A stretch of DNA of 64,000 nt, from IMG/VR virus record IMGVR_UViG_3300042508_000910; one strand, given 5' to 3'. Shown piece after piece: positions 1 to 64,000 of this stretch. Source of the stretch: a virus. The position numbers and the translations under genes are program-made. The stretch's first letter is position 1; each line of letters starts with the position of its first letter. The notes beneath the pieces are model-generated. The model saw nothing but the letters and a program-made list of their open reading frames with translations. It made no database searches and was not told the origin of the DNA.

Positions 1-7
1 TTGGAAA

Positions 8-826
8 ATGTATAAAAGATACTATGATATTGATGTTGATGCAAAAGCTTACGCAAACAATATTGTAAAAGCTGGCGGAAGAATACCGTCTGATATAGGT
101 AGTGTTAGTGATTTTATAAGAAGATTAAAGCAAAACAATCTTTGGGCTTCTTTTGGCGAAGGTTGGTTAATGAGATCAACCCAAAATATTGGAACAGGCA
201 CAAGCGTTATACCTTTAAAAGACTACAATAATCGCGCTACAATGATAAGTGGTCCAACATGGAGTCCAGCAGGTATAGTATTTGATGGAGTTGATGATTA
301 TATTATATGTAATGCTACAGAAAATTGGAAAAAACTTGTTGCCCAAAAAAGCATAAGTGCATTTTGTGTTGGAACCTGCCCAACTTCTGGGGGGAGAGGC
401 GGAATGTTGCTATGTAGTATTACTCAATATACTTTTCTTTGGCTGACTCCAAGAACAGATTTTGGTGGAGAATTTAGATATGGTTCAAATACTACAGGAT
501 CTTACTCGAACACAAGTGATAACACAACTACTGGATTTAATGTGTGGACAAGCACTGGCGGAGTAGGTAAAAGAACAATAGGTTATCGGAATGGCGCATC
601 TATAGCAAGTAATGGTGCAGCATCTGCAGGAGACACAACTATTAGTTACGAACAACTGCCAAACAACAATCAGGGTGGATCTTTAACTATTGGTAGAGCT
701 GCTGGTGGATATCAAGGTACATATTCTCATTGCCTCATCTTTACTGATTATCTTTCATCAACAGATGTAACCACAGTTTATAACATAATTAAAAGCACAA
801 TCGGAAAGGGTTTAAATTTACCATGA
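8..826 (+). CDS. Paralog 1 of tandem array; putative LamG/concanavalin-like virion or receptor-binding protein
   Basis: Shares N-terminal block (YxxDxD..Y..RI...G...PxDI.SV.DF...LK...W..R..QN.G.G) and C-terminal KSTxGKGLxLP with next four ORFs; FDGVDDYI is LamG-like. Confidence 0.55.
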   Translation: MYKRYYDIDVDAKAYANNIVKAGGRIPSDIGSVSDFIRRLKQNNLWASFGEGWLMRSTQNIGTGTSVIPLKDYNNRATMISGPTWSPAGIVFDGVDDYIICNATENWKKLVAQKSISAFCVGTCPTSGGRGGMLLCSITQYTFLWLTPRTDFGGEFRYGSNTTGSYSNTSDNTTTGFNVWTSTGGVGKRTIGYRNGASIASNGAASAGDTTISYEQLPNNNQGGSLTIGRAAGGYQGTYSHCLIFTDYLSSTDVTTVYNIIKSTIGKGLNLP

Positions 827-1620
827 GATTTTACGATCTTGATATTGATGTTAAAAACTACGCTAAAAGAATAATAGATGGTGGTAATCCAATACCTTCT
901 GATATTGAAGCGGTTAGTGACTTCGTTAAAGGTTTAAAAGCTTATAATATATACTATAGTTTAATTGATGCTTGGTTTTTGCGTAAAGCGCAAAATGCAG
1001 GTCAAGGAACAACAGTTTATGGTTTCAAAAAATATAATGGAATAATAGTAAATGGTGGGATTTGGCAATCTGATGGTATAGAATGCGATGTAGCTTTTAG
1101 TAGATATATTGATGTTAGATTACAGCCTAATACAGTAAATACAATTTGCGCTTTTTCTGTAGGAAGAAGTTTTGCTCCTATGCCAAATTTTACAAATGGA
1201 TATCCACATCACTTAGCGTTAAGCTCTACTAGTTATGTAAACGGACAATATGCAATATATTCAAATGGCAATAATGGCAATTCTTGGACAATTGCAGATA
1301 GTGCGACTCTTAATATGACTTCTACTTATACTCGTATGCTTAGAGGTTTATTTCAAACTGGCAGACATTCAATTAATATTAATTCTGGAGCTACTGCTAC
1401 TGTAACTAGTCCCGCTCCCCAAACTCCTTTATTTTATGATAGAATAATCTTTGGTGGAAGATGGTTTAATGCTAATACAATTCAAGCTTCTGGAGGAAGT
1501 TTTGGCGTTGGCTTTCATGGTACTCATACTGCTGAATTTCTTTTTGATAGCGAAATAGATAATGTAATCTTCTATAATCTATTTAAATCTACTGTTGGAA
1601 GAGGACTTGTTTTACCATGA
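823..1620 (+). CDS. Paralog 2 of tandem lectin-like array
   Basis: Same conserved termini; ATGA overlap with previous gene. Confidence 0.55.
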   Translation: MRFYDLDIDVKNYAKRIIDGGNPIPSDIEAVSDFVKGLKAYNIYYSLIDAWFLRKAQNAGQGTTVYGFKKYNGIIVNGGIWQSDGIECDVAFSRYIDVRLQPNTVNTICAFSVGRSFAPMPNFTNGYPHHLALSSTSYVNGQYAIYSNGNNGNSWTIADSATLNMTSTYTRMLRGLFQTGRHSININSGATATVTSPAPQTPLFYDRIIFGGRWFNANTIQASGGSFGVGFHGTHTAEFLFDSEIDNVIFYNLFKSTVGRGLVLP

Positions 1621-2447
1621 AGTATTATAAATTAGATAAGGACGTGAAACAATACCTAAAAAGAATGGCCGCAGATGGCATAAAAACTCCAGCAGATATT
1701 TATTCTGTGAATGATTTTGTTGTTGGATTAAAGGATTTGAATTTATATAGTGGATTAATTGATTTATGGTTTACAAGAAGTCTTCAAAATGCTGGTGTTT
1801 TCACAAAGCTTTACGCATTTAAATCTTCGTATTATGATGCAATTATAACTTCTGATGGATCGCCTACTTGGACGGCAAATGGCATAAGAACTTCTGTTAC
1901 TGCTGGTTTTTCAGCTCCATCAATTTGGATACCTAATGGTGCAGATTTATTAGCAAGATATCCTGTAACAAGTTTTTGCGTTTTTAATTGCTATAATACT
2001 TCTTGGAGTAGCAACTACTATTGGATGTACGGAAATGCTTACAGCAGTCAAACAGACAATCAAAATAATGGCGGATGGTTTAGGGCAGCGGTTGGTGTTG
2101 ACGTTTTGAATCAAATGCGAGGACAGACTTTAACTAGCGCAACCACATTCTCTCATGGAATTTTTCAGTTAAATGGTAACACAACCATTAATCAAGCTTC
2201 TAATAATTCTAGAAATTATAGAAATGGTAGCCTTAGTTCAACGCAAACCGCTTTTGGCCCTATTTTACCACGTCCTACAAACGCAAGCGGAGGAAAATCT
2301 TATCAAATTGGTGGATCTTTTGGAACAGTTGCAAATGGTACAATATCTTTCCACTCAGTTTTTGAAAATGATTTCTCGACAACAGATCATCTTAATTTTT
2401 ATAATCTTTATAAAGTTACAGCAGGTAAAGGATTAGGTTTACCATGA
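1617..2447 (+). CDS. Paralog 3 of tandem lectin-like array
   Basis: Same conserved termini (YNLYKVTAGKGLGLP); ATGA overlap. Confidence 0.55.
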   Translation: MKYYKLDKDVKQYLKRMAADGIKTPADIYSVNDFVVGLKDLNLYSGLIDLWFTRSLQNAGVFTKLYAFKSSYYDAIITSDGSPTWTANGIRTSVTAGFSAPSIWIPNGADLLARYPVTSFCVFNCYNTSWSSNYYWMYGNAYSSQTDNQNNGGWFRAAVGVDVLNQMRGQTLTSATTFSHGIFQLNGNTTINQASNNSRNYRNGSLSSTQTAFGPILPRPTNASGGKSYQIGGSFGTVANGTISFHSVFENDFSTTDHLNFYNLYKVTAGKGLGLP

Positions 2448-3262
2448 AATACTATCAACTAGATAATGATACAAAAAAATATATAAAGCGCCTCAGTTAT
2501 AACGGCTATAAAACTCCTGCAGATATTTATTCTATTGATCAGTTTATTAGAGGATTAAAAGATCTTGGAGTATGGGGAAATTTTGTTGACGCTTGGTTTA
2601 TGAGAAACAATCAAAATGTTGGAACAGGGTCTAGTGTTTTTTCTTTTAGAAATTCAACTTATAATGCAACTCTTGTTAATTCTCCTACTTGGCATTCTAA
2701 TGGTATTAATTTTACAACATCACAGTACGCATTTAGTCTTATCAATAATTTAGATCAAGATGTAACTTTAGTTTTTGTGGGGGCAGGAAACGGCGGGACA
2801 GCAATTGTTTTTGGCCAAATTTTTGGTATTCAAAATAATAATGGAATCATCGGAAATGGAGAAATAAGAATTCAAAATTTTACTGGAAATAGTACTCAAA
2901 TATCTCTTGCTCATAGAAATTCAGCTCATACCTCAGATCGAAGTTCTGGAACTATAACTAATCCATTTAATAATAGTTTAGGTTATACGATGCTTGCTGG
3001 TAGCGCAAAAATTAATACAATATTAAATATAAGAAATTTAAATGCAGGGACTTCTAATTCAAGCACTTCTGCTGGATTAGGCATAGCTACTCTTAATAGA
3101 ATGCAAGTAAATGGCAGGTTCAATGACGGAAATCCCGTTCAACTTGGCGCCAATATTACATCTTCGCTATGCATGATATTTTCGCCTCAAATAGATTTTG
3201 CCACAACTTCTATTTATAATTTATATAAATCTACTGCAGGAAAAGGATTAGGACTAACATGA
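2444..3262 (+). CDS. Paralog 4 of tandem lectin-like array
   Basis: Same conserved termini (YNATLVNSPTW; YNLYKSTAGKGLGLT); ATGA overlap. Confidence 0.55.
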   Translation: MKYYQLDNDTKKYIKRLSYNGYKTPADIYSIDQFIRGLKDLGVWGNFVDAWFMRNNQNVGTGSSVFSFRNSTYNATLVNSPTWHSNGINFTTSQYAFSLINNLDQDVTLVFVGAGNGGTAIVFGQIFGIQNNNGIIGNGEIRIQNFTGNSTQISLAHRNSAHTSDRSSGTITNPFNNSLGYTMLAGSAKINTILNIRNLNAGTSNSSTSAGLGIATLNRMQVNGRFNDGNPVQLGANITSSLCMIFSPQIDFATTSIYNLYKSTAGKGLGLT

Positions 3263-4065
3263 TAACCAACAAAACATATGGAATAGATAATGATGTATTA
3301 GCTTATAATGCTAGAATAATTTCGGCTGGCTTTCAAGGATTATCTACTCAGAGTCTTCGCGAAATAAATCAACTTGTAATTGGACTAAAAAAACTAAAAG
3401 TCTGGGAATTTCTTGGTGAAGGTTGGCTTTGTAGAAACGTGCATAATGTTGGAAGTGGGGATACATTGTATTCTTTAAAAGGAAATTTTAATGCTACTCT
3501 AGTTGGAAGCCCAGATTGGACAACTAAAGGACTAGTCTATCCATCTGGAAATTTAAGATATTCACAGACTTCCTCTTCTTTTATTCCTAATACTGAATTT
3601 ACATTAATTATGGATTATAAATCTTTAGATTCTGGTCTTACAAGAGTATATTCTGAATTTTCAAGAAATACATTATCAGCAAAAAATTTAGATTTTTATA
3701 AGGGAAACGTTGGGACACAATATGTTATAAGAAATGTAACAGATGGTTTAACTAGTACTAGTTTATCTACCACTGGAGATACTGGGATTTTTAGAATTTT
3801 AGCTTGGGGATATAATAATGACACTTCTACTGCTAGAGTTATGAGCGAAGATAGGATAACAGATAGCTCTGCTAGTCTTAGCATAAATAATAAAGACACA
3901 GGAACATTTAGACCTAGATCAGCTGGTGCATTCGGAAGCACAGGTTCAGATGGAATTCAGTCTTGTTGTTTTTGGTTTAATAAATTACTTTCTCAAACAG
4001 AAATGCTTGCGATTAAAAATCTGCTAAGATCAACGGTAGCTCAACAAGGCAGTTTAGAGTTTTAA
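3259..4065 (+). CDS. Paralog 5 (most diverged) of tandem lectin-like array
   Basis: GEGWLCRNVHNVGSG and FNATLVGSPDW match the other paralogs; ATGA overlap. Confidence 0.5.
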   Translation: MITNKTYGIDNDVLAYNARIISAGFQGLSTQSLREINQLVIGLKKLKVWEFLGEGWLCRNVHNVGSGDTLYSLKGNFNATLVGSPDWTTKGLVYPSGNLRYSQTSSSFIPNTEFTLIMDYKSLDSGLTRVYSEFSRNTLSAKNLDFYKGNVGTQYVIRNVTDGLTSTSLSTTGDTGIFRILAWGYNNDTSTARVMSEDRITDSSASLSINNKDTGTFRPRSAGAFGSTGSDGIQSCCFWFNKLLSQTEMLAIKNLLRSTVAQQGSLEF

Positions 4066-4067
4066 AA

Positions 4068-4073
4068 GTGTAA
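4068..4073 (+). promoter_or_regulatory. GTGTAA putative late promoter
   Basis: AGTGTAATTT 9 nt upstream of ATG 4083; motif recurs before structural genes. Confidence 0.6.
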
Positions 4074-4082
4074 TTTCTATAT

Positions 4083-4610
4083 ATGTTATTAAATAATCCA
4101 ATCTTCATTAATCAAACAGATGCAGATAATAGGTACGTTAACACAACTGGCGATACAATTAATGGTAATATAAATGCATTAGGTAATTATTATGTAAAAG
4201 TAGCTAGACTCTCAGATCAAACAATACCACAAGATACAGATACAATTATTCAATTTTCTAGAATAACAGATCCTAATAATTGGTATAATACAGGAAGTTA
4301 TAGAATAAGCCCTACTATATCTGGTAATTATTGCGTCAATCTTATGGTGTCATGGAAGCAGGGGTCAGCTGCTAGAAATATTCAAACTAACGTTCAAATA
4401 AGAAAAGCTGGCAATACATTTGCTATTAATCAAACTCCAGTAGAGTCTGGATTAAATTTTTCAGTTTATGCATGTGGTATAACAACTTTAAATGGAACAA
4501 CTGGAGATTATATTGAGGCGACTGCGTATTCAGCAAATCCAACAAGTCAAAATCTTGTTGGTGAAGCAGTTGGCACTTGGACTAAGATGGAATTATTTAA
4601 ACTAAATTAA
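4083..4610 (+). CDS. Short fibre/decoration protein with C1q-like C-terminal domain
   Basis: DNRYVNTTGDTING fibre motif, then C1q-like pattern (IIQF..ITD..NWYN....RI.PTISGNY.V; GDYIE). Confidence 0.5.
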   Translation: MLLNNPIFINQTDADNRYVNTTGDTINGNINALGNYYVKVARLSDQTIPQDTDTIIQFSRITDPNNWYNTGSYRISPTISGNYCVNLMVSWKQGSAARNIQTNVQIRKAGNTFAINQTPVESGLNFSVYACGITTLNGTTGDYIEATAYSANPTSQNLVGEAVGTWTKMELFKLN

Positions 4611-4641
4611 CCCCAAATTTGACTATAATATATATTATATA

Positions 4642-4647
4642 GTGTAA
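4642..4647 (+). promoter_or_regulatory. GTGTAA putative late promoter
   Basis: AGTGTAATTT 11 nt upstream of ATG 4659; TTGACT also present at 4619-4624. Confidence 0.6.
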
Positions 4648-4658
4648 TTTAATATACT

Positions 4659-5171
4659 ATGACTACTAAAATTGTGGATATTGCTGATGAGCTATTTCGT
4701 GAGCTTGGCGAACCTGATGATATAAGCATACCTTCTATTGCTTTCTGGCTAAGAACCAATATTGGGTCTTTGAATGTGCTTTTAAATAAGCCATATACTA
4801 TTGATTTATCTACTCTTGAAGTTGAAGATACATCAACAGATCCATTTGGTATAAATGAGAAGACAATTTTTAAGAAATTGTATACAATACATTACTATGA
4901 CCGTCAATTAAGAAAGACTCTTGTTAGTGTTTCATTAGATAGTGTCGTTAGTATTTCAGACGAAGGTAGTTCTGTTACCAAAGTAAATAAGAATGAATTA
5001 AGTAAAACATTTTCTAGCATCAAAAAACAAGAGATGGCCGAACTCTCTGATATGCTTAAAGCTTATTCAATTAACGAGATCACTCCATTACAGGTCGCAG
5101 GAGACGACACAATTCCTGGTCTTTCTACAGAAGGAGATCAGTCAATCAATATTTACAATAGGTCAAGATAA
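4659..5171 (+). CDS. Putative head-tail adaptor/neck protein
   Basis: Size, helical character and position at the start of the neck-tail cluster; function from synteny only. Confidence 0.4.
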   Translation: MTTKIVDIADELFRELGEPDDISIPSIAFWLRTNIGSLNVLLNKPYTIDLSTLEVEDTSTDPFGINEKTIFKKLYTIHYYDRQLRKTLVSVSLDSVVSISDEGSSVTKVNKNELSKTFSSIKKQEMAELSDMLKAYSINEITPLQVAGDDTIPGLSTEGDQSINIYNRSR

Positions 5172-5614
5172 TGCCAAGTCTACTTTCAGATGTAGAAATC
5201 TCAAATGCGACAGGAGTCATGGGTGACCTTTTCGACACTTTTTCTCGTCCAATAGTAATTTATAAAGAGCCAAAAAAAATCATTAATCAAGTATCTACAA
5301 ATAGTCTTCCTGGATATGGTGAAGCCGCAATTAAAACTAATATAACCTATATTCCTGTCAGCGGAACTTTCGAAGCTAAAGTAAAATATAATCCAAAGCA
5401 AGAACTTGAATTATTACCAGAATTGAAGAGTAGAGTTAGTAAAGGTATTGTAAAAATTAGAGTAGAACGACCTGCTAGAGATTTTATAGTTCAAAATGGT
5501 AAAACTGAAAAGATAATGATAGATAATAAACCTTTTAATGTTATTACTGATGATACAATGAAAAGATTTCTTACATCAGAATATTTTGTATTTTTCCTTG
5601 AGGCTGCCTCATAA
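5171..5614 (+). CDS. Putative head-closure (stopper) protein
   Basis: 147-aa beta-rich protein ending IDNKPFNV...YFVFFLE; synteny. Confidence 0.4.
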   Translation: MPSLLSDVEISNATGVMGDLFDTFSRPIVIYKEPKKIINQVSTNSLPGYGEAAIKTNITYIPVSGTFEAKVKYNPKQELELLPELKSRVSKGIVKIRVERPARDFIVQNGKTEKIMIDNKPFNVITDDTMKRFLTSEYFVFFLEAAS

Positions 5615-6231
5615 TGAAAGTTAAAATAAATCAAGCCAAAATTAATCAAGCTCTATTAAAAAATCCTAAGATGATTAAATTTATTAGAGATGAGATTTAC
5701 AGTTTAGCAGAGGAATATGCTGAGAAAAATAAACAAGAAATGCTTAATGAATTTGATAATCATCCAGTAACAAAAGAGATTGAAAACGGACCAGACGCTT
5801 CAAATATATCAAATACTCTTGCAGGAGATGGTAATCTTTTTAGTTATATTGGATTTAATGAAGGAGATAATCCTACAGAAGTTGTTAGAGATATTTTGAA
5901 TAATTCTGTTAAAGTTGATAGCCGCGCAAAAATTAGTGCTGATTCAAAAGGTTTAAAAATTAATTTCCCTATATCTGCTCCAACGCTTTCTGAAATAGAA
6001 TCTCAAACTCCTATGCCTTTTGAGGGCGGAAGAAGTTGGGTTCGTGGAATAGAAAAAGGTATTTCTGGATTTAGTAACTATATATTTAGAAAGTTTATAC
6101 AAGGTAGCAGATCTGGGACTGGAATACAAACAGAATCAGAAGTACGTACAGGCTCTTTCAAGCCAACCTCATATATGAAACAAATTTTAAATAAATTTTA
6201 TTTAAAAATTAATGCTAAAATTAACGCATGA
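5614..6231 (+). CDS. Putative tail completion/neck protein (HK97 gp10-like position)
   Basis: Synteny; C-terminal G.FKPTSYM pattern. Confidence 0.35.
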   Translation: MKVKINQAKINQALLKNPKMIKFIRDEIYSLAEEYAEKNKQEMLNEFDNHPVTKEIENGPDASNISNTLAGDGNLFSYIGFNEGDNPTEVVRDILNNSVKVDSRAKISADSKGLKINFPISAPTLSEIESQTPMPFEGGRSWVRGIEKGISGFSNYIFRKFIQGSRSGTGIQTESEVRTGSFKPTSYMKQILNKFYLKINAKINA

Positions 6232-7082
6232 AACCACAATTTGAAAATATATTAATGAGTAGTATGATACTTTGGTTTGACCATACTTTGGTAACAAAAG
6301 GCGAAGCATTTTCTAATCATGTTAGTGAATTCTATCCTATTACAAATATCTATAATGGATATTATAGTTATGGAGCCCCATTTAGAAATCTAATTAGAGA
6401 CGAATCTATAACTGGAGCTAATATTATTAGTGGAGTTTATTTAAATAATACATTTATTACAACTGGAGTAAGTGGACTTGTAGCTATAAATGCAGATCAG
6501 GGTCAATTATATTTTAATGTAGATCAATCATCTCATACGATAAGTGGTAATTATGCCGTTAAAGATTATGGCATATATTTAACCAATGAAAATGAAGAAA
6601 AGATATTATTTGAAACAAAATTTAATTTAAATCCAAAAACAATAGAGAATCCTACAGGATTGCCTATAAATGCTCAAACTTATCCAGCAATATATCTCAA
6701 AAATAATGGTGGTAATAATGATCCCTTAGCATTTGGAGGTCTGGACACAACCAATATTAATGTACGAGCTATAGTTATATCAGACTCTATATTTAGTATG
6801 GATGCTGTTACAAGCATATTTAAAGACGTAGTAAGAACATATGTGCCTATTGTTCAACCAGAGGAGATGCCATTCAACAGCTTAAATGGGTTAAAATCTG
6901 GCTATAATTATAATATTTTAACTAGTGGCAGAGCAGGTTCTACTAATAGTGCTTATATAAAAAATGTATATGTTAGCAAAAATGTAGTTAATAGGAGTCA
7001 ATATCAGGATCTTAACCCAGAGGCTATATCCTCATTTATTGATTTTGAGCTTGAAGTATATAGATATCCAAGATCTAGTTAA
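6228..7082 (+). CDS. Putative tail terminator
   Basis: Immediately upstream of the tail tube gene; YPAIYL and terminal IDFELEVYRYP typical of terminators. Confidence 0.4.
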   Translation: MKPQFENILMSSMILWFDHTLVTKGEAFSNHVSEFYPITNIYNGYYSYGAPFRNLIRDESITGANIISGVYLNNTFITTGVSGLVAINADQGQLYFNVDQSSHTISGNYAVKDYGIYLTNENEEKILFETKFNLNPKTIENPTGLPINAQTYPAIYLKNNGGNNDPLAFGGLDTTNINVRAIVISDSIFSMDAVTSIFKDVVRTYVPIVQPEEMPFNSLNGLKSGYNYNILTSGRAGSTNSAYIKNVYVSKNVVNRSQYQDLNPEAISSFIDFELEVYRYPRSS

Positions 7083-7111
7083 AAAATATACCAGAAAAAG
7101 AATAAAAACAG

Positions 7112-7117
7112 GTGTAA
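7112..7117 (+). promoter_or_regulatory. GTGTAA putative late promoter with downstream AGGAG ribosome binding site
   Basis: GGTGTAATAAAGGTAAATATAGGAG upstream of ATG 7145. Confidence 0.6.
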
Positions 7118-7144
7118 TAAAGGTAAATATAGGAGAATTTTAAT

Positions 7145-8245
7145 ATGGCAAGAAATAGAGTAATTTATCAATCCGAAGCCCTTTACGCAGGACCAAGTCC
7201 AGCAACAGGCAATCACTTTTCCGCAGGAAATGTTGGCACAAATAATGTTAATCAATTACAACGTGTACAAACCTGCAATTATAGTTTCAACATTGCTCGC
7301 ACAGATGTTAATCAATTTGGTGAGCTAGCAGCTATTGATCGAGTAATTCTAGAATCACCAACCGTTTCTCTAGACTTTAGTTATATCCTAGGCAGTCTTG
7401 TAAACGAAGACGTTCTAGGTTTTGCACCTCTTGATTCATTTGATGTAACATGTATTTCTGGAATTTTGAATAAAACTCAAGACGAAAGAAATTATTTTAT
7501 TCGTACAACCGCAGAGGGTGCAGATGCTAAAGGCGTAGGTAGTGGCGTAGCAAATCAAAATGTTATCGGTATCGGAAATGGATTTATCACATCTTATTCT
7601 ACTGAAGCTTCTGTTGGTAATTTCCCAACAGTAACAGTTAATGTAGAGGGATTAAACATGCAGTTCGATGCTGGAGTTACTGGAAATCATATCCCAGCAG
7701 TTATCCCTACAGATGGAAGTAAAATAACAGGCAAGCTATATGCACTTCCAAATTATGTAAGTGATATTGGAAGTACCACTGTTGGTGCATTAAGTGCTCT
7801 TCGCCCAGGCGATATTACCTTTGATCTTGGTCAAGTTCAAGGTGGAGTTACTATTGCTGATGCAAAAATCCAAAGCTATACACTTAGCTTTGATCTTGCT
7901 CGTGAACCACTCCAAAAATTAGGCAGTAAATTCGCATTTGCAAGAGAAATTACATTCCCAGTTACAGTAAATCTAAGCATTGATGCTCAAGTTGGTGATC
8001 TAACAACTGGAAGTTTGGCCGATATTATCACTAATGATCTAGATTATGATTTACAAATCAATCTTAAACATCCAGTATCTGGCACAAATCAAGTATCCTA
8101 TAGACTAGAAAAAGCTAAATTAGACAGCCAAGAATTCTCTAGTTCTATCGGTGCTAATAAGTCTGTAACTCTAAACTTCTCCTCACAAATTGGTGGTCCT
8201 GGTCAAACTGATCGTGGACTCTTCATGAGTGGAGTTAAAGATTAA
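7145..8245 (+). CDS. Major tail (tube) protein with duplicated tube domain
   Basis: Strong RBS, own terminator, upstream of chaperones and tape measure gene; internal repeat VQTCNYSFNIARTDVNQFG / IQSYTLSFDLAREPLQKLG. Confidence 0.7.
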   Translation: MARNRVIYQSEALYAGPSPATGNHFSAGNVGTNNVNQLQRVQTCNYSFNIARTDVNQFGELAAIDRVILESPTVSLDFSYILGSLVNEDVLGFAPLDSFDVTCISGILNKTQDERNYFIRTTAEGADAKGVGSGVANQNVIGIGNGFITSYSTEASVGNFPTVTVNVEGLNMQFDAGVTGNHIPAVIPTDGSKITGKLYALPNYVSDIGSTTVGALSALRPGDITFDLGQVQGGVTIADAKIQSYTLSFDLAREPLQKLGSKFAFAREITFPVTVNLSIDAQVGDLTTGSLADIITNDLDYDLQINLKHPVSGTNQVSYRLEKAKLDSQEFSSSIGANKSVTLNFSSQIGGPGQTDRGLFMSGVKD

Positions 8246-8270
8246 TTAATAAATAATATTAATAATAAAG

Positions 8271-8306
8271 TACCCCGCTAGGTTAAACTTAGCGGGGTAT
8301 TTTTTT
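8271..8306 (+). terminator. Rho-independent terminator
   Basis: TACCCCGCTA...TAGCGGGGTA stem followed by T7. Confidence 0.9.
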
Positions 8307-8307
8307 G

Positions 8308-8313
8308 GTGTAA
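8308..8313 (+). promoter_or_regulatory. GTGTAA putative late promoter directly after the terminator
   Basis: GGTGTAATAC then AAGGTAAAAGG upstream of ATG 8341. Confidence 0.6.
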
Positions 8314-8340
8314 TACATTGTAAGGTAAAAGGTAAAATTT

Positions 8341-8574
8341 ATGGAAAAAGGTGATCCTAAAATCAAGGAATATGTGCTATTCCAATTTCGTAGAAAAATA
8401 ACTAATTTATACAAACAATTCTTATTTATTCTTGAAGATGTAAGTAATTCTAAATATAATATATCTGATGAATCTTATCAGAAATATCGCAAACGCATAC
8501 TTGATGCAGGAAACGATACTATTCGTGAACTAGAGGAAGATTTAGCCAAACTTGAATTAAAATTAAAAGAATGA
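8341..8574 (+). CDS. Hypothetical protein
   Basis: ORF with promoter motif and RBS-like AAGG; helical. Confidence 0.6.
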   Translation: MEKGDPKIKEYVLFQFRRKITNLYKQFLFILEDVSNSKYNISDESYQKYRKRILDAGNDTIRELEEDLAKLELKLKE

Positions 8575-8831
8575 AAAAACTTTACTTTAAATACTCAGAA
8601 GAGTCTATCATAAAGAATAATCTTGAATTACAATCTATTCAAAGATCTTTAAAAGATTATGGAGTATTAAAGCCAACGTTTGAGGTCGTCACAAGTTCTA
8701 ATTTTTTAACTAAAAATTATGATAACTGGACAAAGGAAAAACAAAATAATTTTATCTTTCTTTTGGGTGGAAGAGTTCATCTAAAGAAAGTAAAAAAGTA
8801 TATAGAATCAATTGAAAGGAACAAGGAATAA
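8571..8831 (+). CDS. Hypothetical protein
   Basis: ATGA-coupled ORF within the operon. Confidence 0.55.
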   Translation: MKKLYFKYSEESIIKNNLELQSIQRSLKDYGVLKPTFEVVTSSNFLTKNYDNWTKEKQNNFIFLLGGRVHLKKVKKYIESIERNKE

Positions 8832-9628
8832 TGAAAAAACTATTTGAATTTATGGTACCAAAAGAGGTTGAAGTCGAAGAAGTAGAGGCTTCAAAAAATG
8901 AAAAAGGTGAAGAAATTAAAGTAACCAAAAAGGTCTCCAAAAGAGAACAAACAAAGGTATTTCTTCGTAAACCAACTCGCGCACTTTTCGATGAAGCAGA
9001 GTTGTTCTATGGTGTTCGTTTATCAGAAGGCATTAAAGCTGGTCTCTTAACCCGCGCTCTTCTTGCTAAAAGATTCACTAATGATGGTGGAGTACTTAGC
9101 GAAGAGGAAAAGAATCTTTATGCTAATCTTTATGTAGCACTTTTTGAAAAACAAAATGAATTTCAAAAGTTGAGTATTAAAGATGAATCAGAGAGAACAG
9201 ATAACGAGAAGAGTAGATATAGAGAAGTTATTGCAGAACTCGCAGAACTAAGAACTCAGATTCAAGATTTTGAAACAGCTCAAGCTAGTTTGTTTGATCA
9301 AACAGCAGAGAACCGCGCAAGAAATAAAACAATCTTGTGGTGGGTACTTCAGCTATCTTATATCGTTGATGATAAAGGTAATGAAACTCCATTCTTTGGT
9401 GGAGGTGATTTTGAAAGTAAATTAAGAATCTACGACACCATGGAAGAGAATGGTACAGAATTTGAAAATCTTGTGTGCCGTAAACTTGCTTATTTTGTTA
9501 GCTTCTGGTATGTTGGCAGAGCATCTTCTCAGGAAGAATTCGAAAGACTTGCTGCAATATCTTCTGAAGAAAGTACTGTTGAAAAAGTACTAAAAGAGAA
9601 TCCAGCAGAAGCAAAACAAGAAAAATAA
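8831..9628 (+). CDS. Putative tail assembly chaperone
   Basis: Acidic, helical, VFLRKPTR motif; lies between tube and tape measure genes. Confidence 0.5.
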   Translation: MKKLFEFMVPKEVEVEEVEASKNEKGEEIKVTKKVSKREQTKVFLRKPTRALFDEAELFYGVRLSEGIKAGLLTRALLAKRFTNDGGVLSEEEKNLYANLYVALFEKQNEFQKLSIKDESERTDNEKSRYREVIAELAELRTQIQDFETAQASLFDQTAENRARNKTILWWVLQLSYIVDDKGNETPFFGGGDFESKLRIYDTMEENGTEFENLVCRKLAYFVSFWYVGRASSQEEFERLAAISSEESTVEKVLKENPAEAKQEK

Positions 9629-9633
9629 AATGA

Positions 9634-10644
9634 ATGACGGATACAAGTTTAAAAATTGTATTCTCTGAGATAATAAAAGGATATTCCAAAAAGAATATCG
9701 AAGGATTCGGCACTTTATTTTTCAAACATATTAATAATCAAGATTCTGCTGATATAGACATATATAATCAGCAATTTGTTGAAAAAGCTAAAAAGATGGG
9801 CTTGCCAACAGAGAAAGATCAAGAAACATATCTTCTTAAAGAAGGCTTATGGGAAGAGTCTAAAAATAAAAGAATCAAAGAATTAGAGAATTTTATTATT
9901 AATCTAAGAACCACTAAATCTAAACTATATTTACAAGCCCAAATAGAGCAGATCAATAAAGAGATAGAGACAAATCAAAAAGAGCTATCTAAATTAAAAT
10001 TAGATAAAAAAGAATTAATTGGCTTCACAGTAGAAGATTATTCATTTAAGAAGATCAATGAGTATTATATGTTTGTTTCTTTATATAAGGATGAGAGCCT
10101 AAAAACTAGATTCTTTAATATTGATGATTATGAAGAGCTTGATAATAAAGAGATAATGAATCTTATTAGAGAATATAATGAAGTCAACATTAAATTTAAT
10201 GAAAAGAATTTAAAAAAGATAAGTCTTTCTAGTTATTTCTCTAATGTATTTTATTTAGCAAAAGATGATCCTTTTGTTTTTTATGGGAAACCCCTTGTTG
10301 AATTAAGTTTCTATCAAATAGAATTATTTAGTTATGCTAAATACTTCAAAGGTATTATATCTCAAGCCAAGAGTCGTCCATCTGAATATGTAATGTCTGA
10401 TCCAGACCGACTTATAGAATGGTTTGAAGGAACTAAAAATGCTGAAGAAGTATTAAATAAAAATAGTAAAGTTACTCAAAAGGATAATGTGGCGACATCT
10501 ATTGTAGGAGCCACATCAGAAGACTTGAAAAGATTAGGATTAAAAGAAGAGGATGATCCTAATACTATAGATTTAAATAAAGAAGCGGCCAAAAAGGGCG
10601 GTAAATTAAGCATGCAAGATCTTATCAAATTGCATGGTTTATAA
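9634..10644 (+). CDS. Putative tail assembly chaperone 2
   Basis: Coiled-coil, acidic, immediately before the tape measure gene. Confidence 0.45.
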   Translation: MTDTSLKIVFSEIIKGYSKKNIEGFGTLFFKHINNQDSADIDIYNQQFVEKAKKMGLPTEKDQETYLLKEGLWEESKNKRIKELENFIINLRTTKSKLYLQAQIEQINKEIETNQKELSKLKLDKKELIGFTVEDYSFKKINEYYMFVSLYKDESLKTRFFNIDDYEELDNKEIMNLIREYNEVNIKFNEKNLKKISLSSYFSNVFYLAKDDPFVFYGKPLVELSFYQIELFSYAKYFKGIISQAKSRPSEYVMSDPDRLIEWFEGTKNAEEVLNKNSKVTQKDNVATSIVGATSEDLKRLGLKEEDDPNTIDLNKEAAKKGGKLSMQDLIKLHGL

Positions 10645-10686
10645 GAGAAATATTATATATACAACCGTAATATTTTTCCAATAAAT

Positions 10687-10692
10687 GTGTAA
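10687..10692 (+). promoter_or_regulatory. GTGTAA putative late promoter
   Basis: TGTGTAATTT upstream of tape measure ATG 10715. Confidence 0.6.
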
Positions 10693-10714
10693 TTTATTAT
10701 AGGAAAAAGGCATT

Positions 10715-13700
10715 ATGGCTGGAAATATAGGAGATTTACAGTTTAATTTAACAGCAAATACATCCCAATTAGAAAGGGATGTAGCAGCAGCTTTAAGAAG
10801 ACTAGAGAGTAAAGGATTTAATCTTGGTGCTGGAATTAATGCTAGAGCATTTACTCAGCCTCTTGGTAGAATTACTGGCGCTGCAAACGAGTTCCAAAAA
10901 TCATTAGACGCTTCTAATGCTCGTGTTATTGCATTCGGTGCCTCTGCAGGAGCAATCTATAATGTCCAAAGAGCATTTACAGCATTAATTGGTAGTACCA
11001 TTGAGGTTCAAAAATCTTTAACAGATATTAATGTCATTTTAAATGCTAGCTCCAAAACTCTTGGTCAATTTGGTGATCAATTATTTGAAATAGCAAGAAA
11101 TAGTGGTCAAGCATTTTCTACTGTCGCTACTGCTGCTGGAGAGCTTGCTCGTCAAGGTTTAACAATAGAACAAACATTAAAAAGAACAAGTGACGCTCTT
11201 ATATTGGCTCGTCTTTCTGGATTAGATGCAGCTTCTAGCGTAGAAGCTTTAACAGCTTCGATTAATTCATTTAATCAATCCGCACTTGATTCAACTCAAA
11301 TTGTTAATAAATTAGCGAGTGTTGACGCTGCATTTGCAGTTAGTTCATCGGATCTTGCTGAAGCCTTAAAACGAGTTGGTAGTTCTGCTCAAGATGTTGG
11401 CGTTAGTTTTGATGAATTGTTAGCTATTGTTGCAAGCGTTAATCAAACTACAGCCCGAGGTGGAGCCGTTATTGGAAACTCATTAAAAACAATTTTCACT
11501 CGAATTCAAAGAACAGATGTTCTCGATCAGTTAGAATCTTTAGGAGTTGCTGTTAGAGATTTAGAAGGAAATACAGCTCCAGCGATTCAAGTTTTAACTG
11601 GTCTAGCTTCAAAATTTGATCAATTAGGAAGCGCACAAAAAGCACAAGTTGCAGAACTTGTCGGCGGCGTTTTCCAGATTAACGTATTAAAAGCCGCTTT
11701 AGGAGATTTGAGTCGAGAATATTCAGTCTTTGGTAACGCTTTAAAAGTTTCAACAAATGCAAGCGACGAAGCTATAAGAAGAAATGAAGAACTTAATAAA
11801 ACATTATCTGCATTATTAAATAGAACTGTAGCAAATCTAACAAAGGTCGGTAGTGAAATTGGCGGTTTAACTTTTGCTCCAGCTATTGAAAAAGTATTAA
11901 ATGGATTAAATACAGCTCTTGAAGGTTTTGATGTAAAAGGAGATAGCATAGGAAGTAAAATAGGAAAAGGAATCTTTGAAGGCATTGGGAGCTTTGTATC
12001 TGGTCCTGGACTTGCACTATTGATTGGCGTTTTCTTAAAAATATTTGGTAATCTAGCTAAATTTACAGGTGACGCTGCAAGAACTATTCTTGGATTAAAT
12101 AAAGAAGCTCAAGCACAAGCTCAAATACAAGAAAGAATTAATAATATTCTTGCTCAAAATCCACAACTTGTACAAAATATTTTAAATAAACAAACAACAC
12201 TCTTGCAAGTAGAAAGAGACATCTTAACAGTTATCCAAGCTCAATCTCAAGCTAGACAGCAAAGCGCTGCAGTTGCAACAAATATTAGCCGAGGTTTAAT
12301 ATCAAAAGGCGTAACAGTACAAGGTGGAGCAATTACCGCTAGAACAAAAAGTCAAGGATTTATTCCTAATTTTAGTGCTAATAGAGAGATTATGGGTGCT
12401 ATTTCTGGTGGATATATGCCTGGTCAAGTTCGTTCTATGAATATTCCTAACTATGGAAGAATAACTTACAACACAGCAGAAGAAGTTAAAAGATTTCCAG
12501 GATTATCTCAACCAGGAATTATGCCACCAGAAGGAAGTGAAGCAGGAAAAAATTATAAACAAAAATTTAAAAATAAATATGGAATTGATCCTTATGCAAG
12601 TAAAGGATTTGTTCCTAATTTTTTAAGTGCAGCACAAATTGCAGCAAGATTAAGGCGAAACGAAATGACTCAAGAAGAGGCTACAAGACTTGGTTATAAA
12701 TCTACGAAACAAAAACAAGCTGAAAGAACAACGCCTTCTGGAATTCCTGTTTCATCTCTTTCTCCTCTTTTAGCTCTAAGATCTACTGGTGGAAAACAAG
12801 GGTATACTTTTAAACCAAAAGATGGACCACAAGTAAATGTCACTTTTCCAGTTATACCATTTGATCAGCAATCTACTGGATTTAAACTTTCAGATTTACG
12901 AACAAATCTAGATAAAGTAATAGATAAATCTATCTCTGATTTTGCCACAAGTATATACAAAAGTAGAGAATTAACACCACCAATTGATCTTCCTTCAACT
13001 ATTGAGCAAGCCAGAAAACAAGCAGATGGTTTATCTGGTTCCATAGAGGGAACAATTGGTGGAATTTTTGAATCCGCATTTCGTGCTGCATTTGGTCGTA
13101 GCGTAAAAGCAACAAAAGGTGGAGCTAATTTTGATGTAGCTAAAATACCAAAAGATCTTGGTATATTTTTCCCAGGAGCTGTTACTGGTATTCCTGGAGA
13201 TTTTAAAAGTTCTGATAGTGATGAAAATCGTAGAAGTATGGCTTTAAAAGTATTAAGTAATCAGCAGCCAGCTTTATATAGTTTACTTACTAAAAGGACA
13301 GCCTCTCAAGGTTTTATTCCTAATTTTTCTCCTTTAGAAAAAGCTTTTAGCACAGAGAAAAGTCTTGGCGGAAAGCCAACTCTTGATTATAAAGAAGGCC
13401 TTGGTCTTTATGTTAGAGATGGTAAGACTCAACCTAACTTTGCAGCAGTAATGCGCGATCATCCAGAAGGCATGCAAAGAGCGATTAAGAATTCTAAAAT
13501 GATGCAAGGTATGTATGGTTCAGGAGGATTTATACCAAATTTCCAAGCTTTAGATCCAATGAGTATTTTCTTTCTTGCTCAAAGTTTCTTAGGAGGTGGC
13601 GGTAGAGACGCAGGAGAAGCAGAACAAATAAAATTAGAACAGAAAAGATATAGGGATCTTCTTAAAGAAAGAAATCTTAATTTGAGAGTGCTGAAAGAAC

Positions 13701-16700
13701 TTGAGAATGCAGCCGTTAGAGATGAAAAAGCTATCAGTTATGCAAGGCAAGAATATAATACATCTTTATCTAATTTAGCTCAATATCAAAAACAAGCAAG
13801 ACTAGAGGGACCAATCTTTACTGGAAGAGGTGCAACACAAGCTCAAAGAGCAGCTGATTTTGCAAGAAGAGGTGGAGTAGGTGGAGCTTTTGGTAGATTT
13901 GGCGCAAGATATGGTTCTGGTATTGCGCTTGCAGCACCACTTGCTACAGGTGTAGCTTCTCAATTTGTAGGAGATGATGTTACAAGAGTCGGCAGAGCAC
14001 AGAAAGCAGGTGTTACAGGACTTGGAACAGTAGCTTCTTTCGCTGGATTAGGAGCATTAGTTGGTGGCCCAATTGGAGCGGGTGTGGGAGCTACTGTCGG
14101 TGCAGGTATAGCTATATATGATGTATTTAAACAACTCAAAGATATAATGCCAGAAGTTGCAAAAGAAATAGAAGATGCAAATGAAAGATTTAATAATCTT
14201 AGCGCTGGAGCACAAGCATTAAATACATCTCTTGAGACGTTAAGGACAGTACAAGAAAGAAGCGATATTTCAGCAGAAACTCGTGCAAAATTAGTAGTTA
14301 AAGCAAATGAAGATTTTGCAAATGGACTAAATCAAATTGCTCTTGCCTCAAAACCTGCTGCAGATGAAATTTTAAAATTATATCAAACTCTTGGGGATAC
14401 TCCAGATCTTAGAGAAAGAATTAATTTAGAGTTAGCAAAATCTAGAGATATTTTAGATGTTTCTCAAAGTAAAGGTGGATTCATTAAAAGCTCTAAAGAT
14501 CTAGAAGGTTTACTCGATAGATTTGGTCCAGGATTCTTAACAGGCACAAAAGGTGTTTCAGATTTAAATGCAGAAGAATTAACAAGATATAGAGGTTTAA
14601 TAGGTCAACAAGCTCAATCTCTTTCAAAATATTTTGAAGGTATTACTGGTCGTGAACTAGATGTAAAAGGAATAGAAGATCTTAAAAGAATATATCAAGA
14701 AAGTAGCGGAAACCTTGATAAAATTAAACAAGGACTCTTAGGTTTAGATATACCAGCTAGCCAAGCAGAAGCTATTATTGCTCTTTTAGGAGAAGGAAAA
14801 GGTGATCTTTCTCCAGTATTTGATGCGATGTTAGAGATAGAGAAACGCATGCAAGCAATTAGAGATGCTCAAGCAAATATGCAAACTGAAATAGCAAGAG
14901 GAGCAAGACCAATTACAAATATAGCAGAATTACAACAAGCATTTCAAAGACCAGGCGGAATAACATCTACAGCTTTAGGAAGAATAGATTATAGGCAATT
15001 AAATGAAGGATTAGGAATAGAAAGAAATAAAGCGTTTACTCAAGATGCTATTAGTCAATTTACGACGCTAAGTAATGAAGTTGGAAATACTTCCAAAGGT
15101 ATTGAATTAATGAAAGGCTTTGTGGAGGAAGCGGCAAAAGCCCAGAAAGAATATAATGATGGAGTTATAACATTAACTCAAGCAAGCGAAAAATTAAAAT
15201 ATACTTTTGATAAAATCATGTTCTCTCAAAATGAATCAAGAATGTTTAGTGATGAAAGAGCACAAGCAGCTATGGATCTTAGACGTTCTGCTTTAAGACA
15301 AGGTAATTTTGCAGAAGGTTTTGCACCTGCCGCTTCATTCTTTGATAAATTTGGTGATAATGCAATTACAACAGCAGATAAAATTAATCAATCTTTTGCT
15401 AATCTTGCTGAAAATATGCAAACAGGATTTGAAGATGCATTTGGTGCATTTATAGATGGTACAAAAAGTGCAGAAGATGCATTTAGAGATTTTGCATTAA
15501 ATTTAGCTCAACAAACTATTAAAGAACAATTTAGTATTGGTTTAAGAAGTTTATTAGGTAATTTAACAGGAGGTGGTGGAGCTGCTACAGGTATTGGTGG
15601 AGGTGGTGGAATAGGTGGATTTTTGAATAATATTTTTGGAGGCGGCGGAGGAGGTGGAGGTGGTCTATTTGGTTTTGCAAGTGGTGGTAGAGTAAGAAAA
15701 TATAGTGGTGGTGGCTATGTTGATGGTGGAAGTGGAGTAAGAGATGATGTTCCTGCAATGCTAACAGATGGTGAATATGTATTAAGAAAAAGCGCAGTTA
15801 ATAGATATGGTCTTGGTATGTTAAATATGTTAAATGGTGGCGGAAGAGTAAGAGGATTTGCGACAGGAGGATCAGTTAGTGCTTTATTACAAAATGCTTA
15901 TGATTTTTATGGTGTTGCAGGAGAAAGATTAACAACCCAATATACTCCAGAAGCTTTTGCAACTACGGTAACTGGACCAGAACAATTAGGAAATGTACCA
16001 GCCCTAACTGGAAGATTCAACATCTCAGATCTTTTAAGTTCTCGTGCAATGGTAAATGAAGATAATCCAATGGTAGCATTAAGAAACGAAAGGTTTCTTG
16101 GAATGCAAAATTATCAACAACAAGTAGCTAATTTTAAAACAGGCTATAATGAACAAATGCGTCAAGTTGAAGAAGCTAGAAGAAGAGCTCAAGAAGAAGC
16201 AGATAGAATTAATTCAGAAAGAATGGCGGCTTACAATAGACAAAGAACAGGAACTTTAATTGGTGGTTTACTTAATGTAGGTTTACAAGCTTTTGGTGGA
16301 CTCTCTTCTTTAGGTGGTGGACTAGGTGGACTTGGCGGTGGTGGAGGTGGTGGATTAAATATTGGAGGTTTATTTCAAGATATCGCTGGAAGAGCTATTG
16401 GCTTCGTACAGAATGCTATTACTGGAGGTGGTGGAATGTCTGGAGGAACTGTAGGAGGTATTTCACCTGAACAACAAAAATATATGTCAGAACAGATTCG
16501 TCAAGGTCAAAGAGCTGGATATCAAGATCCATTTAGGCAACAAGCTCAATTATTTCCTCAATTTGGAGGAGCAGGAGGATATGGTGGCGGATTTGGCGGA
16601 AGTATGTTTGCTCAACCATCTTCTAGTTTTGGAGGATTTCAATATAATGTAGGATTAGGTACACCAGCAGGATTTCAAACTCAGTTTCAAAGTCCATTAG

Positions 16701-18814
16701 ATTTCTATAGAACAAATTTTGCTAATCCTGTTGCACCATTAACATATGGTCGTGGTAATCTTATTATCGCTACAAATCCTTATGATCGCACAGGACAATT
16801 TTATGCTAAAGGTGGATTAGTTAAAGGATATCAAACTGGTGGCAAAGTTGAATCATTTGTAAATAGATATTATCCTTACGCTGTTCAAGCCGCTCAAAGA
16901 TTAGGAACATCTCCAGAAGCTTTATTAGCTCAATTAGCTCTTGAGAGTGGATATGGAACTTCTAAATTATCAGCATCAAATAATCTAGGAGGATTAACTG
17001 CTGGTCGTGGATATAAGGGAAGCACAGTTGCTTTACCAGCAAATAGATTTGATAAAAATGTTGGAATATATGGTAATAGAACATATAGATCTTATGCTAG
17101 TACTCAAGAGTTTTTTGATGATTATGTTGCATTTTTATCCAAAGATAGGTACAAAGGAACATTAGGAATTACTGATCCTGGAGCTAGAGCATCAGCGTTA
17201 ATGAGAGCAGGATATGTTGCTGGAGATCCTAATTATGCTGCAAAAATACAAAGAATTGCTGGAAGATTGCAGCCTGTAATTTCACAGAATGTATTAGGTG
17301 GCTCCACAATGATTGCAGATTATAGAAATATACAGAATCAATTAGATCGCGCTGTTAAATATGCATCTAATGTGGGTCGTAGCAATTTAATGTCAACAGA
17401 AGTTGATCCAGAAGGAGCTTTTATAACTCGTGGCGCAAACATTTCTCAAAGAGCTCCACAGCAAATGGCAGGATTTTCATTTAGATTGCCTCAAATGTTT
17501 GGTACTTTAGATACACCAGTAAGAAATCCATTTGCAGAGGCTAATGCTCCATTTTTTAGACCTTCTGGCGCTCCATTAAAAGGTCCAGTTAGTACTAGAG
17601 GCTATAGTGGACCTTACGTTGGTCCTGGTCGTGGAGGATATCCATCCTATGAAGCTATTAAGGCTAGAGTTCAAAGTGGTCAAGGCGCTGGTGGAGCAGG
17701 TTCTTTGTTTCCAGATTATAATAAAGCTGCTTTAGATTATTGGTCAAATCAAATTTTTGGTGGTGCAGGATTAGCTGCTGGTCGTTTAGGTGGAACAACT
17801 CCAAGTCTTTATCAAGATGTAGGAAGTCTTTTAGACACAAGAGATCGTGGAAATTATGCAAGAGTAGCATCAAGATTTGCTCCATTCTATGGTGGCACAG
17901 CACAGAATAGATTCTTGTATCAACCATCTCCATCAAATTTTGGTCAAACAGGATTTAACAATTATTTAAAATATATTGGTTTAAATCCATTAACAACAAG
18001 TTTAGATTCATTAGCTTCTTATCGTGCCCCAATGACTCCTGGAATGTATAGTCCATATGCATTTGCAAGTAGTTATTTTGGTGGTTTTGGTGGATCAGGT
18101 TATCAATCAGGCTTCAGTTCCACAGGAAATGTATTTAGTAATTATTTCTCAACAGGTAGTAGATTAGGTATAACACCAAGTTGGCAAGCAAGAGCAACTG
18201 GTGGACCAATATATGGTGGCTCTTCATACAGAGACGATGTACCAGCTATGCTTATGGGTGGAGAATATGTTATTCGTAAAGATGTTGTTGATAGAATGGG
18301 CCAACCATTTTTTGATAGATTAAATCGTGGTCAAATGAATTTTGCAGAAGGTGGCCCAGTAGGTACTGGCTTACCTTCAATAGGAGTTGGCGGAGAAGGC
18401 AACGGACAACAAGATAATTCAAGAGTTCAATTTATTGAAGCTTTAACAAAACTTTTAAGATCGCTCGATCAACTAAACAAAACAGTAGAAGAGCAAACTC
18501 GTCAACAGAGAGATACAAAAGAATCTCAAGTTACCTCAACAGAAACAGAAACTAGTGGCGGTGGAGTAACTAATAATATTACTATTAGTGTCAATGTTGA
18601 TCAAAATGGTAAAACAACTGATACACAGAAACAAGAGAATCAAGACAGCAGCGGAAACGATATGAATGATCAAGAGAAGTTTAAGAAGACTCTTGAAAGA
18701 TCCAGAATGCTTTCTGAAATGTTAAGACAACAAGTATTAAAGGTTATTGTAGAAGAACAGCGTCCAGGTGGAGTATTATATCAAGGCTCTAAGGGACGCG
18801 ATATGGGTCGCTAA
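10715..18814 (+). CDS. Tape measure protein (TP901-type core) with GH73 glucosaminidase-like domain
   Basis: TMP core (ELARQGL..., DLAEALKRVGSSA..GVSFDELLAI...TARGGAVIGNSLKTIFTR); Gly-rich hydrophobic segments; DDVPAML..GEYV motifs; AQLALESGYG...NNLGG...GYVAGDPNY GH73 motifs at about 16850-17270. Confidence 0.92.
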   Translation: MAGNIGDLQFNLTANTSQLERDVAAALRRLESKGFNLGAGINARAFTQPLGRITGAANEFQKSLDASNARVIAFGASAGAIYNVQRAFTALIGSTIEVQKSLTDINVILNASSKTLGQFGDQLFEIARNSGQAFSTVATAAGELARQGLTIEQTLKRTSDALILARLSGLDAASSVEALTASINSFNQSALDSTQIVNKLASVDAAFAVSSSDLAEALKRVGSSAQDVGVSFDELLAIVASVNQTTARGGAVIGNSLKTIFTRIQRTDVLDQLESLGVAVRDLEGNTAPAIQVLTGLASKFDQLGSAQKAQVAELVGGVFQINVLKAALGDLSREYSVFGNALKVSTNASDEAIRRNEELNKTLSALLNRTVANLTKVGSEIGGLTFAPAIEKVLNGLNTALEGFDVKGDSIGSKIGKGIFEGIGSFVSGPGLALLIGVFLKIFGNLAKFTGDAARTILGLNKEAQAQAQIQERINNILAQNPQLVQNILNKQTTLLQVERDILTVIQAQSQARQQSAAVATNISRGLISKGVTVQGGAITARTKSQGFIPNFSANREIMGAISGGYMPGQVRSMNIPNYGRITYNTAEEVKRFPGLSQPGIMPPEGSEAGKNYKQKFKNKYGIDPYASKGFVPNFLSAAQIAARLRRNEMTQEEATRLGYKSTKQKQAERTTPSGIPVSSLSPLLALRSTGGKQGYTFKPKDGPQVNVTFPVIPFDQQSTGFKLSDLRTNLDKVIDKSISDFATSIYKSRELTPPIDLPSTIEQARKQADGLSGSIEGTIGGIFESAFRAAFGRSVKATKGGANFDVAKIPKDLGIFFPGAVTGIPGDFKSSDSDENRRSMALKVLSNQQPALYSLLTKRTASQGFIPNFSPLEKAFSTEKSLGGKPTLDYKEGLGLYVRDGKTQPNFAAVMRDHPEGMQRAIKNSKMMQGMYGSGGFIPNFQALDPMSIFFLAQSFLGGGGRDAGEAEQIKLEQKRYRDLLKERNLNLRVLKELENAAVRDEKAISYARQEYNTSLSNLAQYQKQARLEGPIFTGRGATQAQRAADFARRGGVGGAFGRFGARYGSGIALAAPLATGVASQFVGDDVTRVGRAQKAGVTGLGTVASFAGLGALVGGPIGAGVGATVGAGIAIYDVFKQLKDIMPEVAKEIEDANERFNNLSAGAQALNTSLETLRTVQERSDISAETRAKLVVKANEDFANGLNQIALASKPAADEILKLYQTLGDTPDLRERINLELAKSRDILDVSQSKGGFIKSSKDLEGLLDRFGPGFLTGTKGVSDLNAEELTRYRGLIGQQAQSLSKYFEGITGRELDVKGIEDLKRIYQESSGNLDKIKQGLLGLDIPASQAEAIIALLGEGKGDLSPVFDAMLEIEKRMQAIRDAQANMQTEIARGARPITNIAELQQAFQRPGGITSTALGRIDYRQLNEGLGIERNKAFTQDAISQFTTLSNEVGNTSKGIELMKGFVEEAAKAQKEYNDGVITLTQASEKLKYTFDKIMFSQNESRMFSDERAQAAMDLRRSALRQGNFAEGFAPAASFFDKFGDNAITTADKINQSFANLAENMQTGFEDAFGAFIDGTKSAEDAFRDFALNLAQQTIKEQFSIGLRSLLGNLTGGGGAATGIGGGGGIGGFLNNIFGGGGGGGGGLFGFASGGRVRKYSGGGYVDGGSGVRDDVPAMLTDGEYVLRKSAVNRYGLGMLNMLNGGGRVRGFATGGSVSALLQNAYDFYGVAGERLTTQYTPEAFATTVTGPEQLGNVPALTGRFNISDLLSSRAMVNEDNPMVALRNERFLGMQNYQQQVANFKTGYNEQMRQVEEARRRAQEEADRINSERMAAYNRQRTGTLIGGLLNVGLQAFGGLSSLGGGLGGLGGGGGGGLNIGGLFQDIAGRAIGFVQNAITGGGGMSGGTVGGISPEQQKYMSEQIRQGQRAGYQDPFRQQAQLFPQFGGAGGYGGGFGGSMFAQPSSSFGGFQYNVGLGTPAGFQTQFQSPLDFYRTNFANPVAPLTYGRGNLIIATNPYDRTGQFYAKGGLVKGYQTGGKVESFVNRYYPYAVQAAQRLGTSPEALLAQLALESGYGTSKLSASNNLGGLTAGRGYKGSTVALPANRFDKNVGIYGNRTYRSYASTQEFFDDYVAFLSKDRYKGTLGITDPGARASALMRAGYVAGDPNYAAKIQRIAGRLQPVISQNVLGGSTMIADYRNIQNQLDRAVKYASNVGRSNLMSTEVDPEGAFITRGANISQRAPQQMAGFSFRLPQMFGTLDTPVRNPFAEANAPFFRPSGAPLKGPVSTRGYSGPYVGPGRGGYPSYEAIKARVQSGQGAGGAGSLFPDYNKAALDYWSNQIFGGAGLAAGRLGGTTPSLYQDVGSLLDTRDRGNYARVASRFAPFYGGTAQNRFLYQPSPSNFGQTGFNNYLKYIGLNPLTTSLDSLASYRAPMTPGMYSPYAFASSYFGGFGGSGYQSGFSSTGNVFSNYFSTGSRLGITPSWQARATGGPIYGGSSYRDDVPAMLMGGEYVIRKDVVDRMGQPFFDRLNRGQMNFAEGGPVGTGLPSIGVGGEGNGQQDNSRVQFIEALTKLLRSLDQLNKTVEEQTRQQRDTKESQVTSTETETSGGGVTNNITISVNVDQNGKTTDTQKQENQDSSGNDMNDQEKFKKTLERSRMLSEMLRQQVLKVIVEEQRPGGVLYQGSKGRDMGR

Positions 18815-20040
18815 GTTATATATTGATTTAAATGTGACATTAAACCACTAACTCTAAGATTTAATTTATTTAGATCTATGCCTGATCCTACTGAATAAAA
18901 ACTAATACGAGCATTTGTATTTGCAGCATTACCAGCCGTAAGTGAATTTATTTTAAATATTGTATCATTAATTCCTAGTCTTGGATCAGCTGAGATAGAT
19001 GAACTAATTGTTCCAGTAAAACCTGTTCCTAATATAAAGCTTAAATTAGTGCTATTACTTCTAGAAACGCCATAGAAACCAGTTATCCTATCTATAGCTA
19101 TTGAAGTTCTAGAACCACCTCCATTATTATCAAAAAAGAGTCCATTATTAAAAAATCTATAATCTAAAGATATACCTGCTCCTGTTACTGGAAATGAGTT
19201 TGCTCCGAAAAAACTATGTTGACTTAGATTTCCAGATGGAGCTTCTGTAATAAATATAGAAATATGTTTACTATCTGCTGGATCTTGATTGCTAGCTCTA
19301 TTAGTATTTAACCATCTGGATGGACTAGATCCTCCACTACCTTTAATTCCACTTTTACGTAAGTATGAAGATGGAGCAAAAATATTTCCAGCTTCTCCAT
19401 CTCTGAATGGAGCGGGTCCTTTAAGAGGGACTAAAGCTCCAGTTATTGATCTTGCTGCGCCTAAAATACAACAACTTTTTATTGAACTCCAAATACCATC
19501 CGCTTTGCATCCTGTTACAAAAGATGTAATACCTGAGATAACGCTACTTTCTAAAGTTTGACCATCAGCGAGTTCTACAGCTGATACGTAATTTGTAATA
19601 GTATTATCTGGAGTTATTGTTAAATAACCAGTTCTATAATCAAAATTATAATTAATTCCAGAGCCACCGCTAGCTAAAATAGGATATGTGCCAGTTGGTG
19701 AATCAATTGTGGCTGTAGTATAACCAATGGGTAATGTTGTAATATTTCCACTATTTTGGCCATAAACGAATCCGCTAATATTGACAGTAAAGCTAGGTAA
19801 ACTATCTCCACTAATCATTGTTTGATTATTAGGTAAGACAACTAAAATCTTCTTATTAATATCAAAATTCTTAAAACCAGTATTATAATATACACCACTA
19901 AAACCCGACCAATTTATACCTACATTTCCAACACCAGTAATATATCCACTATATCCAATTATATATAATATATTATTATTGGTAGAGCTAAAATAGCCAG
20001 TAGTCATATTGTTTGTGTATGAGAAAAGATTAATCGCCAT
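18811..20040 (-). CDS. Virion protein: MBG domain plus lectin-like domain related to the 1-4 kb array
   Basis: N-terminal MBG-like repeat; NYVSAVELADG...ITSFVTGCKADGIWSSI resembles the array N-terminal block. Confidence 0.55.
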   Translation of the reverse strand: MAINLFSYTNNMTTGYFSSTNNNILYIIGYSGYITGVGNVGINWSGFSGVYYNTGFKNFDINKKILVVLPNNQTMISGDSLPSFTVNISGFVYGQNSGNITTLPIGYTTATIDSPTGTYPILASGGSGINYNFDYRTGYLTITPDNTITNYVSAVELADGQTLESSVISGITSFVTGCKADGIWSSIKSCCILGAARSITGALVPLKGPAPFRDGEAGNIFAPSSYLRKSGIKGSGGSSPSRWLNTNRASNQDPADSKHISIFITEAPSGNLSQHSFFGANSFPVTGAGISLDYRFFNNGLFFDNNGGGSRTSIAIDRITGFYGVSRSNSTNLSFILGTGFTGTISSSISADPRLGINDTIFKINSLTAGNAANTNARISFYSVGSGIDLNKLNLRVSGLMSHLNQYIT

Positions 20041-21060
20041 AAGTTATCGCTCCTGTTAAGTTAAAATAAATACCAGTATCTATTTCTAAGATAGTTAAAT
20101 ATCCAGTTTTATAATCAAAATTATAGTTAACGCCTGATCCTCCACTGCCTATTATATTATATATGCCTCCACTAGAATTTATATTTGCGACTGTATAACC
20201 TGTTGGTAATGTTACAAGATTTCCGCTATTCTGATTGTAAACAAATCCACTAATATTAACAGTAAATGGAGGATTATTATCGCCACTAATTCTTAATTTA
20301 TTATCTGGAGTTACTGTTAAAGTTTTTGAATTTATAGTTAAAATAGCTGTTCCTGTTCCATATCTAACAAAATTACTACTATAACCTGTCCAATTAATAT
20401 TAACATTGCCTACGCCAGTTATGTATCCAATAGAACCGTTAATTACTAATATGTTTGTATTTGTAGAAGCAAAATTAATACTTCCATCTATGTTCGTGTC
20501 TATATATGATAAAAGATTAATCGCCATAAGTGATAACTCCTGTAAATGTTAGATAAAATGCAGGATCAAATCCAGTCGTTTCATTTATGGTTAAGAATCC
20601 TGTTTTATAATTAAATTTATAATTAATTCCAGAACCACCACTAGCTAAAATAGGATATATACCAGAAGGAGAATTTGTATCTGCAATTGTGTAGCCAGTA
20701 GGTAGTGATATAAGATCTCCACTATTCTGGTTGTAAACAAATCCGCTAATGTTAACACTTAAAGATGGAATATTTTGTCCAGTAATTATTGTTTTATTAT
20801 CGGGAATTACTGTTAATGTTTTCTTTTCGATCGTGATAGTTTTTGCTAATCCAGTATATCCACTAGTAGTAGTTATTGAAATCCCAGACCAATTAATATT
20901 AGTTGTGCCAAGTCCTGTGATTATTCCAGTATTATTATTCATTACTATAACTGATGAATTTGTGGAAGTGTAAGTAAAATTATTTAAATTCTGTGAGCTA
21001 CTTGGAGATAGAATTATATTTGAATCTCCATATATATTAGTCTGTATATATGGACTAAAG
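19610..21060 (-). repeat. Three diverged tandem copies of a ~150-aa Ig/MBG module with an identical 21-bp gene junction
   Basis: AAAAGATTAATCGCCATAAGT at 20024-20044 and 20511-20531 (period 487 bp); ITYGD*/MAINL overlap repeated. Confidence 0.85.
20030..20527 (-). CDS. Single MBG (Ig-like) domain protein
   Basis: LTVTPDNK.RISGD.NP.FTV.ISGFV...GIYNI..SGGSG.NYNFDYKTGYLTI matches the MBG pattern. Confidence 0.7.
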   Translation of the reverse strand: MAINLLSYIDTNIDGSINFASTNTNILVINGSIGYITGVGNVNINWTGYSSNFVRYGTGTAILTINSKTLTVTPDNKLRISGDNNPPFTVNISGFVYNQNSGNLVTLPTGYTVANINSSGGIYNIIGSGGSGVNYNFDYKTGYLTILEIDTGIYFNLTGAITYGD

Positions 21061-24000
21061 TCAGCATAAGTATTTTCTCTAAATATTAAAACTTGTTCTA
21101 TAGAGTCTCCACTTTGATCTATAATGAGCACTTTAAATCCAAAAGTTTTACTTTCATTAATCCATTTTTTATAATCTTGTAGAAAGTCTTGATATTGATT
21201 CTCTCCACCTTGAGAATATATAAAGTCTGGAATAGATAGTATAGTTGGACTAAGCTTCCTTATAGAAGAAAACTCTTGAGAAGAGATAACATCAGAGCTT
21301 GTCCATGATATATTATTAGTATCATTTATCTCTTTTGCATATATTATAACCTTGCGAAGTGTTACGTTATGCTCTGGACAGAATGCTAAAACTAGATTTA
21401 AAGTTTCATTTTGATTTACTGGCCTTGTATATGAAAATTCATATGGAGTAGAGTTATAGTCTACGGCTTTATAATTCCAGATTAAAGATCCTAAAACTTT
21501 ATTTTGACACTCATATATTTTACCATAAGGATAATTAGATGAAGTTTGTTTAGCGTCATATTTACTTAATATATAGAATTGTTTATTTTGAGCTCTGTCC
21601 TCTACAATACTAGCTAGATCTGCACAGCATCCTTTTAAGCAATCCGTTGAATTATCAATAATGACATAAGGACAAGATTTAACTAAACTAAATCTATTCT
21701 GAATTGGATCTGTTGCCAATAAATAAAAATCACCAAAGAATGGAACATCTTGAGCATCTTGCACGATTTTAAATCTAGTTGGATATATTAAGAAAGATAT
21801 CATCTTTTTAGAATCTATAATATTTTTTGCGTCTATTTTTGTTCCAAATAGAATAGGATCATCATTAATACCGCAAGAAGAAACAAATTTGGCGACAAAA
21901 TAATGATAATTGACACCATTAATTTTCTTTATTCCTTTTTCTAGTATAGAGTCTGTACCAGATATACCCTGAATAATGAAATCTTCTGCATCAGGTATAT
22001 CTAATATAAATTCTATAATAGAATAAGCATCATCTTTTTGTATGCCAACGCTTAGAACCTCTACAGAATATATATTTTTTGCAGAAAAATACTTTAGATC
22101 ATCTCTAATAGCTTTAAAATCAACAACCTCTGGTGATTCTTGATCTCCTATATTTCCTGGATCATAAACTCCAAGATAACTATTAGTGCCATTTATTCCG
22201 CTTGATGGAACATCTTCTGGATCTAATCCTCCTGCGACATTAGAAGAATTATATTTATAACTATCTAAGCATCTATATGTAGTCTTATATTTGATTTCAT
22301 TAGGGAAAGAGTTATCTATTCTAGCTTGTGCAAGAGGAAAATAATTTAAGAATTCTGGACCAGATGCGACTCCATCCTTCTCAAAATCAAGCATTCTTGC
22401 ACCATATCCATTAAAATTTTCATTTCTGTAATCTTCGTTTGGCCAAGATATATAAGGATAACTTTCTGGAGTAAAGAAATAAACTAGACCTTGATAACTT
22501 GCGGCTATTGTAGAAGTATAGTTAGAATTATCTTTAATGAACTTATTTAAGTATATATATTTATCAATTAAATCTGTATTTTGTATATAGTTTAGCATCG
22601 CTTGGAGACTATTATTAGTAAGAGCTAAATAATTATTTAAAGCTGAAGCCTGTAAAGAGTTTAGATAATATAATTTGACTGAAAAGATATTATCATTAAC
22701 TAGTGGGCTTTCTGGGCTAAGATATGTTGTAAGTCTATAATTTGATTCATATTGACCATCTAATATTTCAATTTTATAATTTTTATTATTTAGGAATAAG
22801 GACGGATCTTCTTTTAGATTTCTTATAAATATAAATTCATCAAAAAACTCTTGTCTATCTTGATCGTTTATGTTCTCATTATATTTGACAGGTAAAATAA
22901 TTATTGAATCTATGCCAACATCATTAGGATATATATCTTTTATATCAAAAATAATTTTATTATTATCTTCCCTTCTATAATTTTTAAATGTTTTTAGAAC
23001 ATCTGATCTGGATATATCATTATGATTAACTTGTAGTATTTTATATCCTTTTGAATTTGAATATCTATCGTTAAAATATGTAGATGTTGATCCAGAGGTT
23101 GTTGTATCTGTTGCAATGTTTCCACCTGCAGAAGAGAATCCTTCATCGTCAACTGCTTCTATTGTAACGTAATAATTATTATAATGACCAGGTTGAGCTA
23201 TCTTAACGTATAAATTTTCTCTATCACCTGTAGTTCCAAATATTCCAGTATCATTTACAGATGGATTATAAACCATAGCGTTTTGCTCTGTTGTGCCTCT
23301 AACAAAAGATTCATTCTTGCTTAAGAATCCTTGGTAATTATGAATATAATCAAAAATAAAATATCTATTAAAATCACTAAAAAGATTTCCTTGTATCACA
23401 TCTCCAGTATTTAATGGAAGAATAGGAGCATTAATCTCAGTGGCAAATGCACTTTTCTCTGGTGCAACAGCCAAAGATTCTAAAGCATAGATATCATTTA
23501 AATTAGATTTTAGTAAAGAGTTGTCTATTAAAATTCCGCTCGAATAATTTCCAGTCGTATTGAATGGAAGAACGCGATTATACATATTAACAGTTTTATT
23601 TTTAAAATACCTAGAAAAATCATATTGTGTAAAATTAGGATTATATGCTTGGACTTCTGGAGTAGTTGGTGAAGAGAAAGATATTTGCCATCCTAAATAA
23701 CAATAATCTGAAAAAGTCGTAATTTTATCTTGATTTAGAGTACTTATCATTCCACCAGATATATTTCCATCTTCATATGTATAAACATCTGTGAAGTAGT
23801 TTAGGTTTTTAAAACTAACTTCTTTGATAAATTTTTGATTTGGCATATATCCAGAGAATAATGTTCCTGTAGACTCCATGCCAAAAATATTTTTAGAGAA
23901 AACTGTTACATAATTTAATCCTGTATTTTCAGGTATATAGAAAAAGTATTTTTCATCTGTAGAGTATGGTATTTCTTGTACTAGATAATTATTATTATTA

Positions 24001-24164
24001 CTATTTGGTTTTGTGTTATAGTAAGTATCTGTTACGTATATTCTATAAGATTCTATATTTTCAATATTTTCTATTGGTTTAAAATAGAATTTAAATCCTT
24101 TACTATTTTGTGTTATGTTAATAACTTCAACTGTTACATTAGGGATTCCTGTTGGACCATTCAT
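20517..24164 (-). CDS. Tail-tip protein: N-terminal FN3-like domain, C-terminal MBG domain (probable detached distal part of gpJ)
   Basis: Starts GPTGIPNVTV...SYRIY...YVTVFSKN.FG.ES (FN3-like) 1 nt after the gpJ stop. Confidence 0.5.
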   Translation of the reverse strand: MNGPTGIPNVTVEVINITQNSKGFKFYFKPIENIENIESYRIYVTDTYYNTKPNSNNNNYLVQEIPYSTDEKYFFYIPENTGLNYVTVFSKNIFGMESTGTLFSGYMPNQKFIKEVSFKNLNYFTDVYTYEDGNISGGMISTLNQDKITTFSDYCYLGWQISFSSPTTPEVQAYNPNFTQYDFSRYFKNKTVNMYNRVLPFNTTGNYSSGILIDNSLLKSNLNDIYALESLAVAPEKSAFATEINAPILPLNTGDVIQGNLFSDFNRYFIFDYIHNYQGFLSKNESFVRGTTEQNAMVYNPSVNDTGIFGTTGDRENLYVKIAQPGHYNNYYVTIEAVDDEGFSSAGGNIATDTTTSGSTSTYFNDRYSNSKGYKILQVNHNDISRSDVLKTFKNYRREDNNKIIFDIKDIYPNDVGIDSIIILPVKYNENINDQDRQEFFDEFIFIRNLKEDPSLFLNNKNYKIEILDGQYESNYRLTTYLSPESPLVNDNIFSVKLYYLNSLQASALNNYLALTNNSLQAMLNYIQNTDLIDKYIYLNKFIKDNSNYTSTIAASYQGLVYFFTPESYPYISWPNEDYRNENFNGYGARMLDFEKDGVASGPEFLNYFPLAQARIDNSFPNEIKYKTTYRCLDSYKYNSSNVAGGLDPEDVPSSGINGTNSYLGVYDPGNIGDQESPEVVDFKAIRDDLKYFSAKNIYSVEVLSVGIQKDDAYSIIEFILDIPDAEDFIIQGISGTDSILEKGIKKINGVNYHYFVAKFVSSCGINDDPILFGTKIDAKNIIDSKKMISFLIYPTRFKIVQDAQDVPFFGDFYLLATDPIQNRFSLVKSCPYVIIDNSTDCLKGCCADLASIVEDRAQNKQFYILSKYDAKQTSSNYPYGKIYECQNKVLGSLIWNYKAVDYNSTPYEFSYTRPVNQNETLNLVLAFCPEHNVTLRKVIIYAKEINDTNNISWTSSDVISSQEFSSIRKLSPTILSIPDFIYSQGGENQYQDFLQDYKKWINESKTFGFKVLIIDQSGDSIEQVLIFRENTYADFSPYIQTNIYGDSNIILSPSSSQNLNNFTYTSTNSSVIVMNNNTGIITGLGTTNINWSGISITTTSGYTGLAKTITIEKKTLTVIPDNKTIITGQNIPSLSVNISGFVYNQNSGDLISLPTGYTIADTNSPSGIYPILASGGSGINYKFNYKTGFLTINETTGFDPAFYLTFTGVITYGD

Positions 24165-24165
24165 A

Positions 24166-27100
24166 TTATATATCGTCTCCTAATGCATATTTTGTCTCAT
24201 CATATTGAAGCGCGGTAACTTTGTATCTATTCTCTTCTTGCTCTTCTATATCTAAGATTCTAAATTTTTGAGTTTTATCTAAATAAGGCTCTAGATAAGC
24301 TCCAGGATATAATCCTGTATTACTAAATCCAGATACGCTTGGACTTTTACTAAAATCATAAAAATTAGGATCAACTTCTATTGTCCAAACTGTATTTTGT
24401 AATAAAGTATGCTCAACATTATCTAATTCAGATGTTCCAAAATTAATCCTTGTAAAGCCATTAAAATTCGTCCCAGTCTCTAGAGATATTGCATCAGCAA
24501 AAATAGATTGAGTACCATTTTCTAATGTTGTATTATTATATTCTATAGTTTGAACTTGTTTTCTTCTTATTAAGGATGTACTAATTCCAGAAGATATTGC
24601 ATTAATATTTCCATCTTTATATGGAATAATATTATTTCCAGTGTAAGTCATCGCTTCATTTCCAGCTTCTGTACCGATCTCGATATTACCTGCTGGAGTT
24701 AATATATTAAATTTGCAACCTTGAATAGCTGGTAAAAATCCAGAGATATCTTCGTATTTTACGTCAAGTATTGCTGAGTTCTTGTCTAAACTAAATGTTC
24801 TCCCTCCTAATACCTTATTTTGTCTATTCTGATCTTGTACTAATATTATATCTCCTGGTTTTAAATACAAAGCTGGTAGACTTGTTTCAAAATTTACCAA
24901 CTCTGATTCAAAATTTTCTGATAATAATGTCCATTTACCGAGTCTTTCTGCTTGACCTTCGCTTGTGCATCCAAAAGCGCTAACTTCTATTTCTCTAATA
25001 CCAAATTTAATTAAGCCATCTCTATTTTCTACATATTTAACCGCTGGTTTATAAAAATTTTCTTTATCATTATATCTAACTAATGCAACATTTCTTCTTA
25101 CTCTTTTACTTGTATTACTATATGTAAATTCTCCATCTTTGACGTTAGAATTATTAAATAAATATATAGACTCTTTTGGTCTATCTTGAGAAGTCATAAT
25201 TAATCCCGCACTATAATAGACTATAGCTCTAAAGACACTCGCCATATCATTCATTACTTTATAAGCATCTTCTCTTGTACTAATTAAAACATTACATGTG
25301 AATCTTGGTTCAAGACCACCTCTACCATCGCTAACAAGCTCATCACAATATTTACTAATTTCATAAAGTGTCCATTTATCTGTAAATTGTGGATCAATAT
25401 ATTTTCCAAGTCCATATCTTTTATTCGTAATTATATCATAAAAGCACCAAGCTGGGTTATCTGTCCAAGCTAGTTTAAATGTACCATCCCAAATAGGAGG
25501 ATCATATGTTTTACTAAATGGATTATAATTAGTTGGAACTTTTACCTTTAGTAATCTTGTATCATAGGCTCTTTGTGGAATACTTTGGAAAAATCTTGCA
25601 TCAAAAGTTGTCATTACTCCTGCTGTATGAGGAAGAACAAGAAAATCATTATATATTTCTGTAATAGAGTCTATAGCGGATTTTAATAATATATTTGCAT
25701 CAACACTCTCTGTATAAGTTGGTTCTATTTCTATTTCCCATCCAATTGTATTGTCATTTGTCTCTTTGTCTAATCCTGTCCACTCAAATGTTTCAATATA
25801 TGGTCCAGCATTTAACTTACCAGTCATTATTAATGTAGAATATTCTTCTGGAAGATTTAAATCAGGTTTAATAGGAGTGATAACGAGTCCACCTGAATCT
25901 ACCCCACGATCTACTCTTTTTAGATATAATTTAAATGTCATACTCTGTCTATCAATTCTACCACCTACGCTATTCTCAGCTGCTTGATCTGATGTGTCCC
26001 AAATAGTTAAATCTACAATTTGTTTAAATAAACTCAAAGCTTTTATATGCAATTTTAATCCATAAAGATCTTTAGTAAGAATAGTTATTGATTTTTTATA
26101 AGTTTTCTCTGAACCATCTTGGAATTTTCTTTTTCCAAATAGTTTTGAACCAACTGTTTTGGTACTAGTTAATCTCTTAGGTAATTTAATTTGTTCTGCT
26201 ATTACTGTACCATTCTCATCTCTAGCCTTTAAATAATTAACATAAATACCATTTTGTATTTGTCTAGAATAATACTCTTCTTCAAGACTAATATTTTTCA
26301 ATTCATCTATATTTGTATGTCTTGGTGCAGAATCTCCATTATCAAATTTTAATCTTATAAACTCAAAATTTAAACTTCCATTATTTGGATATGTATTGTC
26401 TGCTAATGGAATTTCATTCCAATATACAGATCTAATAAGAGAGGAATTCCCTGGATATCTTTTAATAGTAACGCCATTTTTATATCCAATATCTCCTTTT
26501 TGAAAACCAGGGTTTGGTATAATTTCATAATCAACAATACCTTCAATCGGTCCTTCGCCTAAAACATCAAGAATTGATATATTTGTTAAAGATGTTATTC
26601 CTATATCTTTTGATTCAAGAAGGCTATTTCTATATTGATAACCATAATTAATTATGGTTGAAGTTGCAGCAGCTTGACTAACAAGAGTAGTACAATTTGC
26701 TGGGATAGAAGATGAAGTTAAAGTAACGTTCTCTGAATAATTATATGCACGTTTTGTTTGCCATCCTCTTGAAGTATAAATTCGACACCCACCTTTTCTG
26801 CTGCATTCTACAGTTCCTATCTTTATTCCAGGTCCACGGCCATTATGAACAAATATATTTTCAGCGATATAAGTATGATATTTGTCTACTTCTAAATTGT
26901 AAACAACATCCATGCCAATATATTTTTTACTTTTAATCTGTAGCTTTTTCTTATCGAAAGATGTTAAATTCTCACCCACTTCAATATCGTTTAGGAATTT
27001 AAATTCTCCATTTACTAGGAATTGATGACTTAATGTAGATTTGATAATTGTACCATCTTCTAATTCTATTTGATATATAGGTTGAGGTTCCTTATTATGA

Positions 27101-29592
27101 TCTATAAAATCTATAACTTTTGAAATATGAATATCCTCATTTTCATCAAAAGCTAAAACTTCATCATCTACTTTAATTTTTTCAATTTCGATGTCGCCTT
27201 TTGGAGTTTTTACTTTTGTTCCTTTTGCAAAACATGTTCCTTTGAAGACGCAAGAATAAACGTCTCCAGCTCTTGGGGCAAGAGTTACTCCAATATACAT
27301 TGTAAATCTTGTAAAGATATAATTAAACGCACAACTATCTGTAAATCTTACATAATAAGTATATGTTCCATTTGCATTTGGAATTCCATTTGGGTAAGCT
27401 AAAAGCTTGCTTTTAGGTAATCTTTGGTTTGCAAATTCAGAAGTTGTGTCAAAACTAGGGCCAGAATCAAATACCACTTGATGCTCTACTGTTGATGGAC
27501 TCATAGATATAATTGGAACATTTTGAGCTGGATCAGCACTTATACCAGTTTTAGTATTACCGCCAGACGTTACATCTATATTCTGTGAATAAGGTTTTGA
27601 AACTGGTCCATTTGTACTATCTGGTGGATAACAAGCGTTACCTATACCATCTACAAGCCCAGCAGATGCAAAATCAACATCGTATGTGCCATTAATGTCT
27701 ATTGTACCAATTATATTTCTAAATTCACGAGCAGGATTACGTATATTTTCTACTGATATCCAAAGACACGTTTCTGCATCTTTACTATTACCAGGAATAA
27801 AAGTTAAAAAATTAGCATTCGTTGAGTCATAGTTGATTTGCAATCCTTCTAATTGAATCCCGTCAGGATATCCATCCTTACGGATTTTGTCAAATTCATT
27901 CTTGTTAATTTTCTTATATTTAATAAAATCGCCTAAATTTGGAGAAAATATAGATGTTCGACTACTAATTAAAGATTTTATAATAAATTTATTATTTTTT
28001 ATAATATCAAAGTTTCCTTGAGGTAAATTAATTGTAGAAGGAAAAGAAGCTCCTTCATTTGGATTTCTTTCAATATAATCTGTAAAATTAAAAGTTAAAG
28101 TTACTTTTGATGTTGTTCCTCTATCATTAGAAGCGCTTGCATATGCGTAAAAAATTCCAGCATGTTTAACTGTTCCTGATATTACATTTTTTGTAGCGTT
28201 ATAAGAAAGTCCATCAGGTAAAGAAGATATTGCTATGATCCTTTGTTTTCCATTTAATCCGCGTATTGAATTGCTGAATTTATCTCCAACTGAACCACCA
28301 TAAGTAAATGCAGAAATAGTTGGTAATGGGCCAGTAGTTGCTTGTTTCCCAACTATAGCACTTAGATTAAATTCTTTCTGGTTTCCAGAATCAAAATCTG
28401 GGCCACGAATAGTAAATAATAGATTTTGTATTTCTATCTGATCTTTAATACTATTAGAAACTGTACCAGATATAGTTTTTGTTTGATGATTAAAAGATAA
28501 ATTTAAATATTGAAGTAAATCTTTTGTTTTTGGTGGTACGTAAACACTAAATTGACTTGAAGATATTAAATTCGTTGTTATAGTATAACTAATAGACTGC
28601 CCTTTAAATAAACTTATTGTTGGCGCACTAGTAACATACATTGGATCTTGAATATCACTACTTTGACATTTTATAGTAATACTTCTTGTTGATTTAAATG
28701 TTTCTGTTTCATAAACTGGTTTGTTTCTTGTACCTACATTGACTACTTTGCTACCACGTACATGAGTAGTAATATAACCTGTATCATACCCAACGATATT
28801 AATCTTATTTTTTATGAAATTTTTATTTTTTGTGATATTATATGTATATAATTGTGCAAATCCACTAGTAGTTACCGATCTTGTTGCATAAGTAAATCTA
28901 AATAAATCTCCACTAACATAATTAACTGTTCCATAAGTTTTTAATCCAAGATTACTTCCGCTTGAAAAAATAACATAAATTCTGTCTCCTACAATTAAAC
29001 CATGGTTACTATAAGTCACGCTAACTTCATTACCATTTTGAGAATAACTAACATCATATACATCAGAAAATCTAATAGGATCATTTGAATTCGTTTCTGC
29101 AATAGAACTGAAACCATTAAATGTAAAATAAGATGGTAATGTATCTGTTTGAAATTGTGTTATAAATGGTTCATTTTTTATCGCCGATAAAACCGTTGCA
29201 TTTGATACGGTTTTATTTATAAAATTTTGATAAGCCGCAGTTATTGATGCTGGAGTTATACCAACTCCTGGGCTTCCATACATAATTAACCCATCTGTTA
29301 AACTCCAAACGAACCAAAATCCTCGACTATTATCAATTCCATTAATTTTTATCGCATTATTTTGAGACACTGGCCAAGACCTTAATGAACCAGGAGAAAA
29401 TATTGGATTATAAGCATCAAGCATGTCATCAACATTTGCGAGCATATCTGTGGTAGGCTCATTATTAGCATCATATGGTTGTCCAATATCGTTATAATTA
29501 TTAAAATTATCAAAAGATACTCCATTTTCTCCGCGATATGCAAGTCCTTCAATATATTTATTTGGATCGCAATCTTTACATTTTTTAGCCAT
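24166..29592 (-). CDS. Tip attachment / host specificity protein J (lambda gpJ-like) with N-terminal Ig extension and Hint domain
   Basis: GEGPIEGI, KVKVPTNYNP...WDGTFKLAWTDNPAWCFYD...RYGLG, YCDELVSDG.GG.EPRFTCN, GCTSEGQA.RLGKW.L, LKPGDII.VQD. Confidence 0.92.
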   Translation of the reverse strand: MAKKCKDCDPNKYIEGLAYRGENGVSFDNFNNYNDIGQPYDANNEPTTDMLANVDDMLDAYNPIFSPGSLRSWPVSQNNAIKINGIDNSRGFWFVWSLTDGLIMYGSPGVGITPASITAAYQNFINKTVSNATVLSAIKNEPFITQFQTDTLPSYFTFNGFSSIAETNSNDPIRFSDVYDVSYSQNGNEVSVTYSNHGLIVGDRIYVIFSSGSNLGLKTYGTVNYVSGDLFRFTYATRSVTTSGFAQLYTYNITKNKNFIKNKINIVGYDTGYITTHVRGSKVVNVGTRNKPVYETETFKSTRSITIKCQSSDIQDPMYVTSAPTISLFKGQSISYTITTNLISSSQFSVYVPPKTKDLLQYLNLSFNHQTKTISGTVSNSIKDQIEIQNLLFTIRGPDFDSGNQKEFNLSAIVGKQATTGPLPTISAFTYGGSVGDKFSNSIRGLNGKQRIIAISSLPDGLSYNATKNVISGTVKHAGIFYAYASASNDRGTTSKVTLTFNFTDYIERNPNEGASFPSTINLPQGNFDIIKNNKFIIKSLISSRTSIFSPNLGDFIKYKKINKNEFDKIRKDGYPDGIQLEGLQINYDSTNANFLTFIPGNSKDAETCLWISVENIRNPAREFRNIIGTIDINGTYDVDFASAGLVDGIGNACYPPDSTNGPVSKPYSQNIDVTSGGNTKTGISADPAQNVPIISMSPSTVEHQVVFDSGPSFDTTSEFANQRLPKSKLLAYPNGIPNANGTYTYYVRFTDSCAFNYIFTRFTMYIGVTLAPRAGDVYSCVFKGTCFAKGTKVKTPKGDIEIEKIKVDDEVLAFDENEDIHISKVIDFIDHNKEPQPIYQIELEDGTIIKSTLSHQFLVNGEFKFLNDIEVGENLTSFDKKKLQIKSKKYIGMDVVYNLEVDKYHTYIAENIFVHNGRGPGIKIGTVECSRKGGCRIYTSRGWQTKRAYNYSENVTLTSSSIPANCTTLVSQAAATSTIINYGYQYRNSLLESKDIGITSLTNISILDVLGEGPIEGIVDYEIIPNPGFQKGDIGYKNGVTIKRYPGNSSLIRSVYWNEIPLADNTYPNNGSLNFEFIRLKFDNGDSAPRHTNIDELKNISLEEEYYSRQIQNGIYVNYLKARDENGTVIAEQIKLPKRLTSTKTVGSKLFGKRKFQDGSEKTYKKSITILTKDLYGLKLHIKALSLFKQIVDLTIWDTSDQAAENSVGGRIDRQSMTFKLYLKRVDRGVDSGGLVITPIKPDLNLPEEYSTLIMTGKLNAGPYIETFEWTGLDKETNDNTIGWEIEIEPTYTESVDANILLKSAIDSITEIYNDFLVLPHTAGVMTTFDARFFQSIPQRAYDTRLLKVKVPTNYNPFSKTYDPPIWDGTFKLAWTDNPAWCFYDIITNKRYGLGKYIDPQFTDKWTLYEISKYCDELVSDGRGGLEPRFTCNVLISTREDAYKVMNDMASVFRAIVYYSAGLIMTSQDRPKESIYLFNNSNVKDGEFTYSNTSKRVRRNVALVRYNDKENFYKPAVKYVENRDGLIKFGIREIEVSAFGCTSEGQAERLGKWTLLSENFESELVNFETSLPALYLKPGDIILVQDQNRQNKVLGGRTFSLDKNSAILDVKYEDISGFLPAIQGCKFNILTPAGNIEIGTEAGNEAMTYTGNNIIPYKDGNINAISSGISTSLIRRKQVQTIEYNNTTLENGTQSIFADAISLETGTNFNGFTRINFGTSELDNVEHTLLQNTVWTIEVDPNFYDFSKSPSVSGFSNTGLYPGAYLEPYLDKTQKFRILDIEEQEENRYKVTALQYDETKYALGDDI
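26842..27234 (-). other. Hint (intein-like, A-type BIL-like) domain in gpJ, 131 aa
   Basis: CFAKGTKV (Cys1) ... STLSHQF (TxxH) ... VYNLEV..YHTYIA..IFVHN followed by Gly; no endonuclease. Confidence 0.92.
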
Positions 29593-29593
29593 A

Positions 29594-30907
29594 TTAATTT
29601 CCTGCGTTTAATGAAGAATCTGACAAGGAGTTTCCTTGTACATCTTGAATATCTATGGCCGTACCATAATGAGTAAAGTAATAACTTTTAGTTGGATAGT
29701 TTTGTTGTCCTGCATCCTCTGGAGGTTTACCTGCACTATCATATTTATTAGCTCTAGACTGTATACGATATAATTGATCATAAGAACTAAATACTTGATG
29801 ACTTCCTACAATTAATCTTCCATAACCTATTGGAATTGGACCACCTTCTCCTACCGTATTGACTGGTCCATTAAAAGTATAAGAAGGTTCACCTCCACCA
29901 CTATCAGGCGAAGCTTCAAAATCTGCAGAAGGATTAGCGATTTGTTGTGGACTTACCATTGGTGGTGGTTTCATTAACAACATTGAGACTCCTAGAGAGA
30001 TTAAACCAACTATAGCTGGAAGTAAAGCTCCTAATAGACCAAGAGATCCTCCACCAGTTATAGGTGATAATAAAATACCTAAAAATATAGCAAAGATACC
30101 TTTAACTCCACCACCCATTCCTCCCTTTCCTCCACCAGCTTTACCACCTCCTCCATTATGTACTCTTATTTCATCTGCAATATAGGTATGATATTCTTTA
30201 ACATGAAAATTATAAGTTTTTTCGAAACCTATTTCTTCTATATTTTCTATTGGAAGAACATCTCCGCTTTCATGAATTAATACATCTCCAATTTGAAATT
30301 TTTCAAGAGGCGCAAATCTATTATATTCATTTAAAAACCAATGGTTTGGAGTAGCTTTTATAATTTTTCCACCCCATAAAGTAACTTTTAGAATCTTATT
30401 AGATTCATGTGAAAAAGTTTTTTCTATTATATCTTCGTGAATTTTCCCATCTTTATCAAAAGATAAAATCTTATCTCCTTCTTTTAGATCTTCAATATTT
30501 GATAAACCATTAGGCGTAGATATTCTTGTTCCAGATGGAAAACATCCTCCACCACCTCCACCACCTCCGCCTCCACCAGCACCTTCTAAAATTGGAACAA
30601 CATCGATTGTTTTCAATTCTTTTCCGAAATTCATAACAATTTCTGATTTATTCAATATTTCAAAATGCTCTCTTTTTAAATCTTTTAATTCTTGAGGTAG
30701 TTTTTCTGGTTTTGGAACCCAAACTGGACGATTATTTATTAAAATTTCGTATTTAGCATTCTTCTCTGCTTGCTCAATAAGTAGTTTAGTAAATTTTTGA
30801 GTATTAGCTTCTATTGCTCTAAAAGCCTCGGCAACGCTTGAAACTTCTAGGTTCCATTCTGAACCTAATTCTTCACCCAAATAACCATGTAGATTAACCT
30901 TAACCAT
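29594..30907 (-). CDS. Tail assembly protein I (lambda gpI-like, ubiquitin-like fold) with Hint domain
   Basis: VKVNLHGYLGEELG....L.VSSVAEAFRAI; IDVVPILEGAG; C-terminal SYTFNGPVNT..EG.PIPIGYGRLIVGS. Confidence 0.9.
   Translation of the reverse strand: MVKVNLHGYLGEELGSEWNLEVSSVAEAFRAIEANTQKFTKLLIEQAEKNAKYEILINNRPVWVPKPEKLPQELKDLKREHFEILNKSEIVMNFGKELKTIDVVPILEGAGGGGGGGGGGGCFPSGTRISTPNGLSNIEDLKEGDKILSFDKDGKIHEDIIEKTFSHESNKILKVTLWGGKIIKATPNHWFLNEYNRFAPLEKFQIGDVLIHESGDVLPIENIEEIGFEKTYNFHVKEYHTYIADEIRVHNGGGGKAGGGKGGMGGGVKGIFAIFLGILLSPITGGGSLGLLGALLPAIVGLISLGVSMLLMKPPPMVSPQQIANPSADFEASPDSGGGEPSYTFNGPVNTVGEGGPIPIGYGRLIVGSHQVFSSYDQLYRIQSRANKYDSAGKPPEDAGQQNYPTKSYYFTHYGTAIDIQDVQGNSLSDSSLNAGN
30155..30544 (-). 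other. Hint (intein-like, A-type BIL-like) domain in gpI, 130 aa, flanked by poly-Gly
   Basis: Gly11-CFPSGTRI ... ATPNHWF ... TYNFHV..YHTYIA..IRVHN-GGGG. Confidence 0.92.
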
Positions 30908-31653
30908 TATAGTTTGCTCCTATGCCTTAAAACATAACTTGTATGTTTCTTATAAAAGCTATCATATAAATTTACACAAGAAAAAGAATTATAAGGTTGA
31001 TGTAGGATTAAATTATTACCTAGAAAAACAGCCGCATGAGTTGGATATTCTTCTGAAACACTGGGAAAAAGCATCATTAATCCATCTGATTTTTTCAAAG
31101 GAGTATCCTTATCTAATTTAACAAAACCTTGTTCTATAAAATTATTTTCATATAAACTTTTAATATCTTTTAATGATCTTGGATAAGAATTTATCTTTGG
31201 AAAATTAATCTTAACATTCTCTTCTTTTAAAGCGTACTCTTGCATTAATGTAAAACAATCTGATCTACCTAACATAAATGGTCTTCCAATATAGGGGTTC
31301 TTCTCAGAATTTGGACTATAAAATTTAAATTCATCATATTTAACATTATAAAGTATATAATGTATATTATATTTGTTACTATTCTCTTTATCCATTTCGC
31401 TAAATTCTAAATTATCATTAGAATGAGAATGATAGCATGCTGTAATTTTCCCTAATAAAGTGCATGATAAATATTCTTGAGGAGAGATTAAAAAATTATT
31501 GTTTTTTTGATTTGCTGTATTTTTACATGGATAAATATCAAATTTATATGTATTTTGGTCAAAATAGATAAAACCACAAACTTCTTGTGGATATTTTTTA
31601 ATACTTTCATTCTTAATCTTTTCTTTAAGTTGAAGGTTAAACTCTAGGTTCAT
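30907..31653 (-). CDS. Tail assembly protein K (JAB/MPN metalloprotease plus NlpC/P60)
   Basis: PQEVCG...YHSH....FSEMD JAB motif; GRPF..G.SDCF.L...HAAVFLG...ILH NlpC/P60 motif. Confidence 0.92.
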   Translation of the reverse strand: MNLEFNLQLKEKIKNESIKKYPQEVCGFIYFDQNTYKFDIYPCKNTANQKNNNFLISPQEYLSCTLLGKITACYHSHSNDNLEFSEMDKENSNKYNIHYILYNVKYDEFKFYSPNSEKNPYIGRPFMLGRSDCFTLMQEYALKEENVKINFPKINSYPRSLKDIKSLYENNFIEQGFVKLDKDTPLKKSDGLMMLFPSVSEEYPTHAAVFLGNNLILHQPYNSFSCVNLYDSFYKKHTSYVLRHRSKL

Positions 31654-33965
31654 GAAGATTGTGGTCCTTGCTGACTTTGATATTTTCCTTCTACAGATGG
31701 AAAACCTCCAAATGGTAATAGACCAATTAATTGATTTCCATTCGCATCTTTTGGAGATTGTATATTATAAGCAATTAAATTATCTATGATTTCAACATTC
31801 TGTCCAACTGCAGTAGAATATGCGCTATAATTATAGCTACCAGAAAATGTTTTTTGTTGAAAATTAGGATTTTCTTTCCATCTTAATCTGCAACCATTTA
31901 GAGTTTTTGAACATGTGTCTGATAACCAATAATTTTGATTAGGTGGCGCATTAATTGCGTTAGCTGTATGATCTTGAGTGCAGACAAAATAATATTTAAT
32001 ATCATTTTTTTCAATAAAAACAAAATTATTTTTTGTATAAATTATATTTTGATTCCATGCTCCTTTATCGATCCAATTAGTTTGATTTATAGCTCCAGTA
32101 AATGGATTATCATTCGCATCTGCAACTGGTGGTGCAGATTGTAATCCCATCACCATTTGGGAATATGATAAGTTTTTATTCGTAACGACATCATCTGTTG
32201 GAGAGCAATCAAGAGAAACTTCTCCATAAATTCCAGAATGTATAGAGGTTATTCTATTTGAATATTCATATATGCACCCTTCTCCTCTATATGTAAATGG
32301 ACAATTTTTAGACAACAAAATTCGTGAAGGTAATTTTACACCCTCAACATCAAGTAGGGATGATAATTCATAAACAACATTAGTAGAATCTTCTTGTACT
32401 TTTCTATCTATATAAAAAATATCTGGAGTCAATTCTGTTTCATAATTTTCAATATTTTGAGTTATCATTTGGTCTTTGTATTCAATAGCTAAGTTAGCTT
32501 GTGAAGAAAAAATCTGAGTTGCTCCAGTTGGCGTAGCATCTTCATAAATATAGTCTGTAGCAATAATATTAAATTTTTGAACCCCAAGATCAAAAGATTC
32601 TAATCCAGTATTTGTTGCAGTAATTGTAAGCCCAGTTGAAGTAATATTTTGTATATATTTATCAAAAATAAATCCTGATTCAGACCATGCATTAAATAAA
32701 ACTTTAGGAACATTAGAGAATGAAAATGGAAAGTTTATATTTAAGTCGCCCGAAGTACTTGTTGAAAAATTTTTTTCTATTCTTAATGCTGCTAATTTTA
32801 TTTGCTCCTTGGAGTATGGATTAATTCCAGTATAATATCCAGTTTTTAAACTTAAATAATTCAAATCAAAATTACCATCTAAACCACTAGAAAATATTAC
32901 ATTAATTCCAGTATTATATTGATCTTTAATATAATAATTTGTATTTACTCCAATACTGTCTACATTTGATTTTATAGATATAAAACTAACTATATTACCA
33001 CTATTCTCAGAAAAAGTTAAATTATATGGAATTAATTGTCCAGTTATTCCTGTATTTGAATCTATATTCAAAGAACTACAAACTAATTTTAATTTTCCTG
33101 TTTCATTTAAAAGCGTGAATTCGTTTTTATAGTCAGGAATAATAGTGGAATAATTTGAAGAATTTCCTGATATAGCAAATACATTTACAGAAAAATAATT
33201 ATCTAATAAATTAGATAGTTCTATATTTTCGTTTGTTAACAAACTAAAAAAATCTGTTGATTCTATCGAATAATTCTGTTGTTGTAATTGAATTCCTAAA
33301 GTTCTTAATCTATCATCAGTAGATATTGATGTAAAAATTTTATTTCTTGAGCCATAATTAGGTTTTGGATAATATATTAACCATTTTGACATGTCTGTTG
33401 GAGGAGGTATAGGGCTATTTGCTCTTACGGTTAATGTATCTCCATCTCTTGAAGCCCAAGGAGCTTGACTAAATTCATTAAATGGATTTACATTTCCAGC
33501 AAAATTATCTGGACTTAGATATCTAACAAAAGTTTTTCTCCTTGTGACTCTTGCCCCAACAATATCTTTAAGTTCATTAATTTGCATACGAATATATTTA
33601 TAGAAAGAATTATATTCATCATCTAAAAACTGACTTGAAAATTTTACTTTTGGCGTTGGAATTGTACCATTTGAAGTGATATCAAATTGTTCACCAAAAA
33701 CTGGAAATGGAAAATAATAATTGCCTTTCCATTTTATAATACCTCGATTTATATTAAATAAATTAAAATCATTATGAATTCTTAGAACACCATCTCTTAT
33801 TGGTCCATTAACAGTTGGATATGTAATTGTAGCTGGTTTAATTTCATTTAAATTGATTTCATATAACATAATTGGAGTTGTAGGCTCGACTTCATGAATA
33901 TGAGTATTGATCGATCTTTGAGCCTCTAACGCAGATAGGAAATATTCGCTAGCTTGTTGACTCAT
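31650..33965 (-). CDS. Minor tail protein L (lambda gpL-like), enlarged by inserted domains
   Basis: GARVTRRKTFVRYL...NF; FYIDRK..E....V.YELSS.LD....LPSR; CPFTYRGEGC...CSKTLNGC..R; LPFGGFP. Confidence 0.9.
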   Translation of the reverse strand: MSQQASEYFLSALEAQRSINTHIHEVEPTTPIMLYEINLNEIKPATITYPTVNGPIRDGVLRIHNDFNLFNINRGIIKWKGNYYFPFPVFGEQFDITSNGTIPTPKVKFSSQFLDDEYNSFYKYIRMQINELKDIVGARVTRRKTFVRYLSPDNFAGNVNPFNEFSQAPWASRDGDTLTVRANSPIPPPTDMSKWLIYYPKPNYGSRNKIFTSISTDDRLRTLGIQLQQQNYSIESTDFFSLLTNENIELSNLLDNYFSVNVFAISGNSSNYSTIIPDYKNEFTLLNETGKLKLVCSSLNIDSNTGITGQLIPYNLTFSENSGNIVSFISIKSNVDSIGVNTNYYIKDQYNTGINVIFSSGLDGNFDLNYLSLKTGYYTGINPYSKEQIKLAALRIEKNFSTSTSGDLNINFPFSFSNVPKVLFNAWSESGFIFDKYIQNITSTGLTITATNTGLESFDLGVQKFNIIATDYIYEDATPTGATQIFSSQANLAIEYKDQMITQNIENYETELTPDIFYIDRKVQEDSTNVVYELSSLLDVEGVKLPSRILLSKNCPFTYRGEGCIYEYSNRITSIHSGIYGEVSLDCSPTDDVVTNKNLSYSQMVMGLQSAPPVADANDNPFTGAINQTNWIDKGAWNQNIIYTKNNFVFIEKNDIKYYFVCTQDHTANAINAPPNQNYWLSDTCSKTLNGCRLRWKENPNFQQKTFSGSYNYSAYSTAVGQNVEIIDNLIAYNIQSPKDANGNQLIGLLPFGGFPSVEGKYQSQQGPQSS

Positions 33966-33970
33966 TTTTT

Positions 33971-34531
33971 TTAACCTGCAATTTCTTCAATTTTTGCTCG
34001 TATTGAATAATTTTCTTTAAATGTAAAATTAGATTCCCACTCTCTGCAAACAAATCTAGTTTTATATGTTGTGTCCGCGTAAATTCCAGGAGGGTTAAAT
34101 GCGAAAGATTTTGTTCCACCCTTTTCTTTAAGAAAGTGAACAATTGCTCTGGCTTCATGTTCTGTTCTTTGATCAAAATTAAATTGTAAAACTTTTAGAT
34201 CTGGATTAAAGCTTTTACTAATTCTTTGTTCATATCCATTTCCAAATCTTATAGTTGTAACTAATGGTTTATGCTGAACTGTTGATGTATAAGATGCAAT
34301 CCATATAAAAAATGGTATTTTTTTATTATTTTGTAAAGTAATTACTCCGCCCCAATACTCTGATCCTGATCCTGTATCTGGTTCATCAGGAGAACCTGGA
34401 CTTGAACTTTTTACATGGTCTTTTAATGCATACCAAAAATAACCATGATATTTTACTATGTCATTTTTAATAAACTGATGTCCGCCACTAATACTAGCCC
34501 AATTCTCTATATTATCATTAATAGAAGCCAT
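33971..34531 (-). CDS. Minor tail protein M (lambda gpM-like) with N-terminal carbohydrate-binding-like module
   Basis: P.V..IRFGNGYEQR....NP....FNF...FL...GGTKSF.F.PP; N-terminal W...F.KNDIVKY.G..WYALKDH. Confidence 0.88.
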   Translation of the reverse strand: MASINDNIENWASISGGHQFIKNDIVKYHGYFWYALKDHVKSSSPGSPDEPDTGSGSEYWGGVITLQNNKKIPFFIWIASYTSTVQHKPLVTTIRFGNGYEQRISKSFNPDLKVLQFNFDQRTEHEARAIVHFLKEKGGTKSFAFNPPGIYADTTYKTRFVCREWESNFTFKENYSIRAKIEEIAG

Positions 34532-34599
34532 ATACCTTACCTTATTCCTTTAATATATTTACACCTAATGCTGTGTAATTTATAGTAAAGGTATAAGGA
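34532..34599. promoter_or_regulatory. Divergent back-to-back GTGTAA promoter pair
   Basis: TTACAC 34559-34564 (-) and GTGTAA 34573-34578 (+), each followed by AT-rich TAAAGGwATAAGG before the ATG. Confidence 0.75.
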
Positions 34600-35406
34600 A
34601 TGTTATCTAGACTTACAAAGGAATTTAATAAGGTTTATATAGATTCTGCGCCATTAACAGGCCTTCAATCTATAGCCGCAAGCTATGAATTACCATATGA
34701 AGATCTAAAATATTTAGGTTCCAATACTAACAATTTATCTAGGGCTCCTATAGGCCTATATGTTGGAGCGTTAAGTTTAGATGCATTTTTAATTAATTAT
34801 GACCCATTTATAAAATATACAGGAGACATAGGTGCTAATCTAAAGATAGACTATAATGATAATAAATTTTTAATGAATAGTGGTTATCTGGCTGAGTATA
34901 ATTTTGAATGTGCTATAGGAACTATTCCTACAATAGCCACAAAATGGAATATCTATAATAACTTTGGAAGCGGTATTTCATCTAGTGAACCGTTCAATTT
35001 AGACAATTCACAATTAAATATAGTGAATCCTGGTGATATTTCTATTAATTTTAATGAGATAGAAAATCAAAAAATTAATCAGTTCTCTTTAAATATTAAA
35101 TCTTCTAGATTGCCAATATATGACGCTACAAATATAAGACCAGTTGATGTAAAGTTGCAATATCCATTATTAATAACAGCAGCGTTTTCTATAACATTAG
35201 ACGATTATAAAGTTAAAAATCTATTTGACTTTCCAAATAAACAGAACGTTTACAACTTTTCTGTAGACTTGAAAAAGAGTAATACAAATACAATTATTAA
35301 TACTTTTAATATGAATAACGCTCTTCTTATAAGAGAAGATTATAGCGCAGATGTTGATGGTAGTATACTATTACAATTAACATATTCGAGTACTGTCCAC
35401 AGATAG
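34600..35406 (+). CDS. Tail-tube-like protein (paralog of major tail protein)
   Basis: LQSIAASYELPYEDLKYLG and INQFSLNIKSSRLPIY...YPLLITAAFSI align with the two halves of 7145-8245; PGDI also shared. Confidence 0.55.
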   Translation: MLSRLTKEFNKVYIDSAPLTGLQSIAASYELPYEDLKYLGSNTNNLSRAPIGLYVGALSLDAFLINYDPFIKYTGDIGANLKIDYNDNKFLMNSGYLAEYNFECAIGTIPTIATKWNIYNNFGSGISSSEPFNLDNSQLNIVNPGDISINFNEIENQKINQFSLNIKSSRLPIYDATNIRPVDVKLQYPLLITAAFSITLDDYKVKNLFDFPNKQNVYNFSVDLKKSNTNTIINTFNMNNALLIREDYSADVDGSILLQLTYSSTVHR

Positions 35407-35411
35407 TGTAA
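35406..35411 (+). promoter_or_regulatory. GTGTAA putative late promoter
   Basis: AGTGTAATTT followed by AAGGAG upstream of ATG 35439. Confidence 0.6.
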
Positions 35412-35438
35412 TTTTAATAGGTAAAAGGAGTAAGGATT

Positions 35439-36227
35439 ATGGCTAGAATATATTACGATCAATGCGAAATTAGAATTAATAATACAGGGATTTTGGCTGT
35501 TTCTGCTAATCTAAATACAGATGTCACTTTAGGACCAGTTTATACTCTAGGCAAAAGAAAACCATTTAAAAAACAGATAACTACAGGACCAAAAAATAAT
35601 ACATTTCAAATATCTTACCTTATCAATCCAACTGGCGATCCTGCATTTAACACTGTAAAAGAAATAAAAAATTTTATAGCTGCACCAGCAAATTATCCTG
35701 GAGTAACAATTGCTTTTGCTGGAGTTACTGGATATAATTGCTATCTAAATAATTATAATTTTAAAGTAGAACCAAATAATGTTGTTGTTGCACAAGCTAG
35801 TTATGTCTCATATCATAAAATAAGCGGCAACCTAAATACAAAAACTAATCCTAATACGGCATCTTCTGATAGTATTGCTCATAGTTCAAAAAGCAATATT
35901 GTTTCTGGAAAGAATTTTGGAGCAGATACTTATAATTTAACTTATACATTTGCAGCTAATCTAACTCCTGTCTATTCTTTAGGAAATGAAGATCCTGTTG
36001 AAGTTAAACCAATAAGAGCGCAAGAAACAGTTAATATGACAGAGAATCTATTCACAAAGCTTGTTTATACAGGAGAAAATATACCAATAAAAATACAAGT
36101 TTCTGGCTTACTAGATTCAAATAGTTTTGAGATTGAAATGCCAGATGCTTATGTAAATAATAGTACGATAGAATCAAATCTTGATGATATTGTTCGCACA
36201 ACTAAAACACTTATTCAATATTATTAA
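35439..36227 (+). CDS. Tail-tube-like protein with internal duplication
   Basis: Repeat ANLNTDVTLGPVYTLG / LTYTFAANLTPVYSLG. Confidence 0.5.
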   Translation: MARIYYDQCEIRINNTGILAVSANLNTDVTLGPVYTLGKRKPFKKQITTGPKNNTFQISYLINPTGDPAFNTVKEIKNFIAAPANYPGVTIAFAGVTGYNCYLNNYNFKVEPNNVVVAQASYVSYHKISGNLNTKTNPNTASSDSIAHSSKSNIVSGKNFGADTYNLTYTFAANLTPVYSLGNEDPVEVKPIRAQETVNMTENLFTKLVYTGENIPIKIQVSGLLDSNSFEIEMPDAYVNNSTIESNLDDIVRTTKTLIQYY

Positions 36228-36230
36228 TTT

Positions 36231-37196
36231 ATGTTTTATAATGGAAAAAATGTTTTAGTTAAAATTAATGATGAAGCAATCCTTGCTACAGAGGCTCAAC
36301 TTTCTTATGAAGCGCAAATTGCTCCCTATTTTGAGATTGGTCAAAGATATACAAATCAAATAACTCCAGAAAATACTATACAAGGATCTTTAAATTTTTC
36401 ATATTACTTAACTGGAGAAGATCCAATTAGGAAAAATCTATATTCAAATGATCCAATAAAATTTGATTTTGGTGGCATTATACAAACTGGGTATATAAAA
36501 AATTACACAGCTAGATTAGCTCCTCATAATCCTGTTAATTGTAATGCAGATATCGTTTTCTTTAGATCTCCAAGTGGTAGTTTTAATCCATCGTACTCTA
36601 ATCAACCTATTGAAGATAATCTAGTACATATTAATGAAGTTCTTATTTCTAACTTTAACAATCAATATATAACTGGTAATTATTTATCTGCTAATTTTAC
36701 ATACTCTGCAGACATTAGGCAAGAAATATATATAGGAGATAAAGAAGAGAGGCGTGGAGTCTTTGGAGTAAAAGAGATTGTAGCGTCTATAGTATGCGAT
36801 AACTTAAACCCTTTAGTTGAAATTTCTGGACAAATGGTTGGAGTATCTTTTATTGTTAGTCCTATAGATAAACCATATATACAAAGTTATCTAGCTTCTG
36901 GATTTTTAACAAAGAAATCTTTTCAAACAAAATCAGATGATCTATTAACAACAGAAATATCAATAAGACAATACAACTTAATATCTGATGCAGTTATTTC
37001 TGGGTTTAGTCCATCTTCTGCACAAATTAATGATATAGTAACTATTAGTGGAAGTAATTTAGAATATACTGTATCTGTTTTATTTGGAAATACTCCAGCA
37101 GAAGAATTTACAATTCTAAACTCTCAAACTGTTAGAGCAAGAGTACCCAGAATGAAGAGACCATTTACTCAGCAGATTAAAATCTTAACCGCATGA
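36231..37196 (+). CDS. Tail-tube-like protein with C-terminal IPT/TIG domain
   Basis: Paralog of 35439 ORF (ILATEAQLSYEA.I.PYFEIG); ISGFSPSSA...D.VTISGSNL...V.FG IPT motif. Confidence 0.55.
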   Translation: MFYNGKNVLVKINDEAILATEAQLSYEAQIAPYFEIGQRYTNQITPENTIQGSLNFSYYLTGEDPIRKNLYSNDPIKFDFGGIIQTGYIKNYTARLAPHNPVNCNADIVFFRSPSGSFNPSYSNQPIEDNLVHINEVLISNFNNQYITGNYLSANFTYSADIRQEIYIGDKEERRGVFGVKEIVASIVCDNLNPLVEISGQMVGVSFIVSPIDKPYIQSYLASGFLTKKSFQTKSDDLLTTEISIRQYNLISDAVISGFSPSSAQINDIVTISGSNLEYTVSVLFGNTPAEEFTILNSQTVRARVPRMKRPFTQQIKILTA

Positions 37197-37209
37197 TGGA
37201 GTAATATAT

Positions 37210-38949
37210 ATGCCATTAGTATCCTCATCACAATTTTTTCAATATATACCTGTAGCTCCAAAGATAACAAGTTTATCTTTAACGACTGGAGATATTGGAG
37301 ATACAGTAACGCTTTATGGTACGGATTTAGACTATATTGAGGATTTAATACTTTGTGGAGAAAAAGTAAATCTAAACTTAATTTCAGAATCTGAGGGAAA
37401 TTTTATTGTTCCAAACAATCTTACCACAGGTAAACTTGTAGCCTCATCTACTGATATAGTCATGTCCCAAAATGAATTAGATTTTTTACCAATATTTAAA
37501 ATAGATAATTTTGATCCAAAACAAGGTCCATTAGGAACTTTAGTAACAGTAAGTGGCAAAGTCTTAACATCGATCACGACAGGATATTTATTAGCAGAAC
37601 CTATAACGAATGATATTAATTATTATTTTTTAAATTCTAATCAAACAATAAGTTTGCCTACATATTCAGATACTGGAAATTCTGATATAGTCTTAATCCA
37701 AAATTTTAATTTAAATAAAGAAAAAAATAAATTTAATATAATTAACTACTCTCAGCCAACGATTGCTAGCGGTAGAGTTCTAGATTTAAAGTTTAAAGAA
37801 GACTTATCTCAAAAATATTATGAACAACATATATTTAATTTCCCTTTAATTAATTCAAATAATATCAAGAGTCATACAGGAGTTATCTCTACTGGAAATC
37901 TATATGTTGATGTAAATTTACAAAGCAATTTTTCAGATACAGGTTATGCCGTATTCTATTCGATGAATTATACTGGAACAGGAAATTCTAATAATTTAAA
38001 TTATAATACTCCATTCTCATATATAGATATGAAAACAATCTCAGGATTTGCTATAAATCTCTGCGATACTTTTAGTAATGATATAAAATATTATTATCTA
38101 GCCGTAAAATATGGAACTGGAGTCTATGATAGTGGAAATTATGTATGCTCTGGAATAAATCTTGCTACTGGAACAACAGATCATAACATTACATTTGATA
38201 ATGATAAACTATATCCACCTTTTATTTTAACAAGTTTAGAAGGATTAACAAATTCTGGTAGTGCATTATCTCAAAGAAGAGCTTCAATTGGATTAACTTA
38301 TATAGATTCAAATCTATACGAATTAAATAATAATAATTTCTATCTAAATCTACCTAGTGGTAGTTTAAATCTATCAGGTACAGGAATGATGAAGATAAAC
38401 TATTTAAATTTTGATAACATAAATACAAATTTAAATACTTTTGTTTTAGAAGGTTCTGGATCTTACTATGAAAAAATATATTTATTTACAGGTGATGAAA
38501 ACTCATTTAAAGAAAGGGTACAGGTAAATAATCTTCAAATTATTAATAAGAATACTTTGCAATTTAATATTCCTAATACCGATTATTATATAAATGGAGA
38601 ATTAATTTTAGTTAATTCTATAGGTTTAGAAAAAATATCTTTAGATTCATTTAGAGAAGCTCCATTAGCTACAGGATTAAAATATAGTAATCGATACAAA
38701 GGAGATTATATAATAATAAGTGGTTTAAGCTTTAAGAAGTCAATTCTTATTGATGGTACAGGATACAATGGTGTTACTGTAAGATTTAGATATCTAGAAG
38801 ATTTATATAAACAGAAAAATAATGATTTTAGTATGAATTGTACATTATTAGATGTAAATACATTAACAGGTATTTTGCCGTTAGATAATCTATCTAGTGG
38901 TAGGTATATGGTGCAAATATTAGATGAAAAAGGAAATATATACGAATGA
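37210..38949 (+). CDS. IPT/TIG-domain virion protein
   Basis: PKITSLS.T.G.IGDTVTLYG and IDNFDPKQG..GT.VTVSG repeats. Confidence 0.65.
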   Translation: MPLVSSSQFFQYIPVAPKITSLSLTTGDIGDTVTLYGTDLDYIEDLILCGEKVNLNLISESEGNFIVPNNLTTGKLVASSTDIVMSQNELDFLPIFKIDNFDPKQGPLGTLVTVSGKVLTSITTGYLLAEPITNDINYYFLNSNQTISLPTYSDTGNSDIVLIQNFNLNKEKNKFNIINYSQPTIASGRVLDLKFKEDLSQKYYEQHIFNFPLINSNNIKSHTGVISTGNLYVDVNLQSNFSDTGYAVFYSMNYTGTGNSNNLNYNTPFSYIDMKTISGFAINLCDTFSNDIKYYYLAVKYGTGVYDSGNYVCSGINLATGTTDHNITFDNDKLYPPFILTSLEGLTNSGSALSQRRASIGLTYIDSNLYELNNNNFYLNLPSGSLNLSGTGMMKINYLNFDNINTNLNTFVLEGSGSYYEKIYLFTGDENSFKERVQVNNLQIINKNTLQFNIPNTDYYINGELILVNSIGLEKISLDSFREAPLATGLKYSNRYKGDYIIISGLSFKKSILIDGTGYNGVTVRFRYLEDLYKQKNNDFSMNCTLLDVNTLTGILPLDNLSSGRYMVQILDEKGNIYE

Positions 38950-41900
38950 GTTTAATCTTACAGATTAATCAATCAGCACCTTTTATACAAAGTCCTAGTA
39001 TAGTTTACGCTGTTACTGGTGAGAAAATAATACTATCTGGTATTGAATTTAAAAAAGGTATTATACAAGTCTCTGGAGAAAATATTTATAATTCGAATGA
39101 TTATTTTAATGTATATGGACGAAGATTAGAAGATGTTAGTGGAATTGATAATACATTATATTTAGATGTTGTTGGTTTCACTATATCAACAGGAGTAACA
39201 AAGACGAAATATGATCTTTCTGTATTCAATCTTGAAGGAAAATCTACAAATACTGTTCAATTAAATGTATTAGATCAACCTAGCATTGTTGGAATCGAAA
39301 AGACAGGCGCATTTCCAGACGAATTTGTAAGAATAAGTGGAACTAATTTTTATCCCGCACCAAATTTATTCTTTATTGATTCGAGAAATAATAAAATTAT
39401 TCCAACAGAGCAAAAGACTGGATTATATAAAATAACAGGATATGAATTGTTAAATAATGGCACTGGTTATAATGTTGGTGAAAAGATATATATCGATTCA
39501 ACATATCATAAACTATTTGATATTAATTCAAGTGGTATATTAGAAGTTCAATCCACTGGCATAAGTGGATCTATAGCATTTCTAAACATATTTGATTCTG
39601 GATCATTTACAATTATACCAACTGGTTTTATTTTACAATCTCAAACTGGAAATGGAAGAGATGCAAATATAATTTTAAATTATGAGAAATTTGAATATAC
39701 TGGATTCAATCAATTTATAGAATTTAAAATACCAAGAAATATAACTAAAAATCAAGCTATTTTTGTAGAAAATTTAAAATACAAAGCGCCTACAGATTTA
39801 ACTATTAATTCTATAAGCATCTCTAAGACTGGTTTCCAAGTCCTTGGTAGTCCTAAAATTTATAGCATAGATCCAATAACTGGATATAATCAAGAATCTT
39901 ACATAAGAATAAGCGGAGATAATTTAACATTTGTAACTGGTTTAAACCTGGGTCCATTAAAGAATATAAATTTTAATTACGATGGAGAAAATTTAGTTTT
40001 TCAAATTCCATATCTAGCAGAGAATAATAAAGTCAATGTTATTACAAATTTTGGAGAAGATAGTTCAGATGAATTATTACAAATTTTATATAGACCATTA
40101 GATCCTACTGGATTTAATCCTAATGATATATTATTGTCTGGAGGATCAGTATCTATATCTGGTAAAAATTTACATAGAATAAATTATATTAATCTTGGTC
40201 AGCAAAATATTAATCGAGAAAAGATTACAGTAAATTATCTCACTGGATCTACTCACCAGGCTTCTTTTATTTTACCAAATAATTATATAACAAATGAGAT
40301 ATATGCTTATTCTCTTGATTATCCAAATTCTGGAACAAAGATTGTATCTCCAGATACAAATGATAAATTAATAGCATCAGTAAGATTAAATACTGATCTT
40401 ATCAATATAAGATATCTTTCTGGGGTACAAGCAGCAAAATATCTTGATGAAGTAGAAATTTATAGCCCAATTGCATATTCTGGAGATTATGGAAACCTAA
40501 CTAATTCAGAAATATTTTTTAATACACCAACTGGTAAAATAAATATAACTGGAGACTATAGCGTAAGTGGAATAAAGATAGATAATACTTCAACTGGTAT
40601 TAAAATAAGAATACCAAGAGAAATTCAAAATCCAAGATCTCAAATTAAGATCAAAAGAAATAAATTTAATGATGAATATTTATTACCAGCTAATAAAAGT
40701 TTTGATATTCTTCCAACTATATCATTTAATAGTCCATCAAATACTAATTATAATAATTTAGGCGAAGTTATTATCTCTGGAATTAATGCAACAAATGTTA
40801 ATCAAGTATTTTTTAGCGGGAATGCTGGAACTAAAAATATATTCGGATTTAAAGATGTTGAAAAAATAAAAATAGATATTCTAGAAAAAAATATTAGCGG
40901 AATCTCAAGTGGTATTGGTCCAGATTATACATATATTAGAGCTAAACTTGGTGGAGATTTTCAAGGAACAGGTAAATTATTCTTATTTAATAATTACTAT
41001 GATACTGGAATTGGATATGAAAATTCTATATTATCTGATGCAGTTTCTGTCTCTGCTATTGAAGGATTTAGACCACCAAATTCTACTATATTTACAAGTC
41101 CTAGTTATATAAGTTCACCAATAGACGAACCATTTTTCTATAAAATTCAAACAAATTCTAGAGCAACATCTTTCTCAATTAGCGCTACAACATTATCTGG
41201 TGTTGATGATGGTGCAATTTTTCCTCCAGGAATAAATACAACTCTAAATTCATCTAATCAAATTTTTGGTACACCAAGTAGTGGTGGTATTTATTATATA
41301 AAGATAAGAGCGCTTGATGGAGATTTCCCTAATGAAGGAATGATTCTAAATGCTGCATTTGGTTATTCTGGAAGATCTTTAACTGGTCCTGGCATTACAT
41401 ATAGAGGAGAATGGTCTACAGGAATTGGATATGTTGGAAATAATTTAAGAAGAGATGTTGTAAAATATAGTTTTGGCGGTGTTAACTATTGGTATGCAGC
41501 AACTACTAATATAGATTCTGCTCCTAGTGGAACAAGTCCAGATTGGATACCATTCACTAATGAGTTTAGCGCCACTGCAACTCAAATATTACTAGCAGAA
41601 AGATCTAATATAACTAGCGAATTAAATATCGGCCAAGCAGGTATTCCTTCTGGTTTTATAAAAAGTGCTAATGATATTAATTCTAATGAAGGAAGTGGAT
41701 TCTATTTAGGTTATGATAATAGTTATAATGCTGGTCTTCCAAAGTTTAGAGTTGGCAATAGTGGTGGATATATAAAGTTTGATGGATTAGGTTTAGATAT
41801 ATTTGGCCCGTTATCTGGCGTTTTAACAACGTCAAGAAATGTAAGAAATACAGATAATACTGTAGGTTCAGAATATTCTCTCTCTGTTGGATTTAACAAT

Positions 41901-44900
41901 AGAATAGAAACAGGTGCGAATAATTCAATTGCTATTGGATCAAATAATTTAATTCATGAAAATACTCCTAATTCATTTATATTTGGAGAGAATAATATTG
42001 TTACTGGGGGAAGAAGAATCGCTATATCTGCGGGATCTAGAAATATCATCTCTGGAGATAAAAATTATGAATCTTTAGATTCAGTAATTGTTGGAGGAGT
42101 AAATAATACTTTATATGGATCTTATTCTAATATTGTTGGAGGTAAAAATAATTTTATAGATAGTGTGACTTCTGGATATAGTGCAATATCAAATCAACTT
42201 TTTGATGTGCCTGTTACTGGGACTACTGGTGCAGGTATTCAAAATATAAATATTGAAATACCAAAACCAAGAAATTCAGCAAATTATGCAATATTAAATT
42301 CACAAGAATATACTGAATCGCTTACTGGAGCAAATGGCTCTCAAATTATAAGTGGTAACTTTAAAAAGAGTGGTAATTTTCTTATTCCGCTTCCAAATCA
42401 ATTTTATTTTAACTTATCTGGAAGAAGAAATTTTGATTATAGCGTTTATTATGATAATAAACTTACATATGAAACAGGAATATATACTGGATTAGTTAGT
42501 GGTAGATTGACTGGAATTATTACTGGATTTTTAATTCAAACATTAAGTTATGCGTATAATCCAGACCTTGGATCTAATCATTATGGATCTTTTAATGGGA
42601 TAGGATTAGGAGCTGGATTTATTAGCGCTCGATTAAGTGGATCAGATTATTACGGAAGAAGAACTGGAATATATACAACTTTAACGAGTGGGAATATAAC
42701 TATGTATGGAGCTTTGTTGCCAGATGGCACTTTTGCTCATAGCGGATTAACAGGATTGTGGAATGGATCAAATTACGGATCTTCACTACAAAGATTATTT
42801 TATCTTACAGATATTAATAGCGGAACAACAGGAAATGGAAATACTCAAATTAAAGATCTATATGGCGGAACCACATTAATAAGTAAAAGCGGCGTATTTG
42901 GTAGTTTATTTAATACTGGTGGGTTTAATACTTCTAGAATTTTAAGCACAAATAATACTGCTCAATTTATTTCTGGAAATGGTAATATAGCTATAGGATA
43001 TACTTTACCATATACAAATAGTTTTTATACAAATTACAAAAACACTTATTATCATGATTTTGTTAATTTAGATGCAGAATTTATTGGTTATTATAATGGG
43101 GCAAATAAAGGTATTGGTAATTATTTTTATTTTTACGCTCCCAGTGGTAATCCACCAATAGGAAGATTTGGAAATAGTTCTGGAGTAGGTTATGTTGTTG
43201 ACTTTAATGAAAAAGATGGCAAAGTACAAATTTTTTGGAATACTGGTCTTTTAACTGAAAGCGCTATATTACCAGCTCTAAGTGCTTCGTCTACTTCAAT
43301 TAATAGTTGGCCTATAACAGGGAGAATAAATTTTCATACAGGAGTATTTAATGTTTTATTAAATAATCAACTTGTTATAGATAATTATAAAGATAATGAT
43401 TTCTTATATAGAAATAAAGATTCTAAAGGATTTGGTTTAGGAGCCTATACTGGTTCTGGTTTTGGTGGTAATCATGCTATAAGAAACTTTAATTTCTCGG
43501 TTGGATTAAATCCATACAATGAAGATTATGATACTCCTTCTAAATGCGTTAAAGCTCGTGGTCATGTTATTTATCCAAATACTTTTACGGAGGAAAGTTA
43601 TGGTGGAATTGATTATTCATTTGGATTTAATAATACAGGAATTTGGTATCGTGGATTTACAGGAGAATTTGAGTTCAAATTAAATTCAAAAATTTCTGAT
43701 ATAAGAAATTCTACTTTAATGTTTTATTGGAATGCTCCAAGAATGAATATGTTAAATACTGGATCAGAACCTGATCTTTGGTGGGATTATCCAAAATTAT
43801 GGATTTCTGGGGCAACTGGTCAAAACGCTCAATTATGGCTGCAATATCAAGGAAATACAAGTACAAACTGGTTAAGTAATACACAATATATTTCTGGTTA
43901 TTCTCCATATGGATTTAATAGTTTAGATTTTGTACAAAATAACTATTCTGGAATTAGACCATTCCAAGTAAATAAATGGAACAAGATTAGATACGAACAA
44001 ACTTCTGCTCCTATTGGAGATCCAAATGGATATCTTAGTAGTTTTGGAAATCCTTTCCCAGGTCATAATATAAGAATATATGTTAATAATATTTTACGCA
44101 TATCAGGTATTACCGCTGCGTATACTCCATATATTGATGCGAGTAATAGTGGGCTTCATCATCATATGGGCTTTAGATTATTTCCTAATTTTAATGAATT
44201 TGCTCTTGATACTAATCAACGAGAAGTCTTTATTAAAAATTTTAGATTTACTGGAACTAATAGCGTAACTGTAAATGATATTTTAGATACTCAAGATAAA
44301 CCTAGTGGAAATTTAATATATAATACAAATCTAGTAAGAACAACTTATCCAAGTCGCGATTATGGATATTATTTAACAGAATTTGGTTATGATAATTTTT
44401 ATAAAAATGATGCAAGAGTTATTACAGGTTATAGTGGAATTGGTTCAAGATTTCAATTTGGTCCTGGACAAATTCAAAAACCTTTTAGCGGAATTATTGA
44501 CATTAATAATTTGTATACAAACTCGATTATAAACACTGGAGGAATTAGTGTGACTAATTCTTTTGTAATTAGAGAGCAAAAAACGACAAAAATAAGAAAC
44601 CTATCTAGCTCATATTATGGTGTTCTACCAGCTAAAGTAGAAACAAATGCAAAATATATTGAAATAGATTTAGGTTCTGGTCATGCAATAGAAGCTCATA
44701 TGACCTCTGGTCAAGCAGATTTTACTATCTCTGCTTGGGTGTATCCTCAAGTACAAAAAACTCCTTGGTTACCAAACGGAGCAGATATAACTGGAAATAG
44801 ATCTAATTTAAAAACTTTAATAGCATTTGTACAGGAAACTGGTACAGGAGTATTAAAAATTGCAAATCCTAATTGGACTTGGGGATTATTTGTTGGGGCT

Positions 44901-47696
44901 GTAGAAACAACTGGATATGGAGATAACTCTTTTGGATATGCAACGGATTTGCCTTATCCTTATGGGTCACAAAGAATATCGTTAGATACAAGACCAGGAG
45001 TTGCTGGCGATCCTTATTCAAATACTGGAGCTTTTTTATTTGGATCTTTTGACGGAATGACCTCGTCTGGTACATTATGTTCTAATGAAGTAGGTTATGT
45101 GCCAAATCATACTCTTGGAAGATTGTGGACCACTGGTACATCTTTCAGAGGTGTAAGTCCTTCAATATTTACAGGAGAAAGTCCATTTAATTTTGTCCCT
45201 ACACCAACTTATGGTGTTTTAAGTGAAATGAGATTAATACCTAATCAGTGGAATCATGTTGCATTTTCTTATGATGCCACTAAAAGTTATTATTATAATA
45301 ATACAAGAAATATAAGATATTATATAAATGGTAATCTTGTAACATCTGGACGTAAGAACTTTAGCGCAAGAGCTTCTAAAGGTGATGCCACTTCATATTA
45401 TGGAAACTTCAACAAAATATATATTGGAGCTATGCCAGTTTTAAGTGGAGTAAGAAGAGAACTAGTATCGCATGCATTTCAAGGTTATATTGGTGAAGTA
45501 AGAATTGATGACTATGCAATTACTGGAGAATCCTTTAATGTTCAAGGATTTATAGATGAGTTTAGAAGACCTTTATTACATGTAAAACCATCTGGATCAA
45601 ATATATTTATATCTGATAATTCAAATTTAAAATATAATAAAAAACATTTGTCTACAAATTATGTTACTGGATATGTAGACTATTTAGCTAATTTTACTCA
45701 AAACTTTATAACAGGAAGATATTATCCTCCAACAACTTTTGGTATGAGTAGTTGGATAAATTCTGTAAGTGAAAATGTTTATTCTGGAACTTTTGCGTCA
45801 GCATCTGGAAGAAATTCAATAGAAAATAATAAAAGGCTTCAATTTAAAGTGTTATTAAACTCTTTAAATACTTCTACAAATACGGGAATTAATGTTAACT
45901 TTGTAAATAAATTTAATACTGGTGTTGTTAACAATTTTAATTATATCGTGCTTCCTAGCTATATTCAAACTGGAAATATATATAATAATTTTTCTAAGAC
46001 TGGATTTAAGATAAATAATTTTACAAGCAGTGGATTTAGAGTCAAAATAGATAATACATTATCATTAGATACAACAGGCATGTTTTTTGTTGCACAAACT
46101 GGTGCTTTTCGTGGAATAGATGGTAATTCTGGAAAATTTATAGAAATAAATTCACTATATTTAAGTGGCGCTAATAATCTTACTGGTGATCAATTCTTTA
46201 ATGATTATACAGGATGGATTAGGATACCAAGGCTACTTAATGTAGATTATATTAATTATAATAAACCAAGATTTTTTGGTAATGTATATACTCAAAGTGG
46301 CTCGGATATAATTGATTCACAATATTCATATATATATCGTATAGGAGAGGTATCAGGAGCCGCACAATATCGTCAATATTTTTATTCTCCAGCAGCTAGT
46401 ATTGCTTTTTCTTCACCAGATACATATCTTCCTTTTAGTGGTGGTGGTATGTATAGTCCTCCAGAATCTAATATTAATTTATTTGATATAATAACTGGAG
46501 GTACAGGAATGCCTATACCATTTTATCCAACAGCTTATCAGATAAAGATTTTGAAAGATGATTATTACAATATAGAATATGCTGCTACATTTGATAAAAT
46601 AAGTGGTCCAGATGTTTCAAAATCTGTTTCATTTAGATTACAAAAAAGCGTAAATACTGGTTCAAATTGGTTCACAGTTCAAGAAAAAATATATACTGAT
46701 TCCCATATATATTCTATGCATAATACTGGAATTGATTATGCATCATCTGGAGATTTATATAGAGTAAATGTAAATGTATTTTATGATCCAACTGGGACAA
46801 ATAATGAGATTTATAGTTCTCTCATAAGTATTTCACGACAAGAAGATTTTGATAATAGAAGAAACATTTATGTTAAACTAAATAATCCAAATATTGATTC
46901 ATATGCTATTAATAAAAATAGAATGCTAACTGGTCTAAAGATAGATTATATATTAACAGATGAAGACATTGATTATTCTACATTAAGAGAATTATTGGGT
47001 GAAGGAGCATTTGGTAGAGTTTCTCTATTGGGTTTCGAAGATGTAGGTAGTTCTTCTATATTCGGTGGAACAGGAAATTATATTAAAGGTTTAGTAAATA
47101 CAATTGGTGGAGGTATAAATAACTCTATTATTGGAGATTACAATACTATCCCAGGTGGAAGATCAAATACTATTATAGACACTCCTCCTGGCAACTTACC
47201 TCCACAAGCATTGTTTTCTACTATTCTTGGTGGTAATTTCAATACAATATCTGGCAATGTTGTTGACGGAGTAATTTTAGGAGGCGAAACAAATCTAATT
47301 ATGAACTCCGCAAGAGACACTGCGGAGGAAATTACGGCAACATCTATTATAGGTGGAAAAAATAATGTCATTTCTGGATCTTATTCGACTATATTAGGTG
47401 GATTTAATAATATAGTTAGCGGAGCGTTTGGTTATGGATTAGGAAGAAATGTATTTAACACTAAAAGTGGATCTATGGTTTTATCAGACGCAACATCAAA
47501 TCAATTAAAGCCTAGTTTCAATGAAAATAGTTTAACGTTATTTTTTACAAATGGCATGTATATAACTGGCGTTGATACTGGTTCAAATAGAGCGCCAATC
47601 ATATTCGCTCTTAATTCATTACCAACAAGCAGTGGTCTTGTTCCAGTTGGTGGATTGTATAGAAGTGGTGATTTTATTAAAATCAGACTTTCTTAA
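38946..47696 (+). CDS. Giant (2916 aa) tail fibre/adhesin: IPT/TIG repeats, Ig-like, LamG, C1q-like and YadA-like repeats
   Basis: IPT repeats at N-terminus; FTISAWVYP...NQWNHVAFSYD...YING...FQGYIGEVRI LamG; S.I.GG..N.I.G repeats at about 41860-42170 and 47050-47460. Confidence 0.75.
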   Translation: MSLILQINQSAPFIQSPSIVYAVTGEKIILSGIEFKKGIIQVSGENIYNSNDYFNVYGRRLEDVSGIDNTLYLDVVGFTISTGVTKTKYDLSVFNLEGKSTNTVQLNVLDQPSIVGIEKTGAFPDEFVRISGTNFYPAPNLFFIDSRNNKIIPTEQKTGLYKITGYELLNNGTGYNVGEKIYIDSTYHKLFDINSSGILEVQSTGISGSIAFLNIFDSGSFTIIPTGFILQSQTGNGRDANIILNYEKFEYTGFNQFIEFKIPRNITKNQAIFVENLKYKAPTDLTINSISISKTGFQVLGSPKIYSIDPITGYNQESYIRISGDNLTFVTGLNLGPLKNINFNYDGENLVFQIPYLAENNKVNVITNFGEDSSDELLQILYRPLDPTGFNPNDILLSGGSVSISGKNLHRINYINLGQQNINREKITVNYLTGSTHQASFILPNNYITNEIYAYSLDYPNSGTKIVSPDTNDKLIASVRLNTDLINIRYLSGVQAAKYLDEVEIYSPIAYSGDYGNLTNSEIFFNTPTGKINITGDYSVSGIKIDNTSTGIKIRIPREIQNPRSQIKIKRNKFNDEYLLPANKSFDILPTISFNSPSNTNYNNLGEVIISGINATNVNQVFFSGNAGTKNIFGFKDVEKIKIDILEKNISGISSGIGPDYTYIRAKLGGDFQGTGKLFLFNNYYDTGIGYENSILSDAVSVSAIEGFRPPNSTIFTSPSYISSPIDEPFFYKIQTNSRATSFSISATTLSGVDDGAIFPPGINTTLNSSNQIFGTPSSGGIYYIKIRALDGDFPNEGMILNAAFGYSGRSLTGPGITYRGEWSTGIGYVGNNLRRDVVKYSFGGVNYWYAATTNIDSAPSGTSPDWIPFTNEFSATATQILLAERSNITSELNIGQAGIPSGFIKSANDINSNEGSGFYLGYDNSYNAGLPKFRVGNSGGYIKFDGLGLDIFGPLSGVLTTSRNVRNTDNTVGSEYSLSVGFNNRIETGANNSIAIGSNNLIHENTPNSFIFGENNIVTGGRRIAISAGSRNIISGDKNYESLDSVIVGGVNNTLYGSYSNIVGGKNNFIDSVTSGYSAISNQLFDVPVTGTTGAGIQNINIEIPKPRNSANYAILNSQEYTESLTGANGSQIISGNFKKSGNFLIPLPNQFYFNLSGRRNFDYSVYYDNKLTYETGIYTGLVSGRLTGIITGFLIQTLSYAYNPDLGSNHYGSFNGIGLGAGFISARLSGSDYYGRRTGIYTTLTSGNITMYGALLPDGTFAHSGLTGLWNGSNYGSSLQRLFYLTDINSGTTGNGNTQIKDLYGGTTLISKSGVFGSLFNTGGFNTSRILSTNNTAQFISGNGNIAIGYTLPYTNSFYTNYKNTYYHDFVNLDAEFIGYYNGANKGIGNYFYFYAPSGNPPIGRFGNSSGVGYVVDFNEKDGKVQIFWNTGLLTESAILPALSASSTSINSWPITGRINFHTGVFNVLLNNQLVIDNYKDNDFLYRNKDSKGFGLGAYTGSGFGGNHAIRNFNFSVGLNPYNEDYDTPSKCVKARGHVIYPNTFTEESYGGIDYSFGFNNTGIWYRGFTGEFEFKLNSKISDIRNSTLMFYWNAPRMNMLNTGSEPDLWWDYPKLWISGATGQNAQLWLQYQGNTSTNWLSNTQYISGYSPYGFNSLDFVQNNYSGIRPFQVNKWNKIRYEQTSAPIGDPNGYLSSFGNPFPGHNIRIYVNNILRISGITAAYTPYIDASNSGLHHHMGFRLFPNFNEFALDTNQREVFIKNFRFTGTNSVTVNDILDTQDKPSGNLIYNTNLVRTTYPSRDYGYYLTEFGYDNFYKNDARVITGYSGIGSRFQFGPGQIQKPFSGIIDINNLYTNSIINTGGISVTNSFVIREQKTTKIRNLSSSYYGVLPAKVETNAKYIEIDLGSGHAIEAHMTSGQADFTISAWVYPQVQKTPWLPNGADITGNRSNLKTLIAFVQETGTGVLKIANPNWTWGLFVGAVETTGYGDNSFGYATDLPYPYGSQRISLDTRPGVAGDPYSNTGAFLFGSFDGMTSSGTLCSNEVGYVPNHTLGRLWTTGTSFRGVSPSIFTGESPFNFVPTPTYGVLSEMRLIPNQWNHVAFSYDATKSYYYNNTRNIRYYINGNLVTSGRKNFSARASKGDATSYYGNFNKIYIGAMPVLSGVRRELVSHAFQGYIGEVRIDDYAITGESFNVQGFIDEFRRPLLHVKPSGSNIFISDNSNLKYNKKHLSTNYVTGYVDYLANFTQNFITGRYYPPTTFGMSSWINSVSENVYSGTFASASGRNSIENNKRLQFKVLLNSLNTSTNTGINVNFVNKFNTGVVNNFNYIVLPSYIQTGNIYNNFSKTGFKINNFTSSGFRVKIDNTLSLDTTGMFFVAQTGAFRGIDGNSGKFIEINSLYLSGANNLTGDQFFNDYTGWIRIPRLLNVDYINYNKPRFFGNVYTQSGSDIIDSQYSYIYRIGEVSGAAQYRQYFYSPAASIAFSSPDTYLPFSGGGMYSPPESNINLFDIITGGTGMPIPFYPTAYQIKILKDDYYNIEYAATFDKISGPDVSKSVSFRLQKSVNTGSNWFTVQEKIYTDSHIYSMHNTGIDYASSGDLYRVNVNVFYDPTGTNNEIYSSLISISRQEDFDNRRNIYVKLNNPNIDSYAINKNRMLTGLKIDYILTDEDIDYSTLRELLGEGAFGRVSLLGFEDVGSSSIFGGTGNYIKGLVNTIGGGINNSIIGDYNTIPGGRSNTIIDTPPGNLPPQALFSTILGGNFNTISGNVVDGVILGGETNLIMNSARDTAEEITATSIIGGKNNVISGSYSTILGGFNNIVSGAFGYGLGRNVFNTKSGSMVLSDATSNQLKPSFNENSLTLFFTNGMYITGVDTGSNRAPIIFALNSLPTSSGLVPVGGLYRSGDFIKIRLS

Positions 47697-48471
47697 GTCT
47701 TTCTATTAATTCAAATACTTTACTTTTTGGTATATCTTTAATAAAATTAAAGCTTTCTGCTCCATCGAATTTTTCTTTAATCAATTTCTTCTTTAAGGTA
47801 TCGAAAGAAATATTTTTATCTTGCATTATTTTTTCCAATAAAACAGTTGGATTCATTGGATTTTCTTTTTCTGTATCTTCTTTTGCTACTAGCCCTAATT
47901 TGGCATCTCCTAATTCTTCTTGTGATACAATATTGATCTTTAAGAAATTACGAACACAACGAACAAATGCTCTATTTTCCGCTATAGCTGCAAGAAAATA
48001 ACGAGCAAAATCTTTAGTATTTACAAGAGATGCATCTGCAAGAGCTTCAAATGTCACAGGACGATTTCCTGTCTCATAATTAGGTATCCAAGTAATCTTA
48101 CAAGATGTTGCGAAATAATTATCGGTAGCAGTTACTACATTATATTCAACACTAGTAAATCCTCTAATTTGAGCTAGCTCCTTAATTCCACCAAGAAGTA
48201 TTAAAAGATCTTTATCTTCCAGTTTTGAAACATCTGTCTCTTGTGTTCTTTGACGATTTGGGACAAGATATTGTGTTTTAACCATTGCTCTCCAATTGAT
48301 AGAGCCATCATCATTAAAAATATAATTTATATTATCGTTTTCTAGTAAGCCAAAGCTATTTCTTATAAAGAGTTTTGGAGGAATAATCCTTGGTTCTTGT
48401 ATAAGAACATTTGCTGCAATAGAGTCTATTTTATTCAACTCTGAACTATTGATTGAGATTGATTCTTCCAT
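47683..48471 (-). CDS. Putative single-strand annealing protein (Rad52/Sak-like)
   Basis: ADAS..N......AIAENRA.VRCVRNFL.I..VS.EEL resembles phage SSAP core; replication context. Confidence 0.4.
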   Translation of the reverse strand: MEESISINSSELNKIDSIAANVLIQEPRIIPPKLFIRNSFGLLENDNINYIFNDDGSINWRAMVKTQYLVPNRQRTQETDVSKLEDKDLLILLGGIKELAQIRGFTSVEYNVVTATDNYFATSCKITWIPNYETGNRPVTFEALADASLVNTKDFARYFLAAIAENRAFVRCVRNFLKINIVSQEELGDAKLGLVAKEDTEKENPMNPTVLLEKIMQDKNISFDTLKKKLIKEKFDGAESFNFIKDIPKSKVFELIERLKKV

Positions 48472-48477
48472 TATTGA

Positions 48478-48506
48478 ATTGTAATATATATTTAATCTTT
48501 TGTCAA
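48478..48506 (-). promoter_or_regulatory. Sigma70-type promoter TTGACA-17-TACAAT
   Basis: Near-consensus; -10 ends 6 nt before ATG 48471. Confidence 0.8.
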
Positions 48507-49661
48507 CTCAAATATGTATAAATGTTTTGCTTCTTCCCAAAAATCTTCATGATCAATAATTTTTATTGGTTTACCTTGGAATGGTATATTTAATTTATAT
48601 GCAGCTTTAGAATTGTATGTATTACCATTACTTAATGTATATTTATTAGATTTATAATAAATATCATTTAAATTATTTAAATTTAATTTTAAATCATTTT
48701 TACATGTCTTTGGATTAACCATTATTTGTGCAACATCTAAATAACTTAACTTTAGAGAATTTACAAAGTTTTCATTTAGAAATGTAGACAATATAAATGG
48801 TCTTGCTAGTTTTTTAAGATTTTTAGCAAATTCTACATCGTGATTTTCATCTATATTATAGATTATTTGATCTATATTACCCTTAAAAGTATTCAATATA
48901 TTATAATCTATTTTCTTATCAGTTATAATTGAGCATCTATTTCTCTTAAGCTGTTCTGCTAAATTTCTCTCGTTAAATTCATAATCCATTCTAATAATTA
49001 AAGATTCGATACCAAATTGTGATATATTCTCTATTACTTGATTTGGAACAGATTCTATTAGCGTTCTATTATAATTCTCTCCTAAAAATATTGTTTTAAT
49101 TTTATTTGACTCTAGATTTAGATACTCTAAAACAGAATTAGCTATATCTGCTGGATTAATTTTATTTATTGTTTTTGGATTTTCTACTGCTGAATAACTT
49201 GGTTTTCTGCTCCTATCAACTTCAAATATTTTAATATTTTCCTTAGAGCTAAAATAAGGTCCAGCATTTTCTGGGCGACTATTAGAATATAAACAGACTA
49301 TTTTTTTATCAAAATGACTTGCGATATGTACGCCAAAACTATCTACTCCTAGATGTAAAATTCCTTTATTTATTAAATATGCGGCTTGACCTATTGATGT
49401 TTTACCTTGAAGATGATAACAATTTTGAATTGGTTTTTCATCTTTTCCACCAATTTGTACTATATGAATATTATGTTCTTGTAATTTAAAGAATAATTGG
49501 TCTATTACCTCTTGCCAATAATCGTAGCTTTTTGCATCATACTTACTATAAGGTTGAAATGATATGTATTTTTCAAATGGAACTGGGCAATACTTTTGAT
49601 ATATATATGGTTTATCAATTTTTAATCCACAATTTAGAGCGTATGTTTCAATTAGGTGCAT
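48492..49661 (-). CDS. Glycosyltransferase family 9-like C-terminal half plus unknown domain
   Basis: K.Y..W.EVI...IVQIGG..E...L.GKTSI.Q...LI....LHLGVDS...HIA....K..V.LY heptosyltransferase-like motifs. Confidence 0.75.
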   Translation of the reverse strand: MHLIETYALNCGLKIDKPYIYQKYCPVPFEKYISFQPYSKYDAKSYDYWQEVIDQLFFKLQEHNIHIVQIGGKDEKPIQNCYHLQGKTSIGQAAYLINKGILHLGVDSFGVHIASHFDKKIVCLYSNSRPENAGPYFSSKENIKIFEVDRSRKPSYSAVENPKTINKINPADIANSVLEYLNLESNKIKTIFLGENYNRTLIESVPNQVIENISQFGIESLIIRMDYEFNERNLAEQLKRNRCSIITDKKIDYNILNTFKGNIDQIIYNIDENHDVEFAKNLKKLARPFILSTFLNENFVNSLKLSYLDVAQIMVNPKTCKNDLKLNLNNLNDIYYKSNKYTLSNGNTYNSKAAYKLNIPFQGKPIKIIDHEDFWEEAKHLYIFELTKD

Positions 49662-51564
49662 ATTTAAAGTCCTTATAAGCTATATTTGTTTTACCATTAT
49701 GAAGGTATGTTAAAAATCTTTGAGTTTGAGAATATGGTAAAAATGCTATTTCAAAAAATCCATTATGATCTCCACCACCTTCTAGCCATATTAAACTGTC
49801 CATTTGTGGAACGTATTGTATAATTTTATCTACATATGGATTAGCTTCTAAAACATCAAAATATTCCTGTTTTGTAGCAACATAGAATTTATAGTTTGGA
49901 TATTGTTCTTTGATAGATTTGAAAAGGCTTGTTGACAAGAATATATCTCCTATACTTTCTGGCATAACATATAACAATCTTTTAGATTCATCGTCTTTAT
50001 CCAATAAATCCTCAAAAGATATTTTTTTAGATTCTTTATTTTTCTCATTGGCTACATGTCTAAAATAGTTTTCTACATCTGCTCTGCTTTTACCTTTAGA
50101 TAGTTCATCTAACCAATATCTAACACCATCATCATTATTCTCTACTTGCATTTTTAATATATGTTTATACATATATTTTAACCATTCTAAATTCTCTTTT
50201 ATATCTGGGACTTGATGATATGGGTCTTTTTCTTCAAATTTAAAATTAATACTTTTATCAATTGTTTTGCAAGAGTCTATAAAAGATTCTATGGTTTTTC
50301 CAATGCTCTCTACGGAATAATTATTAATTGTCCATTGTCTAGCTTTATTGCCAAAATCTTTTCTTTCTTCAATTGACATTGAATAAACTATTTGTAATTT
50401 ATCAGCTATGGACTTTGGTAAAGTAGAAGCTTTAATAAATTCTGTTCCATGCTCTCTATACTCTGCCCATTCTAATGGCAAACTATAGGCTTCTTTTTGA
50501 CACATTTCTTCTCCACATGAGTAATTAGTGACTAATGTGATTAGTTCGGCTAGTTTTGCTTCTTGTATTGGAATCTCTTGACCACCGCTCGTAAATGGAT
50601 GACAATACACATCCATTAAATTATAGATTTGATTTAATTCTTCCTCTGTTACACCTATGCCTACATTAGTTGTAATCTGTGACTTTGCAGATCTGCAGTA
50701 TTTACAGTCCAAATCTTGACCAGTGAAATTTTTTACTTCATATTCTCCGCAAGCTCTGCATATATATGTTGTATATATTTCTCTAGGATCAATACCATAT
50801 TCTTGGGCTAGTTTCATTATATTCCAGCCTTCTCCAAAATGAGTGTGAAGTAGCAAGCCACTATTTTTTACATTATTTTCTTTCTTCCACAATGCATATC
50901 CTTCTAAAAGATTCGGAACACTCTTTCTTAATTGATTTCTAAATACAAATCCGACTATAAATTTATTCTTGTCTATATTAAACTTATTTCTTAACTCAAG
51001 TCGTTTTTCATCTGATAATCTATAGAAATTAGAAGTATCTAAAGCTCCATGAACAGTTTTTACATGATTATGGCCTAGTTTATGCAAAGCTTGAGTTGCG
51101 AAATCACTCCAAATCCAGTAATTCTTTACTTTTGGAGAACACTTAACTGCTGAATCTAATATAGGCAAGGAATCGAGAGTTGTCCATATTACAGAATTGA
51201 TTTTATTGAACCAAGGTTTATCTATAGCAAAATCTACGCCCCATATATCTTGCACCGCAATATAAACATCTGGTCTTTCATTTTCAATAACCTCATCTAA
51301 CAAATGTGCTCCATAACTTGCCATTCTAGCTAGATGAGGATCTCTATTCAGTTTTTCTATCTCTTGTTGGTTATCTGGTAATGATCCAAGACTTTTCCAT
51401 GGTGTTCTTTCTAATTGTGGGTTACCTTTTTGCATTCCACAGCAATAATGCACAATATCATATTTGCCAGTACTATATAAATATTTTAAGATAGCTTTGG
51501 CATTTCTTCCAAAGCCAGTCTTTGCTAAACTAAAGTCTGATTGAAAAACTATTTTTTTACGCAT
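49648..51564 (-). CDS. GT4-like glycosyltransferase fused to GT9-like N-terminal half
   Basis: TGFG.; F.VG.V.RNQ.RK....L; LN.IYN.MDV..HP..SGG...P..EA; C-terminal SIGDI.LST.....IK..YP......NPYVDKII. Confidence 0.8.
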   Translation of the reverse strand: MRKKIVFQSDFSLAKTGFGRNAKAILKYLYSTGKYDIVHYCCGMQKGNPQLERTPWKSLGSLPDNQQEIEKLNRDPHLARMASYGAHLLDEVIENERPDVYIAVQDIWGVDFAIDKPWFNKINSVIWTTLDSLPILDSAVKCSPKVKNYWIWSDFATQALHKLGHNHVKTVHGALDTSNFYRLSDEKRLELRNKFNIDKNKFIVGFVFRNQLRKSVPNLLEGYALWKKENNVKNSGLLLHTHFGEGWNIMKLAQEYGIDPREIYTTYICRACGEYEVKNFTGQDLDCKYCRSAKSQITTNVGIGVTEEELNQIYNLMDVYCHPFTSGGQEIPIQEAKLAELITLVTNYSCGEEMCQKEAYSLPLEWAEYREHGTEFIKASTLPKSIADKLQIVYSMSIEERKDFGNKARQWTINNYSVESIGKTIESFIDSCKTIDKSINFKFEEKDPYHQVPDIKENLEWLKYMYKHILKMQVENNDDGVRYWLDELSKGKSRADVENYFRHVANEKNKESKKISFEDLLDKDDESKRLLYVMPESIGDIFLSTSLFKSIKEQYPNYKFYVATKQEYFDVLEANPYVDKIIQYVPQMDSLIWLEGGGDHNGFFEIAFLPYSQTQRFLTYLHNGKTNIAYKDFKYAPN

Positions 51565-51571
51565 TTATATA

Positions 51572-52150
51572 TTACCAAAGATCATCTTCGTCATTTGAAA
51601 GCTCTGAATCTTCAGCATCTTCTACATCTTTAGATTTCTTATTCTCTAAGGCTTTAGATTTGGCATTTTTTAATTTTTTAATTTCTTCACTTCTTTCTGT
51701 TGAGAAGATATGACCTAATCCAAATTTAATATATTCTGCAACAAGTCTTGCTTCAGCGAAAGTAAATCCTATTAGGAAACTTACTGCTGGTTGAGTTGTT
51801 TGAGTCTTAGAATTCTTTATAACATTCAAGCTATAGCCTATCTGTTTATCTTCCCTTATATATGGCGAAAATTTAATTCCTAGTTTTTGATTCTCTGAAT
51901 TATGAAAGAAATCTGTGGTTCTATTATTTTCTAATGCATCTAGAATCCCACAGGCTTCTATTTTAGATAATTTTACTACTACCTTCTTTTCTGGATTTTG
52001 AGCATTCTCTGAGAAACTTCCGATCTTCTTTTGATCGTTCCATGATGCTTGTTTAATTAAATTTAAATAAAAATTACCATCTAAATTATTAAATGAAAAG
52101 CTGCAAGCTGTACCTGTATTTCTAGGTGTGGGTTTATAAATTTGTATCAT
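51572..52150 (-). CDS. Putative Whirly-fold ssDNA-binding protein with acidic tail
   Basis: IYK, K.V.KLS..E...I, DFFH and F..AE...V motifs follow the Whirly pattern; tail DAEDSELSNDEDDLW; adjacent to polymerase. Confidence 0.5.
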   Translation of the reverse strand: MIQIYKPTPRNTGTACSFSFNNLDGNFYLNLIKQASWNDQKKIGSFSENAQNPEKKVVVKLSKIEACGILDALENNRTTDFFHNSENQKLGIKFSPYIREDKQIGYSLNVIKNSKTQTTQPAVSFLIGFTFAEARLVAEYIKFGLGHIFSTERSEEIKKLKNAKSKALENKKSKDVEDAEDSELSNDEDDLW

Positions 52151-52157
52151 ATATTAT

Positions 52158-52186
52158 ATATTATCACCATTAAGTAGATAAATCAA
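52158..52186 (-). promoter_or_regulatory. Sigma70-type promoter TTGATT-17-TAATAT
   Basis: -10 ends 7 nt before ATG 52150. Confidence 0.6.
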
Positions 52187-52187
52187 G

Positions 52188-54728
52188 TTATTTTTCTTTA
52201 ATTTCTCCAAGTTTCATAAATATCTTATGATCTTGAATAGCTATTAAGTCTGCAAAAACTGAATCTTCACTCTTTTTCCTTCCTCGAACAATTACTATAT
52301 TATTTTCGTCTGGTAATACATTATTCATTTCTTTACATTCTTCAATCTTATCGTTAAATATGAGAGCATTAATACTAGATGTTTCATCTTGAATATTAAG
52401 TCTTAGATATCTTGTCTTTTTACTGTTATTTGCCACGCCTAAATATTGGTCTTTAATAACCCCGATAAATAAAACTGGCAATCCTTCTGGAGCCTCATTA
52501 ACTTCTCTAATATTAAGAAGATCTGGCTTTTGATCAGAAAAAATATCTTTTAATGTTGTATTATATGTATAACCTAATAGTTTATTTTCATAATACCAAT
52601 TTGCAAATCTTTCGTTTTTACTATTCTGCTCGTAAATCTTCTTATATGGTGTGTACGCTTTCCTAATTGTCTCTAGTCTAGAGTCTTTAATTATGTTCTT
52701 GCCTTTCTCGTCTTTAGTAGAATTAAGAAATTTAATTATCTTAAATAGATCGTAATCAAATTTCTCTCCATACATCATTGCATATTTTTGTTCATTTTGA
52801 TTAAGTATATTCCAAAGTTGAGCTTCTAAAACCACTTTACTTCTTGATTGTTTAAAGTTTTCTAAAGCTCCAGCTTGTATTAGCGGGGACAATACTCTAA
52901 TAGATAGTTTAGCTTGTTGGGCAGATTTGAATACATCAAATTTTGTAGCATACTTATTCCTAAAATTATTAAGTCTTTCAATTGATTTATCTGATATACC
53001 CTTAATTGATAAAAGGCCGAATCTAATATCTTTATCTTCCACGCTAAAATCCATTTCAGACTTTACTATATGCGGTGGTAATAATTTAATATTAAATAGA
53101 TCCATCTCTTTATGAATTTTAGATATTTCTGCAATAGGATCTGGTTCGAACCTAGTCATCTTTAGCAAAGATAAAAAGAATTCTTTGGGGTATTTAAATT
53201 TTAAATAGATTGTAATTGCTGCCAAAGCTGCATAACTTTGACTATGACTTGCATTAAAAGAATAGTTTGCAGAATCTTCTAAGATCTTCCAAAGAACTTC
53301 TCCAACTTCTTTTGGTAGATTATTTTTTGTACATTTCTTTTCAATCTTTTCTTTCCAAGCTTTAATTTCTTCTACCTTTTTCTTTCCTACAATTCTTCTT
53401 AGAATTTCTGCCTCGTCTAATGTAAATCCTATCTTATGTGCCATTTGCATAAGCTGTTCTTGATAAAGAGCTACGCCCCCAGTTCTCTTTAGAATATCAT
53501 CAAAAAATGGATGAATCGATTGAAAGTCTCCAGTTTCTACATATTTAGCGTATTGATCTACGAATTGCAAAGCTCCAGGTCTAGCAAGAGCTAATACTCC
53601 ACTCAATTCTTCTGAGTTTCTAGGCTTAACTTTTTTACAAACTTTAAAATTAGTATCTGCTTCAATTTGAAAAAGACCATGTGGACTTTTAAGGTCTTGC
53701 AATTGTTGGTAAATAAAATTATCTTCTATATCAATATCTTCAATATTTTTATTGATCATGCTACATACATCATAGACTACGGATACGCTTCTTAAACCTA
53801 ATAAGTCTAGCTTAACATTAAATTGACTAATATCATTCATATCAAATGCGCTTACAGGCTCTTTGTCAGATGATAACTCTAATGGACAAGCATCGGAAAG
53901 TGGACTATGAGAAATTTGGACTCCAGATGGATGTACGCCTTTATTTTTAATAAGATTGCGAAGCTTTAGAGCTATATTATATATCTCTGAATTTTCATCA
54001 CACCATTCTTTAAACTTTTCTACCTCTGTATAAGCGTCAGCAATATCTTTAACTTGACCGAAAACCTTTGGAATTAAAGAGCTTACTCCAGTCATTTCAG
54101 TCTCACTTTTTTCATCAACAATCTTACCGCACTCTTTAATTAATAGCTTTCCACTCAAAGTATTAAATGTAAGAATCTTGCTTATTCTATTAGGGAATAT
54201 TTCATTAAGGAAATCTATAACTTTATGTCTATTATAATAACAAATATCCAAATCTACGTCACACATTAAACTGCCGTCTAGATACGTTATTCCATCAACA
54301 ACCTGCTTTTTAGCTCGAATCTTAGATATAAATCTTTCAAAATAAAGGTTATGTTTAATTGGGTCAATCTTTGTCACCCCAATAAGATATAAAATAAGAC
54401 TTCCTGCTGCACTTCCTCGACCTAGACCAGTTGGTATTTTATTCTCTTTGCAATAATCAATAACAAGCCAAACTAAAATAATATAATCAATAAAGCCTAA
54501 ATCTTCTATAATCTCAAATTCATGATCGAGTCTCTTTTTGTATTCTTTGCTTTGTGGTAAATTTGAATAAGCAAGCTTTTTTAAGAATTCTGTATTTGAT
54601 GCATCTTCTGATAAACCTAGATTTCTTTTATGATCTACCTTTACTTTAAATTCTGGTAGTCTTACTCCATACAAAGGCAAATCAATCTTATCGAATGAAT
54701 TAACAAAATCAGAACTCTTCGTCATCAT
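52188..54728 (-). CDS. dnaE: DNA polymerase III alpha subunit core (lacks PHP domain)
   Basis: GLGRGSAAGSL..YL.G.T..DP; DVDLD; GVHPSG; KLDLLGL; YQEQ.M; YSFNASH...YA; IRFGL.SIKG; C-terminal OB fold. Confidence 0.95.
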   Translation of the reverse strand: MMTKSSDFVNSFDKIDLPLYGVRLPEFKVKVDHKRNLGLSEDASNTEFLKKLAYSNLPQSKEYKKRLDHEFEIIEDLGFIDYIILVWLVIDYCKENKIPTGLGRGSAAGSLILYLIGVTKIDPIKHNLYFERFISKIRAKKQVVDGITYLDGSLMCDVDLDICYYNRHKVIDFLNEIFPNRISKILTFNTLSGKLLIKECGKIVDEKSETEMTGVSSLIPKVFGQVKDIADAYTEVEKFKEWCDENSEIYNIALKLRNLIKNKGVHPSGVQISHSPLSDACPLELSSDKEPVSAFDMNDISQFNVKLDLLGLRSVSVVYDVCSMINKNIEDIDIEDNFIYQQLQDLKSPHGLFQIEADTNFKVCKKVKPRNSEELSGVLALARPGALQFVDQYAKYVETGDFQSIHPFFDDILKRTGGVALYQEQLMQMAHKIGFTLDEAEILRRIVGKKKVEEIKAWKEKIEKKCTKNNLPKEVGEVLWKILEDSANYSFNASHSQSYAALAAITIYLKFKYPKEFFLSLLKMTRFEPDPIAEISKIHKEMDLFNIKLLPPHIVKSEMDFSVEDKDIRFGLLSIKGISDKSIERLNNFRNKYATKFDVFKSAQQAKLSIRVLSPLIQAGALENFKQSRSKVVLEAQLWNILNQNEQKYAMMYGEKFDYDLFKIIKFLNSTKDEKGKNIIKDSRLETIRKAYTPYKKIYEQNSKNERFANWYYENKLLGYTYNTTLKDIFSDQKPDLLNIREVNEAPEGLPVLFIGVIKDQYLGVANNSKKTRYLRLNIQDETSSINALIFNDKIEECKEMNNVLPDENNIVIVRGRKKSEDSVFADLIAIQDHKIFMKLGEIKEK

Positions 54729-54957
54729 TTTTCTTCTTACGCTTTTTCCTAGATTTATTAATAGATTTATCTAAATTTTGTTGAAATTCGGTTAGGCCTT
54801 CTTTTAAGGCGGCGAAAGATTTTTCTTCGTTATTTAATGAATAGAATACATCTGCTTTACTATTAGTCTTGCCGTGTTGTAAAGTTATTAAAAGATAATC
54901 AATATTCTCTTTTTCAAACTTATTCAATATATCGTATATAAAATCCATTGATGCCAT
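54709..54957 (-). CDS. Hypothetical protein (start revised to MASMDF at 54957)
   Basis: Promoter at 54967-54995 lies inside the longer ORF call; basic C-terminus. Confidence 0.55.
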   Translation of the reverse strand: MASMDFIYDILNKFEKENIDYLLITLQHGKTNSKADVFYSLNNEEKSFAALKEGLTEFQQNLDKSINKSRKKRKKKNDDEEF

Positions 54958-54966
54958 AATAAAAGT

Positions 54967-54995
54967 ATTATATGTGTTTATTGTTCTAAATGCAA
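54967..54995 (-). promoter_or_regulatory. Sigma70-type promoter TTGCAT-17-TATAAT
   Basis: Perfect -10, 9 nt before ATG 54957. Confidence 0.7.
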
Positions 54996-55637
54996 TCAAA
55001 TATTTACCATGTATTTGATTTTGTTCCAAACCTTAAAATTTAACTCCAAATCTGAGAGTGCGTTATGTAGTGAATCATAATCGTGTTGTATATCTAAATC
55101 TTTTCCAGCTGCAGTTAAATTTGTTCTCACATTTTTGACTTTAGTATGATAAAGTTTGTACATATATTCTGGCAGACTTTCTTTTTTAGAATCGAATGAG
55201 TTTGAGGTTTTAATACCTTTATATAGAAGATTTGTATCAATAGATTTTTTAATAAAATCAAAAGGCTTTAAACCCATAAATTTATAATATTCACTTAACA
55301 TATAAAGATCAAATCCTAAGATATTATGCCCAACAATATAATCCGCTTTTTCTAACCAATCTTGCATTGTTGGAAAAAATGCTTCTGGTGATATACCATG
55401 TTTTTCGATATTCTTTGGATCATATCTTGTTATTCTTGCCGCATCTTTACTTACTTTAAGATGAGTATTCCATTTTAAATAGACATCTTTAGAATCAATA
55501 ATTCTATCTCCTTGACATTTAAGCATAGCTATTTGCCAAGGTCTATTATGACAATAATTTAAACATAAATTAAATGTCTCACAATCTATAAAAACTAATG
55601 TTTTATTCTTATCGAATCTTAGTAGATGTTCATCCAT
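54996..55637 (-). CDS. DEDDh 3'-5' exonuclease (DnaQ/epsilon-like)
   Basis: FIDCET, VGHNILGFD, LHNALSD. Confidence 0.9.
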   Translation of the reverse strand: MDEHLLRFDKNKTLVFIDCETFNLCLNYCHNRPWQIAMLKCQGDRIIDSKDVYLKWNTHLKVSKDAARITRYDPKNIEKHGISPEAFFPTMQDWLEKADYIVGHNILGFDLYMLSEYYKFMGLKPFDFIKKSIDTNLLYKGIKTSNSFDSKKESLPEYMYKLYHTKVKNVRTNLTAAGKDLDIQHDYDSLHNALSDLELNFKVWNKIKYMVNI

Positions 55638-56160
55638 TGTTATATCCTATATCTTTGAATGGGTCTTCAATTTCTAAATCTTTTTTATATTTTTCATATA
55701 ATTCGTATGGCATCTCTTTATCTCTAATATTATAGTGCCATTCTAAATGTTCAACCTTATTTTGAAAGATCCATTCACCATTATTCTCTGTTAAGTTGTA
55801 TAAATGAAACTTTCTAATGCAATCTGAAAAAGCCACAATATATACTGGGCATCTAAGTAGCTCTGCAATATCAACGCTAATAGCTCTTTGTTTATCCCTT
55901 ATACAATATCTATAAATAATAGAATCAAAATAATTTTGTGAAGGAGTCCATATGTAATTATCTATCCTTGTTAACTCTAATACTGCAACAGGGATATTTT
56001 TATGATTCTTTATTTTAAGACATATTAAATCTTGATCTATTGCATAAAGTCCATTTTGTTCGTATAAAAATTTTCTATAATCAATAGTTCTATCTTCATT
56101 ATCTGCTCTTTGACGGACTTTTGATCCGTATTCATTAACTATTTTTTCTATTGTTTTCAT
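55630..56160 (-). CDS. Hypothetical protein, possibly PD-(D/E)XK-like (start revised to ATG 56160)
   Basis: ATGA overlap with PHP gene; D.D...K...P.A..E pattern is weak. Confidence 0.45.
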   Translation of the reverse strand: MKTIEKIVNEYGSKVRQRADNEDRTIDYRKFLYEQNGLYAIDQDLICLKIKNHKNIPVAVLELTRIDNYIWTPSQNYFDSIIYRYCIRDKQRAISVDIAELLRCPVYIVAFSDCIRKFHLYNLTENNGEWIFQNKVEHLEWHYNIRDKEMPYELYEKYKKDLEIEDPFKDIGYNNG

Positions 56161-56918
56161 TTTTTGTTTTGTTCTAGCCAACTTTCAAGACAAAATTCAT
56201 CACTAGACATATGCTCTATCTCTGGCTTATTTAGGGTGGTTCTATTGTTAATACATCTGAACGTTAAAAAGCTTTTAAAATCTTTTTTATTCTTATAGTA
56301 AATACTCTTTGTTCGTAGAATATCAAGATTATTTAATTTAGCAAACTCTATCATTTTATCTTTAACCAAAGGATCAAATATAAGAGAATTATCTTCTATA
56401 AAAACTGTTGGCTTATAGTTCTCTATAAATGGAACACATTGATAACCTTTTAGAGTGTTATTGAAGATAAAATTATCATAAAATGGTATAGCAATTTTTA
56501 TATTTTCATTAAAACATTCTTTTAAAGAATTCATATCTAATCTTGGCGTATAATAAAAACCTTCTACGCTTGCTTTTGTCCATAACTTAATAAGAGTTTT
56601 ATATCCTTCGTTTCCATTAGCGAATATAATTAATTTGTGATGTTTCTTAAGCTCATCTTCATTTTTATTATTTATATTATCACAGAATATAAATTTAATG
56701 CCAAATATTAGATCAATATTATTTGCTTTCAAATTTTTGAAAGCCTGAAGAAAACCGCTAAAACAATCTTCTACAAGAAATACCTTTTTTAACTTACAAT
56801 CTCTTGCTATCTGTATTATAGAATCTGGTTCGTTTTCTTCAGAGGTCTCTTCTTCAAGAGTTAATATACTTTTTCCTATTGAAAAGTGACTCTTAAAAAG
56901 AGGTATTACGTTGTGCAT
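56157..56918 (-). CDS. Stand-alone PHP domain of DNA polymerase III alpha (degenerate metal ligands)
   Basis: KSHFSIGKS; I..IFG; L...A....GYK.L.KL...A..EGFYY.PR.D match the DnaE N-terminus. Confidence 0.85.
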   Translation of the reverse strand: MHNVIPLFKSHFSIGKSILTLEEETSEENEPDSIIQIARDCKLKKVFLVEDCFSGFLQAFKNLKANNIDLIFGIKFIFCDNINNKNEDELKKHHKLIIFANGNEGYKTLIKLWTKASVEGFYYTPRLDMNSLKECFNENIKIAIPFYDNFIFNNTLKGYQCVPFIENYKPTVFIEDNSLIFDPLVKDKMIEFAKLNNLDILRTKSIYYKNKKDFKSFLTFRCINNRTTLNKPEIEHMSSDEFCLESWLEQNKK

Positions 56919-56924
56919 TTCTTA

Positions 56925-56953
56925 TTTATACTATATTCTATTTTATATGTCAA
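56925..56953 (-). promoter_or_regulatory. Sigma70-type promoter TTGACA-17-TATAAA
   Basis: -10 ends 6 nt before ATG 56918. Confidence 0.75.
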
Positions 56954-57942
56954 GATAAATCATCAAAATCATCTTTAGCTTTCGGAGACATTTCTTCTAG
57001 TATATCTTCAGATGATTTATTAATTGAAACATTATTAAATCTTGGACATCCTGCATATTTTCTTTTTTCTATTTTAAATCCTTTAACATCTTTAAAATTG
57101 CCATCAAAATTAGATTCAATAATTTCATTCTTTTCGTTTAATTTAACATGATATTCAAAAGAGTCTTTATATGGACATTTCCAATTTCCAACTCCACACA
57201 TCCATTTGCTTTTTGGATTATCTAGAGCGAAATTAGATTCTGCGCTTTTTATATCAAAATTATTAACATGAGCATTAACGTATTCAAGATAATGTTCAAA
57301 TCCTTTGATTTGATTATCGTCAAATTGAAGCTCTTGAATTGGTTGTTTTGGAAATCTTAAGAAGAGGAACTTTACAACTGGCTTTAATTTGGGCCATAGC
57401 TTTTTACTTGCTAGACTATACATCATAGCTTGAATATTAGCTTCTAGATCATCCCCTCTAAATTTAGCTTTTGAGCTTTTGTAATCAACTATTACCATTT
57501 TATCTTTTGTTTTAATAGGCTTATCAATAAACCCCTTAACATGATATTTTGGGTTATCGCTCTTTATCTCAAAAGCATATTCTGGTGCAACAATTTTACC
57601 TTCTTCACCATAAAAATCATGCTTTAATCCTACGAGAATCATCTCATCCAATACTTCAAAATTTGATATATTTAATGGGGCTTGGTTCATTAACTTAATT
57701 ACTAGTCGTTCTATAGCCTTACTACCTTTAATAGAATTCTTTTTAATAATTGAATTAAAATGTTTTTTATGTTTCTTATTTAAAAGCAATTCAAATATCT
57801 TATGACATACTGTTCCTCTCAATGCTCCGTCATTTTGAGTCTGAGGGATTTTAGTATGATAGTTATTCCAATAAACCCAAGAACAAGTTTCTAGGGTTTT
57901 AATCCTTGAAGCTGATAATATTTTTAAAGATTTGTTTTCCAT
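56950..57942 (-). CDS. PD-(D/E)XK exonuclease (RecB/Cas4-like)
   Basis: LSASRI....C; GT..H; GFID; IVDYKS; Q...Y; C-terminal cysteines. Confidence 0.85.
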   Translation of the reverse strand: MENKSLKILSASRIKTLETCSWVYWNNYHTKIPQTQNDGALRGTVCHKIFELLLNKKHKKHFNSIIKKNSIKGSKAIERLVIKLMNQAPLNISNFEVLDEMILVGLKHDFYGEEGKIVAPEYAFEIKSDNPKYHVKGFIDKPIKTKDKMVIVDYKSSKAKFRGDDLEANIQAMMYSLASKKLWPKLKPVVKFLFLRFPKQPIQELQFDDNQIKGFEHYLEYVNAHVNNFDIKSAESNFALDNPKSKWMCGVGNWKCPYKDSFEYHVKLNEKNEIIESNFDGNFKDVKGFKIEKRKYAGCPRFNNVSINKSSEDILEEMSPKAKDDFDDLS

Positions 57943-58832
57943 TGTAAAATCTCTTCCTTTTTCATCTCTCCAAAATCTTTCTTTGTTGGTAATCTGATTT
58001 CAATATGATGTTTATCAAAATGTTTTAATAATTTATCTTTAGCTTTTTCTGCAGCCATATTTCCAGCGTTATTATTTTGACTATCATTATTAAAAGATAT
58101 GTAAATTTTATTTGGGTTTAATATTAGCAATGTATTGAGTATGCTTATGCTTAAATTTAATCCAAAAGTAACTATAGTATTCTTTACTCCAGCATCCCAT
58201 AAACTTAGCATATCTCCTATGCTTTCAATTAGAAAGATATCTTTTGAGTTGTTTAAAATATCATAGTTTACTTGAGTAGGATATATCCAGTTACTTTTAT
58301 CTCCCACTAGTTTCCATTTTGGACTCATTTTTTCATTTCGATTTAGAATATCTCTTCCTGCAACGCCTATTAATTGTCCATCTTTATTAAAAATTGGAAA
58401 TACATATCTACCTTTCATCCTACCTTCTGTTAAAATACCGCCTTCAAAAATATTAGTTGTTTCATCGCTAATGTTTCTTTTATGCCAAAATGAATTATCT
58501 TTTACAAGTTTAGATAGAATATCTTTTGGATAGCATTTTACTTGTTTTATCTCTGGCTTCTTATAAACTGTATAGGTATTTGTATTTGGTAATTTTTGGT
58601 TAATCCATTCTTTAGCTTCAGAATTATTTGGTAAATTTAAAGTCATTCTAACTAGATCTTGAAGGTTGCCAGTTATATTCTCTTTATAATCAACCCATTT
58701 GCCACTATCTTTATAGATAACTAGAACATTTTCATTATCTGAATCTCTATATAGGGGTTTTGTTCGATACTCTTTTGAGTATTCTTTTAAAGAGTAACCT
58801 AAATTAGATAAAATTTCTCTTATGTTTTCCAT
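57924..58832 (-). CDS. DnaG-like primase (Toprim)
   Basis: RYVFPI.N..G..IG..GR; PKW; FLIESIGD..SL...G; FNND....AG; LP..KDFGEM. Confidence 0.8.
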   Translation of the reverse strand: MENIREILSNLGYSLKEYSKEYRTKPLYRDSDNENVLVIYKDSGKWVDYKENITGNLQDLVRMTLNLPNNSEAKEWINQKLPNTNTYTVYKKPEIKQVKCYPKDILSKLVKDNSFWHKRNISDETTNIFEGGILTEGRMKGRYVFPIFNKDGQLIGVAGRDILNRNEKMSPKWKLVGDKSNWIYPTQVNYDILNNSKDIFLIESIGDMLSLWDAGVKNTIVTFGLNLSISILNTLLILNPNKIYISFNNDSQNNNAGNMAAEKAKDKLLKHFDKHHIEIRLPTKKDFGEMKKEEILQWKTNL

Positions 58833-59476
58833 TGTAAAGCTTCGCTAATAGTTGGAAATTCTTTAATAAAGATTTTCTTACATCTATCTGCAATAATTCT
58901 GTGTTCTTTTTGAGTATTCTGCTCAGTCCTTAAATCTAGATAATGTATCCAACTTCTAAGTGAGCCTTTCATATACATTGTAGTTTCTGTAGTTAACGGA
59001 AGTATCATTCTAGCCACTTCTTTTGCTACTCCATTCTCTATCATAGTCTCGTAGCAATGTTGTGATAGTGAAGCGGATTCTGCAATTAAATTACTTATAT
59101 TCTCATATGCTGGATGATTAACCGACATGAGATTTTCTCCTACTTGTCTATTTTTATCTCCTTGCATTCTTAATTCTATATCTTCAAATTGCGTTGCTAA
59201 ACTATATCTTTGACTAAACTCTTGAAATGAAAAAGAGCGATGTCTAAGTATTTGTGCGGCGATAGCTCTGCTAGTTTTAATCTCAACAGTCATATCCACC
59301 ATCTCAAATGGAGACCAATGCTTGTGTTTAATTAAAAATCCTAATAGTTTAGGCGCAGTTTCAGTATTTATTTGATTAGAAGGATTACTTACTCTTGCAC
59401 AATAAGCGACTAAATCTTCTGCGTTATCTATTCCATCTATGTATGGTTGAGTAATTGATATTAATTTAACATTCAT
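58820..59476 (-). CDS. thyX: Flavin-dependent thymidylate synthase
   Basis: H.SPFE; QILRHRSFSFQEFSQRY; E.AR..LP. Confidence 0.95.
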   Translation of the reverse strand: MNVKLISITQPYIDGIDNAEDLVAYCARVSNPSNQINTETAPKLLGFLIKHKHWSPFEMVDMTVEIKTSRAIAAQILRHRSFSFQEFSQRYSLATQFEDIELRMQGDKNRQVGENLMSVNHPAYENISNLIAESASLSQHCYETMIENGVAKEVARMILPLTTETTMYMKGSLRSWIHYLDLRTEQNTQKEHRIIADRCKKIFIKEFPTISEALQWKT

Positions 59477-60963
59477 AATAATTCTCCATCTTCATTTGAT
59501 CCTCCTTGATCAAACTCTAATCTTTCGTTTTCTGCATCAACTATTTCTCTTAAAGTTCCTCTTTCTTCTACATTAAAATTACCAACTTCAAAATTAATAT
59601 AGTTATTAAAATACTTAAATTCATTCTCTCCAGTTCTTCTACGAACTAGATCATGATGTCCTGTGCCTTCTCTTCCTTGGAAGCGCGTTTTAATTGCTAT
59701 TAATTTATGTGTTCCAAATTGTTCGCCATCTGTTTGAATTTCGTCTTGAGTTTTTCTTCTAAAGATACCTACAAAAGAAGCAAACCATTGCATACGATCT
59801 GATAGCGATATCGCAGAACTATCATCTGTTACTTGGCTTGCATTTCTATTAAAATTTTCTCCAGTTCTATTTAATTGCATTGCGGTTATAACTGGACATT
59901 TAATTTCTTCTGAGATTCTTTTTAGTTTATCAATCTTTTCTCCGATAGCTTGATGTTCTGCCCAATTTTGGCTAACCTTTTCACCAGTTAGTTTAATATA
60001 ATCATAAGCTATAAGCGCCTGATTGCCTCTGCCAACTTTAGTATAATACCATCTACGAATAATAGAAGCTACTTCATCAACATTCTTATTTGCCACATGA
60101 TAATGATAATGTGTCATCCCTTTGACTTTTGGCCATGCATCACGCACTTTTTGAATCATTTCTGGATTCTTTCTCCAATTTCCAGTTTCAATAAACCATA
60201 GTGGAACTCCAGATATACTAGCTACAAGTCTCATTTGAGTATCTAAAGTACTCATTTCTGTATCAAGAATTAGAGCCTTTGTATTTTTATTACAAGTATT
60301 AGCAGTTTTATAGCATATATCATTTAACCATGTACTCTTACCTTGGCCAGGTCTACTTACTATAGAATAAATATTCCCCTGTTTTAAGCCTCCATATAGA
60401 TTATTAAAATTGTTATATGGAGTTCTTAAGCCAGTCTCTTCTCTTGGATTATTACCTATCTCTTCGATAATATTCTCCATCTCTTCAAATAGATTAACTG
60501 GTTCTCCTTCTAGATAATACTGAGTGACTTTATTATTATAAATCTCGTCTACTTTAGATACTATTGCATCAATACCATCTTCTGCATTTTCTTTAACATA
60601 TTTCTTTACGTTCTCTGCGGTTTCAAAAAGTTCTCTTCTTACTTTTATCTTACTTAATTCCTTGCATGCATTTAAAGTTCCTTGAGGATTAATTTGAGTT
60701 AATGCAAGTGCGTCAATATAAGAAAATATATCAATTTCATCTTTGAAAGATATACCAAGATTTTTAATCTTTTGAGCTAAAAGAACTTTATCTATTTTAT
60801 TATTTTTATTAAGCTCGTCTTTTATACAAGAGAAAATAGTGCTATGAACATCATTAAAAAAGTCTTTTTCAGAAATAAATCTTGATACATCAAAAAATAC
60901 TTCTGGATTCCTAATTAATCCACCAAGAACATGACGTTCAACTTGAACTGAATATATGGGCAT
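59473..60963 (-). CDS. dnaB: Replicative DNA helicase
   Basis: RPGQGKS Walker A; DTEM; YDYIKL; AMQLNR. Confidence 0.92.
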   Translation of the reverse strand: MPIYSVQVERHVLGGLIRNPEVFFDVSRFISEKDFFNDVHSTIFSCIKDELNKNNKIDKVLLAQKIKNLGISFKDEIDIFSYIDALALTQINPQGTLNACKELSKIKVRRELFETAENVKKYVKENAEDGIDAIVSKVDEIYNNKVTQYYLEGEPVNLFEEMENIIEEIGNNPREETGLRTPYNNFNNLYGGLKQGNIYSIVSRPGQGKSTWLNDICYKTANTCNKNTKALILDTEMSTLDTQMRLVASISGVPLWFIETGNWRKNPEMIQKVRDAWPKVKGMTHYHYHVANKNVDEVASIIRRWYYTKVGRGNQALIAYDYIKLTGEKVSQNWAEHQAIGEKIDKLKRISEEIKCPVITAMQLNRTGENFNRNASQVTDDSSAISLSDRMQWFASFVGIFRRKTQDEIQTDGEQFGTHKLIAIKTRFQGREGTGHHDLVRRRTGENEFKYFNNYINFEVGNFNVEERGTLREIVDAENERLEFDQGGSNEDGELL

Positions 60964-60969
60964 ACAAGA

Positions 60970-60998
60970 ATTCTAGTATATATTTGACTTTTAGTCAA
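60970..60998 (-). promoter_or_regulatory. Sigma70-type promoter TTGACT-17-TAGAAT with palindrome over the -35
   Basis: -10 ends 6 nt before ATG 60963; TTGACT-ttt-AGTCAA at 60984-60998. Confidence 0.75.
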
Positions 60999-61247
60999 CT
61001 ATTCTTTTTTCTTGCGTTTCTTTTTACCAATATCAGCAATATTTTGTATTGTGCATTCAATATTTAAAGAATTTATAGCTTCTGTCCAATAATTCACATA
61101 TTGTTGTAATGCCATAGCATTTAATTGATTATCGAACTTTGTCATTACTTGAGGATCGCCTTCTCCATTAAAATTAAATAAAATAAATCCGCCAAACGAA
61201 TTCTCATTTAATGCTTCCAGTAACGACTTGGGAAAATCTTTCTGCAC
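60999..61247 (-). CDS. Hypothetical protein (GTG start) preceded by a GTGTAA motif
   Basis: TTACAC at 61256-61261, 8 nt upstream of the start. Confidence 0.55.
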   Translation of the reverse strand: MQKDFPKSLLEALNENSFGGFILFNFNGEGDPQVMTKFDNQLNAMALQQYVNYWTEAINSLNIECTIQNIADIGKKKRKKKE

Positions 61248-61260
61248 ATAAAAATTTACA

Positions 61261-61680
61261 CTAAAATATGTTAATATCGAAATTTTGAGAAAAGAAATTG
61301 GGTGATAGATTTTTTAAATCTTTTTCATATATTTCAATCAATTTAAAATTATTTTTTTCTAGCCATTGAGCTTTTTTACAATCTCTTTTTATGCTTTGAA
61401 GATAATTCATTCTTGAATTTGCATGAAAAAATTCGTTAAAGCTTTCGTGTTGTTCGCCATTTATCTCTACTGCGATTCGTTTTGTTGCATTTAATAAATC
61501 CACTTTCATTAAAGATCCGTAAACTGGAAATTCTTCATAGACAATATGATTTTTCCAATACTGCTGAAAGAATTTTTTTACATTAAATTGTATTTTGCTA
61601 CGACTAGGCTTATCCCAATTAACTAAATACTTTGAGACATTTTTATTTACAAGCTTGCCATTTAAGCTATACAACCTCAT
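61261..61680 (-). CDS. Vsr/DUF559-like endonuclease
   Basis: E......VD......IAVEINGEQH...RD..K..WL...LIEI. Confidence 0.8.
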   Translation of the reverse strand: MRLYSLNGKLVNKNVSKYLVNWDKPSRSKIQFNVKKFFQQYWKNHIVYEEFPVYGSLMKVDLLNATKRIAVEINGEQHESFNEFFHANSRMNYLQSIKRDCKKAQWLEKNNFKLIEIYEKDLKNLSPNFFSQNFDINIF

Positions 61681-62819
61681 GAAGGAATAAGTTTTTTATA
61701 TTTATCAAAAAGATAATCTGTAATTTTAGGATTCTCTTCCAGATACTTTCTAAAGTTATCCATTCCTTGATGCTGTTTGGATAATTCTAATCCAGCATCT
61801 TTTAATTCTTTTATGAGATCATCTCCAACTGTAATCCATGCGCCTTTAGCTGTAACAAATTGCCAAGCAATTAGCTGATCAATAATCTCATACTCTCTCC
61901 AAATAGATGTTCCATTTTTACGTCCATATTTGATAGGATATTCTACTTTATGATTTGTAGTTTCATTCGTAGACTTTTTAATGATTAACTTTGCCGTATG
62001 ACCAATGATTTTATTTTTGACTGGGTCATACTTTTCGTTTGGCTTTTCGAGAATAAGATCTTTATTAAAGCGTGGTTCAAATTCTAATATCCAATTTGCA
62101 AAATGCAATAAAGCATTTCCTCCTGTAGCTGTAGTTTGTCTAATATCTTTATTAGCAGCATATGGGTCAAGTTTAATATCTGACCTTACTTGACTAATAA
62201 ATATAGCCATATGACCTCTTTTGGCTAGAGCGATTGACATCTTTTTCATGAGGACAGAAGATATTACTGCTCCTCCTGCTACTTTAGTTGCATCTGATAA
62301 AGTTTTAACAGAATCATTCTTTGGCATGAGTCCATCTACAGAATCTAAAATAAAAAGATATCTTTTATTTTCTGGATTATTTTTGACAAGATCTAGCATA
62401 AGTTCAGATACTGTCTCAAATATATTAGATTCAAATACAAAACAATTGCCATCTTTCCATTGATCTGGATTTGTAACATATTCAACACCAGATCTCTCTT
62501 GAATCTCTTTAGATAATCTTCCTTCTGCTTTGATTAATATGCCTCTTGCATTTGGAACTGTTTTTAAAAAGTTCTTCATAACCTCTAAAGCTTCAGAAGT
62601 TTTTCCTCCTTCATTCATTCCTAGAAATCTATGTAATCCTGGACAAAATCCGCCACCCATTACAAAATCAAGATTTAAACTACCAGAAGAAACTTTATAA
62701 TAAGTCTCTTCCTCAAAGTTATAATGATCTTCTTTGTTATCCTTTAAAAAGGCTTTAAGCCTATCATTTGATATAGGCCCTTGACTAACTTCTTCTGTTA
62801 CTGTTTTTGTTCTAGCCAT
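61677..62819 (-). CDS. RecA/UvsX-like recombinase
   Basis: SSGSL.LD...GGG; GMNEGGKTS; ILDSV; FISQVR; TGGNAL.H. Confidence 0.9.
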   Translation of the reverse strand: MARTKTVTEEVSQGPISNDRLKAFLKDNKEDHYNFEEETYYKVSSGSLNLDFVMGGGFCPGLHRFLGMNEGGKTSEALEVMKNFLKTVPNARGILIKAEGRLSKEIQERSGVEYVTNPDQWKDGNCFVFESNIFETVSELMLDLVKNNPENKRYLFILDSVDGLMPKNDSVKTLSDATKVAGGAVISSVLMKKMSIALAKRGHMAIFISQVRSDIKLDPYAANKDIRQTTATGGNALLHFANWILEFEPRFNKDLILEKPNEKYDPVKNKIIGHTAKLIIKKSTNETTNHKVEYPIKYGRKNGTSIWREYEIIDQLIAWQFVTAKGAWITVGDDLIKELKDAGLELSKQHQGMDNFRKYLEENPKITDYLFDKYKKLIPS

Positions 62820-63150
62820 TTAAAAACTCCTTTAATGTTTTTATTTTTTTTACTACAATTTTATCATTCCCTATTTTGTTATCTTCTAAATTATAGGTAT
62901 TTTTTGATTCATTGTCAAGTATAAATGATTGTTTTTGGTTTAATAGGTATTTTTTACCATCAAAAGAAAGCAACCAATCTAAAGATTTAAGGTTTTTTGA
63001 TTTTACCTTGAACCAGAAGCTGGAATTTGGTTCGAATTTTATTAATTTTTTCGCTTGACTTATTTCGTAACCCCAAGGTATATTCTTTGATTTTACGAAT
63101 TTTTTCACGATAAAACAACACAATTTGTGTCCAGATAAGGTGTTTCTCAT
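62812..63150 (-). CDS. Hypothetical protein (start probably MRNT at 63150)
   Basis: Coupled to the recombinase start; possible promoter TTGAAA-17-TAAACT at 63162-63190. Confidence 0.45.
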   Translation of the reverse strand: MRNTLSGHKLCCFIVKKFVKSKNIPWGYEISQAKKLIKFEPNSSFWFKVKSKNLKSLDWLLSFDGKKYLLNQKQSFILDNESKNTYNLEDNKIGNDKIVVKKIKTLKEFLNG

Positions 63151-64000
63151 AGTCAAATAAGAGTTTATCATACTTTTTAAGATTTTTCAATACATATTTT
63201 GGACAATTATTTCTATTCAATAAAACTCTAGAAAAAGATTCTCCAGAATTTAAATCGTTTGACTTTCCATTTTTTATATTATCTTCTATTAAAATGGCAT
63301 CATTATTTGGCCATTTATTATTTTCCTGATGAGAATAAGAGGATATTTTATATAAAATATCTTGAATATCTTTATAAAAATATGAATAATGCCATCCTGC
63401 ATCGTTTAGTATAAAACATTCATCTTTAGGAGTTTTTGTTCTAAGATTTTGCATAGTTGATATATTATTTTTTTGAGTAATAATTGGGCTAGTTGATTTA
63501 TTTGTGCCATTCATTTTATTATCAAATTTATAGAAATAATTATCTAAACTTAAACGTATATACTTTCTATTATTTTTATATATTTCATAAAAAGCATCTA
63601 TAACCTTACTTTTCCTAGGAATTTCATCTAAATCACTTAAAATAATTAAATCTTTTTCTGAACTATTTATTGGAAGAAATGGCAAATTAAGACCTTCCAT
63701 TATTTTATTTCTTTGAAATGTTTCAGTTTCCCATGGATTTGGAGATCTGATAAAATCATTGTTCTGGATATATATTATTTTATGATTAAATTTTTTTATT
63801 TTTTCTTTGTCTAAGATAAATCCTTTTCCATTTTTTGTAAATGTGCTACTTGATTCAACAATAACAAAAAAATCAACAACAGAATTTAATTCATTTAGTC
63901 TAACTTCTAAAAGATCGTTTTCATTAAAAAATAAAAAACAATCATATATTTTAACAGAATTTCTATTGTTTTTAAAAAAATGATATTTTTTTACTTGTTC
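62987..64000 (-). CDS. Glycosyltransferase family 17-like, 5' end beyond the window
   Basis: Frame stays open upstream of 63700: KIYDCFLFFNENDLLEVRLNELNSVVDFFVIVES..TFT; E..QRN; ILSDLDEIP; GWHYSY. Confidence 0.85.
   Translation of the reverse strand, partial: EQVKKYHFFKNNRNSVKIYDCFLFFNENDLLEVRLNELNSVVDFFVIVESSSTFTKNGKGFILDKEKIKKFNHKIIYIQNNDFIRSPNPWETETFQRNKIMEGLNLPFLPINSSEKDLIILSDLDEIPRKSKVIDAFYEIYKNNRKYIRLSLDNYFYKFDNKMNGTNKSTSPIITQKNNISTMQNLRTKTPKDECFILNDAGWHYSYFYKDIQDILYKISSYSHQENNKWPNNDAILIEDNIKNGKSNDLNSGESFSRVLLNRNNCPKYVLKNLKKYDKLLFDYEKHLIWTQIVLFYREKIRKIKEYTLGLRNKSSEKINKIRTKFQLLVQGKIKKP

Follow-up and report, generated by a model that had tools for sequence, protein, structure and literature searches.

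The tail protein gpI encoded in the analysed window, a stretch of 64,000 nucleotides from the virus record IMGVR_UViG_3300042508_000910 of an uncultured phage, carries a 130-aa Hint domain between its ubiquitin-like (Ubl) head and its plug-forming tail. Judged from its motifs and fold, this insert is a type-A BIL-like Hint without a +1 nucleophile, and it probably processes gpI in cis at the predicted JAB site. A paralogous Hint was found in gpJ, and both Hints most likely cut themselves out during tail maturation.

Organization of gpI and its Hint domain

The genes were arranged in the order M-L-K-I-J in the window and in its relatives (Table 1). When GenBank phages were searched, no match was obtained with DNA and only distant Hint or TAPI-C pieces were obtained with protein, so no cultured relative could be assigned.

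Table 1 Features of the tail-tip gene cluster in the window.
Feature	Coordinates	Strand	Basis
gpM-like distal tail protein, 186 aa	33971..34531	(-)	Pfam Phage_min_tail, E 1.4e-18
gpL-like tail-tip hub protein, 771 aa (unusually long)	31650..33965	(-)	Pfam Phage_tail_L, E 3.8e-27; conserved in relatives
gpK (TAPK) homolog	30907..31653	(-)	Prok-JAB E 2.5e-7 and NLPC_P60 E 5.8e-6, both above cut-off
gpK JAB domain, about residues 18-106	31336-31602	(-)	Prok-JAB
gpK NlpC/P60 domain, about residues 123-242	30928-31287	(-)	NLPC_P60
gpI (TAPI) homolog, whole ORF, 437 aa	29594-30907	(-)	Sequence
gpI ubiquitin-like (MoaD/ThiS-type beta-grasp) domain, residues 1-106	30590..30907	(-)	Family profile, AF2, PDB matches
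gpI Ubl tail end and N-side linker, L107-E-G-A110 and Gly11 run (111-121); N-extein junction	30545..30589	(-)	Sequence
gpI type-A BIL-like Hint (assigned), residues 122-251	30155..30544	(-)	PT-HINT, AF2, 2LWY match
gpI C-side linker GGGGKAGGGKGGMGGGV, residues 252-268; +1 is Gly252, Lys at +5	30104..30154	(-)	Sequence
gpI C-terminal domain (TAPI-C), hydrophobic helices and plug-forming part, residues 269-437, and stop codon	29594..30103	(-)	Family profile vs lambda gpI
gpJ N-terminal extension (JN), residues 1-786, ending ...GDVYSCVFKGT	27235..29592	(-)	Comparison with relatives
gpJ Hint (second Hint), residues 787-917; Cys787, terminal H-N917, +1 Gly	26842..27234	(-)	PT-HINT, E 9.2e-9
Canonical gpJ (JC), residues 918-1808, and stop codon	24166..26841	(-)	Phage-tail_3, E 3.9e-17

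gpI is a protein of the lambda TAPI type, in which a MoaD/ThiS-like Ubl with a conserved Gly is followed by a Gly-rich linker and TAPI-C, and it is encoded between K and J. Pfam Lambda_tail_I did not match gpI of the window, and the homology to lambda came from profiles built here. Both halves matched lambda gpI with an E-value of about 1e-7 each; the Ubl-domain family profile covered lambda gpI residues 14-55 and 86-97, and the TAPI-C family profile was aligned with residues 100-203. The AF2 model of the Ubl domain had a pLDDT of 88.6, and its top PDB matches with Foldseek were all MoaD, SAMP, CysO, or Urm1; given their weak E-values (best, 7.8e-3), only the uniform MoaD/SAMP/Ub match list was used to assign the fold. 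The profile, the model, and the PDB matches agree with the beta-grasp fold that an earlier, sequence-only reading had given to this domain. G109 was invariant in 58 sequences. The AF2 model of full-length gpI was poor outside the Hint (mean pLDDT 57.8) and was kept out of the junction geometry.

The junctions of gpI read ...DVVPILEGA, G111-G121 (11 Gly), C122...RVH250-N251, and G252GGGK. Within the 130 aa of the Hint, C122, block B (T186-P-N-H189), and H250-N251 were present, followed by Gly at +1. Pfam PT-HINT matched residues 129-251 (E 1.4e-13, above cut-off), and AF2 gave a Hint fold with a pLDDT of about 85-95 across residues 121-250. The best Foldseek match was 2LWY, the type-A BIL of C. 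thermocellum (E 4.5e-17, 34% identity, TMt 0.87, rmsd 1.6), and the second-best structural match was Tetrahymena BUBL BIL2; the Mtu RecA, Ssp DnaB, and gp41-1 mini-inteins were further matches. C1, the T and H of block B, and the terminal HN were invariant in 38 distinct gpI Hints and 13 gpJ Hints. Since the 38 gpI Hints of the relatives keep these residues, the motif is no chance pattern.

The +1 residue was Gly at 28 of 28 gpI sites (the window and 27 IMG/VR loci), as it was in every gpI-type cluster representative. Cys, Ser, or Thr at +1 was found in none of the 41 Hints from the window and IMG/VR and in none of the gpI-type cluster representatives, and a canonical class-1 intein was therefore ruled out. 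In the wider Hint family (320 domains), +1 was Lys in 65% and Cys, Ser, or Thr in 14%. This family also occurs as tandem arrays with KGG alone between the units; gpI has one Hint per protein. A selfish intein with a homing endonuclease was also ruled out, because the insert of 130 aa is too short to hold an endonuclease, has no extra domain, and resembles the phage in GC and GC3.

The sequence-only reading had described a run of 11 Gly, a 130-aa Hint (Cys1, TxxH, His-Asn), and GGGGK, with neither an endonuclease nor Cys, Ser, or Thr at +1, and had proposed the type-A BIL class. The ORF translation and PT-HINT agree with this anatomy, G252 and the length of the insert bear out the two absences, and 2LWY, the closest domain in sequence and fold, supports the class. 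That reading had further pointed out that Cys1 of a Hint turns the preceding residue into a thioester; by homology, Cys122 would do so with Gly121.

Insertion sites, neighbouring genes, and distribution

The insertion site in gpI was aligned with the point between VAGA and KSGG of lambda gpI, and lies in the Gly-rich, hypervariable linker that joins the Ubl to the TAPI-C plug. In lambda-type gpI, JAB cleavage is predicted at the conserved C-terminal Gly of the Ubl (PMC1779556), and the first ordered residue of gpI in the lambda virion is residue 101 (PMC11101478). By alignment, the Hint sits at the predicted cut site of the gpK JAB, just before the equivalent of residue 101 of virion gpI. The terminal HN was followed by GGGGK or a one-residue variant (GGAGK, GGSGK) in every gpI Hint (27 IMG/VR loci and cluster representatives). 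On the N-terminal side, the 11 Gly of the window are encoded by GGT, GGA, and GGC. In L007/L008 and L009, Cys1 is preceded by Ser, and other relatives have AQG, SQG, or PQG as the three residues before it. The same Gly/Lys linker was observed in close Hint-less relatives of gpI (P0029-34 and L028), which ruled out the Gly11 run as a feature linked to the Hint. Apart from the one-residue variants, Gly at +1 to +4 and Lys at +5 were invariant, which could reflect selection for a good amine acceptor; the Hint-less relatives are alike in this respect.

The sequence-only reading had also placed a gpK with JAB residues upstream, and this was confirmed. The JAMM motif of gpK was intact (E24, H75-S-H77-x7-S85-x2-D88), the Cys-His-His of NlpC/P60 was present (C133, H206, and H218), and all of these residues were conserved in 49-65 relatives. 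Loss of JAB in Hint-bearing phages, as expected if the Hint had replaced the gpK protease, was not seen; the motif was intact in 28 of 28 Hint-bearing loci, and the Hint is thus not a replacement for this protease. Co-folding of gpK with the Ubl gave a score of 0.56 as against 0.01 for the best control, with at least 83% contact agreement between runs and a partner pLDDT of at least 77. Of 80 solved complexes, 58 attained the co-fold mark, as did 2 of 110 mismatched pairs; with a score of 0.60 or under, however, just 7 of the 80 attained it, along with both mismatches. Since JAB-ubiquitin complexes have already been solved, the pass of the gpK-Ubl pair may come from likeness to them.

The Hint of gpJ is a paralog of that of gpI (38% identical), with Gly at +1 in both, and forms its own site-specific clade. 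Among 13 distinct gpJ Hints, +1 was Gly, Arg, Met, or Lys, the last three together being as frequent as Gly. A Hint of the same family was located at the junction of JN and JC in the window and in 15 of the 80 loci examined, and it also occurred after gpJ leaders of 10-33 aa (L029, L033-35, P0083, P0128, and P0148). Accordingly, the Hint module is not tied to a Ubl. An empty-site allele was found: L059-61 read ...KVLRGAGGGKSC, and L029 reads ...KILRGAG, the Hint, and KGGGGGSC. In the relatives, the gpJ site is occupied by a Hint, is a direct fusion, or is split at the same point into two separate genes; in L011 and L019, JN is a separate gene and the second gene starts with MGY.... The N-terminal motif of JC, ...SILDVLGEGPIEG, corresponds to lambda J residues 24-36.

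The I and J Hints occurred independently, about 10 lineages having the I Hint only and 4 the J Hint only. These counts, together with the frequent Arg, Met, or Lys at +1 of the J Hints, weakened the idea of an obligate pairing or cross-ligation of the two. There are sister phages that lack the Hint and share the linker, gpK, and gpJ. Purifying selection acts on the Hint, its dN/dS being 0.16, with the Ubl at 0.19 and TAPI-C at 0.18, values behind which dS is near saturation. The Hint clades were site-specific and largely tracked the host genes in trees of short alignments with unresolved forks, which points to mostly vertical inheritance.

Proposed processing and alternative explanations

The observations above concern anatomy, homology, distribution, and selection; we infer each of the following chemical steps and the ratio of their products. 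Cys122 would attack the carbonyl of Gly121 (N-S acyl shift) to form a Ubl-Gly(n) thioester, Asn251 would cyclise to release H2N-GGGGK-TAPI-C, and the thioester would then meet water or the freed alpha-amine of Gly252. Hydrolysis would yield free Ubl-Gly-COOH, the free Hint, and the free plug, that is, the products of JAB cleavage; aminolysis would yield cis-spliced, ordinary gpI resembling that of the Hint-less relatives. The paralogous gpJ Hint would act alike where canonical gpJ begins. Reactions of the characterised type-A BILs are mainly cleavage, together with some cis-splicing (PMC4031507). For gpI, cleavage is tentatively preferred; that a neutral or selfish passenger splices cleanly in cis is possible and less favoured. 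According to the sequence-only reading, its proposal of Ubl ligation would be contradicted by a Hint that, like a selfish mini-intein, is sporadic among homologs and has Cys, Ser, or Thr at +1; half of this was observed, the Hint being sporadic and its +1 residue never one of these three. Cleavage, cis-splicing, and aminolysis in trans look alike in sequence.

The sequence-only reading had regarded the locus as a candidate system for Ubl ligation. In this explanation, the Ubl-Gly thioester made by the Hint would be passed in trans, independently of an E1, onto another protein (gpJ, gpL, the tape measure, or one of the host) at a Lys or the N-terminus, with the JAB of gpK as an isopeptidase or maturase. 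Such a transfer is unlikely, and it is equally doubtful that the phage encodes, in the gpI Hint, a device for Ubl activation that needs neither ATP nor an E1 and whose mark gpK would reverse or edit. The ciliate ubiquitin-BIL precedent that the reading had cited does exist: BIL2 of BUBL conjugates ubl4 to Lys without ATP (PMC8616854), and its rank as second-best structural match of the gpI Hint speaks for this explanation. Trans transfer is also consistent with a Ubl that ends in a Gly run and is fused straight to Cys1 of a catalytically complete type-A BIL-like domain, and with the adjacent, intact JAB gene that all 28 Hint-bearing loci keep; the gpK-Ubl co-fold lends weak support, which may reflect the likeness mentioned above. 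However, the same Hint family occurs without a preceding Ubl, both between JN and JC and after the short gpJ leaders, the I and J Hints are independently distributed, and some relatives have Ser in place of Gly before Cys1. Any ligation would moreover be dispensable, because the Hint-less sister phages share the linker, gpK, and gpJ. The C-extein of gpI is a linker with a hydrophobic plug and has no acceptor Ubl, and the acceptor known for the characterised type-A BILs is the freed alpha-amine of the same active site or water (PMC4031507). On these results, a locus built for Ubl ligation is not supported.

An inert or structural Hint, which would escape processing and stay between the Ubl and the plug of mature gpI to serve as a spacer or decoration, is very improbable. 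The argument for it is indirect: mini-Hints lacking a +1 nucleophile can splice poorly, and the BIL of M. magnetotacticum spliced only once its +1 residue had been changed to Cys (PMC4031507). In opposition to this, the gpI and gpJ Hints keep every catalytic position even where overall identity falls to about 53%, and the dN/dS of the Hint is low (0.16). Furthermore, the C-terminal part of lambda gpI forms a trimeric plug in the narrow lumen of the tip directly after the linker (PMC10721106, PMC11101478), and a retained 15-kDa domain would presumably be hard to fit beside such a plug. Taken together, processing of gpI in cis is the explanation that we prefer.

The insert would be a self-cleaving module placed at exactly the predicted gpK cut point, and its paralog occupies gpJ borders that are separate genes or fusions in the relatives. 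To our knowledge, cutting of lambda-type gpI by the JAB of gpK at the end of the Ubl has long been predicted and never shown. The phages thus offer a natural experiment, which asks if release of the tail-tip plug from the Ubl is required and how fused tail-tip proteins mature without a protease. They widen the range of type-A BIL domains to include conserved structural proteins of phages; the open-access literature searched contained no description of a Hint or BIL domain in a tail protein of a phage. gpI also provides a compact natural Ubl-Gly-Cys-Hint fusion, in which the thioester chemistry is open to direct test. If transfer in trans were true, it would be E1-free Ubl conjugation in a virus, and the ciliate BUBL would have its first counterpart among viruses or prokaryotes.

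Comparison with known systems

The gpI Hint resembles class-1 mini-inteins in its fold, Cys1, block B, and terminal HN. In contrast to them, it has no +1 nucleophile (41 Hints and gpI-type representatives) and no trace of a homing endonuclease, and it is inserted in a variable linker, not in a conserved enzyme active site. With the type-A BILs, such as BIL4 of Clostridium thermocellum (PDB 2LWY), it shares the Hint fold, Cys1, TxxH, and the terminal His-Asn, as well as the lack of an endonuclease and of Cys, Ser, or Thr at +1, and the hypervariable segment (Amitai 2003, Dassa 2004, and Aranko 2013, as cited in PMC4031507). Those domains are found in variable secreted bacterial proteins, whereas the host here is a conserved phage structural protein, and the insertion recurs at tail-tip borders (the Ubl-plug border of gpI and the N-terminal border of gpJ).

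Compared with lambda gpI and gpK (Iyer, Burroughs and Aravind 2006, PMC1779556; tail cryo-EM, PMC10721106 and PMC11101478), the locus has the same M-L-K-I-J order, a MoaD-like Ubl with a conserved Gly, a Gly-rich linker, the TAPI-C plug, and a gpK with JAB and NlpC/P60. Unlike lambda, the linker of gpI contains the 130-aa Hint, gpL and gpJ are much larger, and gpJ has a 786-aa N-terminal extension joined via the second Hint.

BUBL of Tetrahymena (BIL2, PDB 6Y75/6TMM), described as a 'ubiquitin-dispensing platform' (Chiarini 2021 and Dassa 2004 Trends Genet, as cited in PMC8616854), likewise has a Ubl fused directly upstream of Cys1 of a BIL and no canonical +1 nucleophile. By homology, gpI would share its chemistry, which gives a C-terminal thioester of the Ubl without E1 or ATP. 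The two nevertheless differ in that they are only about 22% identical, the C-extein of gpI is a Gly/Lys linker with a hydrophobic plug instead of an acceptor Ubl, and gpI is a single unit instead of a poly-Ubl/BIL array. In addition, the family of the gpI Hint extends beyond Ubl junctions, and its setting is viral, with a JAB gene adjoining.

Architecture of the tail-tip module and gpI

Open reading frames and Pfam matches indicated a lambda-like tail-tip module on the minus strand of the window. The sequence-only reading had described a ubiquitin-like (Ubl) gpI carrying an intein-like Hint domain beside a JAB protease, and ORF reading with Pfam bore this description out in full, including the eleven glycines, Cys122, the terminal His-Asn, and the JAB residues; a second Hint, in gpJ, was absent from that description. 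The residues E24, H75-x-H77-x7-S85-x2-D88, C133, H206, and H218 were present in gpK, which retained the JAB motif in 28 of 28 loci with a Hint.

Coordinates of the tail-tip genes, their domains, and neighbouring genes
Feature	Window position (strand)	Residues	Description
gpM	33971-34531 (-)		lambda-like tail-tip module
gpL	31650-33965 (-)		771 aa (232 aa in lambda); lambda-like tail-tip module
gpK	30907-31653 (-)		Prok-JAB + NlpC/P60 (Pfam, above cut-offs)
gpI	29594-30907 (-)		ORF of 437 aa (P0001)
gpI N-terminal domain		1-106	
gpI LEGA, then eleven glycines		107-110, 111-121	
gpI Hint		Cys122 ... His250-Asn251	130 aa; PT-HINT (Pfam) over residues 129-251, above cut-off
gpI after Hint			GGGGKAGGGKGG..., then hydrophobic stretch, then conserved C-terminal part
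gpJ	24166-29592 (-)		1808 aa
gpJ N-terminal extension (JN)		1-786	786 aa
gpJ Hint	26842-27234 (-)	787-917	Pfam; 38% identical to gpI Hint; Gly after Hint
Three consecutive ORFs downstream of gpJ	18811-24164 (-)		1215, 165, 409 aa; MBG_2 (YGX-type) domain in each
Tape-measure protein	10715-18814 (+)		2699 aa (PhageMin_Tail); internal glucosaminidase domain

The Phage_tail_L match covered only the N-terminal part of gpL, and the insertion had a weak H-type lectin match. The tape-measure gene converges on the M-L-K-I-J module from the opposite strand, and the three MBG_2 ORFs are probably fibre or adhesin components.

Separate profiles for the N- and C-terminal halves of gpI-family proteins were built here and compared with lambda gpI. 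The N-terminal profile aligned to lambda residues 14-55 and 86-97 (...IHIVPRVAGA) and the C-terminal profile to residues 100-203; since both halves matched, the window gpI is a true homolog of TAPI, a Ubl head and a TAPI-C plug joined by a linker. The Hint position corresponded in this alignment to the junction of VAGA and KSGG in lambda. The AF2 model of residues 1-121 was confident (pLDDT 88.6; 58 relatives aligned), and its best PDB matches were all beta-grasps (MoaD, SAMP, CysO, Urm1, and ubiquitin), with weak E-values, in agreement with the Ubl-type fold predicted for this domain (PMC1779556).

The predicted fold of the gpI Hint was also confident (pLDDT 85-95). By both sequence and structure, its best match was the type-A bacterial-intein-like (BIL) domain of Clostridium thermocellum (2LWY; E 4.5e-17, 34% identity, TMt 0.87), followed by BIL2 of the Tetrahymena Ubl-BIL locus BUBL (6Y75) and then mini-inteins.

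Hint sites in relatives

Searches of GenBank phages with DNA and protein gave no cultured relative of the window; metagenomic relatives were many, and 80 IMG/VR loci were retrieved and scanned with profiles built here. The Hint was found in gpI of about 28 protein clusters (53-99% identity). In L001-L027, the loci with a gpI Hint, the terminal HN was followed by GGGGK or a one-residue variant, and the residue before the Hint (-1) was mostly Gly, with Ser in L007/L008 and L009; AQG, SQG, or PQG preceded Cys1 in other gpI Hint loci. Close relatives without the Hint (P0029-P0034, flanks 66-74% identical) share the Gly/Lys linker, e.g. EGAGGGGGGGGGKGGGGKSGGGKGG, indicating that the Gly run is a native linker feature. 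Across the wider family the linker was hypervariable (none to more than 100 residues; Gly-, Pro-, or Ser-rich) and is an insertion hot spot; in P0043, P0048, P0099, and L030-L032 it is filled by tracts 60-130 residues long, either Pro-rich or rich in Ser and Gly.

The gpJ Hint lies between a conserved GDVYSCxYxxT and a segment with homology to the N-terminus of lambda J, and this border occurred in three states. JN, Hint, and canonical gpJ (JC) were joined in the window, L001-4, 7-9, 14-17, 21, 27, and 28, with G, R, or M after the Hint (+1); JN and JC were directly fused in L005, 6, 10, 12, 13, 22, 23, and 24-26; and in L011 (7899-7990) and L019 (13338-13460) they were two genes divided at that same position, JN upstream and the J gene beginning MGY..., the latter with an AAGG-type ribosome-binding site in L011. 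Elsewhere (L029, L033-35, P0083, P0128, and P0148; Pfam confirmed P0128 and P0148 as gpJ) the gpJ ORF started with a leader of 10-33 aa followed by one or two Hints. A natural empty-site pair was seen at this leader, ...YPKVLRGAGGGKSC in L059-61 and ...YPKILRGAG-Hint-KGGGGGSC in L029.

The leader end ...YPK(I/V)LRGAG (L029:3133-3210, L059-L061) resembles both the C-terminal strand and tail of the gpI Ubl (...VPILEGAG, residues 100-110) and ubiquitin ...LRLRGG; speculatively, the gpK JAB peptidase could recognise both leader and Ubl tail. In L033 (3574-4100), L034, and L035 the sequence motif bordering the N-terminal gpJ Hint was present twice, once on each side (...SIIGSKGG-Hint-GGYAARYPIVGSKGGG), as if a cassette had been inserted along with its own flank or the target had been duplicated.

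The gpI and gpJ Hints were distributed independently (both in about 9 lineages, gpI only in about 10, gpJ only in 4). In the gpI-flank tree, Hint-less P0029/30 and L028/P0032/34 were nested among Hint-bearing sequences, and 2-4 gains or losses were needed to explain Hint presence. In the Hint tree each insertion site formed its own clade, broadly tracking host genes, except that the gpI site comprised a main lineage and P0025-28, which grouped with the Hint of a fibre-like protein. The dN/dS values, approximate because dS was near saturation, were 0.16 for Hint against 0.19 for Ubl and 0.18 for TAPI-C, with similar divergence, and GC and GC3 of both window Hints matched the phage.

At E <= 1e-10, the Hint profile retrieved 23,403 out of 1.84 billion proteins searched, headed by tandem arrays (...GGG-C-Hint-HN-KGG-C-Hint...). 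Among 320 complete library Hint domains, C1 was invariant, -1 was Gly in 50%, and +1 was Lys in 65% and C/S/T in 14%. A very large family (P0113-P0151) carried 2-11 tandem Hints separated only by KGG, KG, or KGGGG, many beginning with a signal-like segment that ends in ARGGGG and finishing with a Gly-rich C-terminus; Tim44-like domains were additionally present in P0114 and P0127.

Processing or ligation

Known type-A BIL chemistry begins with a thioester at the N-junction; cyclisation of the Asn severs the C-junction, leaving an alpha-amine that may in turn attack that thioester (PMC4031507). By this chemistry, gpI would form a Gly121~Cys122 thioester and Asn251 cyclisation would release H2N-GGGGK-plug; hydrolysis would then yield Ubl-Gly(n)-COOH, Hint, and plug, whereas aminolysis would yield ordinary gpI. 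Both outcomes would reproduce natural states: cleaved gpI is identical to the product that a 2006 prediction gave for JAB cleavage (PMC1779556), and spliced gpI to the form of Hint-less sister proteins. The gpJ border tells the same story, some relatives having two genes there and others a direct fusion. We therefore consider that the Hints are probably cis-autoprocessing modules at borders of tail-tip proteins, and within this reading we lean towards cleavage. Cleaved gpI would fit lambda virions, which lack gpK and have no visible Ubl; the ordered part of their gpI, starting at residue 101 or 135, plugs the tip lumen as a trimer (PMC10721106, PMC11101478).

The sequence-only reading had instead proposed an E1-free ligation system, in which the Hint-made Ubl thioester would be attached to amines of its own released GGGG N-terminus, gpJ, or host proteins. 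The chemistry is sound and has a real precedent, since BIL2 of BUBL links ubl4 to Lys residues with no need for ATP (PMC8616854). Co-folding of gpK with the Ubl weakly supports it, scoring 0.56 against 0.01 for the best control, with contact agreement of at least 83% and partner pLDDT of at least 77 across runs. Of 80 solved complexes 58 reached that mark, as did 2 of 110 mismatched pairs, but those scoring 0.60 or under were only 7 of the 80 and both mismatches; because JAB-ubiquitin complexes are already solved, the pass may reflect likeness only. However, Hints of this family are not confined to Ubl junctions, sisters lacking the Hint have the same gpK and gpJ, the -1 residue varies, and the C-extein of the gpI Hint is no acceptor Ubl. 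A dedicated ligation system thus appears improbable, and cis-autoprocessing is preferred.

Comparison with known systems

Neither the gpI Hint, as a domain an ordinary type-A BIL, nor the pairing of gpI with gpK is new. New relative to the literature searched are type-A BILs hosted by conserved phage tail-tip proteins, their repeated insertion at protein borders, one of which is the predicted JAB site, and a natural viral junction of Ubl-Gly with the Cys of a BIL.
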